A DNA stretch of 64,000 nucleotides from Gracilinanus agilis (taxonomy: Eukaryota). The first letter of the stretch is position 1. The number at the start of each line of letters is the position of its first letter. Below the pieces are notes generated by a model that worked only from the letters and a program-made list of their open reading frames with translations, was not told the origin of the DNA and made no database searches. Position numbers and translations under genes: made by a program. Location of the stretch: assembly GCF_016433145.1 (NCBI RefSeq), contig NC_058131.1, positions 199,638,463 to 199,702,462 of the forward strand, in the 5' to 3' direction. Shown in pieces: positions 1 through 64,000 of the stretch.

Positions 1-369
1 AGGGTTTAAAAAAAAAGTACTTCCAGAAACTGTGTTGCCCCATTGCCATACCATGTGCTCTAATTTTGAGCCCACTTTCTCCCAGATTTTACATTTGCCT
101 GAAGAGGAAAATGTCCTTGGTTTGGGGATATGTTTTGTTTCATTTTGTTTTTATCTATAATAAACTGTTCTTATTATACCAGCTTAGAACATAGCTATTT
201 CAAATATCTAAGTCTAAATAGCTATTTATTCTGTGAGGATTCTTCAATTATTGCATTAGAAAGCTACTACTAAAAATATGTACATTAACAAACCCCTATT
301 GAAGTATTCTAGAGAACAATTTAGAACTATTCCCAAAGGGCTATAAAACTGTTCATATCCTCTGATCCA

Positions 370-1035
370 GTAATACCACTACTAGGTCTGTATAACAAAG
401 AGATCAAAGCAAAAGGAAAAGGATCTATATGTACACAAATATTTACAGCAGCTCTCTTTGTGGTGGCAAAGAACTGGAAATTGAAGGGATGCTCGTCAAT
501 TGGGGAATAGCTAAATAAGTTGTAGCATATGCATAGGAAGGGACATTATTGTGCTGTGGGGAATCATGACTGAGGATGGTTTTAGAAAAAAATGTCAAGA
601 CCTTTATGAAGTGAGTGAAGTGAAGTGAGAACTGGAAGATCACCGTTCCTAGTAAAAGCAATGTTGTAATGATGATCAACTGTGAAAGACTTGGCTGCTC
701 TGATCAATACAATGGTCCATGACAATTCCAAAGGACTCATGATAGAAAAATGTTAGCTACCTCCAGAGAGAGACCTGATGAAGTCCAAAGCAAATTGAAG
801 TATAATTTTCTCACTTTCTTTATTTTTTTAGCTTTTAAAAAAACATGACTTATAAGGATGTTTTCCATGATTTCACATGTATAAATGATATATTGTTTGC
901 CTTTTCAGTAGGTGGGGGAGGGCTGGGAAAGAGGAAGAAAATTTGAAACTCAAAATTTTTAAAGAATAGTAAAAAAAAAAAGAAGTAAAAAACTAAAATA
1001 CATTTAAAAATAGAATTAAAAGATTAAAAAAAAGG
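370..1035 (+). mobile_element. Degraded L1 3' end (ORF2 C-terminus and 3' UTR, A-rich tail)
   Basis: gcagctctctttgtggtggcaaagaactggaaa motif shared with other L1 copies in the window. Confidence 0.8.
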
Positions 1036-1466
1036 ATTTCCCAAACCCTAAGGATCAGCCCTAAGAAGAGAAGTTACCCTGTCGGGGCAAGAAGCAATCT
1101 GCAAGTATAAATAGGAATTTGAAGAGTATATACTACATTAGCACATAGTTGAGACTTTATAAATGCTTATAAACTGCAGGATTATCTCTTTATAAAGGCA
1201 GAGAACCTTTCTCTGGATCCTCAGAAGTTCTCAGAATTTTTCAGCCAAGAAGACCAAAATACCGATTACTATTATGAATTTTACTGTTCTTCTATGGCTA
1301 GCAAACTAGCTCTGTATCAATAACATAGTGAGTGCATTTCTGCGTTTATTTCCTGTTCCTTTGAGCAAGACCTTAGAGCTTAGAATTAGAAACTTGAAAG
1401 TATATACTTCTATAAAACTCATATCTCCAATATCCACTGATATTTCTATAACATTCTGAGGTTTAC

Positions 1467-1654
1467 TTTTTTTTTTTTTTTTTTAGATCCTTCCCTTCTG
1501 TCTTAGACTTGAGTCTAAGTCAGAAGAGGTGGTAAGGGCAAGGCAATGGGGATTAAGTGACTTGCCCAGGGACACACAGCTAGGAAGTATCTGAAGTCAC
1601 ATTTGAACCCAGGACTTCCTATCTTTTTTTCCACTGAGCCATCTACCTGCCCCC
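1467..1654 (-). mobile_element. Opossum-type tRNA-derived SINE
   Basis: Reverse SINE body gtgacttgcccaggg..cacacagct with poly-T. Confidence 0.85.
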
Positions 1655-1788
1655 TAAAGTTTACCTTTTAGCATTTATTCTCACCATTACCTTGTAGATA
1701 AATATTTTACTCATCTTTTGGATGTTTACTTTTTAGTGGTCCTATATCTTCTTCTCTTCAAGTTTGATGGATTTGTGTCCCTCTGTGA

Positions 1789-2030
1789 GGTAGAATGGAT
1801 AAAGTGCTAGACTTGGAGCCAGAAAGATCTGAGTTCAAATCCTATCTCAGACAGTTACTAGCTGTATGACTCTGGGTAAGTCACTTAACCCCTCTCAGAC
1901 TCAGTTTTTTCATCTGTAAAATAGAGATAGCACCGACCTTCCAGAGGTAGTGTGAGAAGCAAATGTGATAATATGTGCGAAGAGCTTAATAAATCTAAAT
2001 CACTAGATAGATATTATCTATTATGATTAT
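1789..2030 (+). mobile_element. MIR/MAR1-type CORE-SINE
   Basis: gagttcaaatcc...ctgggtaagtcacttaac...cagtttttcatctgtaaaat core. Confidence 0.75.
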
Positions 2031-4499
2031 ATTATTAATATTATAGAATTCACAGAACCAGGAAGCAGATCTAAGACATTAGTCCAATCCTTCTCATTAC
2101 TTATAATTTTTTAAATATTTTTAATAATATAAACTTGGTAAATATTCAAAGAACAAATAGATTTGTATAGAATATTATAAATCCCAATTACATACAAATT
2201 GTTTTTTGAAAATATATATCAAATTTAACACTAACTCCAACGCCATACTAGCTATCTTTGTTTCTTGAATTTCCTTTTGATCCCTTTTAGGTTTGTTTGT
2301 TTTTTAAAGTTTTATCAATAGTTTTTTCTTTTCTTTTTTTTTTTTTTTTTTTTGGTATTTATTATTCTCTTCCACTCATCTCCTCCACTTTATCGAAGAG
2401 GAAATTAAGGTCTGAAGTTCTAAAGTTGCTTGGCCAGGGCCACACATAAGACTTGACAGAACAATAATTCCAATCCGGACCCTGTGCTATCAAGTTCATT
2501 GCTCTCCTTGGAATAACACACTACCTCTAAGAGTTTTTTGCTCCAACTATTAAGGAATCTAGGGATATAGCCACACTAAATTTTTCTCTTTCAATTCCAA
2601 AAATGGAAAGCAATGGATTTAATATTATACTAAGCAAGTCTCTGAAAACCAGCCTTTCCAACTAGTAATGCACAGGGTTATCTGATTTCACTTCCCTTTC
2701 TCTTAATCCCTCCTCAAACAACTAACTGTATGCTTCTAGGAAAGTCAGTTTCACACTCTGGATGTCATTTTTTCCCTCTATACCAATTATTCTCTTGCAC
2801 TGATCTTGAATAATCCTGAAAGACTTATGACAGGGAATGCTATCCACCTCCAGAGAAAGAACTGTAGGAGTCATCTTTCATGTCAGTGTATTTATGGTTT
2901 TATTTTGGGGTTTTGGTTATGCATAAATGTGCTTAATGATCAATATGGAAGTGTGTTTTGCATGACAATAAAATAAAATTTAAAAATAAAAATAATTCTC
3001 TAGAATGACTAATTCTTTAATTTTAGAACTGCTGCTGAAGTTCATAAATGTGTTCTTTTCTAAATCAAAACTGGGATAAGGAAATAAAAGTAATAAATAG
3101 ATCTTTGATGCTCTTGAAAATATAGACTTTGGAGTTAGAACCTGTCACCAGGAAAGATTCTGTATTCTATGATAGAGTTTGAGCTCACTCAATAAATGTT
3201 TATTGAATGGAACCAATTGAGAATGGTAGGTACTATAGGAGAGAGGATAGCAACCTTGGGGTTTTGTTCCAAGGGGAAAGAACTATTGGGATTTTTAAAA
3301 AAATGTTCCCAGAATCCTACTCTGTAGAAAGGGCAGTAGTTTGAATCAGGAGCCCTAAGAGACCTACAGTTAATAGCTAAACCAAATTTGGGTAATTCCC
3401 TTTCCCTGACTGGCCCTCAGTTTTCTTCTCTGTAGGATTGGGATAATAATATTTTCTAGAGAAACTACTGAAACAGCCAGTCTCGGATTCAAGAAAATCT
3501 GGGTTCAAATTGAGCCCTGATACATGCTTTGTGACCCTGGCAAGTCACTTAACCTCTGAGTGTTCTAGGAAATTTCTAAGACTATACCTAAGTTGCATAA
3601 AAGGTGCCAGCCTGGTCCCTATATCAGGGAAATTACAACTCCAGTCTTTAATCCTAATACTTTCACTATCTCTTTTGTAGGATTGTTATGAAGAGTCTTT
3701 GCAAATAGTAAAATGCTATATATCTGACATTAACACTATTGTGTTTTTCCATAAATTTATTTTTGACTGGGATGTGACTGATTTAAAAGGTGGCTCCTTA
3801 TACCAAATCTCCAAGAGTGCCAAGAGCTCAAAAAAAGAACCAAATCTCTTTGCTGGTAATTACATTTGGTCTATTTATGCAACTGTATCATATGTTCTAT
3901 AGAATAATTTCCCAGTTTACTTTTTATCCACTTAACTTTCAATTTCAATGTTAATTTCCTTTTTTGTGTGTTTATTTGTTTTTGTTTTTTTAGGTGATTG
4001 TCTCTGGGCTTTGCTGCCTGCCAGATGTGAAGGAACTGCAATTAGGCTAGATGCAACATAATTCCTCTTATTGCAATATAATATAAATCAGTTTAGCATT
4101 CCCTGAGCCTCAGACAAATGTGAATTACTCCATCTTAAGCACTTCAGATGGCACTGAACTATAGAGCTTGAAGTTAAGCATTTTGTCTTGATCTTACCAC
4201 CCACAAATTAATCCAAAGACATATGGGTGTCATGGGGCAAATTAAAGAATCATAGAATTTTTCCCTCTTTGGAGACATTGTTATTAATCAACATCACTAT
4301 TTCTGTTAGTCATGAACCAGGAATGTCATAGTGAATCAATGAATCAATGAACATTTATTAAGAGACTTCTATGTTCTAAGCTCTGTGCTAGACCCAAAAG
4401 ATACAAAGGCAAAAACAACACAATCCCATTCCTTGGAGAGTTCACACTACGCTAGGAGAAAACAACATTCTCAAACTGTATACGAGTTTATTAAAAGCC

Positions 4500-5760
4500 C
4501 AAACAAAGCAGATGCAAGGAAATGTTAAAATGTAGCAAACACTTCCTTACCACTAGTAGGTCTGTATCCCAGAGGGATAAAAAGGGAAAAGAACCTGTTT
4601 CTATAAAAATATTCAATTTCTGTGGTGGCAAAGAACTGGAAACTGAGAGGATGTTCATCAACTGCGGAATGACTGAACAAGTTGTGGTAAATGACTGTAA
4701 TGGAATACTGTTGTGCCATAAGAAATGACAAAAAAAATCTGGAAAGACTACTATATGAAATAATGCAAAATGAAGTGAGCAGAACCACAAGAATTTTGTA
4801 CACAGTAACAACAATAAGATCAACTGTGAATGATGACTACTATCAGTAATGCAAGGATCCAGGACAGCTCCAAAGAACTCGTGATGAAAAAGGCTCTCCA
4901 CTGCCATAAAAAGGAACTGAGAATCTTAATGCAGATTGAAACGCACCATTCTTCACTTTATTTCCTCCATGAATTTTTCTCCAGTGTAAGTAATATGTGC
5001 CTTCTTTCACAATATGATGATCATGGAAATGTGTATTGTGTAACACATGCATAACCTATATTATATTAACTGCCATCTTGGGAAAGGGGATTGGATGGAG
5101 GGAGAGAACATGTATTACAAAATATCAAAAAACTACTATCGAAAATTGTATCAACATGTAATCTGGAAAAGAAATAAGAAAATTTTTAAAAAGAAGAAAA
5201 GAAAGAAACTAGTAGTCAAACAAGGAAAGGTCTCATGCAAAGGTATCTGTTGGTGAAGGAGTACTATTGTGCTGAAAGGAATAATGAACTGGAGGAATTC
5301 CATGTGAACTGGAACAACCTCCAGGAACTGATGCAGAATGAAAGGAGCAGAGCCAGAAGAACATTGTACACAGAGGCTGATACACTGTGGTAAAATCAAA
5401 TGTAATGGACTTCTATACTAGCAGCAATGCAATGATCCAGGACAATTCTGAGGGACTTATGAGAAAGAACACTACCCACATTCAGAGGAAGAACAGTGGG
5501 AGTAGAAATGCAGAAGAAAAACAACTGTTTGATCACGTGGGTTGATGGGGATATGATTGGGGATGTAGACTCTAAGCAATCACTCAAATGCAAATATTAA
5601 TAATATTGAAATAAGTCTTGATCAATGACACATGTAAAGCCCAGCGGAATTGTGTGTCGGCTATGGGAGGCGGATGGGAAGAGGGGAAAGAAAGAACATG
5701 AATCATGACGCATGGAAAAATATTATACATTAATTAATTAAAATTTTCAAAAAAAAAAAG
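4500..5760 (+). mobile_element. Two adjacent L1 3'-end fragments (older 4500-5200, younger 5230-5760)
   Basis: L1 3' motifs. 5230-5760 is closely similar to the young L1 at 35650-36157. Confidence 0.8.
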
Positions 5761-5989
5761 ATGATGAGTTGTGTTAAAGGAAACCAGGGATTCTGGACAG
5801 TGGCCAGGAACAAAGAGATCATTCTGGGCATGGGGATAACCCTTGCAAAGGTATGAAGGCAAGAGGAGCACCATGTGTGAGGAAGAGTAAGGTCATTCTG
5901 TCTGAACCACAAAATACATGGAACACATAGAAGGAGTTATATGTAATAGTACTGGAAAAGTATCCATAGGTGTCATGCTAGTGAATTAT

Positions 5990-6580
5990 ATGACATGCTT
6001 TATGTCATATTGCTTTTTATTTTTTATTTCTATATATGTACATATACATTTTACCAATTACATGTAATAACAAATTTCCACACAAGTTCTCCTAAGTTAT
6101 ATTATTGAACATATTTCTCTCCCTCCTTCCCTCCCACATCCCAGTGCTGGAAGGCAATTTGATCTGGGTTATACATATATTTTTGTGCAAAACATATTTC
6201 CATATTATTCATTTTGGGGAGTAATCTTATAAAACAAAAACCTCCAAATATAAACCCAAATAAACATTTGAAAAATTGCATGCTTCATGTTGCTTTTTAA
6301 GAGAAAAGAGAGTAGAAAAAAGAAATGCAGAGGAGAAAACATATGATCAATCATTTGGTCTGATGGATTTATGATAAGGGTTTTGATGTTAAAAGATCAC
6401 TCTATTACAAATATGAATAACATGGAAATAGGTTTTGAACAATGCTATATGTATAACCTAGTGGAATTGCTTGCAGTTCCAGGAGGGAAGAGAGAAGAGT
6501 GATGGGAAAAATCATGAATCATGGAACCATGGAAAAATATTCTAAATAAATGAAAGATAAATAAAAATAAAAATAAAAGA
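5990..6580. mobile_element. Opposed L1 3' UTR fragments (minus ~5990-6300, plus ~6340-6580)
   Basis: Marsupial L1 3' UTR motifs in both orientations. Confidence 0.6.
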
Positions 6581-6914
6581 GGACAGAGAGAAAAGGGCAA
6601 TTCTTGATCCAAAGGAATAAATTTCTAACCAGAGAAGGGGAGCAGGTTCCAATGTCACTAAAATTCCACTGGATAAGCCTAAAACTAAAGAAATTATTTC
6701 TGAAGATGCATGTTCTACATTGTATTCAGAAGTTATTTTTAAACAATTCTTTCTCACTAGTTTTCTCTTAAATCTAAATCCTCTTTAAATCTAAATTTAT
6801 CTGTTTGACTTCCAAGGCTTATCATATCCCCATTTCACTCTACCTATCCAATTCCATTTCCTAAATCAAGAAGCAGAGTATTCCCAAGCCTCTATTCTCA
6901 GAGATGTTCTATAT

Positions 6915-7408
6915 CAATGATGGCAAATCTATGGCACAGGTGCCAAAGATGGCATGCAGAACGCTCTCTGTGGGCACACAGTCACCCTCCCCACTCAGAG
7001 TTGGTTACTAGAAAGGCAGAGGGACTCTGGTACAGCTGCTTCCCTCCCCCTCTTCACTGTGCCTGATGACATTTTTTCACATCACCTGCCCCTCTGCTCA
7101 GCAGCCCAATGGTAAAGTGTGCAGCTCACAGGCAGCAAAGCTAGAGGGGAGCCAAGTGCTACGGCCAATCCCCTCAACCCTCTCTACACTTGCTGAGGAC
7201 ATCTCTCACTTCACCCACCCAGCAGCCCAATGGGAACACTTCTACTCTCCCCAGTGTGGGGTAAGGTGGGGCAGGGCATGACACAACGTCTCTGTGGAGG
7301 AGGGGCATAGCGCATGGTCTCTGGGAGGGGCAGGCACTGTAATCTGTCTGGAGTGGTGAGGTGGAGGCAAGGCCTTGCACTCCATCTCTAAAAGGTTCCT
7401 TATCATTA
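6915..7408. mobile_element. Non-autonomous hAT DNA transposon (OposCharlie/OC1-like termini)
   Basis: Degenerate TIRs caatgatggcaaatct ... aggttccttatcatta. No clear TSD. Confidence 0.7.
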
Positions 7409-7483
7409 GATATCCTCAGAATCCTTTACACACATCTTTGCTTCACACAATTCCCTTAGCCTGGGATTTGTCCACCTCACTTT

Positions 7484-7664
7484 TTTTCTTTAACCCTTAT
7501 CTACTGTCTTAGAATTGATACTGAGAAGAGTAGTGGGGGCTAGGCAATTGGAGTTAAGTGACTTGCCCAGGGTCACACAGCTAGAAAGTATCTGAGGCCA
7601 AATGTGAACCCCCAGAATCTCATCTCCAAGCCTGGCTCTCTATCCACTGAGCCACTTAGCTGCC
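7484..7664 (-). mobile_element. Opossum-type SINE
   Basis: Reverse SINE body. Confidence 0.85.
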
Positions 7665-8849
7665 ACTCTCCCCACTTTTTATATCTCTCCATATACTTTG
7701 CATCTTTCCAAGTTCAGGGGAAGTCCCTTCTTTCCATGAAACCCTATTCAAATCCCTCCAGTTCACATCCATCTCTGACACCTCTGATCTCCTGCTCTAT
7801 AGAGAATCTGAAGTCCAGTACTTAACTCAGAAGACTATTATTCTGCGGATTAATCCATCCAGTAACCTTCAGTGGAAGTTGCTTGAACGTTGATTACCCA
7901 CAGTGCCTAGCACCTAGTAATTGATATGAGTAACTTGACTGGTCCTTTTCACTTCTATATCTAAATAATTTCTTCTTTATCTCAGAATTTTTAAAGTCAT
8001 ATTGACTTCATTTTCTCCTCAAACTAGATTATTTCTGATGCTGATCAATTATCTCTGGGAAAGAGATGAGGAAACACATTCCTCCTTTCAGTAGATTGGG
8101 GAAAAAGGAAGAAAACTATAGGTTTGGAATATTGCATATAATGAGAAATGTGATCAATATTTTTATTGGCTTTGATTAACTGATTAGCTGATTTGTTACG
8201 AATATGGCAGGAATTGAATACCCAGAAATGACCATAATATCAAATCAAAAATAACCAATGAAGCTTAGTATTAAAAATTTTGCTAGATGACTTTGCTTAG
8301 ATTTGAAAATTCCAGAACCATAATCAAGAATTCCAGGACCTAGGACACTTCATTTTTACCTGATCAAAGTGTAGTAGTAGAAATATCCATTCAGAACAAT
8401 ATGGAAATGTTTTATAGGATCATATATGTATAACTCAGATTGAATTGCTTGCCAGTTTCAGGAGCAGGGAGGAAAGGAAGGAATGAGACAATTCAGAAAA
8501 CTTATGTGGAAATTTGTTATTACATTTAACTAACAAAAAATAAAAATAGAGTTGGATAAATATCCATTCCTGTGATGGGAGAGGTAAATTTGACACAGAA
8601 ATCATGGAAGTTGAGGATGATGAGAAACAGAAAAGTCAGGTATAAAGTAAATGCTAGCACAAATGGCTGTGAATCAGGTATTGGACTTATTAAAGAAAAG
8701 GGAGAATGACCTGAAGGTTTGTAAATGTTGACAAAGCTTTAGACAGCATGGATAAACTCTATATGTAGAAAAGTGACTGCTAATGGATGGTGGCAGAGAA
8801 AAGCTCTGAAACTGGCAGTGAATATGCCAATTCCTCCTCTTTCCTCTGT

Positions 8850-9240
8850 ATGAGTTTTTTCATATTTTTTCCAGATTAAATGTCAACACAATTTCTTAAT
8901 ATTAATTTTCTGATATTTTGCAATCCATGTCCTCTCCTTCCCCCCCATTCCACTTCCCTCCCCAAGAAGGCAGGTAATGATATAGGTTATAAATATAATA
9001 TCATAAAATACATATTTCCATGTTCTTCATGTTGACAAAAGGAGAAAATTCATGAAAGAAATAAAGTGAAGAATGGAATATTTCAATTTGCTTGCAGACT
9101 TCATCTTTTCTTTCTATGTTGGTAGATATCTTTTTTTTTTTTTTGGTCAATAATCTCTTGGAATTGTCTTTGTTGATAATAGTTGTCATTCATAGTTGAT
9201 CATCATACATTATTTTTTGTTACTGTGTACAATGTATTTG
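8850..9240 (-). mobile_element. L1 3' UTR fragment
   Basis: Reverse complement of L1 3' motifs. Confidence 0.65.
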
Positions 9241-9243
9241 TGT

Positions 9244-9444
9244 TTTTTTTTAAACCCTTACCTTCCATCTTGGAGTCAATACTGTGTATTGGCTCCAAGG
9301 CAGAAGAGTGGTAAGGGTAGGCAATGGGGGTCAAGTGACTTGCCCAGGGTCACATAGCTGGGAAGTGTCTGAGGCTAGATTTGAACCTAGGACCTCCCAT
9401 CTGTAGGCCTGGTACTCAATCCACTGAGCTACCCAGCTGCCCCC
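9244..9444 (-). mobile_element. SINE1_Mdo-like SINE (young)
   Basis: Near-consensus body ending ctacccagctgcccc. Confidence 0.9.
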
Positions 9445-10312
9445 TGTATTTGTGTTTTGAGAGAAGAAATGTCAAACCTTGGAGAGGGTACCAAGATGAA
9501 TGGTACCATAACAAGGAAGTTAGGTTTCAGGGAACACCAGAAGATCTAAAAATTGACAGAAAGCTGGTGAGAATTTTATTAATAACAGTAGAGAGTACAT
9601 TATAAAGGGAAGGCAAAAGTGACTAGGAACCAAAAAAAGCTAGTACTGACCTTACTCTGCTGTGTACCTACCATATGTGGAGAGAGAGTTGAACAAAGTA
9701 GCCAGGATGCATTAAATCTTCCCTGCTCTTCCTCCCACCTACTGACCCCTTGATGATCGCAAATGTTTTACATGGTACAGATGCTCAAGACGTGAGACAC
9801 AATGGTAGCAGACCACTCTGATAGAAGGATGCATTCTAGGTGATAACTGTATTGATCCCAGGACCTTGGAGGCAGCAACTTCATGGCCAAGAAAAGGAAC
9901 CCCCCATCACTTTGCCCTCCCATTAACAAGAGGGTCAAAGCCCTACTGCTAGTTTTGGCTTTGCAGAATCCTGAAATCCTAATAAAAATACTTGTAAAAC
10001 TAGTAACGCTAAACATCTTAGGTTTTCAAAATAGAAGAAAAAGCCAGAAATCAAATGTCTAAATATATTGAAGTTTTTTAAGTTAAAAGTCTGTGCCTGA
10101 TTTAATTCTTCAACATTCTGTCAGTTTTCTTTTTGCAAATGAGTCAATGTGAAAATCTGGATTGTTCTTATAGACCCTTCAAAGAAGAGGTCTAGACCAC
10201 TTTTCTTTTAATTTTCTTGAAACCATGGTCCCAAAGTAATGAGAATAGTATTCATAACCCACAAGGAGAACATTTTCAGCTGAGTGCTAACCAAGTATTT
10301 TCATAGTATTCT

Positions 10313-11029
10313 TGAGGTATGGCCTCTGGGGCACCTGGAACAATTCCTGCTTCTTGTCCAACACTGCCACTTGCTGGTCACCCCTTTTAGTGCTTTCTGC
10401 CATCACAAATTCTCCTGAGCACCAATGGAATTCTATCCAGTCAAATGTTTCTGAGAGCTTCCCCTACACTCCTTGGTGTCCTTCATTCCACCCCCTCTCC
10501 GTGTCTCCACTATGGTTACTTTCTTCCCAAATTTCCATTTATCAAAGGTTTTTGTGTTTATGGAAGTGAAATGATAAATGAATACACTATTGCAATACAC
10601 TTGAGCTCCCATTCCCTGAAGAGACCTCAGACCTCGATGAAGGAGAAATCATAGCCAATCAGAACTATTCTAATTGACATTCCCACAATCCCTTATAGCT
10701 CATGCCAAGAAAATTGCCAAAGGAACCCATGGAAATAGGTGCATACTTTTTTTTTTCCCCAAGAAAAGAAAATACATGCTACCTCAAAACCCTGATCTCA
10801 TATAAGAACTCACAAAGCTTGAAGCTCCAAGAACTGCTCTCAAGTGTTTTTGTGATTTTTAGGCTTAACTACTCTGATACAATCTCCTCCCACTGAACTC
10901 GGAGACTAGGTTCTCCCTGATCTGGCTTGTGAGCCTTTCTCAGAGAATAAATGCCTCTTTCTTTCCTGACTGTTGTCATAAACCTTGTTATAAATTGGTC
11001 CTTTCTAGGCCTGGGTCTTTCTGTGACAA
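10313..11029 (+). mobile_element. Probable solo LTR
   Basis: TG...CA ends, AATAAA near 10946, LTR-like composition. No TSD found. Confidence 0.45.
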
Positions 11030-12079
11030 CTGGTCTAGGTGGTCATGACTCAATTTTTAAGTTCAATGTGCTCTTCAATTAATAATAATGAAGGTGGATG
11101 CATTTCAGGTGGTAGAGGCCATGTGATTATAGGTCTGAAGTGTGTTGATTGTGAAAAGTAGTCCCTAAGAGACCAGAGGACAAACCCTTCATAACACATT
11201 AACATTACATTAACATTACCTAATAAACATCACTTTATATTCTTTATTCCAAATTTTACAAAACGAAATAAAATAGGCATTTCCATATACAAAGGAAGAT
11301 TGTACATAAATCACAGATTTCTTGTACATTTAGCTTACTTTTCTTCAGATCTACAAAATAAATCTATGTTAAACATATGCCAATGAATTAAAAATTTTTA
11401 TCAAGGACTTGGTTGAAGGTAATGAGATGAAGAAAAGCAAGGATATCCAATTCATTAGACCATTGAGGCAGAATATTTTTTTTAAATCTCAACAAGTTGG
11501 AACTATAGGTCAATTTGCTTTCAACCAAGTAGAAAACCCTAGAAAATCCTATCATAGATAAAGGGTAGCAATTTAAGTTTTTGAGGCATTCTGGAGAATT
11601 AAGAAGTTATTTGCTTGCTAATCTGGGTCAGAGGCAGAAAATGAAGTGAGGTCCTCCAAATATTAATGTTATTCTTCCACATATTCTTCCACATTTCGTT
11701 GTCTCATAACAATAATGCACCACATCTGTTAAGATGGACTATAAAGAGGAAACTCAGGTTTAGACAATCACCTGTACAATGGAGGATGCCTGACCAGATA
11801 GGAATTCACGTTGCAAAACCCTTGACATTTCTGTAGATTGTAAAGCTCTAGATAGGAATAAATGTGACATGATAGCCACAAAAAAAAAAAAATTAAACAC
11901 CAACTACTGAGATATTAGGCATATGCCAATAAAAATGTGGTATGAGAATAAGGGAAGTGGGAGAACAATTGTCTTGATCTCTGAATAACCTATATCAGGA
12001 GTTGTGTGTTTAGTTTTGGACATCAGATGGTAGGAAGACATTGATAATTTGGTGATCATTCTAGAAGACAAAAAAAAGT

Positions 12080-12083
<4 letters not shown>

Positions 12084-12110
<27 letters not shown>
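12084..12110. repeat. (AC)n microsatellite
   Basis: Direct observation. Confidence 0.95.
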
Positions 12111-12113
<3 letters not shown>

Positions 12114-14689
12114 TGACAAGGATCAGTTGAAGGAACTGAGCATATTTAGTTTGGAATATATAAGCCTTGAACAAGTATTTGAACAGTTGCAATATGGGAT
12201 GGTAATACCTAATATAGTACTCATAGATAATATAGGGGGAAGGTAGGTGGCATAGTGGATAGAATATTGGACCTGAAGTCAATTAGACTTACCTTCCTGA
12301 ATTCAAATTTGGTCTCAAGAAACCTCCTAGCTGCATGACCCTGGGCAAGTCACCTAACCGTAATTGCCTAGCAACTTACTGCCCTTCATCTTTGGAACTG
12401 ATGCTTAGTATCAATTCTAAGTTAGAAGATAAGGGAGGAAGGGACAAAGGGATACAAGGAAGGAAAACTCCAAATAGGATCATATAGAATTGGACAAAAC
12501 CAAAAGAACTCAAAGAACTTTATACGATTTGCCAAATTTTCATATATGTTATATTTTATTCTCATAACCCTATGAGAGATGTTATCTTTATTTTACAAAT
12601 AAATTGAGGTAGATTGAAATTAAATGCCTTGTGTAACTGATTAAAAACCAGGGCAAGACTTAAACTTGGGTCTTATGTATTTCAAATTGACCTTAAGACA
12701 TTTTAGGAAAAATTGGAAGCTTAAGGGAGGTAAGATTTTGGCTCCATTTAATGAACTTTCCAAGAATTACACTGGGAACTTGTTTTATAGAAACTCAACC
12801 TATGAGAATTCAGGTTTATTCAAGTTGGCAATTGATTATATATAAAATTTTTAACATTTTCCCAGAAAGTGTACTCTTTTTATTAAGAGTTCAACCAGTT
12901 CAACTTCTGAGAGGCCTTGGAGAGTCATTGCATTGTTTTGCACTAGGCATTGGTTTCCCCATAGGTTGTCTGGAGTTCTGATTTATGGCAGTGTCATGCT
13001 CATATAGGAAATCCTTGTTGACATGAGTACCTACTATAGTTTTTTAGTAATGGAATTGACTTCCTTTAAGAGAGGGAATACCTCATTATGAGGTTAGCTA
13101 GCAGAAATTGTTAGGATTTATGTATGGAAATGGATCAAAATGTAAGAAGGCATAATGATTGTCTTGATAACCATTTATTCCTAATATCCAATTTAATTTT
13201 CCCCAATCAAGACACCTTTAGGAGCCCCATTTTGAGAACTCCTAAAACTGAGCTTAAAATATAATAAAATTTAGGTTTTAAGCATTGATAGCAATTGTCT
13301 ATCTCCAAAAGTCAGTGGGAGATATTTCTCCTAACATCCTCAGTTTGTCTTTTAGTAGCATAGCACCTCAACTCATGTCTGAAAGTCTTTGCACTCACTG
13401 GCTCTCTTCTATGCCTGGGAGACAAGTAATTTTAGCATGCTTATAAATTTAGTTCACATGTTGCCTTCTATAAGGAGTTCCATGAGGGTAGCCTTAATGT
13501 CTAGCAGTGACTTACATGGAAAAATAATTTATCTATACCTTTTAGATCACAATTTTTTTTTGCCTCCCCTATTGGCCTTTTCACAATTATTTCCTCTCCT
13601 CCCATAATCCTCCAGCTCAGCACCCATAAAATGCCAAGTGGATAAGTAGATAATAGGTTGCTAGTTAAAGAAACTATTACCCATGAAAGCTATGTATTAT
13701 CATATCAGAGCAACAGCCAGACAGGCTGGCACCCACCCAGCTGAGGTTTTCTCTCTTCATTAGCATTTTTATTGCCATCTTTCCATAAATTTTGGGGCTG
13801 CAGCCCAAGGATAAAGGTTGAGTTGTACCAGGTTCTGTTTCAGTAAGTTAATTCCCAATGACAGAATTAGGACCATTGTTTGAAAGTTACTGTTTCGACA
13901 AGTTTTCAGTTACAAGTCAGGATTTCCCAAAGATAGAACCTGATTGAATAAAGTTCTTATTTGCTAGAGGTCAAGACTTGGATTAAAAACTAAATTGCTA
14001 TTGAGTACAAAGCATGGCCTCAGGTGCTGAGACAAAGATGTTTAAATTTTTGCCCAACTGGAATTTAGTTTACCAATGTATTATAGCCCTAAATCACAAT
14101 TTCTTATGATAAATGTATTAGAATATGCTTTTGTTATACTTTTACCAGCCAGAGGGATTGTGAGATGGTTTCTGGAAGGTGACATTTGAGTTGGGTCTTT
14201 TAAAGGAATTGGTTTTAGGGATATTAGGTAGAAAAGAAGGAGATAGCCATTGACTGTCCAGGTTAAATGTAATGAATAGACAAATATTAAGTATGGGACA
14301 GTAAAGAATATGGCTCTGGACTCATAAGACTCAAGTTTGAATTCTGCCACTTACTACCACTGTGACTTTATTCAAGTTGCAAGAGAAAAATACTCACCTG
14401 AGAAGAGATTACTTATGAGTGTGAATAAGGCTTTGCCTTCACAACCCAGGTCTTTTCTAGCTTCTCCTTAAGATAAAAAAGCTCAAGACACTGGTCTTTA
14501 TCAGAGGATTTGACTTCCCTTTATCTAAAAGAAATAGCTGATGCTACACTAAATTGGAAAGTTTCTACACAAAGGCAATGCAACCTAGGTTAAAAGGGTA
14601 GCTGGAAAAAAAAACTACATAGCACAATCTCTATGACAATGGTTTCTCATACACAGAACTGAATAAAAATTATCAGAATATAGTTTTTC

Positions 14690-15370
14690 CAAACTTGCAA
14701 ATGGTCAAAGGTTGCAAACAAGCATTCTGGGAGAAATTAAAAGCTCTTGTTCAAATGAAAAAGTGCTCTTAATTGCTAGAGAAATGAGAATTAAAATCAT
14801 CCTGAGTCACATCATACCTATCAAAAAGTGAAACATGACAAAAAAGGATAAATATTGGAGGGGACACAGAAAAATTGGGAAACTAGTGCACTACTGGTAG
14901 GAGTCCGGACTAATACAACTATTCTGAGCACAATGTGGAACTACATCAAATCTGTAATGGACGTATGTGCAAGAGACTAAATACAGGGTGAGAAAAAGAC
15001 CCTACCTGTACAAAACATTCATGACAAAAAAGATCACAAAAAACCTGGATAGATGTTTATGAAGGGATACAGTGGATCTAGCAGAATCAGGAGAAAGCTC
15101 TGGTGCCTGTGAATGCTGTTCAAGGTAACAAGGCAAGGACACTCAAGACAACTCCAAGGGACTCATGACAAAGAAAGGAATATCTTATCAACCTAGAAGA
15201 ACCTGAATGCAAATTGAAACATACCATTCAATTTTTTTTAGTGTAAGAAACGTACCTTTTTTTCACAACAGGAACATGAATAACATTTATAACCTTTATC
15301 AACCTGACTTCTTGGGAAGGGAATAATTGTGGGAAGGGTGATGAATAACAAGAATTGTCAACGCATTTAA
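14690..15370 (+). mobile_element. Highly degraded L1 3' fragment
   Basis: Residual ORF2 C-terminal motifs. Confidence 0.6.
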
Positions 15371-15493
15371 ATTTTATCAGTTTTATAACAGAAGACAATG
15401 CTACTCTATACCTCAGAAGAAAATCACTAGGACTTTAGATTAAATGCACCCTATGCTAGGGAGCTCACTTTCCCCTGAATATATTGTGTAAAG

Positions 15494-15659
15494 CAGTGGT
15501 TCTCAAAAATTTTTTGGCCTACCACCCCCTTTCCAGAAAAAATATTACTTAGCAGCCCCTGTCACATTATTATCACTGCCCCCAAATGCACCTATTGCCA
15601 TCACAGCCCCAACTGGATTGCTGCAGCATCCACTAGGTGGCACCCACTTTGGGAATCAC
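15494..15659 (+). mobile_element. hAT MITE, same family as 57066-57258
   Basis: cagtggttctcaaa ... tttgggaatcac, with near-TSD gtgtaaag/atgtaaag. Confidence 0.85.
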
Positions 15660-16204
15660 ATGTAAAGGGAAAGCCTCCACATAATGAGGTCATTATATCA
15701 AGGATAAGAAATTGAGGTGTGGATGTATACAGGGATTCTAGGATTAAGTGATTTGCAGTATTTTGTTCTTAACCCTAATGTGGGGGGGGAGGGGGAGATG
15801 GGGATCCAGGGTGTCTAAGGTGATATTTCTGACAATTCTAACTTTGGATTGAATAGGGATTGGATAGGAGTATGTCCAACATTTGGTTATTCTATTTTGA
15901 AAGGGAAGGTTTTGATAGGCCCCTTGAAAAAAGGATATAATCTTGGTGAGGTAAGAAATCTCTTAAATAAATATGCAGTTAATTTGAAGCCAAACAGAAT
16001 TCAGAAAGGGTAAATATCCAGTTATATGTATATTTTTATATCTAAGTGGTTAGCTTACTATTAATCCTAAATTTCAGAATTCATTAATGGTTGGAACTAC
16101 TTCTTACTACAAAATCAGATCAGTAACAATTTCTAATCAATAGCTGATCCTAAACTGAATTTATTCACTGTAGTTTATACAAACTATTTTTACTATAAGA
16201 ATAA

Positions 16205-16720
16205 ATGCCAGGCCTAGAGACAGGAGGGTCCTAGGTTCTAATATGGCTTCAGACACTTCCCAACTGTGTGACCCTGGGCAAGTCACTTAACTCCAATTGC
16301 CTAGCCCATACTGCTCTTTTATCATGGAACTGATCAATACTCAGTATCCACTCTAAGACAGAAGGTAAGGGTTTATAAAAAAAAAATAAAATAAGTATTT
16401 GTTAAGTGCCTGCTGTATACCTGGTGCTATGAGTTTAACAATCTCAATAAATGCAAAGGGAAAATTTTCCTAAATAAAGGCCAGTTACTGGGGGACAGCT
16501 GGGTGGCTCTCAGTGGATTGAAAGCCAGGCCTAGAGTCAGGAGGTCTGAAGTTCAAATCTGACCTCAGACACTTCCCAGCTGTGTGACCCTGGGCAAGTC
16601 CCTTAATCCTCATTGCCTAGCCCATACCACTCTTCTGGCTTGGAGCCAATACACAGTATTGACTCCAAGACGGAAGGGTTTAAATTTTAAAAAATTAATA
16701 AAATTAAATTAAAATAAAAA
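16205..16720 (+). mobile_element. Two tandem opossum SINEs (16205-16390, 16490-16720) just beyond the RNase H1-like polyA signal
   Basis: SINE bodies with A-rich tails. Confidence 0.88.
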
Positions 16721-16768
16721 GAATTTAGTAAATGATCACTAAAAAGTCAATAGTCTGGTTGCCTTCCT

Positions 16769-16774
16769 TTTATT
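16769..16774 (-). terminator. Polyadenylation signal AATAAA of the RNase H1-like gene
   Basis: tttatt on + strand, about 160 nt downstream of the TGA stop. Confidence 0.6.
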
Positions 16775-16931
16775 TCAACTATTTAAAAGAAACAAACTAG
16801 CACAGAGAAAAATCTTTTAAGTATATGAAGAAAATGGTCAAAGCTAACCATGGAACAGCTCCAAGACAAGGAAGAAAATCTGGAGATTATATATTGCAGT
16901 TAAATTCAACACCCACAAATACTGAGCCTTC

Positions 16932-17006
16932 TCACTTTCTATAAGCTTCTCTAGCTAATTTGTGAGCTTCAGCATTGCCTCCTTTTGAACGAGCAGGAAC
17001 ATACTT
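16932..17006 (-). CDS. RNase H1-like terminal coding exon: KYVPARSKGGNAEAHKLAREAYRK*
   Basis: Acceptor tttttaacag, 75 bp including TGA. Aligns to [24 protein letters not shown]. Confidence 0.92.
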   Translation of the reverse strand, partial: KYVPARSKGGNAEAHKLAREAYRK

Positions 17007-17452
17007 CTGTTAAAAAAAAAAGTTGAAATTTAATTAATCAAGAAATTTAATTTCAACTATTCCCATACCTGTGTAAGGGAAAAACCTTAATCAGTTAGAA
17101 GGCTTAAACCAGAGGTAGCACTCACAAGACATTTTAGAAATGATCCAAATTCACCTCAATCTACCAATAGGGCATGAATGACTTTATACTAATACATAGG
17201 TTCTCTTTTGTAATGCCAAATGAGATTTTAAAACACTTGTCATGCTTTTGGGATATCCTTTACCCCCCCCCTTTTGTTACGCAATTTTTAAAACTTCCAA
17301 ATTAAAGACCATGTAAAAAGAAGAAAATTATGAATTGTATAGGGTCTACCTCAGTCTTAGGATGAAATGGGTATACAATATCCATTTTACAACAGATGAG
17401 GTTATATTGACTTAAAAGTAAGGTTAAAAATTATCTTTGACTGGATTTTTTG

Positions 17453-17673
17453 GGGGGGTCAGCTAAGTGGCTCAGTGGATTGAGCCAGGAAGACAAGTGA
17501 GGGAAATTCTAGTTTCAAATCTGATCTGTAAGAATTAAAATTTAGTTATTATACAACACTTTTTAGCTGTGTGACCCTGGGAGCAAGTCACTTAAACCCC
17601 CATTGCCTATGCCTTAGAATTAATACACAGTATTGATTCTATGATTGAAGGCAAGGTTTTTAAAAAAAAAAAA
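17453..17673 (+). mobile_element. SINE in the last intron of the RNase H1-like gene
   Basis: SINE head gggggtcagctaagtggctcagtgg with A tail. Confidence 0.8.
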
Positions 17674-17901
17674 ACCTAATTTTTTTAAAATAGCTAGGGT
17701 AAAATTCTTAAACTGGTCATTCCTAAATTTTCAAATTGCAAGATCCTATGATTTCCTGACAAATTTATGCATTGTCTTGAAAGCTTTTCACTATCCTGAG
17801 CCTCAAGCAACTTTAAAGACAGACTACACTTTGAGCTTCAATTTCTAGATGTTACCTTGGCTTGTGTTAGAAGAGGAAATTACAACAAAAAATCTCCTCA
17901 C

Positions 17902-18026
17902 CCAGTCAACATCCATGTCCCGAGTCATTTCATCCAACCTAACAAAGTGGTCTTTGTGGACAACATCCGTATTTCTACTTGTTTTCCAATCATTTTCTTT
18001 CCATTTGTTAATCCATTCATTCATTC
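17902..18026 (-). CDS. RNase H1-like exon equivalent to RNASEH1 exon 7 (basic protrusion): (G)MNEWINKWKENDWKTSRNTDVVHKDHFVRLDEMTRDMDVDW
   Basis: Acceptor aattacacag, donor gtgagg, 125 bp, phase 1 to 0. Aligns to [42 protein letters not shown]. Partly visible in ORF-track entry 17845..18075. Confidence 0.93.
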
Positions 18027-21000
18027 CTGTGTAATTAAAAAGATGTCTTACCTTATTTTTTTTCCAATTTTTCAAGGGAAAATACTATATATATTGCCAT
18101 TATTTATAACAGATTATTGCATTTCCCCCATTCCTCATTTGCTAAAGTATCCCCTTTGGTTATCATTTCATACAGATAAAAGGTATTCATGTTCTACATT
18201 GAACCTTTCCATTTCAAACTTATATCATAATAAATGTTTATCTTATATGGGTAACTTTGGTTTTCTTAGGACTAGAGTCAATCTATGGATCAAGGATATG
18301 TGGATGGGGGTCAATCCAGAGCAGGTAAGTATTTCCTGATACAGGTCCTGGTCCCTTACAAACTTAAGACTAATTCCTAATGGCAAAAGAAATCATTATG
18401 TAGTATATAGGATAGAAGCTTTTCCAATATGTTAAGACCTAGCAAAGAACATTCAATAAAAAATATTTTTTGAAACATTTTTGAAGAGCAAAGACTCTTC
18501 AAAAGTCAAAGCCTTTGGAGAAATCAAGGAGTGAAAACACTATTTGGAATTCAAACCCAGTATTCATTGCATGTAGAAGAGGTAGAACTATACTCTCCAT
18601 TTTAATGATGTAGAACACTAGTTTCAGCAAGGGCAACTAGCTGGTAACTACAAAGAAGGTTAGGACTAGAATACAGAATTCTACTCAGTCCTCAGAACAT
18701 CCTACAAGAGCAACAACTCTTATATATTACTTTTAACACTATTAATACTGAGGGGATCCTCTTTAATTTTTGAAACCTATCCCAGCAGGGGCATAGCTAT
18801 AAGGTTTGGTTATAGAAGGGTTCCCAGCATCAAACTAAGTTGCTCTATCACTGGTTATAGGTATTAGGTAATTTATTTTGGGGCTCCTTGGGCAAAAGAG
18901 GGCCCAGTTTCCAGGGTTGTAGTGAGAATATGCAACTGCTTAGTTCCTTCATTTTGTAAAGAAGGGAAACTGAATGCAAGGTACTAAATGACATCTCAAA
19001 TGTCCCAAAGCACTAAATGACAGAGGTAGAAGTCAAAGCCAACACCTTCCAAACTCATTATTCCTACCCTTGGTACCACACATTGCTACCTAGACATCCC
19101 TGGTTACATGAATGACAATACAAAAGAGAAAATAAATGGGCTAAGAACATATGACAAGCAGTTCAGATGTCCAAGTCACAGAACCAGCCTATTGGTTCCT
19201 CTAAGTCGGACAAGAACTACAGATGGAGGACGTGATAGATGGCAAACAGTAGGTTGATGGAATTACACTTGGGAAAATTTCAGTACATTTAAGGATGTAA
19301 GCTCCTCCATAGGGTGGGACAAATGCCCATAATCACAAATGTTTTCCCAGTAATTTTGTGTGGTTGATCATATGCCAAAAATGTAATAGTGAGGAAAACA
19401 ACAGATAAAGTGTGTGAGAATTTTTTGCAAAATAAAGATATGTTTGGAGTGGGAATCTGGGGAGTAAAGATGCATGCCCATACTCACTGAAATGGACAGA
19501 GTAGACCAGATAGAATGCAGCTTTTATTGCTTGTAGTACAAGGACAGTGACCCAAGGCAATGACAAGATACAATGCTCTTTAAGTCATCACCACCTGTAT
19601 TATATTTTATATTGTCTCTCCTTTTTCCCTACTTCCCCCAAGTTTCCCAGCACTTCCTGAACAAGTGGACTATTTCTCAAATTAGTTCCAGAATATACAG
19701 AAATATTCAATAAGAAACATTTTTTGTCAATGTAAGTCTCTTTACCAAGGAAAGAGTTGACTGTATTTTTCCATTGTAACTTAGGCCTTCAGGTCTTCTA
19801 GAGTCTTTATATCTTTTAACCTGGTTTCTCAGGACTCTTTAAATGTTGATTAAAGGCATTGTCAGGCTCAGTAAGAAATCACAAGGGAAGGGGAGATGTT
19901 ACGGGTAGGTCTTTCCATAAATTTTGTTGAGTGGTGGGGGTCCTGGTTCCATGTCAGCCAAAAAGGTCTTTTATGGCTTTATGACAAAGACAGGATATCT
20001 TTGAACCTCTTTCCTCCTGAAAGGCCTCAACTTCTGGGGTTTCCAGGGATACTGATCTTAAATTACTAATATTGCTCCTATTGCTATGCTAACTAATACA
20101 TTTAGAATATACCACTAATTCTCACTCTACATAACTATATAGGATAAGGCTTTGGAAGGGGCTGCATAGATGAAAAAGTACACTTACAATGATGAACCAT
20201 TTATTGAAGTGTCAAACTTTAGCAAAGCAATTTTTTCACAGCAGTTTAGAACTGCTATTAAAAGATGTGCTTATTGAAGGTGTAGGTGAACCTATTTTTC
20301 ACCTTTCTATTATCCTCCCCTGGCACAATATGAGTGCTACAGGTAACCAAGTGGAAATCAAGACTCAGGTAAGTGACTTGATCAATTTCACTATTCTATA
20401 ATGACAGTCCATTCCAGGGTTCTATCAACCAGTATCAGCCATAAGAAAATCACATTAATATTCAAGAAGGTTGGACCCTTAGAAAATATTCTTATTCCAG
20501 AGAAAGACCCTAGAATCAAGATTTAAAAAGCTGGAAAAAGTCTTAAAGAGGTTGAGTCCAACCCATTCCTCAGACTCACTTGAGTTAAGCAACTTGCCTA
20601 AGAAAAGAGTAGGAAGAACATATTTGAACCAAAGTCTGTAGACTCTAAAATCTATCAAGATCTCAAAGTACTCAAACAACTTCTCATTCTAGCCTGGCAA
20701 GCCTCATTCCCATGCACTCTTAAGTTTCTCATAAGTCTATTATCTTCCCTTTAGCATCTAAAATTTAACCATTAATCTTTCCTTGGGTCTTCCTTGGCTC
20801 TTTTTCATTGCCACTGTACCCTACCCATCCTTCCTTCCTAACCCTGACCATAACAATTTATTTTTTAAATCCTTCCTAAACCAGGGTTATATGCTATCTT
20901 TTCTTTTTGAACTAGAACCTCATTTATGTTGGTATGCCCTGAAACATAGAAAGAGATAAGGAATCTTAAATTCAAATCTCTTCAACTTATCTTCTACCAT

Positions 21001-21276
21001 TCCTCATTTTAACAGATAAGGAAATTGAGACACCAAATAGATGGTGACTTCAATGCCTAACAGCTTTCGGTCAGTAGCAGAAATAGGTCCAGGTCTCCAG
21101 ACATCCCAACCTTCTTGCCCTTCAAAAGAAATGTGATTTAAACTAGATGGTTGTCTTAAGACTTTAGTATTTCTTGTAGTTTTATCCTTTTTGCTAGGCA
21201 TTTTGGACAGTGATGAATTTCTCTTTTCTTCACTTAAATACTATAGTATGCATACCCAAAGTAGTACAAAGCTTAC

Positions 21277-21361
21277 CTTTGGTGACAAGTTGATTATCCG
21301 AGTACACAGTGACTCTTGGAAGGTTTTGGGCCTTAGCTTGCTCAATCCCCTTGGTAGCTGC
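21277..21361 (-). CDS. RNase H1-like exon equivalent to RNASEH1 exon 6: AATKGIEQAKAQNLPRVTVYSDNQLVTK(G)
   Basis: Acceptor attttttaag, donor gtaagc, 85 bp, phase 0 to 1. Aligns to [29 protein letters not shown]. Confidence 0.93.
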
Positions 21362-22740
21362 CTTAAAAAATAATTGTAAAAGGTATGAAATTTCAATTTT
21401 CACCCTTCTAATTTATAAGTAAAAAGGAATTAGGAATGCATATTGAGATACGTCTCAAGCGAGTTAAGACTAGGTACGTCCAAGAACTTTTCTAAGCTCT
21501 TAAATCTGATTCTAGGACAATTAATCCCCAGAAAACCCCTTCCAAGATGGTTGAGGTTATCCTTTATTAAGATGAGGAGTCTTATGCCATCCATACCCCA
21601 CTAATTCTGAAACCTTAAATTGTGAAACCATCAGCTTCCTTCCTCTTTCCCCATCTGTTAAAATGAGAAGAGATAAAATTTGTACAACCAATGACAAGAC
21701 TGTTGTGAATAAGTGAATATAATCATGAATAGGAAGGACCACAGGTGGAAATTACAAGTGGGCAGGTAATTCAAGTCCAATCCTAATAATACACCTTTAA
21801 AATTGCAACATGGAATAGTGTGAAGAAGTAAAGAACAGTGGAGTAGAAGTCAAGTAAGAAATCAAGAATGTTTATGGTTGTTAAAAGAATTGGAGATTTG
21901 AGTTGGAGAAAATCCCTTCCCAGGTTGTCATTAAATCAATAAGCAAAAAGTGCCTCCCCTATTTACTAGACACAATGCCAGGTGTAGTAATACCACAACC
22001 CAACCCTAAGAAGAGAATCCTGGCTCTGGAAGGGACAGGATATTATTCCTTTGGTCCTTCCCCTGCGTTTCACCTCAACCTGCATCACCCAAGAAGGATG
22101 TTCCCTGGTCCCAGCTATTTACATGATGGGATTTGCCAAGGGATCTAGGAATGTGCTAGTTCTTTACATAGTGCAAAGGAAAAAATATTCTGACAGCAAG
22201 TGGGTAATAAGGCATAGAAGAGGCAGAGCAGATGACAGACCAGATGTTTCTCAGCAACTCTAGTGGTGGTTAGAGGCAGACAACTGGAAAAGTCAGAGGG
22301 AAGTGGCAATGGAGATGGTTTGGAGGCTCCACTTGAATAGGGTTTTAGTAGTAGGGAACAGACTCAGTACTTTTAGTTATCCTTTATAATCTTAATTCCC
22401 ATTATTGTTATGCTACATTAACTATATACTTGCTATACACTAGTAGTGGGGTGGTAGGGAAACCTTAATAAGGCAATTTCAATACAAACTTACATGCTAT
22501 CAGAGGAAACATGAATATAGCAAATCAATATAAGGTAATTTGTAATGAGGAGATGTGAATTTAAGCTCTCTCTTCCTATTCCTTGGGATAAGAATTGGAA
22601 GGACATTGTCAATGGGAGGCTGTATGTTTGCAAGTTTTTTCCTTTTCCCTGGGAAGGGAGCAAGACTTTCCAAATATTTATTCCTATTCTTGGTGCCTTT
22701 CCAAATTCCCTAGATATAGAATACTTTAAAATACAAGCAT

Positions 22741-22950
22741 GGGGACAACAGCTAGGTGGCTCAGTGGATTGAGTCAGGTCTAGAGATGGGAGGGAAGTCC
22801 CGAGTTTAAATCTGCCCTAGACACCTTTTTCCTGTGTAATCCTAGCCAAGCCACTTTTAACTCCCATTACCTAGCCCTTACTCCCCACTCCCTCTCTGCC
22901 TTGAAACCAATAATACTGATTTTCCAAGACTGGTTAAGGGCTTAAAAACT
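22741..22950 (+). mobile_element. Intronic SINE
   Basis: SINE head ggggacaacagctaggtggctcagtgg. Confidence 0.8.
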
Positions 22951-23701
22951 TTAAAACCAGTAGGACAAATACACTCATGAATAAATGGCAGCTAGGTGAC
23001 AGTGAATAGAATGATGACCTTAAGAAGACCTTAAGTCATTCAAAAATCCTGCCTCAAGACACTAAAATTGTGAGACCTTGAGCAATCACTGAATCTCAAC
23101 CTCAATTTTCCTCATCCTTAAAATGTGATTAGTACTTATCTTCCACAGTTGTTGTGGGGATCAAAATAAAGACCATGAGCATAAAAAAGCAAATTGCAAT
23201 CCTATACAGAAATGCTGGCTATACATTGAACATTCCCAGACAAAACTTCCAAGACAAGTACACTGTATACAATAACAATCTGCTAAAGCAGGTTATTTTG
23301 GAGTAAACTGGCACCTCAAATCATAGTGCTGTTAACCCTCACAGAGAAAAGAATTTTGAAATCAATTTTTAATATTAAGACCTCACTGTTGTTTTTGCCT
23401 TTTAGATACAAGATAGAAGAAACTGTATAACTTGAAACTTATCAAAGGGAAAATAAAAACCTAAAATGACAAACTTCAGAATCATTTTTCTCTTCTAAAG
23501 ATCAAGACCTATTAAGATTTGGGATTTTGGTTTTAAGATTACTCTATTACAAAAATGAACATGGAAGTATTGAGTGATAATACTCAATAAAATTGCTTGT
23601 CAATCTCGAGGAGGGGAGGAAGAGAACATGAATTATGTAACCATGGAAAAACACTTAAAAAAAGAAATTTTAAAAATAAAAGATCAAGACCTGTAACTTA
23701 C

Positions 23702-23756
23702 TTCTAATGAAGCAGTTTGGTTTGTCTGCCGTCCAGAATATGTACTACTTGTGTTT
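23702..23756 (-). CDS. RNase H1-like exon equivalent to RNASEH1 exon 5: NTSSTYSGRQTNQTASLE
   Basis: Acceptor tttaaacag, donor gtaagt, 55 bp, phase 2 to 0. Contains the GRQTNQ motif of RNase H1. Confidence 0.92.
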
Positions 23757-23981
23757 CTGTTTAAAAAAATAAAAAAACACAAAAGAGCAAGACAGTGCGG
23801 ACTAGAACAATTTGGATTCTATATTGTTTAATAGCCAATACATTGGTTTCATATTTCAAGCTTTACTACTAGGAATCACCCACTCTGTAAAACAATGCAT
23901 ACCAATGGCCCTAGGTATTGTTTTAATAGCTGGCTCTCTTGTATTTGAGTCAATTACTTAGGTATGAGAACTAAATGCTAT

Positions 23982-24186
23982 AGAACAGCTGGGTGACTCT
24001 GGATTGAGAGTCAGGCCTAGAGATGGGAGGTCCTCAGTTCAAATCTGACCTCAGACACTTCCTAGCTGTGTGACCCTGGGCAAGTCATTTAACTCCCATT
24101 GCTTAGCCCTTACTGCTACTTCTGCCTTAGAACCAATACACAGTATTGATTCTAAGATGGAAGGTAAGGGTTTAAAAAAAAAAAAG
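23982..24186 (+). mobile_element. Intronic SINE1_Mdo-like SINE
   Basis: Consensus-like body and A tail. Confidence 0.88.
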
Positions 24187-24287
24187 AAATGCTATTGGTC
24201 TTCCAATTAATTCAACTGTCCTTCATTTTTTCAGTACAATGCACTGAAAAAGGATAATTTTGGAGCTTGCTTCATGACTTGTGTAGG

Positions 24288-24518
24288 AGGGGCCAATTAA
24301 AAGTGGCTCAGTGGATAGGGCCAGACCTGGAGATGAGAGGTCAGGAGTTCAAATTTGATACTCCTTGTGTTTCTGTTTAAAAAAATAAAAAAACAGATAC
24401 TTCCTGCATGTATAAGCGCCCCCTGGGCAAGTCACTTAACCCAGCCATTACCTAGCCCCCTTACCACTCCTTCTAACCATAGTGTTGAATCTAAAACAGA
24501 AACTAAAGGTTTAAAAAA
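24288..24518 (+). mobile_element. Intronic SINE carrying a 32-bp foreign insertion
   Basis: SINE body interrupted at 24364-24395 by an exact copy of 23748-23779. Confidence 0.85.
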
Positions 24519-24533
24519 TGTTTGTGTACTTAC

Positions 24534-24624
24534 AGATCATTGGCTTCTGGCCAGAAGACACCTATACCTCCTCGGGCCCCTTCTCTTCCATTATTTTTGC
24601 AAGCACCCTTGGTATATACAGGGT
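24534..24624 (-). CDS. RNase H1-like exon equivalent to RNASEH1 exon 4: (D)PVYTKGACKNNGREGARGGIGVFWPEAND(L)
   Basis: Acceptor ttttacag, donor gtaagt, 91 bp, phase 1 to phase 2. Aligns to VVVYTDGCCSSNG...RAGIGVYWGPGHPL. An alternative in-frame acceptor (cattgcag) would extend the exon to 24639. Confidence 0.88.
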
Positions 24625-25347
24625 CTGTAAAACATATTTCTGCAATGTATTACTTAAATGAGATTGTGGAAGAAAAGTTAAGTTTTTTTTGTTTGAAATC
24701 TAGCTTTGCATGAGAAGTAACCAAGATTTTTATTCCTTAGAGATTAGGCTAGTTTTAATGCTCCACTCAGGATGCCCAGGTCAGGCTCCCAACCGAAACC
24801 TTCTAGGGATTTAAATATCAAGAGCAAAAAAATGTCCAAAATTCCCGAGGTCTAAATTTTAATCTGTCTTATGGAAACCTCATTAGGTGCCAGCCAGTCA
24901 GGGGATTGCTTCCTGATTCCTTAGCTTGAATCCTAAATATTTGACTCATGGAAGGTTAGTGGGAACCTGTGACCACTGACTCTCCTCCCCACCTTTTGCT
25001 AGACTTAATAAAACTATGAAAGTCTTAAAAACTTAAGAACAAAACTCAGAAGTAAATTTTTACACCCTTTCTGCCACTCCCAAAGATAACGTTGTAGAAT
25101 AAGTGATTTTATGCTCTAAGTCCTTATTTGGGGATAGACTAAATTAAATCCTGGTGGTCCTAAATAGCCCAGAGAGGCTCTTTACATTTTTAAAGGAATC
25201 ATTTTGCAGTGTATTTAAGCTCTGGGGAGGTGGGTGGGGTGGCGATAACCTCCTCCCAAATGAAAATTCAGAGTCAAAGTATGAGTTTTTAGTTTTCTCA
25301 TGAAAAAGGCACTACACACCTGACAATGGGAAAAGTGCTCAACAAGC

Positions 25348-25740
25348 ACCGGGCTTCACAGATGGGGCTTCACGGCGGGGGGTGTGGGGGGTTCTCGCAA
25401 ACCGGCCCGCGGCCGCCCCTCCCCCATGACCACAATTAGGGCGCGTGAGGGGGGGTAACCCGCAGCCGCCTCCTCACAACTCCAAGCCAGAGCCCCAGGA
25501 ATGATGAAAGACGAGATCCAAAGCCGGCCTCTCTCACTAGCAGATAAGTAACCTAAGCTCTTGGGCTTCAAAGTTTCGTCATTGTTACGGGTATACGGAG
25601 GGGAAAAAAATAGTGTCTGACGGGGCGGTAATGAAAGAAACTACCTCGGTTGGGCACTTTGCAAACCTGCAACTGCCGCCTATTTTCTCGTATAGATCCG
25701 AGTTTTCATTGCTTAGAGCAAAGGCAGGGGATGCGGTCCA
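25348..25740 (-). promoter_or_regulatory. Small CpG island, likely promoter of the RNase H1-like gene
   Basis: 24 CpGs counted in ~390 bp of an otherwise CpG-depleted window. GC box GGGGCGG at 25622, two TGACG CRE half-sites, ~0.75 kb upstream of the first identified exon. Confidence 0.7.
25403..25427 (-). CDS. Candidate first coding exon of the RNase H1-like gene (MGEGRPRA + phase 1)
   Basis: Good Kozak context gtggtcATGG inside the CpG island. The phase-1 donor CCG|GTTTGC would join in frame to the exon at 24624, but it is a weak donor. Confidence 0.2.
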
Positions 25741-26444
25741 AGTTAACAAAGTGAATCTGCAAATTTAAAATCTTTAATTGCCTGGACCAGTAAGAGGGCA
25801 AGCTCAGGAGTGTCAAGAGGAAGACAGGGCAGAAAGCCAGTCTTCATTAGAGAAATATCCACTGGCAGTATATGAATCAATGTAGTTTTAAAATTTCGTT
25901 CTAGATCCTATTACTTATGACATATAGGTATATTACACATATGGCTACACATATTTATCTAAGTCATTACACCTTTATCCATTATTAGAACATGCAGGTT
26001 CTTTTTTTTTTTTTTTTTTTAATTAAAATGCTTAGGGGCTTACTATGAGGTGCCTACAGGAGCTTCCAAATTTTGTATTAAGAGATTAGAGGGCTGGAAT
26101 GATCCCCTAACATCTAGTCCCCTTTTTACGGAGGGATGATCCCAGGGTCCTAGACACGAAAACCACTTGCCCAAGGACACTCAAAATTTGTTAAAAGTAG
26201 CAGATCCAGAATCCATATCCTGGGCCTGCCTCTAAATCAAACATGAATATTTAATGTAAGACATAAAATTAAGGATTCCTTATACAAATATACTGCAGGG
26301 AGTAGCTTGGTCAATGAGTCAGTCATTCTAGTCCTTAGAAGAATGAGTATTTTTAAAGAATATACTAAAATTTGCTATTTTGGTTTGTACTTCCCTAGAC
26401 TTGAGTTTGCAATTTCTCCTACTTCCTAAATATTTCTATCTGAT

Positions 26445-26648
26445 TTTTTTTCTAAGCTTTACCTTCTGTCTTAAGACTCAATACTGTGTATTGGTTCTAA
26501 AGCAGAAGAATGCTAAAAGGTGGTGGTGGGGGGGGGTGTCAAGTGACTTGCCCACGGGGGTCACACAGCTTGGGAAGTGTCTTGAGACTAGATTTGAACC
26601 TAGGACACCAGACTCTAGGCCTGGCTCTCAATCCACTGAGCTGCCCCT
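26445..26648 (-). mobile_element. Opossum SINE
   Basis: Reverse SINE body. Confidence 0.85.
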
Positions 26649-26983
26649 ATACCAATGATTATGAGCAACTAAGTTATTAACCTCTCTGGGTCAGTTTTCT
26701 AATCTGTTAAAATGAAGTAGGTGGACTAGAATTTTAGATCTGAAGCTGGAATAGCTTAGATCATCTAGTATAATCTCAGTTTGCAGAAAAGGAGGCCCAA
26801 CAATAAGAGAATTACAAACAGGCTGTACAGGTCATCTAAAGGCAGTGGAAGGACATGAGCCCATATCACAAACTCAAGGTTGAGTAGCCTATCTATAGAC
26901 TGTATCCTGCGGGCTCCTCTAGAGATCATCACCACCAAATTGTTAATGGGGGTGGGGGAAGATAACTTTAACTTGAAGGCACA

Positions 26984-28200
26984 TGTGGAAGCATCCTTTA
27001 TGGATTTTAAGAAGGGTCATGGCAGACTCCCTACTAAAGTTTCCTAACATTAAATGTGAGCCTAGTGCCCCTTACCCAGAATATAAACAAGCTAAGGCAG
27101 AATGTAACTGCAATGGGTTTAGATTCAAAGGAATTAACTCCCTAACCCAACTGTTGGGCTGTCATTTAACCTTTTTACAATTCAGTGAGTCAATTTTCTG
27201 ATTTTTCTGATTGTTATGTAAAATGGGGCTAGGGATAAGATTAAATGTGGCCTGTTAAGACTCATTCAAGCTTCAAATCTTTACAGACATGACTGGGAAA
27301 AAAGCCTTGTGAGAAAGACAGGGGAGACAGATAAGACTAGGCTTCTGCCTCAACCTCTTTTGGGGGACCCTACTCTAGTTGTCCCGGGACACCCCTCCTC
27401 AATTCTTTTGGGGGCTTACCCGATCCTTGGTGCAGATGCTCATTCCAACCTCCAGAGCCTCTACTCTGCCAGCCATGGCTAGATCTCCCAGAGTCCTGCT
27501 GATAACGATTCCAACTCATTTCTCCAAAGGTTTGGAAAGAAAAAGAGATCCTGACCTTCAGAGTATATGAACTCCCCAGCTGAAAGCCAAGCAGTTTTAA
27601 AAAGCTGAGGAAGATAGTGGGTGGGACTCCAAACTACAACCCAGACTCCACCCCTCCTCCCCTACTCCCACCCCCCAGTTTTTAATCTTTGAAAAAAAGT
27701 TTTTTTTGTAAAACCTTAGTCCAACTCTAAATAAATTGGGTGGCTTGAGGGAATTTGTTTTCCCCTCAGGCCAGTCTTCTTTTACTCTTGGTTTTATAAC
27801 TGCCTATAGGTGCCAATAGCTGCCAATAGCTGCCTATAACTGCCTATAACTGCCTATAACTGTCTATAACTGCCTACAACTGCCATTAGAGAAAGTCCAG
27901 CTGATCACCCTTCAGCTCAGCTCACCAGGCAGAATCAATATATTATATCTATCAATATATTATCTCTTTCTCCCAACCACCAAATAATCACCAACCCCCA
28001 CCACCAGCAACCAAGCCCCAAGGACCAACTACCTCCCAGCCCAAAATGGTCAAAAATGCCCTTCTCAGGGCTCACACTGGCCTTTTATAGCCTCTTCCTA
28101 CCTCACTTCCTGTTTCTCTGGCTTCTACTTCTTTTCACTGTGGGCTGGAATATCTTTACACATCTCTATGATAAAAGGACCTCCAGGACCCCAGTTAAAT
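26984..28200. mobile_element. ERV/LTR-derived segments, mostly minus orientation
   Basis: Two segments end in atctttaca (TGTAAAGAT on minus). Minus-strand TATAAAA near 28083. LTR/leader-like composition. Confidence 0.45.
27796..27885. repeat. Tandem repeat, 9 x 10-bp unit TATAACTGCC
   Basis: Nine consecutive units with few substitutions. Confidence 0.95.
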
Positions 28201-29355
28201 TAGAGAAAAGGTTTAAGAATTCCCTTTTAAAAGTGCTAGAAATTTGTTTTGAACAAAAAGAAAAAAACCTAAACAGTTCCTGTCCTTAAAGAATTGACCA
28301 CATATTGGAGAATACAGCAGGCACACAGATGCAAGATGTTACTTTAATAAATAGGAGGAATAAGAAATAGATGAAAAGGTAAGATCCTGTGGATCTGAAA
28401 TCAGTCTCCTTTGCTAACAAGAGTCATTTCCCCCCATGACATTGTGTGGATAGGGAAATTTTGTCTTCTCTGATTAAAATGGCTCTGGTGACCTAACTTC
28501 AGAGAAGCAAAATCTATATGCCAGTCATTTCCTGCTCCCCCTAAACAAATAACCCAATGGCATCTCTTCTCACTATTTCTGTGAAAGTGGCAATAACGAT
28601 GTGGGGATGTCTGATCAGGATACAGTTTCCCCATCTCTAAATGCCCTGGTACCAAATGACCTGTTGTTATCAGTTGCCCCACTGAGAGGTGCCTATCTTG
28701 AGCATAAATCCTGCAAGGAGTTAATGCCACCTTTCTCCTGAAGAAGCCTCTAAATGTTGCACATGGTTTCAAAGCTATTTCTTGCTCTTATCAGTACTAT
28801 GTCCTGTGCCCTAATAAACAATCCCGACTATGAAAATAACATTCCAAATAGACTTAAGTATCTCCTGTTCTATGAATCATAGCTCCTCCAGACTACTCCC
28901 CCAGGACAGCCCCCTTTCCAATATCCCATGAGTGAACACTATATGGAACCCGAGTTTAGCCTTTCTCCCTGATGAACTCAACTTTGCCTGGGTTCTGACA
29001 TGTGCCTCAATTTTCTCTCATGAAATAAAGGCAACTGCTGTGGAATCTGTTTTTCTCTTTGATTATTTTTTCCAGGGTTTGCAAGTCTTTGTCAATATTT
29101 CCAGGAAGCACAAAGCCCATCTATAAGGACCATAAATCAGAAATGAATAGAGCAAAACCAAGTTGCTTTTGTTGTTTTGGGAATTTTGTACTAATCTATG
29201 ATTTCATTAGGGTAGGGAATTGAGGAAACTCCCCCCAATCCTGAATATCAACATCTCTGCAACTTTATAGGCTTAGATTTGCCCTGGCTCATATAGCTCA
29301 CATTTGCCAAAGAGAGGATTTAAACCCAGGTTCTCCTGACTCTGAGCCTAGCTGC

Positions 29356-30020
29356 TGTTGACGTGGAATCTAGTAACCCCAAACTTGTAGCCTAGTAAGA
29401 TCTGATGAACCCCAAGTTTTAGGATTAACTTGTAAATTGGAGACCCCAAGTTGTCCTTGTTCCCAAGAAAATCCACCCAGAAGGGAATCTCAAACTAGCA
29501 GTTTCAGACTAAGGTAAATGATGATCCCAGTTAAATGGGGCTAAGGGAATGCTAAATACTCTTTTTGTCTTAGTTAAGTTTTCCCCTTTGTATCAGAGAC
29601 CCTTTCCCAAGGAGACCCAACACCTGGGCAGGTACCATCTTTTTTAGTGTCCCTTCCCGGTAAATAGCCCCTTTCTCTTCCCAAAGCCTCTAGCTATGAT
29701 TCCTTTCTCAAGCGTGATTGTATCCTGTCAGTTGTTGATGTGGAATCTAAGAGACCCCAAACTTGTGGCCTAGTGAGCTTGTAGGTTGGAGACCCCCAAG
29801 GCTTGTGCATATTCCCTGTTTCCGTGAGAATCCACCCTGAAGGGAATCCCAGACTAGCAGTTGCAGACTGAATAATGGACCCTAAGATAAAAACTGAGTG
29901 ATTCTTTTGCCTTAGAAGCTTTTCCTATTGTGTCTTCCTGGGAAAGGGTCTTTGATACAATGGGGAAGACTACCCAAGACAAAAGGATATTTAGCATTTA
30001 CTCTGAGAATTATACTTAGC
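29356..30020 (+). mobile_element. Two tandem related LTR copies beginning TGTTGAYGTGGAATCT (29356 and 29733)
   Basis: Shared 5' sequence, also shared with minus copies ending at 32035, 33679 and 53974. Confidence 0.75.
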
Positions 30021-31399
30021 CTGAGCAAAGACTCTCAAAGTAGAGAACCTAGAGAGGAGAGCTATTCCCCAAATTCAGCTAAAGCAGGTAAAAGTTTAGA
30101 ATAATAGCATTTTTTGTTGTTAAGAGGATTAAAGGTAATGTCTATCGGACTTGAAAACTCTGCGTACAGATTCCAGAGTGCTAGATGGTCTCAAAATATT
30201 ATCAGAATTGAGGAAAAGAGAGGATGGAGCCTAGAAATAATTGCTAATAGCCAAAGATAGTGTAGTTTAAACCCTGAACATGGTTAGAGAGAATTGCCAT
30301 CTAAGGGCGAATTGTATGGAAAGATAATTGGGAAAAGAAATGCTATGGAGGAAAATTGGTTATGGATGCAGTCACAAAAGGAATGGAAGGGCTGAGAAAT
30401 GGCTCAGCCAAGTTCTACAGGTGACTACCGATCATTACCAACTTATGCGTGGCATTAATATTCCAAGTTATAGGAGCTTTTCTCCCTCCTTTCAAGTTAC
30501 TTCCCACTTTTCTCCTGTTCTAGCAAAATTCTAGTAATCATATGAAGAAGGAGCTTTAGAAAGGCAAGGCCTAGAATATGGGAATGGTGAAGGCAAATAG
30601 AAATTTTAGCCATTGCAAATGAGGTTAGCAGATTAAGAGGTCCCTTTTCCTAAAAGGAGGAAGAATTTAGGTCATAAGGAAAACCTGACAAAACACCAGT
30701 GTCAAAAAGGGGGGAAGCAGTACACTTATAAATAGTAGATCCTAAGCAGTATTTTTAATAAACAAGGTTCAGATAGAACACTGACTTTCTCCCCAGTACC
30801 AGTAAAGTTTACACATCTTGAAGACTATAGGCAGGAAACAATGAGATAAGGAAACTTTTGCTCCTAGGAATGCTACTGAAATCACCTACAGACTAGGTTT
30901 AAGTTCAATGGTGAATGAACCTTTATTGCCAATGATACTTGGGAAATTGAAAAGTATACCCAAAACTAATTTGGTTAAGGAGATCTCATGTTAACTGCCT
31001 AAGCAAGAGAATTATTTTCACAAGAATTTTTATTTGCAGACTTTACATTAGCGGACTCAGTTGCAACATTATTTTTTCATACAAAGTAATAGGAGTAAAG
31101 GTTTAAGCTGTTTGGGCATTATAGTTAAGTAATTAAAGGTGAATGAAAACAGTTTTTAAATCCCTAGCATCTCAACCTCCCCAAAGTGGGGTGTGTGAGA
31201 TGTTTTAAAATTAGGGAAAGTTAGAAGCATTTTCAATCTTGAGAGAATTTTTGGAGTTAATTTTAATTTGAGACTTTTAAAAATTATTTTGAAGTTGAAA
31301 TTGTCATGTAGTTTTTCATATGATTTTGAGATTGTTGTCATAGAATATTTAATTAGACTTTTTCTTGGTATTAGATGATATTTTAATTTTTGGTCACTG

Positions 31400-32035
31400 T
31401 ACGGAGGAAAGGCTACTTTCAGATTTACAAACCCTGATTAATCTGTGATGTGGATTTATTTTTTGCTTTTATATTTCTATAGTTTGTAGGGTTGCTTTTA
31501 AATTATATTTTTGGTAGAGTAAGGCAATTTTTCTGATTGAGCATGTAATTTAAATAATTTTATAACGGGTGTACAATGAACACGAATAGAATCAATAATA
31601 TGGGATGTCAAGAGTAAGGTTAGAAGCGTGGATATGAATAATCTTTATGGTGAGTAAGTATATTGGGAGTTGATCAAGTTCAGTTAAAGAATGTGTTTAT
31701 GGATCTCTTTTTAAGTTTTCTCTTGCAGCAATGAAGCTGTGCATAACTCTTGTAAGCTGAAGGTCCTGAGTTTGATCAGAAAGGGGGATTTGGTACAAAG
31801 GGAGAAGCTTCTAAGGCAAAAGAATCACTTAGCTTTTACCCTAGGGTCCATTATTCAGTCTGCAACTGCTAGTCTGGGATTCCTTTTAGGGTGGATTCTC
31901 ACGGGACCTGGGAACATGGAATAGGGAATAAGTACAAGCTTTGGGGGTCTCCAACCTACAAGCTATTTCTAAAACTTAGGGTTCAGCAGATCTCACTAGG
32001 CCACAAGTTTGGGGTCTCTAGATTCCACGTCAACA
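31400..32035 (-). mobile_element. LTR of the TGTTGACGTGGAATCTAG family
   Basis: 31749-32035 is nearly identical to 53704-53974. Left boundary approximate. Confidence 0.75.
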
Positions 32036-33036
32036 CAGTATAGTTTGAACACTCCCATTTCCGTGTAGCTATGGTAATGTCAATCAATTATCTTTCCCAC
32101 TCCCTAGAGATCCCCCAAATGGTATGTAGGTCCCCCAAATTCTTTTGTTCCTGGGAGCTGTCATCTAGCGCGGTGTCACTCCCAGGAGTTTGATGAGCTG
32201 CCATAGTCTGGTTTCTCTGCATGGGCTTTGTAGCGCACAGCTCTGCCACGAGGCCTAAATTTTAGAGCTAAAAACTCCTTTTCCTTCATTAAAGAATGAT
32301 TTTTCTGACTACTTAATAGTTCTGTGTTTGTTCCCAGTTAACACTGCACACGCATTAATATACACCATCTCTCCACTAGAAGTGGGAAAGATTGGTGCCA
32401 CCACCACCACCACCACCATCACCACTACATACACAAACAGTAATTACCAGGTGATTGATTTATTATGTTTCTTATAACATGACTGCAGGTACACACCCCT
32501 GGGGCACACAGGCAGTCTATCGTCTCAAAATTGAGGATCCCACCTTTTCCATCCTACACCTACCTCTCTCGTATTTTCTGTGCCCTTGTGCATAATCGAG
32601 GTGGCTGCAGTCTATGGATTTATGTCTGTCTCTGGATAGATATAGCTATAATAAAGAAGAGGCTGGGGTACTTGTAAACTCCTTTACCCTCCCTTGCCCC
32701 TTCTTCCCCTGAAGAAGGTAAGATGGACATCAGAGAGCTTTTCTCAGATCTTCTTTTTCAGGTAGGAACTCAAGGAAGACACCTTGCGATTTCCTGCCTG
32801 GCTATAGGACTTCATGAGGTCCCCAACACCAGTCTCATTTCTCCCTTTACCCCAGGCTTTATAGCTCCTATCCATGTGTTGTCTCCCTTATAAGACTGTG
32901 AGCTCCTTGAGAGCATGGAATCTTTTTGCCTTTCTGTTTACATCCCTGACATCGTAGTCATTTAATAAATGTTTATTGAATATCTTGCATTTGGAAAATT
33001 ACAAAAGTTCATTTCGGGGACCGTGCTCAGATCCAC

Positions 33037-33679
33037 TGTTGACTTGGAAAAAAAACACAGAAATATTAAGTAGTCAGGAAAGCCGCTCTTTAATCAAGGA
33101 CAGAGGTAAGAGGGCTGAGTAGGCCTCTACTCAGAGCTGAGCACTACCCAATACACACTTATGCAGAGTGCCAGGATTGCACTCCAAATGCTCTGACCCC
33201 TGGGAGTGCCCAGGCGATAGATAACTCTGAGGAGCCATTGAAGTTGGGGAGCTTAAATACCTTTTCTGGGGAACATGGGGACTAAGGACAAGAGGGATAG
33301 TTGATTGACCTTACAATATTAACAAAGGAAAATGAGGAGTTCCAGACAGACAGGAATATAGTGAAAGTCTGATGCCTTACAATAGACACAAAAGGGAAAG
33401 ACTCAGCCAAGGGCAAGTCACCTAGATAAAGGACCCTGGCCAAGGGGAGAAACCATTGGGTCATAAGAGATACAGAACATCTGATGGGATTAGCCATCCC
33501 CACCTAGATTCCTTGAAGTCCCATTGTTAGTCTGAGACTGGTAAAGTGGGACTTTCCCCAGGGAAGAACCATCACTCACAAGGTCAAACCTGGAACCTTT
33601 ACCTTAGGGCCAACTAAACAGGGGTTCATCAATTCTTCCTAGGATACAAGTTTGGGGGCTCCTAGATTCCTCGTTGACA
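33037..33679 (-). mobile_element. Solo LTR (~643 bp), diverged member of the same family
   Basis: TG...CA termini with inverted tgttgac/ttgaca ends, flanks ccac/ccat (4-bp TSD, one mismatch). Confidence 0.75.
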
Positions 33680-34885
33680 CCATAGAGAATACCAATAAGC
33701 TGTATCGTTTCCAAAAGCTGAGATCTTTCGTGAGTATGAAGCCCCCTTCCCCCTTTTATGATTATAATAGTACTAACCTTTATGATTATTTTAATGACAG
33801 AATCATTCCTTTTGAGTTAATAGTCAAAGTGATAGTTTGTTTTATAAAATTATAGGGATTAGCTAAGAAAGTTACAGTTTTGGGTGGTCTCAAATCTCGT
33901 TTACATCTTTTGACCTTAAGCCTATAACCAAAAGTTACTAACAAGCCCACCACATCCTATTGGGTAGGAGCTTAAAACCATCGCCCAGGAGGAAGGCCAC
34001 TGTGGTTTCTACAAACTGCCCACTCCTAATATTGTCAGTAAAAGACACCAAGAGTGCAAAGGCCTTTAAAAGGTCAGCAATAGTAACAGATTTCAGCTAC
34101 CACCCAAAGTGATCTTTTGCATTCACTAGCTTAAATAGCACTTGTGTCACTAATGAAGAACACCTCTGTGGAAGATCTGAGCATCTTTTTATTTTTTTGT
34201 GTCACTGTCACTATGTCATAAGACTTCTCTCTTCTAAGGCTTGAGCAGGGTCTCTGCTTCTGTTGGGACCAGGGTCCGGCTTTATTGTGAGGGAGGCCTC
34301 CTCTCAATAAACCTATTATTTAGCTTGGAGTTCTGTATTGGTGTGATAAAATTTCACCACACTTTTGTGAGAATTATAAGGAACTTTGGAGTTTTATTTG
34401 GACTAAACCTCTGCCCTCTATCACAGCCCCCTTTAATTATCCCAGACTCTTGTAGGGGTCTCTTATTCTGACATTTGACAAGAGTGTTGGGAAATGAGGG
34501 TGGAAAAATAAGTTGAAGTCACATTGTAGAGGATCTTCAGTGCTAGATTAAGGAATTTGGACAGTGGGGAGCCACTAACATTTTTTTGAGCAGGGGAATA
34601 ATATAATGAAAATACTAGAAAGAAAAGGTAGTGGAATTAGGAGGATCTAGGTTCAAGTCCTGCCTCAGATAAATTTAGGTTGTGCTGATCATATCAGTAA
34701 AGCCAGTAAACTGCCCAATGCCTCTAAAACATATTTCCACCCCCCAAAATCTGCCCATAAAAACCTACTGTGGTGTCTCATTATGATGTGGAGATGACCC
34801 TTGAATTCTTGAAATTCCAGCATGGCATTCTCTGTCTGCCACATTATAACAAGCTAGAGAGACTGAGTAAAAATTAGCAGGTGAA

Positions 34886-36157
34886 AGAGGGAAACTATAA
34901 ACATGTTAAGTGAACACAGAATAGTATACTTGTCAGATCTCTGGGAAAGGAAAGACTTTAAAACCAAGCAAGAGTTAGAGAAAATTACAAAATGTAAATT
35001 AAATGGTTTTGATTATATTAAACTAAAAAGTTTTTGTACAAACAAAAACAATGTAGTCAAAATCAGAAGGGAAACAACAAATTGGGAAAAAATCTTTATA
35101 ACGAAAAACTCTGACAGGGGTCTAATCACTCAAATATACAAGGAGTTAAAGCAATTGTATAAAACACCAAGCCATTCCCCAATTGATAAATGGGCAAGAG
35201 ACATGAATAGGCAATTTTCAGGTAAAGAAATCAAAAGTATCAATAAGCACATGAGAAAGTGTTCCAAATCTCTAATAATTAGAGAAATGCAAATCAAAAC
35301 AACTCTGAGGTATCACCTCACACCTAGCAGATTGGCTAAAATGAAAGAAGGGGAGAGTAATGAATGCTGGAGGGGATGTGTGGCAAAATTGGGACACTAA
35401 TGCATTGCTGGTGGAGCTGTGAACTGATCCAGCCATTCTGGCTGGCAATTTGGAACCATGCTCAAAGGGCTATAAAAGAATGCCTGCCCTTTGATCCAGC
35501 CATACCATTACTGGGTTTGTACCCCAAAGAGATCATAGATAAACAGACTTGTACGAAAATATTCATAGCTGCGCTTTTTGTGGTGGCAACAAATTGGAAA
35601 AGGAGGGTATGTCCTTCAATTGGGGAATGGCTGAACAAACTGTGGTATATGTGGGTGATGGAATACTATTGTGCTAAAAGGAATAATAAACTGGAGGAGT
35701 TCCAGGCGAACTGGAGAGACCTCCAGGAACTGATGCAGAGTGAAAGGAGCAGAGCCAGAAGAACTCTATACACAGAGACTGACATTCTGTGGTAAAATCG
35801 AATGTAATGGACCTCTGTACCAGCAGCAATACAATGACCCAGGACAATTCTGAGGGAGTTATGGTAAAGATGCTACCCACATTCAGAGGAAGGACTGCAG
35901 GAGAGGAAACATATAATAAAAACAACTGCTTGAACGCATGGGTCGGGGTGGACATGATTGAGGGTGTGGACTCGCAACTACCACACCAATGCAACTACCA
36001 ACAATTGGGAAATTGGTCTTGTTCAAGGACACATGACAAAACTAGTGGAAATGCGCATCGGCCATGGGTGGGGGGGGGTGTGGGGGGGGGTTGAAGGGGA
36101 AAGGAGGAGCATGAATCATGTAACCATGTTAAAAATGAATATTAATAAATGTTAAAA
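34886..36157 (+). mobile_element. Young 5'-truncated L1 (~1.27 kb; ORF2 C-terminal Cys-rich region with one frameshift, 3' UTR, poly-A)
   Basis: ORFs 34903-35400 and 35364-35795 encode L1 ORF2 motifs (HLTPSRLA, GTLMHCWWSCELIQPFW). 17-bp TSD aaaaattagcaggtgaa at 34869-34885 and 36158-36174. Confidence 0.97.
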
Positions 36158-36174
36158 AAAAATTAGCAGGTGAA

Positions 36175-36407
36175 GGGGGCAACTAGGTGGCTCAGCAGAT
36201 TGAGAGAGGCCTGGAGATGTATTCAAATCTGACCTCAGACACTCCTTACCTGTATGATTCTGGACAAGTCACTTAACCATCATTGCCTAGACCTTACTCC
36301 TCTCCTGCCTTGGAACCAACACGGAAGGCAAGATTTTTTTTTTTAAGTAATGTTATCAAAATAAGAAAAATTGTTTGCAATTTTAAAAATTTAATTACAT
36401 TTTTTTT
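36175..36407 (+). mobile_element. SINE sharing its target site with the adjacent L1
   Basis: Head gggggcaactaggtggctcag, third copy of aattagcaggtga at 36408-36420. Confidence 0.85.
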
Positions 36408-36446
36408 AATTAGCAGGTGACTCTATATTGGAAATCTGGATGACCC

Positions 36447-38180
36447 TGTGAAAATCCCCTATAAAGATAAAAAATAATAAATGCTGATATAAATATATAA
36501 ATTAGTATTTTAATTAAAGCCATGCTGATAGATAAAGTCATTAGACCACTCGCTTATAAGAATTCAAAACTGCCACCCCAGCGATTATTACCTCCCTTCT
36601 CTTCCTGAGTCTGCTGGCCAAGAGGTGGTAGCTAAAAAAAGAGGAAGTTCCTCCTCCCCCCTCCCCCCCCCCGGTGATTTAAACTGTTCTCTGCGTGGAG
36701 ACGTAGGCGTCCCCACACCCAAAGAACCAGAACCGGAAACCCGTTGGACCACTGTGGGAAGCCATTCGATGTATTAAAGTCATTGGAGAAATAGGATCAA
36801 ATTTAGGGCCTGTTATCTGGATTCCCTACATGACCAATCCAGGCTGAGGCAGTCTTTGTGTTTGGTCCTGGTCACCTGAGCCCTGAAAAGCTCTGGTACC
36901 AGCAGGTAGGTTAATCCAAAATCAACTTGACCCCTCCAAGAGGCTATTAGGAGTCATTTAGAGAAACAGAGTCTGTAACAGATATTTTATCTGGATCCCA
37001 TTACAAAATCATCGACAAGTAAAACTGTGTGTATGATTTTCTGCACTGCATGTCAGGACAGACAGAATGGGCCATCTAAGATAAAAATCTGAGGCTCCTC
37101 TTTTGACTCAGTCTTTGATCCCCACCTTTTTTACAATTCTTATTGGAGAGCTTTGAAGTGGCAGACCAGCTTCTACTGAGTGGATGACTTCTTTCCTTGA
37201 TAATTGAGAAGCCTGAATCCTAACAAATGCTACTTAGATAAAATCCCATATTCAGATTAAAACCGGATTCTTTAGTCTGAATGCAGATTTCAATTGATGA
37301 GCATCTCCCTGGGATTTTATCCCCTGCTGAATTGGGGTTTGGAATTTGACCATTTGTCTTTACATCTGTATTCTTTAGACTTCAATGGATTATGCGTGAT
37401 TTATTGCCCCTTACCAACTGTGACTCCTTTTGCTTGAAATCAGTATATAATAAACTTCCATGCCCGCAGAATTGGGGACAGCATGGGCTAACCACTAGTC
37501 TAGTTGTTCTCATTTTCTTTCTCCTACCTTAACCATCCTATGCCACCACGCCGCTCAGGACCCCAAAAAATCATATAGAGGCATGGCTCCCTATAGACCA
37601 CGGGAAATGTAGTTTGATAATTTCCACATGTCCATAGAAAATACATATATATACTTAAAGATGGCATCTCCCAAATTTCACTGTTACAATTCCCCCTGAG
37701 GTCCGGCAAAAAAAAGGTTAGCCCTTTTTCTTCACTGGACCTGTAAAAATAGACAACTTCTAAAATTTAGGAATTTGGGGAATAAAAGAAATAGATGAAC
37801 AAATGGATAAACTGGCCGCATTGACAAAAAACCAATTTGGGGGCAGTCCCCTATTGGTTTAACAGTGTACAATTAAAACAATATATACAACTCAATTTCA
37901 ACTCCCCATAGCAACTGCACCCCAAAGTTCAAAATTTGGTCTTCATGGTACAGTGAAGGCTTTTCAGACATCTTCATGGTGTCTTCACTAAACAGGTTCA
38001 TCGTCTGGATTCTGGGGAGATGGTAGGATCCTTATCCTGAAATTACGTCTCCACGCAGAGAACAGTTTAAATCTCCCGGGGGGAGGAGGAACTTCCTCTT
38101 TTTTTAGCTACCACCTCTTGGCCAGCAGACTCAGGGAGAGACGGGAGGTAATAATGGCTGGGGTGGCAGTTTTGAATAAG
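36447..38180. mobile_element. ERV/LTR complex: plus LTR-like segment (~36447-37510) and a minus ERV 3' segment with PPT and LTR start near 37686
   Basis: AATAAA near 37449. On minus, a purine tract ggggaat is followed by TGTAAC. Internal inverted repeat present. Confidence 0.6.
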
Positions 38181-40639
38181 CTCATTTCCTAGGGCTGACA
38201 TTCTTTCTATTTTCACCTGGCTAGCTAGCTACTGGGCAGCTTTAATAGCTGAGCAAAAAAATGTGGGGGAGGTATTAGAATGGAATTCTCTCCCACCAGT
38301 TTCCCTTTGATGCTATTTCTAGAAACAAAATCTCAGAGGAAACCTCCCGCAAGCCCTGTGTTTATGGCAGAGACAGAAAGGTAAGGTGGAGACAGAGGTG
38401 AGAGTTCAATGTGTTCTGCTCCCCACCTTCTCACCTCCCCCCACCTCCCCATTAAGGCAGGGGAACTGGTCAGAAGCCATGTCTGTAGCCTAGGAAAGAC
38501 CTTAGAGGAAAAAGGTAGCTAGAATGGAGAGAAGTCCTGAGGGTTTAAACTTAGCCAGCCAGAGGCTGCAGCCCCATTACCACTTTCCCTAGCCTCTGCC
38601 CAATCTGTGGCTTTACGCTGACAGGGGTGACTTAGTTTCTCCTTCAGGACTTCCCTGGGTCTTGAGGAAGCTACTGTATTCTTTACAATGGCCCAGGGCA
38701 AATCTTTGGCCCTCAGTGGGCTAGGTAAGTCTTTAAGAACCCATCCAGCTCTAAATCTATGATTCAATCAGTAATTAATAGCTATTTATTAGTTAATAAA
38801 CATTCACTAAGTATGATCCAATAGTGACAGGAGCAGCGGTGTGGTATAGGAGAAAGAATGCTGGACCCGAAATCAGGAAAATGGTGGGGGTGGAGATAGG
38901 GGTGAGGGTTGACCTTGGGCAAAATCTTAGCACCCCTTCCTCCCAAAAACATGAAGAAAGCAATACCTGTAACACTTCTGACATAGTTTTTGACAATCAC
39001 TCTTCAATAGATAATGCATGTAAAATGTTCTGCAAACCGTAAACTTAAATACTTTAAGAATATCAGTTAGGTTTTGTTTGGTGGCAAATAACAAAAACAT
39101 CTTTAAGATTGCTTCCATCTTCTACAATTTCACAGTTCTTCCAGGATAGTTTTGAAGTGAAATAAAACCAAGTCCCTGATCCATTGGTTAAGGTATTAAT
39201 AAGAAAAACCTGCTTTTCCTTGTAGAAAGCACACATCAGGAATGTGCTTTCTCAGGGGAAAGTCAGTCTGCTCAGACCAGGATCCGAAGCAACATATGGT
39301 TAATGTACCCCAGAGGATGACCCCTTACTAACAAGGACAAGATACATAATGGAATGTCCTACACGCCCATGCTAATGGCACATCTGGCTTCTGTAGGATA
39401 AGGCTTGCTTGCTCTGGTCATTCTGTCCCAGTCAGTAAGACTAGATCTCATTAATGGTATGATTTAAAGCAGGATCATTTTCAACACTGTATAAGCTTGC
39501 TTTACATTTTACATATATGTAACCCTATAAAAACTGTCGGTAACTTCAGCTTTCATTAGGAAAGTCTGCCCTGGCCAGTAAACACATTTATTAATCAATT
39601 GATTGATAAATAAATACCAGTTCCAATAACTGAACTTTGACTGGCTTTATGAAGTATCCCACTTCAATATAATTTTCTTTTCTTCCTCTTCCTTCAAGCA
39701 ACATACATTTAGTAAGCAACTATTCTATTCCTGATACTATGCTACTCGGAAATATAATGACAAAATTAAAGTAATCCCTGCCTTCAAGAAATTCAGTCTA
39801 ACCAGGGAGATAACATCTACACAAATCATTTTCTCATCCACCTCCACTTACTCTGGCTGTCTAAACCATTCCAAGGTTTCCAATCCTTAGAGTCTTCAAG
39901 AGCTGGGACCTTCACTTTTGGAATTAGATGCCCTCTTTCCCTTGTAAAACCCATCCTAAAATGTCAAGTAGAGAGACAGTTTTCCTCTTTTACTCCTTTC
40001 ATTAATGGGGAGGCAATAGTCTACATATCTCATTCTAGTCTTAGGTCTTTTTCTGTTAGTACCTGTGGTGTTTTGGGGGCACCTCCTCCCCTCCCATCCC
40101 TAGCTGGTCCATACAAATCTATTAGTCAAGCCACCAGCACCCACATTTCCATGGACTGCTATCAGGGAGCTCTCCAGTATTTTCCTCCCTTTCTTAGCTC
40201 ATTTCCTCAGAATCCAGCAAGCTAAGTCAATTATTGTGCACTGGAACTTGGGGAGTGTCCTAGTATAATTCACTTTATGATACAAGAATTCCAAAGGAAA
40301 AATCACACAAAGCCAGGAAAATCAGTCTACACTTTGTTAGGGGATTGTACTTACCAGAGACCCCCTTTAGAAAGATTTGCTTCCTTGAACTACTAGCAGC
40401 ATAGCTTGCATTGATATGTCTGTGCTAGGTTTTTGTTCTTAAAATGTTAGTGTGCATGACCCAAACTCTAAGGAGGAAGTGGGTGGAGGAATGTTTACTA
40501 TTCCAAAAAGTGCAGCCAAAGTAAATAACACTTGAAAATGCTAGCCAAGACAATTATACCAGATGGCTGTTGGCCATATACTATCCTTTAACTAAAGTGA
40601 ACTGGTTAGAATGGTCTCAAATTTGTAAGAATACAAACA

Positions 40640-41630
40640 AAGCATTCCCCAACTGATAAATCATCAAAAGATATAAACAGGTAGTTCCTAGATGAATAAA
40701 CTAGAACTATTTTTAGTCATATGAAAAAAAAATGCTCCAAAGCACTATTGACTAGAGAAATTTAAGTTAAAACAACTGAGTTATCTATCACCTCATACCT
40801 CTCAGATTAGCTAATATGACCAAAAAGGAAAAAGATAAATGTTGGAGGGGATGTGGGAAAATTAGGACACTAATACACTATTGGTGGAGTTGTGAATTGA
40901 TCCAATCATTCTGGAGAGCAATATGGAAGCATGCCCAAAGGGCCATAAAACTATGTATAATCTTTGACCTAGGGTCTGTATCCCAGAGGTCAAAGATAGG
41001 GGAAAAGGACCCGCTTGTTCAAAAATAATTTTAGCAGCTCTTTTTGTAGTGGCAAAGAATAGTAAACTAAGGTATGTGTTGTCCATCAACTAGGGAATGG
41101 ATGAACAAAATGCCGTATACAGTGGAAAAGAAGAAATACTATTGCTCCCTAAAAAATTACAAATAAGATGAGTTCAGAAAAACCTGGACTTATATGAATT
41201 GATGCAAAGTGAAATGAGCAGAACTGAGAGAATAATGCATAGTGTAACAAATATTGTTCAATGATCAATGATTAATTGTGAAGGACTAAACTATTATCTG
41301 CAAAACAAGGTCCCAAGGTAACCCCAAGGGACTCATGATAACAAATGCTATATATAACCAAAGAAGGAACTATTAGAATCTGATTGCAAATAAAAGCAAG
41401 CCATTCTTCACTTTATTTCCTTCATGATTTTTTTATTGTATGGGTGATATGTATCTCCTGTCATGGCATAGGGAATATGGAAATATGTATTGCATGAAAA
41501 CATTGGTATAACCAACATCAGACTTATTTTCTGTGGGAGTGGAGAGGGGAAGAGAGAATCTGAATCAAAAGAGGTCTGAAAACAATTGTCAAAAATGGTT
41601 TCTACATGTAATTGAAAAATAAAAAAAAGT
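40640..41630 (+). mobile_element. Older L1 3' fragment
   Basis: ORF 40816-41028 KCWRGCGKIRTLIHYWWSCELIQSFW, followed by L1 3' UTR. Confidence 0.9.
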
Positions 41631-41757
41631 GAATTGGTTTGACATATAGATATTGCTTTTAACTGCAACTATGATTCATTTAACCCCCCTGCAAAAAAAA
41701 AAATGCAATCACAAAAGCAAACTTAATAAGCTCTAATTTTGCAAGAGGTTCCCTGGT

Positions 41758-41945
41758 GGGGTCAGCTGAGTAGCTCAGTGGATTGAGAATCAGGCCTAGA
41801 GACGGGAGGTCTAGGTTCAAATCTGGCCTCAGACACTTCCCAGCTGTGTGACCCTGGGCAAGTCACTTGACCCCCATCTCCCACCCTTACCACTTTTCCA
41901 CCAAGGAGCCAATACACAGAAGTTAAGGCTTTAAAGAAAAAAAAA
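41758..41945 (+). mobile_element. Young SINE1_Mdo-like SINE
   Basis: 15-bp TSD aagaggttccctggt at 41743-41757 and 41946-41960. Confidence 0.95.
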
Positions 41946-43329
41946 AAGAGGTTCCCTGGTAACCATCACTTATATTATCTGTGGGAAAGACTCCACTGTA
42001 CATGGCTTTATTTCACAATTCATGCTCATAGTGCCCTTTTCTTTTTGGGATCATTGCTTAACTTTGCATTTACTTATCTATTTGTAAATCATCTGTTCCC
42101 CAATAAAATGAAAACTGAGGTCAGAGACTGGTTTGCCTTTTTTTTTTTTCCTGAGGAGGAGGGAGATCTCTATATTTTTTAGTGACCTAGCAGAAGGCCT
42201 TGAAGTAATATAGAATATACTTAACAAAATGGTGTTGAGAACCTTGTTTTATATAAGAAACTCCAAATTGACTCTTGTCCTTGATAACCTGTCTTCAAGA
42301 AACCCCTGGACTGACCCTTATCACCAAATAAACAATAAACCCTCCAGCATCCATTGATCACCCTAGATAGATTTAACAGATATATTAAAATCTTAAGCAT
42401 CTTTTTTGTCTTCTCCATTTCTCTAATTGTATCTAGTCCCCTCCCAGGTATCCTAGCCTCTGGTTACATCCTCTTTCCCAAGCCTTACATAACTAGTCTA
42501 TTGTTTTTTCTTGCCAATACTCCCTAAAGCAAATGACCTGAAGTTCTTTTAGTTTGGCAGAAATTCTCATTATTAGTGTCTTTCCCACAGTGATGGAGTG
42601 ATGTAGCTCTTACTAGGAAAGTATGTTGTCCTGTTTGAGATTTTGAGTTAACAATAAAATATACTCAAACACATAACCTAGAAAACCCTTCTCTGCACTT
42701 CAGTGTATATCTTTGGTAGATTTAAATAAGCTAATAAAGTACCTTTTGAAACTAAACAGTACCATGTAGATGCAAATTATGATTATTAGACCAGATTATG
42801 TTTCAAAGATCCTACATAAACTCCTGAGAGAAGAGATCAGCTTGTTTGTTTTGGACAGTATATCCCCAACAAGGTGATTTATAGTGGGAACTTACTGGAA
42901 AGCTTAAGTCGAAAAAAAAAGGATCTCTTGATTTCAATGACGGGTTACCCTTTCTCGCTCCCTCACCCGCCCAAAAGCATATCACTAGTCCCAACCTTCA
43001 GGCCATGGTGTTCATAGTTGGGACTGAGAAAGGCATCATGCCGAAGCTAGCATGAGCATGAGTTCCTAACTCTGCTAGGATGGATTTCCGACTCCAGCCA
43101 TTCTGACCATCACCAGCTTGTATCTGAAGTCTTTCCAGCTGGGTGGCACCTGCCAGATTACTTACTCTAAGATTCCTTCCTCCCACTTTCAATTTCCCCT
43201 CCCCCAAGATGAAGTATCAGAGAAAGACTGGGGGCAACCCTGAGCCCCTGCAGCTGAGTAGGTATTCCATTCCCCTTGACTTTCATGATGGGCAGAAAAG
43301 AGATGCCAGTGACCATGGAAAGAGCCACC

Positions 43330-46017
43330 ATGGCANNNNNNNNNNNNNNNNNNNNNNNNNNNNNNNNNNNNNNNNNNNNNNNNNNNNNNNNNNNNNNNNN
43401 NNNNNNNNNNNNNNNNNNNNNNNNNNNNNNNNNNNNNNNNNNNNNNNNNNNNNNNNNNNNNNNNNNNNNNNNNNNNNNNNNNNNNNNNNNNNNNNNNNNN
43501 NNNNNNNNNNNNNNNNNNNNNNNNNNNNNNNNNNNNNNNNNNNNNNNNNNNNNNNNNNNNNNNNNNNNNNNNNNNNNNNNNNNNNNNNNNNNNNNNNNNN
43601 NNNNNNNNNNNNNNNNNNNNNNNNNNNNNNNNNNNNNNNNNNNNNNNNNCTCACAATAATTCCATATGAAAGGTCAGCATTCTAATATGTGACACTTTTT
43701 TTTTTGTGATCCCTATATAATAGTCACAGATAACTTTTGATTTGATATTATGTACCAACATCAGATGAGCAGCAGATTTGTGCTTAAAATCCCTTTCCAT
43801 TGTACATAGGTGATAACAATAAGAATCCAAAACTGATACTATCTATTACTCTACCGAAAGCATTACTATATTGGCAAAGAAGCGGCAGACACAATGCAGT
43901 GGAGAAATGCATATGCCATTATGAACAATGAAAGCCCTAAAAGGAGGCTAGGGCCAAAGTACAATATATATGGCATAAGGTGAACGACAAGCACCTTGCT
44001 TCAGCTCTCAAAAAGGCAATTCTGAGCATGGCAGCTACAACTAAGAAGCACAACAGAAAGAGGGCGCTGTACAGAGAAGATACTGCAGAGCCCCAAAGTA
44101 ATNNNNNNNNNNNNNNNNNNNNNNNNNNNNNNNNNNNNNNNNNNNNNNNNNNNNNNNNNNNNNNNNNNNNNNNNNNNNNNNNNNNNNNNNNNNNNNNNNN
44201 NNNNNNNNNNNNNNNNNNNNNNNNNNNNNNNNNNNNNNNNNNNNNNNNNNNNNNNNNNCCCTGTAGCCTCCCTTAGCAATATTACTGGATGGGCCGCCGT
44301 GGCCTCCACTATAATTTGTTCAGATCCAGTGTCACAAGGCTAATGACACGAGAAATTGCACACCTCCGTATGGATATATAGGACAAGGTAAGTGCAAATA
44401 GTCAACTGGCACATTGTGGGGACAATGACCCTGTAAGTCCTGTTCTGCTAAAAATATTTTTTTTTTTTACAAAACCCATCTTTTTTTTTTTTCAATAACA
44501 AAATTTTTTAAAGTACTTTTGTACTTTCTGCATAACATCAAGACATGGAAGGAAAAGATATGCTAGCAAACATAAATCAGTTCAACATCTGAAAACACAA
44601 CACATCATTAGAATTACTCCTCTAAAAGGAAAAAAAATAATAACCCGCCAAATATAAGAAAAAGTGGTCTTATGCATACATATAGTGCAGTCATTGGGAA
44701 GGAAAGAATAAAGTCTGGAAGGTACAAATAAGTCTTACAATGATCCAGTGGAAAGCAAAAAAAAGTGCCCAAGTATATTTAATTACATTAAAAATCTGAT
44801 TGCATTCCTTCTTAGGTTAGAATAATAATAGAACAAACAAAGCATTGTGAATGCTGTAGGAACAACTGTTCACCAACCAAAGGTAGAACATGAAGCATCA
44901 TTTAAAAAGTCTTAAGAATGGGATAGCGAGTGCTTATTCAAAGCCAAAGGGGGAAGAAGGGAAGGAAACAACCACCCCATAATTCTTACTGAACTGCATT
45001 CCTACCCAAACTGGCCATGAATTCAGTCCAGTAATTCGAGTTGTCACTAAGGATTTATGTTCATTCAGAAAGGAAAGAGGCAAAAGAAAAAAAGGGAAAG
45101 GAGAGAGCAATTTTCAAATTATTGTCTTGTAGCTCAAATTGATAACACGCAAATTTTGAAAGATGAACAACATAGCAAATTACCGACAGTTCAGAGGGGT
45201 ACTGAATGCTGCTGCAGGGGAGATAAGAGAGTGTGGCTCCAGAAGTTTGCTTTTTGTTTTTTGTTTATTATTTTTTTTTTTTTGCAAATAAAAAGAAATC
45301 TTCAGGTTGTCCCCCTCTGAAAAGTTCCTGTCTTAATGGAAGTTTCCATATTCATACCATGTAATGCTTAAAAGTTAATTTAAAAGTGCTGTTTAAGCTG
45401 CTTTGAATCTTCTGTCAAGTTTCCATGGCTTGATGTTGTCTTACAATAAACCACCCATTTCTTGTATCTTACATCTAATCCATGCCATTTCCTTGGAATC
45501 CAAAAAACCTCATTTTATTGCCCCCACCACACACCATCCTCTGAAAACAAAGATCACATAATATTTTCAAGCATTGTTCAAAAATAAAGCATTTTTGCAA
45601 CCAATTCTTGCTATGAAACAATACACACACAAAATGTATTTCTTAAATTCCATAAAATCCTCCAACATGAGGAAAAATGATAGTGTTTAAAAAGTGGCTG
45701 CAGGGCCGCAACATTGTCATTCAAAGCTGTTTTCGTCCATTTCAGTTCAAAATACTAAAACATTTAATCACTAAAGCATTAAAAAGAATTTACACTCTAT
45801 TTATTTTGATCAGCTTACCTCTTCAGAAATATATATACCCCAAAAATGTGCATACATTAGCAGCTATAAACATTACATGGCATATCACACTATGTCAGCT
45901 TATATGAAAACGTACAAAATGTGAATGTATTCAAAAAACTAGTCTGCAGTTACTATCTTTAAAGCAAGACATAAAATCATCATGAAGTCTTGTAAGCATA
46001 ACACTGTTTCCAACAGA
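43330..46017 (-). other. MYT1L: MYT1L 3' UTR, interrupted by N gaps 44103-44258 and 43336-43649
   Basis: Repeat-free AT-rich stretch directly after the last intron. 45700-46017 resembles the MYT1L proximal 3' UTR as recalled. The distal end is approximate. Confidence 0.7.
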
Positions 46018-46298
46018 NNNNNNNNNNNNNNNNNNNNNNNNNNNNNNNNNNNNNNNNNNNNNNNNNNNNNNNNNNNNNNNNNNNNNNNNNNNNNNNNNNN
46101 NNNNNNNNNNNNNNNNNNNNNNNNNNNNNNNNNNNNNNNNNNNNNNNNNNNNNNNNNNNNNNNNNNNNNNNNNNNNNNNNNNNNNNNNNNNNNNNNNNNN
46201 NNNNNNNNNNNNNNNNNNNNNNNNNNNNNNNNNNNNNNNNNNNNNNNNNNNNNNNNNNNNNNNNNNNNNNNNNNNNNNNNNNNNNNNNNNNNNNNNNN
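46018..46298 (-). other. MYT1L: Assembly gap (281 N) inferred to contain the MYT1L terminal coding segment and stop codon
   Basis: The expected DPINEQNF...RGIQV* is not found in sequenced bases between 46607 and the UTR. UTR-like sequence begins right at the gap's lower edge. Confidence 0.75.
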
Positions 46299-46598
46299 CA
46301 ACTTTTATATTCTTAACAGTATATTCATATAAGCATAAAATACTATAATAGCTTATCGCCACCATTTTATAATATTTAAAATGCCTATTTAGAGCATACT
46401 TAATTTTACAGGATACATTGGAACAGACCCACCATGTCTTTTTTTTTTGGGGGGGGTGATTACATTTATTGTTATAGTTTCAGGGTTGTAACCACCACCA
46501 TCCAACGGGTTGAGGAACCATAAACACACAAAAAAAGAGACATCTACTGTATGGTGTGAACTGAGGACGACCGCCAAATTCCTTAACTTTTGCTCTCA

Positions 46599-46751
<153 letters not shown>

Positions 46752-48888
46752 CTAAAATGCACAAATTTGTGTAACATGTAATATAAGGCAAGTTGAAAGG
46801 ACGCAAGCACTCTTTGAAGTGGGTGAAAACAGTGATATTGGATGGAAGTGGGGGAGTGGGGGAGGAACTTCATTGCATTAAATCATAAAGAGGTATCATT
46901 TTAAGGGTTTGTGGCAATTAGAGAACAGTTCTATCATTTGTCTTCATTGGCTTGTCTTTTATGAAGAATTGTTTCACTAGGACTAGGTAAATTGCTGGGG
47001 GTGGGGTTGATCAAATTTTTATTGCTAGCTAGTAAAACAAATTATGTGGATTTCTCAGATGAAGAGTTTGGCCTGTCTCAATTAATCAGGTTGGCAATAC
47101 TGTTAAAAATCACAAAGACCTTTCTGTGGTTATTTATCTAACAACTCAGAGAAGACTCCAGGAGGGGGTGAATGATGGATAAAAGGTCCCAATTCAAGGG
47201 CAATTTACAATTTGGTTACTTCCTTATCTCTTAGGATGTTGGAGGATGTCAGAGGAATGCTTCTCTTGTATGTTTTATCTTACTTCCTTGTACCTTGAAC
47301 CTAAAAAATTTACTACAAACTTCAAATCTAAAGTTGTAACAGGAAAGGTGGGGGAAGGGATTTGGGGATTAGGAACTCTTAAAATATCAATTGCTCCAAC
47401 TTAACTGATTTGTATTCCTGAGACAAAAAGCCAGTAGTACCACCTTTCATGAAAGGAATTAAAACTTGGCCCTTCCACGCTTGTTTCCTGACTGCAGTTT
47501 GTTTTGTAAGTAGGTAGTTCTTTGCTCAAATTTATATTCCACACAGTGGGAACGAACAATGGATTTGCCATTTAAGTTTTATATTGGTAACCTTTTCTTT
47601 TTTTTAAAGTATGTTGCATGCTAGGCATGGGTTTAACAGAATCAGTTAGCAAACTGTCTAAATGTTTGACCGACTAGCTGTTATATAATATTTGCACTTC
47701 TGGATCTTGAATTTAAATTTACAAAGGAATCCTAAAATTGCCAATTCAATTCTGTTGGACTTACTGTGCCCTTAAAAAATCTTAGAGCGATAGATTGTGA
47801 TAATTCTAACACCAGCCTGCTGTTTGTGCCTAGTTCATAATGACCTCAATCTACCCTCAGACACTCTAAGTCCTCTTGAAAGAAACACTTCCATTTTGGT
47901 GATGCATTGGCCCAATACTCTATAAATGTTAAGCAATAGACTTAGAACTTCCAGCTATTATATGATAGTTCCCCTACCAAACATGATCACAGTTGTCTGA
48001 GGCATCCTATGCCATGCCCTGGACATAAGCATTGATTTAATAGGATCTTAGAAAACTAGATTTAAGGCTGTAAAGGTCTTTTGACAACATTTAGTATAAC
48101 CTCTTCATTTATAGATGAGTTCTAGAGAAGTGAAATTACTTTTTTCAAGGTCACACAAATAATACATTTTAAGACTTAGGATATGAAGCCAGAAGCTCTG
48201 ATTTCAGATTCATTGTTCTTTTTATTGGTCCCTGTCTGCTAGAAGAGCAGATAAAATAGTGAAACATGGAAAGACAGAAAAGAATGGAGAGTAATAGTGA
48301 TTGAGTGGATTGTGTGTGATCTTGAGAAAATCACTTAATGTCTTTAAGCCTCAGTTTCTACATCTCTAAAATAAGAGTGTTAGACTGTATGGCTCCTAAG
48401 ACTCTTTCTGGGTCTTAAGTCCTAGAGTTTCTAAATGTAAGATATGTCAACTTTCAGTCATTATAGAATATATTTGCTACTCGCCATTTGCCCTTTTCAT
48501 GTATCTAACACTTTTCTACTTTCATTTCACTATTTTTCCCCTTGAATCCTCTTTCTGTTCCTCTACTCTCCTTCTTCTTTTCCACTATATTGGAGCTTCC
48601 ATTTTAGGTTTTTCTTGTATCTCATTCTACTTCTGTACCCCCTCCAACCCTGATCTCCAAAATCCTATGTGAAGATACTGGCCTGGTTAGAACCACAAAT
48701 TGCTTTCTGTCCCTATTTTTCAAAATCTGTGTTTTCTTAAATTCAGTCTGTTGCATGTTAGTCTCAATTTGAAAAAACACCATCAATAACAGTATGTTAT
48801 CTGTTTGTAATTTGGTCCTAAATGCCACCGGCTATTTGCTAAAATTTACTATCATCTTTATCGTGACTTAGTAAAATACAAATATATC

Positions 48889-49069
48889 GGGGCAGCTGGG
48901 TAGCTCAGTAGATTGAAAGCCAGGCCTAGAGATGAGAGGTCCTAGGTTCAAATCCAGCCTCAGACACTTCCCAGCTGTGTGACCCTGGGCAAGTCACTTG
49001 ACCCCCATCTCCCACCCTTACCACTCTTCCACCAAGGAGCCAATACACAGAAGTTAAGAAAAAAGAAAA
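48889..49069 (+). mobile_element. Young SINE1_Mdo-like SINE in a MYT1L intron
   Basis: 16-bp TSD aaaatacaaatatatc at 48873-48888 and 49070-49085. Confidence 0.95.
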
Positions 49070-51832
49070 AAAATACAAATATATCTTCTAATCTACCAAA
49101 CCAAAAAAACCTTTCCATGCAGCTCATATCTCTCTGTTCCTTCTTCCATTAAAGTTTGGAAACTTCCCAATTCATTTGTTGAATGGAGATCATTTAAAAG
49201 TCAACTCTTTTGCATAAATTGGTACCATCAATACCAGATATCAATGAGATATTATGATTCTAATTTACACAATCAAATATATGAATCATTTATATTTATC
49301 AGATTCTTTCTACATGTTCAAATCCTACCAATCCTTCCAAATATTATTTGTGTACCCCTTCCTTTCAGAAGTCATCCTTGATTGGATCTTTCCTTGTCCT
49401 GATCTCTTAATAATGTAGTCCAAAATATGCAAGTTTAATTACATTCTATCCTGCGCTTCATCAGAAAAAACACTGGAGCTGGGATCAGGAGACCTGAGCT
49501 CACATTCCAGGTTCAACTCTAACTGAGCTTAAGCAATTCATCTAATTTCCCTAAATCTCAGTTTTCTTATCTTGAAAAATGGGGGTAGTGATTTTGTTTG
49601 CCTTATCTAGGATAGGGATTTATTTTGGGAGAACCTCTTAAAACCTTAAAGCATTAAATATATGTATTGTTACTGATCTCCTTTGGTTAGGACCTGTGGA
49701 GACTAAAGCAGGGACTCCCATCACCAATGCTGAACAGCACCTTACCTGTGCTTTATAGTCTCAGAGAGTTGTCTGGGGGCCCTGAGTGATTAGGTAACTG
49801 GGGGAAGGGAGGGGGAATAACCTCTTTAAAAGGCTGTACTATGTGCCAGACTCTAGGCTAAGTGTTTGTTATGAGGAAGGTCTTGAAGGAAGTCTTCTTG
49901 ACCCTGACACTGGCCTTTTGTCTAATGCCAATTCTGTTATTATTCTGAGGAATAATTATTCTTTGTTACTTGCTTCTCCCATAGAATAGAATTATAAACT
50001 CCTTTTGGGACTGAGTTCAGTAAATAACTTCAGCACATACTTAGGTTGCCAGATATTTATTGATTGGTTGCCACCAGGCAACATTTTATAGATGTATATG
50101 TAAACACCTTACAACTAGGTTTTTGAGGTAGGGATGTAATCATGCCCATTTAACAAATGAGGAAACTGGAACTCCCAGAGAGGTGGTGACTTGCTGGGTG
50201 TCACACAGCTAATAAACTGCCTCTAACCAGGATTAGAACTGGATCTTCTTGAAGCCCAGTCCAGCACTTGGCTCACAGATCACGTTACATCTCCAACATG
50301 AGGGTGAGTTGGATGTTATGAAAAACAGGTTGTTGAGAGAACTTTACCAAGAGTTACTGAACATTCAGTTGAAAACTTGCTTCCCTCCCACCTTAACTAC
50401 TATGCTTTTCCATTAAAAAAAAAACAACAAAATCTTTGGGAACTAGTTTTATTTTTTTACCTTGATTCTATTTTGAAGAAATCTGTTTGAGGATTCCATT
50501 CTTGCAAAAATCTCCCACATCTTTCTTAGTGGTGTAACAAGGTCATGGTCATGAATGAATGTAAAACATGAATTTAACAATAAATAGAATCTCAGCTTCC
50601 CTAGCAAAGCTAAGACCCTGAATGAAGGAGATATTTCTTTTTTTGGGGGGGGGGGACACAGAAAATAGGAAGGCAGTGTCCTAAGTGGAAGAAAATATGT
50701 TTAGACAGAAACTGAGGGCTACCAGCAGGCCTCCCCCCCTTCCCTCTTGTGACTAAGAAATGTTTTGTTGTTCAAGTACAGCTCTGCAAAGACAGAGATA
50801 AGAAACCAGACTTCTGAGGATAAGAAACCAGACATCCTTGAAAGATAAGTTGGTGGTATAAGATATTAGACCACACTCCCTGCTGTACACCTGCATCCTT
50901 CAAGGGCAACAGTTTTCCTTGACACACTAATAGAACCATGATTTACAACTGAACTGAATTTCTATACTTAACTCATTATATGGACCATCTAAATTTCTGA
51001 ATTAGGTTCAGAGACAAAAAAATTATCATTTAGAGGACAAAATCAATTAGTTGTAAATAAGATCAATTTTTTAAAAGACACAGATCCAAACTGATTATTT
51101 CAGTGGCATAACAGGCACAACTCCAAGGCATTTGCTTGTAATTTTCCTCAGATCTGCCTTCTTATTGCTGTTAGCTATAGTTGTATACTACATTCTTTGA
51201 GTCTATAGTTGAGGATCATGTAGGTGGTATAGTGGATATATCGATCAAAGAACTTAAAGTCATGAAGATCTGAGTTAAAATCCTGTTTAGTTAAAATCCT
51301 TACTAGTTGTATGGCCCTGGAAGAGTCATTTAAGCTTTGTCTGCCTCAGTTTCCTCAACTGTAGAATTGGTCTAATAATAGCATCTACCTTACAAGATGT
51401 GAAGATCAAATGAGATGACACTTAAATTGATTTAGAAACTTTAACAGACTATGTAATGGCTACCCGTTACTATTATTAGGTATAACTCATAATATAATGG
51501 CAGTTTTCAGAGTTCCCTTTGTTGGCTCCACTAGTAAAAGAGAAATGTATACCTAGCACAAAAACCCACTGGGAGTTACTAGCTATGATATAAGAGCTTA
51601 TAAATGACAGAAATTCTGCTTTTCATGATTTATAAATATCCCAGTCTTCTATGGCAAAATGGCCCATGAAGCACAAAATGATAATCCAGATTAAATGTTT
51701 GAAAACTCAGAATGTAATGTTTCTGTAATTCACCTAGCTGTGTATCTAGTTCTTGATCTTTGGCTTCCTTCAAATCATAATCCTAAAACCTTATCCCTTT
51801 CTCTCTCCCATACTAATATGAATTAAAAAAAA

Positions 51833-52012
51833 AAAACTCTTACCATCTGTCTTAGAATCAATACTCCATATTGATTCTAAGGCAGAAGAGTGGTAAGGGC
51901 TAGGCAATGGGGGTTAAGTGACTTGCCCAGGGTCACACAGCTACAAAGTGTCTGAGGCCAGAATTGAACCCAGGACTTCCCATCTCTGGGCCTAAATCTC
52001 AATCCACTGGGC
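51833..52012 (-). mobile_element. Opossum SINE
   Basis: Reverse SINE body. Confidence 0.85.
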
Positions 52013-53459
52013 GCCTTAATATGAATTTTCAGAAATCATTAGTGGACAAAAACCAATCTGCAGTTTTATAACAGTTGGTTTTGAGATGAAATTGATAAAA
52101 CCCTTAAGAAGAACATCACAGATTAATAAAGTATCATAGATTTTGAGCTGAAGAGGGATCGCTGAGGTTATCTAATAATTATTTAAGATCAGGATTTTGA
52201 AATCCCTTCAAAAGGGGAAGTAGTAGAGCTGGTAAGCTGAACCCCTTGATCACACATCCAACCCCTTCTAGAATTAATGTCCAATAACTAACTGACCAGT
52301 AGCCCCAAAGTCAGAGAATAGAGAATTAAGGGCAGGAGCCAGAATAAACATTATGACTCTATAAACCTAGAATAGAAGATGAAAAATGGAAGGCATCAAT
52401 TAGGCACATTTTAATTACTGACTGGGAAACCTGACAAAAACAGTTATGTAAGAAAAAGGAATGTGGATCTTGGAAAACAATGAACCCAGGATATTTCCTG
52501 ATTGATGAGGTTTGTGCACAGATCCAAGATGTTTGACCACAGTTAGCCAACTAGCATTTATTAAGTACCAGGGACCCTGCTGAGCACTGAGATGACAAAG
52601 AATGGCAGAATACCATTGGTATCCCCATGAGAACATCAGGTGAAATAGAGAAAGCCTGAAAAATCTCCTACCTGTGTGTATGTGATGCCATCTGACCTTG
52701 AATCACTATGTCTAAACTGTCTTTAAAAAAATTATGGTTATATGAGGGCTTGTGTTTCTTCCCTGGCCTGCGCTAAGTATAATTTGTGATGGGGCTTAAC
52801 TGTTTATAATGTTTTACTTTGGGTCCTAGCTCTGTATTACTGTCTTACTTTGAAAATGTTGCTTTTCTTCCCAAAATTAAATGAAGGATCTATGAAAGAA
52901 AGCCCTATTCCAGGTTCATTTGAATAGCCTATTTGGATCAGATCATTCACAAGACAAGTCAATAAGTATAAACATTAACCCTTAAAATTCATTTCTGAGA
53001 TCAGATGGAAATAAGTGCTCATCCCAAACAAGTATTTCCCTCAGATGTCAAAAAATACAAAATAAAATGGTGGAAGACAAACACTGAAGATAGAATTTAT
53101 TTTTAAATTCTAATAATAGGCATGCAGGGAGATTTATCATGTATGACTAGCTCTTATGATTTTTTTTTGTAATTCATAGAATCTCTTGAAATAGCAAATA
53201 CCTTGTAAAGAAATAGTATTCAAACATCAGTTAGACTTAAAATTCATTCTTGCTGAAATCAATCTACTAACAGAATATTTAAGAGTTTGGGGGGAAGAAG
53301 TATGTGTGTTATATGTGTAATAGCATCTGCCTTCAAGTATCTGAAGGACCATTTTGTACAAGAGCAATTTGTTTGTTTGTTCAGTTTGGCCGTAAGAGCA
53401 CAAAACTAGGAGCCATGAGTGAAAATTACAAAGTTGTAAGCACACAGCAAGCCTGACAA

Positions 53460-53974
53460 TTATAGATATCTATATGTGGAAAGGGTAGCCATGAGAGGGT
53501 TTCGCTTTGTTGCAGAGGGTGGTGGTCTTCAAGCCAAAGTTATATGGCGACTGGTTCGATTTTTGACCAAGTATTGATCAAACTAGGTCACCTCTAAAGT
53601 GATTCTTTTTTTGTGATTATGTGATTCTATAAACTATTACAAAACAATGAAATGTGTAAAAGCTAAGTGACTGTTTAGTGCTGTAAGCAGCACATCAGTC
53701 TCCTAAGCTGAAGGTCCTGAGTTAGATCTGGAAAGGGGGATGTGGTACAAGGGGAGAAGCTTCTAAGGCAAAAGAATCACTTAGCTTTTACCCTAGGGTC
53801 CATTATTCAGTCTGCAACTGCTAGTCTGGGATTTCCTTCAGGGTGGATTCTAACGGGAACAGGGAACAGATTACAAGCTTTGGGGGTCTCCAACCTACAA
53901 GCTATTCCTAAAATGTGGGGTTCATCAGATCTCACTAGGCCACAAGTTTGGGGTCTCTAGATTCCACGTCGACA
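53460..53974 (-). mobile_element. LTR of the TGTYGACGTGGAATCTAG family in a MYT1L intron
   Basis: Near-identical to 31749-32035. Left boundary approximate. Confidence 0.75.
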
Positions 53975-55878
53975 GAACACTGATTATCTAATAGGGTGTT
54001 GTGGAAAATTACAGGGGTGCTACAAGCAGATATCTTTTGGGCAGAAATAGTTTGAAACGAACAGAAAGCCATCTGGGTTGCTATGTCTGATGATTGGCCA
54101 AACTGAAGGGCCTTAGCAATCCAACCCAAAGTGCAAAGAATTGTTCAAGAAAATTCCCAACTCACTTCAGAACTTCCTTCTCTCTGGAAAGGAGTTCAGA
54201 GCTCACAGGCCAGTTCTTGGGAATGGTTGTAGCAGGTAGGTGCAATGGCTGCCCTCCTATTTATTCCCTTGTACCTTACTCAAAGCCCCAGAGCTTTGAG
54301 CAACAGATTTTTATTTACTTATTATGCACTCTGGTGTCAACCTGAATAATAACTTATAACCATCAGAGTAGCTTTAAGAACAGGTCTTCTAATCAGGACA
54401 AGAGAAAGAAATGATCCCAGACACCATGCAAAAGCCAAATGCTCTGGGATGATCCTGTCTCTGGAAAGAGGGACAGGAATAAAATTACTGGGAGTTTCCC
54501 CTGTGCTTATATAGGTTTTTGAAGAGAGGGAGAAGGTCATAGGCTCAGTCACCAGTTTGGGAATGAAGCACTAACCAGTCTATGGTGGCTTTGAGAAGCT
54601 TCCATGCAATAGCCAAGAGGCTAAAAATACTCAACAAGTAATTAAGGCTTTGGTTGTCCCTAGCTGAGTTCTGCTTGGGTGACTAAAAAGGCATTTGAGG
54701 GTTTATTGTTTAGCCTGGGACAAGGGTCCATCTGGGAGTTTCTTGAAGGGTGGTGGTCAGGAACAAAAATCAAATGGGGTTTCAGAAGTTAAATTGTCAC
54801 TAGGAAGCCCCTAGGAAAGACCAATCAGTAGGACAACTATGCCTAATGCATATAGAAGGATAAGAGTCTTTTAGCTAACTCTTTAGAGGGCATTAATGTT
54901 TCATTGGTTCTATTTACATCCATCTGAATCATCATCTAAGTAAATTCTACAGTGCCATCTAGTATGGGAAAGTATGTCCTCTTTGGGTGAGACCAATGGG
55001 TCAGAAGTTGGAATTTGGGGAATAACTAGTAGTATAAATTTTACTGTGCCTTTCCTGAGTTACCAAAATGAAGTGGGCTTCTTTGCCAACAATTATATGT
55101 TATGGCAGACTATCAAATCCAGCCCCAAACTTCTCTCAGTACCCCCTTTCAATGCCAAAGCATGGTACACTATGAGGAATTCTGGGCAATCTTTTGAGAG
55201 TTTTAGATCAATTAAAATACTACCATTCTGGTCAAACGCTGATAGCAAGCAGATTACAGCAAGCTTGTCACCCTGAGATGGTAATGGTTGATAGTCTAAC
55301 AAAGGGTTAGATGGATAACAATACCCTAAAACAGGTTAATATGATAATAGTTAAAATAAAAGAGGGAATTTTCTGGCAATGACTTCACAAATGAGGTTTC
55401 TTTGGGGAAAAAAATGAAGTCTTTTAGACTGCATCAAACTTTGTTACAAAAAAACTTCAAAGCAAGATGAATCTCAATAAAAAATTTTAAATTGAAAAAG
55501 ATGAGGAATTAACTTTTTTTAAGTGACAACCTTGCTTTATAAAACTCCAAATTTACCTTCTTCCCATGGAAACCTGCTTTCAAGAAACTCTCAGACAGAT
55601 CCTTTGTCCCAGACTGAACAACAGGCCATCAAGCTCCCATTGAGCACCCTGGATAGGAATGGTAGTGATAGCCAAGCCTTTCCTTTTCTTAGTTTCTCTT
55701 ATTGTATGTAGCACTCTCATAAGTGCCTTGGGCTACAATCTCTTTCCCAAGCCTCTACATAAAGAGGCAGTAGTTTATCTTTGGTTGTATTCTCTCAGGT
55801 AAAAATAGAACCCAAAGTTCTTTACTTCAACTGAAATTCCCATTTTTGGTTTTTTTTTACCCCAGCTATATTGGCCCT

Positions 55879-55950
55879 GTGTGGTGGTGGTGGTGGTGGT
55901 GTGTGTGTGTGTCTGTCTGTGTCTGTGTCTGTCTGTCTGTGTTTGACTGT
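55879..55950. repeat. Compound microsatellite (GTG)n(TG)n(TGTC)n
   Basis: Direct observation, ~180 bp into the intron after the 56131 exon. Confidence 0.9.
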
Positions 55951-56130
55951 GTGGTGGCCGTGTCTCCCTTGTCCTAATTAAAGATATGGTCTTTTGTAAC
56001 TGCTTTTGGTGTTTTTCCAGGTTGACAAAAGCAATAATAAACATTTATCTCGCCACAACTCAATGATTCTTGTGGTCTGAGTGAGAATGGAGAGGTGTGA
56101 CTGAAATTTAGGGCTTCGAAAAACTGTTAC

Positions 56131-56234
56131 CTGAGTTCTGAGCTTAATCATGTCAGCTTCCATCTGGGAATTGGATTCATTTAGCTCCTTGATTTCTTCA
56201 TCTAACTGTTTGATTTCTTCATCATTTTCTATAC
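56131..56234 (-). CDS. MYT1L: MYT1L coding exon: (G)[34 protein letters not shown]
   Basis: 104 bp, acceptor catcacag, donor gtaaca. The peptide matches the MYT1L C-terminal coiled coil rather than MYT1 or ST18 as recalled. Confidence 0.97.
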
Positions 56235-56753
56235 CTGTGATGATGAAAAAACAAAAGAGGAATAAATATTTTATTCCATTATCTGGATTACAGGAGTTTC
56301 AAACTGTTAGATTTCCCCACTTTTTTCATGATTAAAATGTATTTCCATGAGTTATACATAAAAATATGATAGGAAGCCCTTGTGAATTCTTGAACCTTTT
56401 GCTTTACCACTTCTATTTCTTCTCGCGAAAACTTTTCCAAATACAAAAATGAATTCAGTTGGGGAGTCATAGGAAATGCAATGCACTGAAAGATAAGATA
56501 AATGAATTCAAAGAAAAATAAATCAAAGACTTGAGGCTTTTTGTTTTTTCCAGATTAGGCAGAATTCATCTATGGCTTGGCAATCTACTTTAATTATTAC
56601 ACACCTATAAAATTAAGGTGCTGGATTTGATTTTCATTATGATTACTTATAGCTCTAAATCTATGATACTCTAATTACAAATATCAAAATTAACCAATGC
56701 AACATACACATGTATTTTGGAGAACAACAATATTTAATTTAAAACAGCTTAAA

Positions 56754-56970
56754 GGGCAGCTGGGTAGCTCAGTGGATTGAGAGCCAGGCCTAAAGAGGGG
56801 AGGTCCTAGGTTCAGATCTGGCCTCAGACACTTTCCAGCTGTGTGACCCTGGGCAAGTCACTTGGCCCCCATTGCCTACCCTTACCACTCTTCCACCTAT
56901 AAGTCAATACACAGAAGTTAAGGGTTTAAAATTTTTTTTTTTTAAAAATTAAAAAAAAATTAAAAAAAAA
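56754..56970 (+). mobile_element. Young SINE1_Mdo-like SINE
   Basis: Near-consensus body, flanking cagcttaaa duplication. Confidence 0.93.
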
Positions 56971-57065
56971 CCAGCTTAAATAGGAAGATTCTTGTTATTT
57001 CTTGCTATGGGACAGTGTGGAAGAAATGGCAGCATCTCAGAACAAAAAGTGAGAAAGCTCTAGGG

Positions 57066-57258
57066 CAATGGTTCCCAAACATTTTTGGCCTTCCGCCCCC
57101 TTTCCGGAAAAAATATTATTTAGCCCCCTGGAAATTATTTTTTTTTTAATTTTAATAGCAATTAATAGGAAAGATAAATGCACCTGTGGGCATCACCTCT
57201 CCCCTGGATCACTGTAGCACCCACCAGGGGGCGGTAGCACCCACTTTGGGAATCACTG
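57066..57258 (+). mobile_element. Intact hAT (Charlie-type) MITE, 193 bp
   Basis: TIRs CAATGGTTCCCAAA/TTTGGGAATCACTG and perfect 8-bp TSD CTCTAGGG (57058-57065, 57259-57266). Confidence 0.95.
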
Positions 57259-58376
57259 CTCTAGGGCCTCAGTTACCTCTCCTGTAAAATGAAAGGGAAG
57301 ATGCCCTAGATCTTCAATTAACATAGATAGGCACCTCCCAGTTCCACCCTAAGAAGTATTGGGTCAGACCCAATCTAATCTTCCTTTGAATTCCACACAT
57401 CATCCCTTGTACCCCTCAACCCAATGAATTACCTCATTCCTGATTCACCCCATCCCCTTTCTTATTCTGTAACCGCTATTGTCAAAGGGATAATAAAAAC
57501 CCAGACCCCATCTCCTTTGGGAGGCAGTGCTCCACCTGCACACTACCTCCTGGCTATTCGACATTACCTCCAAATTAATAAATCTCTTTTTTTTTTATTT
57601 TTGATGTGAGGGTACAGACTTCCCCTAGATACCCCAAAACCCCAGATTGTATCCCAGGCAAAGAAGACATTGTTAAAGTTAAGTACTTAATTTCAACAAC
57701 ATAAAAGACTCATTTTCCCTTACATTCCTGCAGTGCTAGGGAGGGTGAATTTGAGCTAAGAGGAAGATCCCCTCTGGCCTCTCCCCCCACCATTCTTAAT
57801 GAGCACAGATAGGCATCTCCCAGTTTGCTCCTGATAAACATCTACTTTATATTCCAGATACCTAATTATCCTCTAAACTGAACAGTTCACCCCATTTTTG
57901 ACTTTGAGTACCAGAGTTTTGGCTCTGTATCAACTATAATCCATTGTTCAGTCTAAGACAAAGTTAGTTTGGGACTTCTCCTAAAGGCACTTTCCCCAGG
58001 GACAGGGGCAAACTTGTAGTTCCAGAATTACAGTTGACACTACCAAGTTGCTTTGTGACCCTGGGTTTGGGTTATTAACTTAAAAACTCAGTTTCCTCAT
58101 CTTTTATATGCCAAATATAAAATAGCCCCTATATCACAGGGTTGTTGTGAGGGTTATTGGCACATAAGACTATAGATTTGGAGCTTGAAGAGAACTTAAA
58201 GATCATTGAATCCAACATTCTCATATTTTTTAAACTACAGATAAACTGAAGCAGAGAGGTGAAATAACCTGGGTCTGGGAGGGGTCACACAGTTATATTT
58301 AGTGTCTGTGAAAGGATTTGAACCCAGGCTTTCTTGACTTTGAATCCAGTGCCTGACACACTACAGTGATCTATAC

Positions 58377-59011
58377 CAGTGATGGGCAAACTTTTTAAAG
58401 AGGGGGCCAAAGGAAAGGAAATGCTCATCTATCAGTCTGTTTCTAAGGCAACTCTTTAGAAATTTCATTGTATTGTATCCTACTCATTGTATTCATCAGA
58501 TTAGTGACATGGGCATTGTGCAGAGATGGCAGGGACCCTGAACCCCTTAACTCAGGCAGGCTGTGAATAGGGAAATTCCCTTCCTCCTTCCTGCCCTTGT
58601 GATTCCACAGGCAAAGACCATTATCCTTGGACTTCCTTTAAGTTGAGATAGACAAAAGAGATACACATCAGATGCACACTGTCTCAGAGGGACCCTGCAC
58701 TCACTGAATGCCTGAGTGCAAGGAGTCACATCCACACTACTGGAAAGGAGACAAAAAGGCCAGAACTGGGGCACTCGGGGGCGGCCTCCCATGGCTGCTC
58801 CACTCATGCTGTCTTGCTGGCCAAGGATCCTATTTTAGTAATAAATCTTTCTTTTTACTTTTAAGCTAAGTTTGGAGTCCTCTCATTCTTGAGAAAGGTT
58901 TCCTTCCCAAACCCAGGGGTTCACCATTTGCACCCCTATAGCATTAGGAATAATGTGGTGTGGGTGGATAGAACATTTCAGGGGGCCGCAGCTGTAGTTT
59001 GCCCATCACTG
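58377..59011 (+). mobile_element. hAT MITE split by an LTR insertion
   Basis: Perfect 16-bp TIRs CAGTGATGGGCAAACT (58377) and AGTTTGCCCATCACTG (58996-59011). Confidence 0.9.
58505..58943 (+). mobile_element. Solo LTR nested in the MITE
   Basis: TG...CA termini, 4-bp TSD TTAG, AATAAA near 58840. Confidence 0.9.
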
Positions 59012-59297
59012 ACCACGGGCATAACGTATGTTTGTAAATGTACCAAACGTACTTGGCAAAATATTCCATGTACATTGTATATAAAGAATTTCGCAAACTT
59101 TAAAATGCTATACAAGAAAGAACCATTATTATTCTGGCTGCCTGGGTGGCTCATGAGTTCTTACATCATCAATGTTTTGATAATACATAAAGAATATTTT
59201 ACATTTTTGCTAGATGAACAATAGTCAGAAGAACAACTATTGGACCAATTGGTGCTATTTTCAGTTCAAAATTAGACAGTGTTATATTGTTAAAATC

Positions 59298-59811
59298 TGG
59301 CATGGGCATTGTACCCCCAAAACTGGGCAAACTGTAAACAGGGAAATTCCTTTGTTCCCTAACACCCTCATGACTCCCAACCCAAAACATCTGACCTGGA
59401 GGATTAACCTCCTTGGATGGTCACATTGATTTGAGACACACCTAATTCATCTGTCCTCCAAATCAAGGAACCACCTCCAAGCCTTCAGGCAAACCTCCCC
59501 CACTCCTTGCTTCAGGGGTTACCAATCTAGAGTCATTTCTTCACTGATGTAAAGAGTATAAAAAACCCCAAATTGATGCCCTCTGGGGGACAGCTTTTCC
59601 ATCCATGCTGTTCTCCTAAGGGACAGCTTTCCACCCATGCTGTTCCACCTAGGAGACAGGCTTCCATCTATGCTTCCCTCCTGGCCAGATTCAACATTAC
59701 TTTGCAAATTAAATTTCTCTTTTTATTTTTAAGCTAAGTTTTGTAGTCTTGCATTCTTGCAAAAGGTACCCTTCCTGAACCCAGAGGGTTCACCTCTATC
59801 CCCCCACAACA
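59298..59811 (+). mobile_element. Solo LTR related to 58505-58943
   Basis: Start tggcatgggcattg and shared 3' end (ttttaagctaagttt...cattcttg), flanked by AAAATC on both sides. Confidence 0.88.
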
Positions 59812-60139
59812 AAAATCAGTGCTTTACATGTAAAATCTATTATCAGACTGCTTTCCTTAGTGAGGGAATAGGGGAGGAGGCAGAGAATTTAGGATTAAAA
59901 AATATATCTTTTTAAATTTTTATTTAGAATATTTTTCCATGGTTACATGATTCATGATCCTTTCCCCGCTCCCCCCGCTTCCCTCTCCCCCTCTCTGAAT
60001 TAAAAAAATTTTTTAAAGTCGAATGTTAAAAGTTATTTTTACATGTAATTTGGGAAAAATATATTTTTTTAAATCATGATAATGCATACCCACTGATACA
60101 GTCATACCACTACTAGGTCGGTATCTCAAGATTTTTTAA

Positions 60140-60750
60140 AAATTGGAAAGGGCCTGCTTGTACAAAAATATTTAAAGCTGCTCTTTTTGTGTTGGCAAAG
60201 ATTTGGAAAATAAAGGGATGTCCATCAGTTGGGGAATGGCTGAACAAATTGTGGTATATGATGGTGATGGAATACTATTGTGCTGTAAGGAATGATGAAC
60301 AGGGTGATTTCAGAAAAAACAGGAAAGACCTACAATGAACTGATGCACAATGAAATAAGCAGAACCAGGAAAACACTGTACATAGTAACAGCAATATTAT
60401 GGAATGATCAAATGTGATAGACTTAGCTACTATAAGCAATGAAATGATCCAGAACAAATTCCGAGAGACATTTATGAAAAATAATGCTATCCACATCTCC
60501 AGAGAATAAACATTTGGAGTAAGAATATAGGTGAAAGTATGTGATTTTTCACTTGTTTATTTAGGTATATGTTTTGCTTTTATAATATTATTCACTTAAA
60601 AAAATGAACAACATGGAAATGTTTTGCATGAATTGCCAGCTCAGGGAGGGGAGAGGGAAAGAGAGAGGGAGACAATTTGGATCATATAACTCTGGAAAAC
60701 TTATGTGGAAATTTGTTATTGCATATAATTGATAAAAATACAAAATAAAT
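60140..60750 (+). mobile_element. L1 3' fragment
   Basis: gctgctctttttgtgttggcaaag...ggggaatggctgaacaaattgtgg motifs. Confidence 0.85.
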
Positions 60751-62686
60751 CACTGTATATTTTTGACAATATTACAGGTGAAAACAAGCACTACAAGCTC
60801 TAAACTTGAGTTTCCTTTGATTTATAAATTTAGTAACATGTATAGAAGCTTGGAAGTAGAAGAAAATAAGGAAAGAACCTTAGGAACATACAAAGGTAAC
60901 TCAATATCCCTTTGGAACTTCATTAAGTGCTTCCTCCCTTTGGGCACTTGGTGGTGTACCTTCATACCCGCTTTGCTTTCACTGTTGCTTCTTTTGCTTT
61001 TTGGCCCTTGCCTGTTTAATTGCTTTGTTAAATTTGTTGCCTCTCAGCTTTCCCAGGTTCCAGTTCCAGATGATGGCTCCTAAGCAACAAATATACCTCC
61101 AACCTCTGGATGCCATTGATGACCCCTGCCCCACCAAGAACACAAGCCCCTAAGCTCTTCCCTCATCCTGTCCCCTGACGCGTGCCCCTATCTCAGTTTT
61201 GTGTCCTGTGTTATTTGGAGTAGGGAATAATGTGGGCTGAAAGGTCCCACACATCCTGCCAAATACTGTACACAAAAGAACATGGAAACAATACTAGTTG
61301 ATTAGAATGGGGCCACCTTTCATGTAAGACAAATGAGTTGCTTAGATTCACAATTATAAGAACACTCCCCACATCAGTCTTTAGACATAACCTAGGGTCC
61401 TCGGTTGGAGCTGTTTCCTAGTCACACAGGAAACACACACACTCAAACAGGGCTCAATTTCCACACTCATTGCCTGCCTTAGTGTCTGTGCAGAAAAGAG
61501 CAAAACTTGCCCTAAACTTGCCTTGGGATCTCATTTACATTGTGATTTGCTTTCCTCAGGTGACAAATGGTGAACCATGGGTAAAGCCACACAGACAAAT
61601 GAATGCCCTTTTCCTTAGTAGCTAAGCAAGATGAAAGGCAATCCTGAGAACTCCTGCCCACTTTTTACCCTTGCCTTTCTAATCTCTCACTCTACCTTTA
61701 CTTTACCACATCTTTATCCTACCTTACTTATTCACTAGACTAGTTACTCTGTTACTTTTTCAATAAAACTTGTTTCCTCAAAATGAAGTTAATTTGAATC
61801 ATCAATCCATTCTTCGGGTGAGATCCAATAACCTTAACCTCATTATGAGTACATCATATTATCTTTTCTACATCCTTATTCTCTCTATGTGACATATCTG
61901 ACCACTCATGGTTTCACCAGTCCCCTCTACAAATATATCTAATAAGTGATCAGACAGCTTTTAATAGAAGAAAATCACAAACTCTAAAAGGCATTCTTTT
62001 GGAGATCTTTTTAATTCTTAGGAAGTTGTTTTTTGATTTATTTTGTTTTTTACATTAATCCTATATATACCTCTTTGAAACTTCCACTCATTGCTCAGTT
62101 TACCCTGTTGGGCCAAGTCAAGAAGACTAAACCCTATTTGGTATTATCCTTCAAACATATGAGGACAGTTATCGGGGCTCTTGTAAGACTCTTTTTCTCT
62201 AGGCAAAACTTCCCAATTTCCTGATATATATTCACAGTTTGAAATGAACTAATTTTAATTGTACTGACATCAAAGAATGAGGACTCCAGTACCTTTGGTA
62301 GAAAACTTATGAAACATTTATGGAACGACATGGATGTAAGTCACATAGTATGAGAAGCAGTGGCCAGAAGATATATTAATTTCAGGGAAATCACAGATTT
62401 ATATCAGTACTGAAATATGTTTAAATATTAATATTATATCCATAATTATACATTTGGATCAGATGTCATTTTATGTTAATGGTTATATCTTTAGGAAAAC
62501 TTTTAAAGTTACATGGATAGGCTATATTTCACAAATGTGGGCAAAGTTTCAAAGACTTATTAAAGTATTTATTTCAAATTTTCACTAAAAAAATCCTAAC
62601 AAGCATTTTAAAAAACATCATGTTCGTGTGGATATTGTATCCAATAGCATTAACTATCCAAGCCAACAAATATTAGGGAATAAAAA

Positions 62687-63180
62687 TGTGTAGGGAATAA
62701 TAGACTATGGGACCAAAGACCCTCCTTCCTCCCTTTCCCCCAGCACCTGCCCAAGCCTGGGACAGGAACTGCCACAGAAGCAGCACCTGGCAGAACATCA
62801 GGACTTTGCTATCAGGCCTAGGCAAATGACCTCCTACATAACTGACCATCACGCCTGATCTGAGAACTTCCACCCCTAGACACCTAGGTTCCTAACCCCC
62901 TTAGGGCCATGCAATCAACTCAACCCAAGTACTCCAACTTTGACCAATTAGAGGCAACACAGCTTACCTCTTTCCAGACAACCACCCTATAAAAGATTGC
63001 CCCCTTCTCCATCCAGGTGGAGACCCCTAGCCATCCACAGGCTATTCCCCCCACCCCACTGCCTCTACTACTGCTACCAGCCTCCTATTCTCCTTTGCCC
63101 CCTCCTTTCCTCTAATAAAACCTTATTGCATAACTCCACTCTTGAGTCTCATTTGCCTCTGGTCTAACCCCTATAAGCCA
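62687..63180 (+). mobile_element. Solo LTR with CCAAT, TATA and polyA signal
   Basis: ccaat ~62944, tataaaa ~62987, aataaa ~63114, TG...CA ends. Confidence 0.7.
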
Positions 63181-64000
63181 GGACTGACAGGGAAAAAATA
63201 CTGAAGTATACAAATCAGAGGGATTCTAAGTTCTGTGCTACCAATGCTACCCACTGTGTGAGCTTAGATAAATCATTTCATCTCTCTTAGTATTAGTTCT
63301 GAAAACTGTGAATTAAGGCGCTTAAGACTTGGTGGGATGACTCATACATCTAAATATCCTTTTTGGAGGGTATACTTTATTTGAATGGAACAGGGTAGGC
63401 AAAAGAATGTGAAGATATATGAAGAATCATAATAATGTGATGAATTTCCCTCCAGAGGAGGGAAACATGGTGCAAAGAATTTAGATGAAGATCAATAGAA
63501 ATAGAAATTGAAATCATAGTTCGTTTGGACAGAATGAGAAATAGATGAGGAGATTGGGAAATGGATCACAAGAATGGTGTGGATTGACTAAATAATCCTG
63601 TTGAAGAAATCAGTTATCCAGCCACCTATAGGAAATCTCTTTGTTATTCCTGCAAGAGTGTCCAAAGTTTCAGAGGAGGCTCAAGAAAAGCTAATGACAA
63701 CAAAAAAAGTACTTTTTAAATTTAAGAATTTCTCTTTATTTTATAGTTTTTTAAATTTCATTTTATAAATTTATAATTTTATAATTATTTTATAATTTCT
63801 TAAAAAAAGATCATGGAAGGGATAGTACTATTTGATTGTATGGATAAAAGGCTCATACTGGATGATAGAGAAAGCAGATCTGCTCCAATCTGACATTATT
63901 TCCATCTTCTCTGCCATAGAGAATGATACTTGGATTATAAAGGACAAAACAAAAATGGCTAATAAGAGTGAATACCCAAGAGAAATGGGGAGATCATAAC

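What the first reader, a model, noticed from the sequence alone, without database searches (positions are those of the whole stretch)
16932..24639. Hidden intron-containing second RNase H1 gene downstream of MYT1L
Seen: five small minus-strand exons, mostly invisible to the ORF track, splice in frame into an uninterrupted ~143-aa RNase H fold with canonical GT-AG sites, a stop and a polyA signal. Known (recalled): exon sizes 55/85/125 and phases 1-2-0-1-0 match cellular RNASEH1 exons 4-8. RNASEH1 and MYT1L both map to human 2p25.3, and I know of no such gene just downstream of human MYT1L. Inference: this is a DNA-level duplicate of RNASEH1, not a retrocopy or a retroviral RNase H. An intact frame despite heavy divergence suggests purifying selection. 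It was either lost in eutherians or arose in marsupials.
Basis: partly seen in the sequence, partly recalled or inferred. Interest (0 to 1): 0.93.

Follow-up and report, generated by a model that had tools for sequence, protein, structure and literature searches.

The report
Marsupial germline nuclease-dead RNase H1 paralog
Opossums and other marsupials carry a second, spliced copy of the gene for the enzyme that destroys RNA in RNA:DNA hybrids; this copy has swapped out its key cutting residues but kept its hybrid-gripping surface and left dozens of processed copies in the genome, so it likely works in germ cells by holding such hybrids without cutting them, while sloths and elephants keep a version predicted to be active.

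Summary
Six exons give a 176-aa protein identical to RefSeq XP_044515497.1, 'ribonuclease H1-like' of Gracilinanus agilis, so it is annotated, though I found no paper on it. Intron phases match RNASEH1, 2.7 Mb away: a DNA-level duplicate. In 10 of 10 marsupial species the catalytic D145 and E186 are Lys and Ser, D274 is lost and the hybrid-binding domain is absent, while 8 of 10 published substrate contacts are invariant. The genome holds 43 processed copies against 4 of RNASEH1; all cross splice junctions and all are broken, showing long-standing germline transcription. Orthologues with intact catalytic residues occur in sloth, anteater, aardvark, sirenians and elephants; a marsupial-only origin is rejected (AU p=0.014). 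Short relatives in frogs and sturgeon suggest a much older duplication (unproven). Best reading: a likely germline, non-cutting RNA:DNA-hybrid binder. Binding, inactivity and present expression are untested; dN/dS evidence is weak. The scan had not noted this gene; it noted unrelated dead RNase H1 copies in a fungus, a pandoravirus and octopus.

The parts
27420..27575 (-). Exon 1: about 56 nt of 5' UTR and 100 coding nt (ATG at 27519); encodes a 33-residue Gly/Ser/aromatic tail in place of the mitochondrial signal, hybrid-binding domain and linker
   Evidence: Six-exon frame equals P0001; 25 of 43 processed copies begin at 27575-27558 and 2 more run further upstream; residues 1-30 have pLDDT under 50
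24534..24624 (-). Exon 2 (91 nt; like RNASEH1 exon 4); Lys39 at 24608-24610 stands in place of catalytic Asp145
24625..24639 (-).
   Evidence: 1 of 21 scored copies; devil isoform P0108
23702..23756 (-). Exon 3 (55 nt; RNASEH1 exon 5); GRQTNQ substrate-binding motif kept; Ser80 at 23708-23710 in place of catalytic Glu186
21277..21361 (-). Exon 4 (85 nt; RNASEH1 exon 6); Asp104 (= Asp210) kept
17902..18026 (-). Exon 5 (125 nt; RNASEH1 exon 7); Trp221, Trp225, Ser233 equivalents kept; Asn240 is His
16932..17006 (-). Coding part of exon 6 with the stop; His264 is Arg158 and Asp274 is His167
16755..16931 (-). Short 3' UTR with AATAAA at 16769-16774
   Evidence: The 4 copies closest to the gene end in an A-run at about 16755-16759
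15706..16754 (-). Older, longer 3' UTR, now interrupted by two SINE-like repeats (about 16207-16397 and 16489-16700)
   Evidence: Older copies match 16201 down to about 15706
25290..25760 (.). Single-copy CpG-rich patch in intron 1; role unknown, possible second promoter
   Evidence: no processed copy was seen to include it (cover of 3 or more)
27833..28240 (.). About 400-bp interspersed, LTR-like repeat upstream of the main start; possible minor promoter
   Evidence: 1970 first-look candidates in the genome; one copy starts at 28062 inside it, 20-30 nt after a TATA-like CTATAAAAG

Best explanation
This is an intron-containing duplicate of RNASEH1, older than the marsupial-placental split, whose marsupial form has lost its catalytic acids and hybrid-binding domain and likely acts in germ cells as a non-cutting binder of RNA:DNA hybrids. 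Shown: six-exon structure, RNase H1 fold (model), replaced catalytic residues, kept contact residues, repeated copying of its spliced mRNA into the inherited genome, active-type orthologues in Afrotheria and Xenarthra. Inferred: it cannot cleave; the invariant Lys39 would fill the metal site and touch the backbone phosphate; without the hybrid-binding domain it would bind weakly and likely relies on abundance or on its disordered N-terminal tail to dock on partners; it would then mark or shield R-loops or reverse-transcription hybrids from true RNase H1.
For: D145 is K and E186 is S in 10 of 10 marsupial species; D274 is never D; H264 varies freely; D210 kept. D145, E186 and D210 are essential, and E186Q stops cleavage without affecting hybrid binding (PMC5737507, passages). 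Of 10 substrate contacts listed in PMC5363678 (passage), 8 are unchanged in all 10 species and the other two are fixed as N240H and F213L; background retention of RNASEH1-invariant columns is 33 of 70 (binomial p=0.037). Model pLDDT 85, TM 0.80, rmsd 1.6 A to human RNase H1-hybrid complex 2QK9. 45 of 49 examined intronless places derive from this gene and 4 from RNASEH1; 45 of 45 cross at least one junction, 18 all five; 0 of 43 non-twin copies keep an intact frame while the gene's frame is open in 10 species. Copies of all ages show K at position 39 in 28 of 31 readable codons and never Asp. Tree: marsupial plus afrotherian/xenarthran clade 98/94 and 98/91.
Against: No biochemical or expression data; germline expression rests on fossil copies, the closest about 91% identical. 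Contact versus catalytic retention (8/10 against 1/5) is not significant on its own (Fisher p=0.089), and several contact residues (Trp221, Trp225) could be kept for the fold. Deleting the hybrid-binding domain lowers affinity about 9-fold in human RNase H1 (PMC5737507). Two contact residues are changed. dN/dS on the opossum lineage is high: 0.56 in the domain by one count (Fisher p=0.011 against a biased neutral class) and 0.5-1.2 with intervals spanning 1 by another. The N-terminal tail is poorly conserved.
Confidence: 0.55

Rival explanations
1. Protein scaffold: the fold is kept for protein-protein contacts in a germline RNA complex, as with other dead RNase H-fold proteins (Maelstrom, EXD1; recalled), and no longer binds hybrids.
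For: Hybrid-binding domain lost; N240 and F213 changed and fixed; 68 of 142 domain columns invariant among marsupials, many at residues that differ from RNASEH1; disordered aromatic tail.
Against: N151, R179, T181, N182, Q183, W221, W225 and S233 are all invariant, and the domain stays basic (pI 9.4-9.9).
Confidence: 0.2
2. Still a nuclease with altered chemistry (Lys-assisted or one-metal cleavage, or another substrate).
For: Lys39, Ser80 and Asp104 are invariant in 10 of 10 species, so the old active site is under some constraint.
Against: Single changes at D145 or E186 abolish activity in human RNase H1 (PMC5737507); only one of four acids remains; positions 264 and 274 vary.
Confidence: 0.08
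3. Relaxed, nearly functionless gene that is simply well transcribed in testis.
For: High dN/dS with intervals that include 1; long marsupial stem branch (0.38 against 0.07 for RNASEH1); not found in any boreoeutherian.
Against: Open frame and 68 invariant domain columns in 10 species from both American and Australian marsupials, while 43 of 43 neutral copies at 67-91% identity are broken.
Confidence: 0.1
4. Retroviral or retrotransposon RNase H, or a retrocopy that gained introns.
For: Weak Pfam RVT_3 match (E 2e-4), also seen for ordinary short RNase H1 proteins.
Against: Four introns at the same positions and phases as RNASEH1; best matches are cellular RNase H1.
Confidence: 0.01

Closest known systems
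Cellular RNase H1 (RNASEH1; human catalytic domain PDB 2QK9, 6VRD, 8SWC; the genome's own gene at G000:C2:202.37-202.40 Mb)
   Same: Fold, four intron positions and phases, GRQTNQ motif, DNA-channel tryptophans, D210; 48% identity over the domain
   Different: No mitochondrial signal, hybrid-binding domain or linker; D145K, E186S, D274 and H264 lost; CpG-poor start; about ten times more processed copies
Afrotherian/xenarthran 162-aa 'ribonuclease H1-like' (for example XP_049758568.1, XP_037669123.1, XP_007946321.1)
   Same: Sister clade (98/94); no hybrid-binding domain; shared CKNNGR motif; 48-51% identity
   Different: Keep D145, E186, D210 (7 of 7) and D274, H264 (6 of 7; the anteater model is cut short), so predicted to be active; their locus was not checked
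Frog short RNase H1 (Xenopus LOC779807/LOC734386 group) and a sturgeon domain (P0121)
   Same: Second, shorter RNase H1 beside RNASEH1; same chromosome-sized contig as the long gene in Spea and Pelodytes; some lack the hybrid-binding domain
   Different: Catalytic triad intact (10 of 10); most keep the hybrid-binding domain; orthology to the mammal gene is allowed (AU p=0.16, 0.37) but not shown
Engineered dead RNase H1 (E186Q, D210N) used to bind R-loops
   Same: Binds hybrids without cutting, the behaviour predicted here
   Different: Laboratory mutants that usually keep the hybrid-binding domain; here natural, fixed, several changes at once

Membership tests
RNase H1 gene family (by descent) | RNase H fold and sequence match | tested here: met
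   Pfam PF00075 E 4e-26; phmmer to human RNase H1 E 4e-39; model TM 0.80
RNase H1 gene family (by descent) | Intron positions of vertebrate RNASEH1 | tested here: met
   55/85/125 nt, phases 1-2-0-1-0 in both genes
Active RNase H1 enzyme | Catalytic D145, E186, D210 (PMC5737507) and D274 (recalled) | tested here: not met
   K, S, D and H/R/K/Q in 10 of 10 marsupials
Active RNase H1 enzyme | Auxiliary His264 (recalled) | tested here: not met
   R, S, W, G or Y
Active RNase H1 enzyme | N-terminal hybrid-binding domain (PF01693) | tested here: not met
   No match in P0001 or P0108; present in P0019 and P0014
Active RNase H1 enzyme | Phosphate pocket R179/T181/N240 and DNA channel F213/W221/W225 (PMC5363678) | tested here: inconclusive
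   4 of these 6 kept; N240H and F213L fixed
Active RNase H1 enzyme | Cleaves RNA in RNA:DNA hybrids | not testable with these tools
   Needs an assay
Hybrid-binding pseudo-nuclease | Binds hybrids without cleavage | not testable with these tools
   Inferred from residues only
Retrogene or retroviral RNase H | No ancestral introns; reverse transcriptase or integrase frame beside it | tested here: not met
   Five introns, four at ancestral positions
One ancient paralog with frog and sturgeon short forms | One clade | tested here: inconclusive
   Not in the best trees; not rejected (AU 0.16, 0.37)
One ancient paralog with frog and sturgeon short forms | Same PXDN-MYT1L locus in other species | not testable with these tools
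   No other animal genome could be searched

The most novel reading that the evidence does not exclude
Jawed vertebrates have had a second RNase H1 since before fish and tetrapods split; it stayed an active short enzyme in frogs, sturgeon, elephants and sloths, was lost in the ancestor of humans and mice, and in marsupials became a germline pseudo-nuclease that grips RNA:DNA hybrids, a natural dominant-negative RNase H1 that protects or reads R-loops or retroelement reverse-transcription intermediates.
Probability: 0.3. Interest if true: 0.88.

Novelty: new variant of a known kind. Interest (0 to 1): 0.72.

Why it matters
Mammals are usually described with one RNase H1 gene. A second one, kept active-looking in Afrotheria and Xenarthra and fixed as a dead form in all sampled marsupials, gives a natural three-state series (active, dead, apparently absent) for asking what R-loop binding without cleavage does in germ cells. 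Monodelphis is a laboratory animal, so expression, binding and knockout are directly testable. The processed copies also give a dated record of the gene's splicing, start site and poly(A) site.

Tried and rejected
No RNA holder listed for the region (one listed run of unstated kind); no reads were laid, so present-day expression is open. First fold from a 9-row alignment was poor (pLDDT 56) and was replaced by an 85-row one. Residue numbers in the codon table were off by one for two sites and were redone. The first tree held a mis-joined opossum RNASEH1 row and was rebuilt. His codons at position 158 in old copies were not taken as an ancestral His: CAT and TGT are both expected from decay of CGT. 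The N-terminal GW dipeptides were considered as Argonaute hooks (recalled) and dropped: not conserved. No Rfam family in the window. ESM Atlas gave only generic RNase H clusters. A search with the elephant protein showed no third intron-bearing gene among 60 matches. A mammal-wide duplication could not be rejected (AU p=0.061 and 0.052). Two papers sought by id were not held. No complex was predicted: no binding partner is claimed.
Full report
Observation. A search with exon 5 alone returned a 176-aa protein, P0001, named by NCBI 'ribonuclease H1-like' of Gracilinanus agilis, XP_044515497.1, on a contig of the same length as G000:C2.

Setting. The window is G000:C2:199,638,463-199,702,462. Peroxidase-family exons lie at 199.10-199.17 Mb (+) and 199.49 Mb (-), and MYT1-family exons at 199.75-199.95 Mb (-); the names TPO, PXDN and MYT1L are recalled from human gene order. 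The ordinary RNASEH1 lies at 202.37-202.40 Mb, 2.7 Mb away, with exons 131/116/156/100/55/85/125/last and phases 2,1,1,2,0,1,0, a full 286-aa frame and all catalytic residues. The last four introns of the window gene match it in place and phase, so it is a DNA-level duplicate.

Numbered as in human RNase H1 (checked on the 286-aa squirrel protein), D145 is Lys and E186 is Ser in 10 of 10 marsupial species (two opossums, tammar, brushtail possum, wombat, koala, antechinus, devil, dunnart, bilby); D210 is kept; D274 is H, R, K or Q; H264 is R, S, W, G or Y. D145, E186 and D210 are essential, and E186Q abolishes cleavage without affecting hybrid binding (PMC5737507, passages seen); the roles of D274 and H264 are recalled. 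No hybrid-binding domain is found. In contrast N151, R179, T181, N182, Q183, W221, W225 and S233, eight of ten substrate contacts named in PMC5363678 (one passage seen), are unchanged in all ten species, and the other two are fixed (N240H, F213L). Only 33 of 70 columns invariant in RNASEH1 are so kept (p=0.037); the direct contrast with catalytic sites is p=0.089. An AlphaFold2 model (85 rows, pLDDT 85, residues 1-30 under 50) matches human RNase H1-hybrid complexes at TM 0.80, rmsd 1.6 A.

Fossil transcripts. Searches of the own genome gave 39, 79 and 58 matches. I examined 49 places outside the two genes; four weak hits in long, probably retroelement frames and one weak place were left out. 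45 are closer to the window gene and 4 to RNASEH1; both counts are lower bounds, and more searches were aimed at the window gene. All 45 cross at least one exon junction without an intron (23, 31, 36, 42 and 42 of 45 for junctions 1-5; 18 cross all five). After dropping two identical twins, 0 of 43 keep an intact frame. They span 67-91% identity, so copying went on for a long time. 25 begin at 27575-27558, marking the main start, and 2 reach further upstream. The four closest end in an A-run just after the AATAAA; older ones carry a longer 3' UTR. Inherited processed copies need the mRNA in germ cells or early embryos (established knowledge; the passages seen in PMC5470649, did not address copy number against parent expression). 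Position 39 reads Lys in 28 of 31 readable codons and never Asp; position 80 reads Ser in 23 of 38 and never Glu, so the loss predates the copies.

Selection. Parent-lineage changes in the domain give 21 non-synonymous and 13 synonymous (ratio 0.56), against 253 and 56 for private changes in copies (1.56, inflated by the method; Fisher p=0.011); the tail shows no constraint. A pairwise estimate gives 0.5-1.2 by age class with intervals that include 1. The firmer evidence is the open frame and 68 of 142 invariant domain columns in ten species.

History. A profile search found 90 proteins, among them 162-aa 'ribonuclease H1-like' proteins of sloth, anteater, aardvark, dugong and Asian elephant, with manatee and African elephant as cluster members. 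They lack the hybrid-binding domain but keep D145, E186 and D210 (7 of 7). They are sister to the marsupial proteins (98/94 in 42 rows; 98/91 in 46 rows; long unnamed rows and near-duplicates were left out as coded), apart from RNASEH1 of fish, amphibians, reptiles and mammals (99/98; 98/89). A marsupial-only duplication is rejected (AU p=0.014); a mammal-wide one is borderline (0.061, 0.052); one ancient clade with the frog short forms, a sturgeon domain and hagfish is allowed (0.16, 0.37) but not recovered. In Spea and Pelodytes the short and long proteins sit on contigs of equal length. The sturgeon record is flagged unverified. The two named boreoeutherian hits (squirrel, bat) are ordinary RNASEH1, and among 144 further representatives none was a close member of the mammal clade; no monotreme, bird or reptile member was seen. 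These searches are incomplete, so loss in Boreoeutheria is suggested, not shown.

Mechanism. Most likely (0.55) a germline, non-cutting hybrid binder: the substrate groove is kept, the metal site is replaced by a fixed Lys that would touch the backbone, and the tail would dock partners. Rivals: pure scaffold (0.2), near-neutral gene (0.1), altered nuclease (0.08).

Literature. Seven searches aimed at such a gene (listings and abstract starts only, plus passages of PMC12292337) showed no description. The library lacks most subscription papers, and supplements were not read; expression or gene-loss tables there may list it under a LOC number. Earlier scan notes hold nothing on this gene but note unrelated dead RNase H1 copies; I did not test those.

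Verdict. Real, automatically annotated, apparently uncharacterised; a member of the RNase H1 family by descent but not an active RNase H1 by its residues. New variant of a known kind; interest 0.72.

Noticed in passing
L048:4656-5447 (G000:C3:191.04 Mb): Processed copy of RNASEH1 with an open 263-codon frame but D210Y and W221R; dN/dS 0.69 against the parent, close to neutral decay. Monodelphis has a counterpart with the same YTYSM change (P0124, UniRef K7E161), so it may be a kept retrogene.
   Followed up: partly
L050 (G000:C52781): Unplaced contig with RNASEH1 exons 1-4 spliced and then intron 4 sequence, 97-100% identical to the gene: a very young copy of an intron-terminated transcript, or an assembly oddity.
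   Followed up: no
window 27833-28240: LTR-like repeat 260 bp upstream of the main start; one copy (L016) begins inside it at 28062, after a TATA-like motif.
   Followed up: partly
window 25290-25760: Single-copy CpG-rich patch in intron 1.
   Followed up: partly
window 60736-61083: Short env-like remnant, Pfam TLV_coat E 3e-4, below the curated cut-off.
   Followed up: no
window 55978-56298: Coiled-coil coding exon of the MYT1-family gene (name MYT1L recalled).
   Followed up: no
G000:C1:518.4-519.3 Mb: A second MYT1-family plus peroxidasin-like pair; no RNase H match fell between them.
   Followed up: no
P0038, P0040, P0166: Unnamed short RNase H1 proteins, two without a hybrid-binding domain, that group outside vertebrates: loss of that domain seems to recur.
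   Followed up: no

What the first reader, a model, noticed from the sequence alone, without database searches (positions are those of the whole stretch)
16932..24624. Catalytic residues lost but hybrid-binding surface kept: candidate pseudo-RNase H
Manual alignment with human RNase H1 numbering (recalled): YTDG to YTKG (D145K), RAEIH to TASLE (E186S), VPGH to VPAR (H264R), EEAD to AEAH (D274H). Only D210 (YSD) remains. Substrate-contact residues C148, N151, R179, T181, N182, Q183, W221, W225 and S233 are retained, and N240 becomes H. Acidic metal ligands replaced by K/H/R could bind phosphate without Mg2+. Inference: a non-cleaving RNA:DNA-hybrid binder that might protect or mark R-loops, antagonise RNASEH1, or bind retroelement reverse-transcription intermediates.
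Basis: partly seen in the sequence, partly recalled or inferred. Interest (0 to 1): 0.95.

Follow-up and report, generated by a model that had tools for sequence, protein, structure and literature searches.

The report
Marsupial catalytically dead RNase H1 paralogue
All marsupials examined keep an expressed, intron-containing copy of the RNase H1 gene that lost most of its catalytic residues long ago but kept its RNA:DNA-hybrid contact residues, so it is probably a natural non-cutting hybrid binder that nobody appears to have studied.

Summary
On the minus strand, 16932-24624 holds five GT-AG exons of an RNase H domain. A sixth, first coding exon lies at 27420-27519, outside the finding. The 176-aa product is the annotated 'ribonuclease H1-like' protein of Gracilinanus agilis.

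Tool alignments to human RNase H1 confirm D145K, E186S, H264R, D274H and N240H. D210 and the named contact residues are kept.

- It is not a decaying copy. Ten marsupial species from four orders share K145, S186, D210 and H240.
- The reading frame and all splice sites are intact in the five genomes checked.
- Pairwise dN/dS is 0.30-0.66.
- A brushtail possum cDNA contig matches the spliced model exactly.
- The intact, canonical RNASEH1 lies 2.7 Mb away on the same chromosome.
- New here: sloth, anteater, aardvark, sirenians and elephants carry the orthologue of this short paralogue, which lacks the hybrid-binding domain (HBD). The full-length ones (all but the truncated anteater prediction) have an intact active site, so the loss is specific to marsupials and old.

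The best reading is a selected pseudoenzyme that binds hybrids without cutting them. Binding itself is inferred, not shown.

Novelty: new variant of a known kind. Interest: about 0.68.

The parts
16932..27519 (-). Coding span of the gene: 6 coding exons and 5 introns. It is the 'ribonuclease H1-like' gene of Gracilinanus agilis (XP_044515497.1, 176 aa).
   Evidence: P0001 is identical to the spliced window model. Locus L001 is identical to the window over 30,588 bases, and the exon map comes from exact protein-to-genome matching.
27420..27519 (-). Coding exon 1 (100 nt, ends in phase 1). It encodes 33 residues rich in S, G, W, Q and Y, predicted disordered, with no HBD and no recognisable domain. 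It lies outside the finding's range.
   Evidence: pLDDT is below 50 for residues 1-30. There is no Pfam hit other than RNase_H.
24534..24624 (-). Coding exon 2 (91 nt). It encodes the first beta strands and carries K at human position 145 (codon 24608-24610), C148, K149 and N151.
23702..23756 (-). Coding exon 3 (55 nt). It carries R179, T181, N182 and Q183, all kept, and S at human position 186 (codon 23708-23710).
21277..21361 (-). Coding exon 4 (85 nt). It encodes helix A and the strand with the retained D210 (codon 21296-21298). F213 is L.
17902..18026 (-). Coding exon 5 (125 nt). It encodes the basic protrusion with W221, W225, T232 and S233 kept. N240 is H.
16932..17006 (-). Coding exon 6 (75 nt, including the stop codon). 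It encodes the His-loop and last helix. H264 is R (codon 16989-16991) and D274 is H (codon 16962-16964).
24625..24639 (-). Possible in-frame alternative acceptor 15 nt upstream of exon 2. It would add 5 residues, like isoform X1 of Antechinus and Sarcophilus.
   Evidence: The sequence was read. Its use in this species has not been shown.

Best explanation
This is a protein-coding paralogue of RNASEH1 that arose by DNA-level duplication, so its introns are retained.

It encodes only a short disordered N-terminus plus a complete type-1 RNase H fold. It has no mitochondrial presequence, no hybrid-binding domain and no linker.

In the marsupial stem lineage it lost the two-metal active site. D145 became K and E186 became S, and both are fixed. 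H264 and D274 were lost and are now free to vary. Only D210 is kept.

It has since been maintained by purifying selection as a pseudoenzyme.

The most likely mechanism is that the domain still docks on RNA:DNA hybrids. It would do so through the conserved phosphate-binding pocket (R179, T181, with H at 240), the DNA channel (W221, W225, T232, S233) and the RNA-side contacts (C148, N151, N182, Q183). It cannot hydrolyse the RNA strand, so it would occupy or mark hybrids rather than remove them.

Shown: gene structure, loss of catalytic residues, retention of contact residues, age of the loss, selection, and transcription in at least one species.

Inferred: hybrid binding, absence of any residual activity, and every cellular role.
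For: Gene model and identity:
-.
- Exons 2-6 correspond to exons 4-8 of the canonical gene. The phases are the same and the three internal exons have the same lengths, 55, 85 and 125 nt.
- The canonical RNASEH1 of the same animal is intact (HBD plus RNase H, 286 aa). It lies 2.7 Mb away on the same chromosome in the same orientation.

Residue mapping.

Conservation of the changes:
- Ten marsupial species from four orders have K145, K149, S186, E188, D210 and H240, while positions 264 and 274 vary.
- The codons for K145 (AAG) and S186 (TCA/TCT) are shared and lie two base changes from Asp and Glu codons. This points to single old events.

Selection:
- The five genomes checked have the same six-exon GT-AG structure with no stop or frameshift.
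- Pairwise dN/dS is 0.30-0.66, and 8 of 10 bootstrap intervals lie below 1.
- Roughly 19-23 nonsense changes are expected under neutrality, and none is seen.

Expression: a brushtail possum cDNA contig equals the spliced CDS and adds a 5' non-coding exon. The koala isoform is also present in a run-level (Logan) assembly.

Fold: the AlphaFold2 model has pLDDT above 90 over the domain. Its best structural matches are human RNase H1-hybrid complexes, with TM 0.90-0.93 and rmsd 1.4-1.6 A.

Binding surface:
- 8 of 9 literature binding residues are unchanged in all nine paralogues, P = 0.001.
- The domain stays basic, pI 9.2-9.8.

Precedent: a single active-site change makes human RNase H1 inactive but still hybrid-specific, and the catalytic domain on its own prefers hybrids over dsRNA (PMC8266564).
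Against: - No binding or activity data exist.
- The protein lacks the HBD, which established work credits with raising the affinity and processivity of RNase H1. An HBD-less domain may therefore bind weakly.
- Two DNA-side positions are changed: F213 to L and N240 to H.
- 21 of 50 positions that are conserved across the family are not kept in all nine marsupial copies. In the orthologues of Atlantogenata (the placental group of sloths, anteaters, aardvark, sirenians and elephants) the figure is 8 of 50.
- The protein evolves about six times faster than canonical RNASEH1. This would also fit a shift to another ligand or partner.
- The structural model was built from an alignment dominated by active enzymes, so it cannot show that the groove is still competent.
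- The tissue and level of expression are unknown.
Confidence: 0.5

Rival explanations
1. The protein is still a nuclease, using a non-canonical one-metal or metal-independent chemistry built from D210 and the fixed lysines at 145 and 149.
For: - D210 is invariant in all marsupial copies, and K145 and K149 are fixed.
- Position 274 is basic (R, H or K) in 6 of the 9 aligned species (R3 Q3 H2 K1).
- The active site of E. coli RNase H has been engineered into an active 'metal-independent' enzyme (Casareno et al. 1995, cited in PMC8930831).
Against: - K149 is also present in the catalytically intact Atlantogenata orthologues, so it is not a compensating novelty.
- Positions 264 and 274 vary freely, which a working active site would not allow.
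- One active-site substitution is enough to inactivate the human enzyme (PMC8266564).
- E188 is the ordinary residue of active frog and lamprey relatives that also have E186.
Confidence: 0.1
2. The fold has been re-used for something other than hybrids. It could be a protein-protein adaptor or regulator, or a binder of another nucleic acid such as dsRNA or single strands. In that case the retained 'contact' residues are kept mainly for folding.
For: - There is no HBD.
- 21 of 50 family-conserved positions are changed in at least one marsupial copy, including F213L and N240H on the DNA side.
- The marsupial stem branch is long and evolution stays fast.
Against: - The a-priori binding set is kept far better than the rest of the domain (8 of 9 against 50 of 143). 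It is also kept better than family-conserved positions in general (32 of 56 kept in all nine).
- W221, W225 and R179 are surface residues with no known role other than substrate contact. This rests on established structural work on 2QK9 as summarised in PMC8960830.
Confidence: 0.25
3. It is a non-functional remnant: a decaying duplicate, a processed pseudogene, a retroelement RNase H, or an annotation artefact.
For: - Four of the five catalytic positions are lost.
- dN/dS is moderately high, and two of the ten pairwise intervals touch 1.
- The name and gene model come from automatic pipelines.
Against: - Five introns sit at the same positions and phases as in RNASEH1, so it is not processed or retroelement-derived.
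- The best matches are cellular RNase H1, not reverse transcriptases.
- The frame and splice sites are intact in the five genomes checked, and the product is predicted in ten species. The species span the deepest marsupial split, between American and Australasian marsupials.
- About 20 nonsense changes are expected if the gene were neutral, and none is seen.
- A cDNA contig is spliced exactly as predicted.
Confidence: 0.03

Closest known systems
Canonical vertebrate RNASEH1 (here P0123 of G. agilis; human structures 2QK9, 2QKK, 6VRD)
   Same: - Same catalytic-domain fold (TM about 0.9).
- 48% identity over the domain within the same animal.
- Same five exon borders and phases.
- Same hybrid-contact residues.
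   Different: - No mitochondrial presequence, HBD or linker.
- D145, E186, H264 and D274 are replaced.
- It evolves about six times faster.
HBD-less 'ribonuclease H1-like' proteins of Atlantogenata (sloth, anteater, aardvark, dugong, manatees, elephants; 162 aa)
   Same: - They are the apparent orthologues, with 93% bootstrap support for the joint clade.
- Same plan of one N-terminal exon plus five domain exons.
- Shared K149 and N150.
- Found on the same chromosome-scale contig as RNASEH1, judged by matching contig lengths in dugong and elephants.
   Different: - The full-length ones keep D145, E186, D210, N240, H264 and D274; the anteater prediction is cut off before 264 and 274.
- The four full-length ones compared keep 43-45 of 50 family-conserved positions, against 32-36 in marsupials.
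- They are presumably active enzymes.
Engineered catalytically dead human RNase H1 (D210N), used as a probe for RNA:DNA hybrids
   Same: An RNase H1 domain that binds hybrids but does not cut them (PMC8266564). This is the working model for the marsupial protein.
   Different: The probe is man-made, carries a single substitution at the one carboxylate that the marsupial protein keeps, and includes the HBD. The marsupial protein is natural, has four positions replaced and has no HBD.
Short RNase H1-like paralogues of frogs and lamprey (with or without HBD)
   Same: - Small size.
- An N-terminus rich in S, G, R and Y, with similar first residues in Discoglossus and sloth.
- The same five domain exons.
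   Different: - The active site is intact.
- The N-terminus is encoded by two exons, not one.
- They sit beside rnaseh1 and an ADI1-like gene.
- Their relationship to the therian (marsupial plus placental) paralogue is unresolved, with 17% bootstrap.
Connection domain of retroviral reverse transcriptases (a degenerate RNase H fold; cited from my own knowledge, not tested here)
   Same: An RNase H fold that has lost its catalytic residues but is kept for a nucleic-acid-holding or structural role.
   Different: It is part of a viral polyprotein and has no detectable sequence similarity to this gene. The gene here is a cellular, intron-containing, stand-alone protein.

Membership tests
Type 1 RNase H domain (Pfam PF00075) | Sequence match above the family's gathering score over the whole domain | tested here: met
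   92.2 bits against a cutoff of 25.8, covering profile positions 6-139 of 141. E = 4e-39 to the human RNase H1 catalytic domain.
Type 1 RNase H domain (Pfam PF00075) | RNase H fold: a five-stranded sheet with helices, including the basic protrusion | tested here: met
   Predicted model only. Domain pLDDT is above 90. Target-normalised TM is 0.90-0.93 and rmsd 1.4-1.6 A to 2QK9, 2QKK and 6VRD. W221 and W225 are kept.
Active RNase H1 enzymes | Four metal-binding carboxylates (D145, E186, D210, D274 in human numbering) | tested here: not met
   Only D210 remains. The others are K, S and H here, and K, S and variable in all marsupials.
Active RNase H1 enzymes | Histidine of the flexible loop (H264) | tested here: not met
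   R here; R, W, G, S or Y among marsupials.
Active RNase H1 enzymes | Cleavage of the RNA strand of a hybrid | not testable with these tools
   No biochemical data exist. No paper on this gene was found.
Canonical eukaryotic RNASEH1 orthologues | N-terminal hybrid-binding domain (PF01693) and connection domain | tested here: not met
   P0001 has no PF01693 hit, whereas the canonical P0123 of the same species has one at 72.7 bits. The canonical gene is a separate locus 2.7 Mb away.
Therian HBD-less RNASEH1-like paralogue group (marsupials plus Atlantogenata) | One short N-terminal coding exon plus five domain exons, shared K149 and N150, and monophyly | tested here: met
   The shared residues are. 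NJ bootstrap is 93% for the joint clade and 100% for marsupials.
Hybrid-binding surface of RNase H1 | Phosphate-binding pocket (R179, T181, N240) and DNA/RNA contact residues (N151, N182, Q183, F213, W221, W225, T232, S233) | tested here: inconclusive
   10 of the 12 residues are unchanged in all nine marsupial paralogues compared; the tenth species shares H240. N240 is H and F213 is L. The residues are present, but binding itself was not tested.
Processed pseudogene or retroelement RNase H | No introns, adjacent reverse-transcriptase or integrase coding sequence, disrupted frame | tested here: not met
   There are five introns at RNASEH1 positions. The frame is intact. The nearest retroelement piece is an unrelated L1 fragment at 34903-35795 on the other strand.

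The most novel reading that the evidence does not exclude
Marsupials carry a dedicated, naturally evolved 'reader' of RNA:DNA hybrids. It would be an RNase H1-derived pseudoenzyme that binds hybrids without destroying them, and so stabilises, shields or flags R-loops or other hybrids. It would have been kept for the whole of crown-marsupial history. Placentals either kept the same gene as an active nuclease (Atlantogenata) or apparently lack it (no Boreoeutherian copy found). It would be the first natural counterpart of the laboratory dead-RNase H1 probes.
Probability: 0.4. Interest if true: 0.85.

Novelty: new variant of a known kind. Interest (0 to 1): 0.68.

Why it matters
RNase H1 is normally thought of as a single, essential, strongly conserved gene in mammals.

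This locus shows a second, short paralogue with three different apparent fates:
- No copy was found in Boreoeutheria (most placentals, including human and mouse).
- It is kept with an intact active site in Atlantogenata.
- It has become a conserved catalytically dead protein in marsupials.

A naturally selected non-cutting RNase H domain would be a new kind of player in R-loop and hybrid biology. It would also be a natural experiment on which residues are needed for hybrid recognition as opposed to catalysis.

It also gives a clean, datable example of how a pseudoenzyme arises. Two catalytic positions became fixed in new states. Two others were released from constraint. The binding residues stayed frozen.

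No paper on the gene was found in the held library, so it appears to be known only as an automatic annotation.

Tried and rejected
- **Pfam on single exons.** Only exon 5 gave a weak RNase_H hit, because the pieces are too short. A spliced protein could not be typed in, so I searched with exon 5 alone. That search returned the annotated product P0001.
- **First structure prediction.** With a 12-sequence alignment the model was poor (pLDDT 57). I replaced it with a 60-sequence alignment.
- **First NJ tree.** Without the Atlantogenata sequences, the marsupial clade was placed with the outgroups at 12-42% support, a long-branch effect. Diagnostic sites split 35:39 between canonical and 'short' relatives. 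The profile search resolved this.
- **Identity of the downstream neighbour.** In tammar it is a 1487-aa LRR plus Ig protein. The matching window region has no clear first exon. 'Peroxidasin-like' remains my guess and is not a result.
- **Flank synteny between elephant and the window.** Only repeats align.
- **Rfam.** Nothing was found in the window.
- **Literature.** Five searches found no study of this gene. The two Nowotny papers on human RNase H1 structure are not held. The contact list therefore comes from PMC6846478 and PMC8960830.
- **Rejected readings.** These are a processed pseudogene, a retroelement RNase H, recent lineage-specific decay, and E188 substituting for E186.
  - Measuring side-chain geometry in the model, because no coordinates are available to scripts.
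  - Naming the tissue of the cDNA run.

Full report
**What is in the window.**
- The window is AT-rich mammalian DNA, 35-42% G+C, with three N runs. I left the N runs untouched.
- They lie in five exons: 24624-24534, 23756-23702, 21361-21277, 18026-17902 and 17006-16932.
- Each exon has an AG acceptor, and each exon that is followed by an intron has a GT donor. The phases fit, and joining them gives an open frame ending in a stop at 16932.
- The finding's coordinates are exactly the first base of exon 2 and the last base of the stop codon.

**Which gene it is.**
- A spliced protein had no reference, so I searched with exon 5 alone.
- In the PDB it hits the human RNase H1 catalytic domain.
- In the 1.8-billion-protein library the top hit is a 176-aa protein that is 100% identical over exon 5. 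It is identical to the whole spliced model.
- This protein is XP_044515497.1, 'ribonuclease H1-like' of the agile gracile opossum, Gracilinanus agilis.
- The genomic locus fetched for it is identical to the window over 30,588 bases. It places the start codon at 27519.
- That exon encodes 33 residues rich in Ser, Gly, Trp and Gln, predicted to be disordered.
- The only Pfam domain is RNase_H, at 92.2 bits. There is no hybrid-binding domain.

**Check of the residue claims.**
- The phmmer alignment of the protein to PDB chains of human RNase H1 (E = 4e-39) has one single-residue gap.
- Chain 6vrd_A carries eight extra N-terminal residues, so chain index minus 8 gives human numbering. D145 confirms this.
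- With that alignment:
  - D145 is K, E186 is S, D210 is kept, H264 is R and D274 is H.
  - C148, N151, R179, T181, N182, Q183, W221, W225 and S233 are kept.
  - N240 is H.
- Further fixed differences from active relatives are S149K, H188E, F213L, G235N, G263A, G266K and G280A.

**It is a duplicate gene, not the canonical one.**
- The same chromosome carries the canonical RNASEH1: 286 aa, HBD plus RNase H, all catalytic residues intact.
- It lies 2.7 Mb away in the same orientation.
- It has eight coding exons of 131, 116, 156, 100, 55, 85, 125 and 93 nt.
- Exons 2-6 of the paralogue correspond to its exons 4-8. The phases are the same (1, 2, 0, 1, 0) and three of the lengths are the same.
- The copy therefore arose by DNA duplication, not through an RNA intermediate or a retroelement.

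**Conservation in marsupials.**
- Orthologues of 176-182 aa are annotated in ten species of four orders:
  - Didelphimorphia: Gracilinanus, Monodelphis.
  - Diprotodontia: Notamacropus, Vombatus, Phascolarctos, Trichosurus.
  - Dasyuromorphia: Antechinus, Sarcophilus, Sminthopsis.
  - Peramelemorphia: Macrotis.
- All have K145, K149, S186, E188, D210 and H240.
- Position 264 is R, W, G, S or Y, and position 274 is H, R, Q or K.
- In the five genomes I could fetch, the K145 codon is AAG and the S186 codon is TCA or TCT. Each is two base changes from an Asp or Glu codon.
- The simplest reading is that both changes happened once, before the split between American and Australasian marsupials. By common dating (my knowledge, not computed here) that is roughly 70-80 million years ago.

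**Selection and expression.**
- I mapped each protein exactly onto its genome in Gracilinanus, Monodelphis, bilby, tammar and brushtail possum.
- All five have the same six coding exons, all introns are GT-AG, and there is no stop or frameshift.
- Pairwise Nei-Gojobori dN/dS is 0.30-0.66 for the whole CDS and 0.38-0.76 for the domain.
- For the whole CDS, 8 of the 10 bootstrap intervals lie entirely below 1.
- With a synonymous tree length of 0.79, and 5.5-5.9% of single-base changes creating a stop, about 19-23 nonsense changes would be expected under neutrality. None is seen.
- A 1311-base contig from a public sequencing run of brushtail possum contains the CDS without introns, base for base. 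It also has a 5' non-coding exon 4.3 kb upstream and a 3' UTR of about 600 bases, so the gene is transcribed and spliced as predicted.
- The koala isoform also occurs in a run-level assembly. The tissues are unknown.
- The protein evolves fast. Domain divergence between Gracilinanus and Antechinus is 24.5%, against 4.2% for canonical RNASEH1.

**Pattern of what is kept.**
- I used 42 catalytically intact relatives as the reference set: 24 canonical RNASEH1 proteins and 18 short RNase H1-like proteins.
- Of 56 domain positions that are at least 95% conserved in that set:
  - 32 are kept in all nine marsupial paralogues.
  - 7 are replaced by one fixed residue (145, 186, 235, 240, 263, 266, 280).
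  - 17 vary.
- An independent list of heteroduplex-binding residues of the human catalytic domain is N151, R179, N182, Q183, F213, W221, W225, T232 and S233 (PMC6846478).
- It is kept at 8 of 9 positions in all nine paralogues. Overall, 50 of 143 positions are kept. The hypergeometric P is 0.001.
- The phosphate-binding pocket and the Trp stacking on deoxyribose are the recognised means by which RNase H1 selects hybrids (PMC8960830).
- The domain remains basic, with pI 9.2-9.8.

**Structure.**
- With a 60-sequence alignment, AlphaFold2 gives pLDDT above 90 over residues 31-176 and a disordered N-terminus.
- Foldseek ranks human RNase H1-hybrid complexes first (6VRD, 2QKK, 2QK9, 2QKB), with TM 0.90-0.93, rmsd 1.4-1.6 A and 44% identity.
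- The alignment is dominated by active enzymes. The model therefore shows that the fold is compatible, not that the groove works.

**Orthologues outside marsupials.**
- A profile of the nine marsupial proteins finds, directly after them, HBD-less 'ribonuclease H1-like' proteins. They are 162 aa in sloth, aardvark, dugong, manatees and both elephants, and 145 aa (a truncated prediction) in anteater.
- They share K149 and N150 with the marsupial proteins.
- The elephant gene has the same plan of one N-terminal exon followed by five domain exons, with the same phases.
- They group with the marsupial clade in 93% of NJ bootstraps.
- All the full-length ones keep D145, E186, D210, N240, H264 and D274. 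The four full-length ones compared keep 43-45 of 50 family-conserved positions, against 32-36 in marsupials.
- The paralogue therefore predates the marsupial-placental split. The loss of the active site is specific to marsupials, and the marsupial stem branch is markedly longer.
- I found no Boreoeutherian member. The searches cover predicted proteins only, so this is 'not found', not 'absent'.

**Deeper origin.**
- Frogs have many short RNase H1-like genes, with or without an HBD, and lamprey has an HBD-less one. All have intact active sites.
- The first residues of the Discoglossus and sloth proteins are alike.
- However, the frog and lamprey N-termini are encoded by two exons.
- The frog genes also lie beside rnaseh1 and an ADI1-like gene.
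- The tree does not resolve the relationship, with 17% bootstrap. I leave it open.

**Interpretation.**
- Shown: a transcribed, selected paralogue with the RNase H1 fold that cannot carry out the canonical two-metal reaction and has conserved the residues that contact the hybrid.
- Inferred: it binds RNA:DNA hybrids without cutting them.
- Support by analogy: one active-site substitution inactivates human RNase H1 while leaving hybrid-specific binding. The catalytic domain itself also discriminates hybrids from dsRNA (PMC8266564).
- The fixed K145 next to the invariant D210 may replace the metal as a charge partner or touch the scissile phosphate. This is conjecture.
Positions 264 and 274 vary freely, and K149 predates the loss.
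- A residual metal-independent activity cannot be excluded, since there is an engineered precedent (Casareno et al. 1995, via PMC8930831). I rate it as unlikely.
- A shift to another ligand or a protein partner is the main rival.

**Comparison with what is known.** The gene is a member of the type-1 RNase H domain family by sequence and predicted fold. It is not an RNASEH1 orthologue, and it fails the defining catalytic features of the active enzymes. The closest functional analogue is the laboratory D210N probe. I found no publication on the gene.

**Limits.**
- I have no binding or activity data.
- The tissue of expression is unknown.
- Coordinates of the model were not available for geometry.
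- The trees are distance trees only.
- DNA was available for five marsupials and one placental.

Noticed in passing
window 43650-44102, between the N runs 43336-43649 and 44103-44258: The part 43650-44033 is 97.7% identical to the tammar wallaby flank (L004 1-381), against 66-80% for the rest of the flank. It has no long open frame. It looks like an ultra-conserved non-coding element next to masked sequence. The N runs were left alone.
   Followed up: partly
window 34903-35795 (+): Two overlapping ORFs of 165 and 143 aa look like the C-terminal part of an L1 ORF2, a retrotransposon fragment unrelated to the gene.
   Followed up: no
window 13579-13922: This is a conserved block about 3 kb downstream of the stop codon, 79-85% identical to tammar, brushtail possum and bilby. 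That is higher than most of the surrounding non-coding DNA. It could be a regulatory element or an exon of the next gene.
   Followed up: no
window about 9455-10400 (-); L004 22857-28692: In tammar, a 1487-aa LRR plus Ig-domain gene starts 4.2 kb downstream on the same strand. The aligned window region shows no clear first exon. A peroxidasin-like identity is my guess only.
   Followed up: partly
window 24625-24639 (-): There is an in-frame AG acceptor 15 nt upstream of exon 2. It would add five residues, matching the extra residues of isoform X1 in Antechinus and Sarcophilus.
   Followed up: partly
window, e.g. 16207-16694, 23985-24185, 41750-41946, 48889-49072, 56748-56931: Many copies of one SINE-like repeat hit one another and the opossum flanks. 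They are ordinary marsupial interspersed repeats.
   Followed up: no
L008 (Xenopus tropicalis) 1-16498; L010 (Eleutherodactylus coqui) 10001-38512: Frogs carry tandem extra RNase H1-like genes with intact active sites. One with an HBD lies 4 kb downstream of rnaseh1. An HBD-less one lies just upstream of an ARD/cupin (ADI1-like) gene.
   Followed up: partly
L006 (brushtail possum cDNA contig) 1-146 and its 3' end: The transcript has a 5' non-coding exon 4.3 kb upstream of the start-codon exon, and the contig ends in a sequencing-adapter-like tail. The corresponding 5' exon was not located in the window.
   Followed up: no
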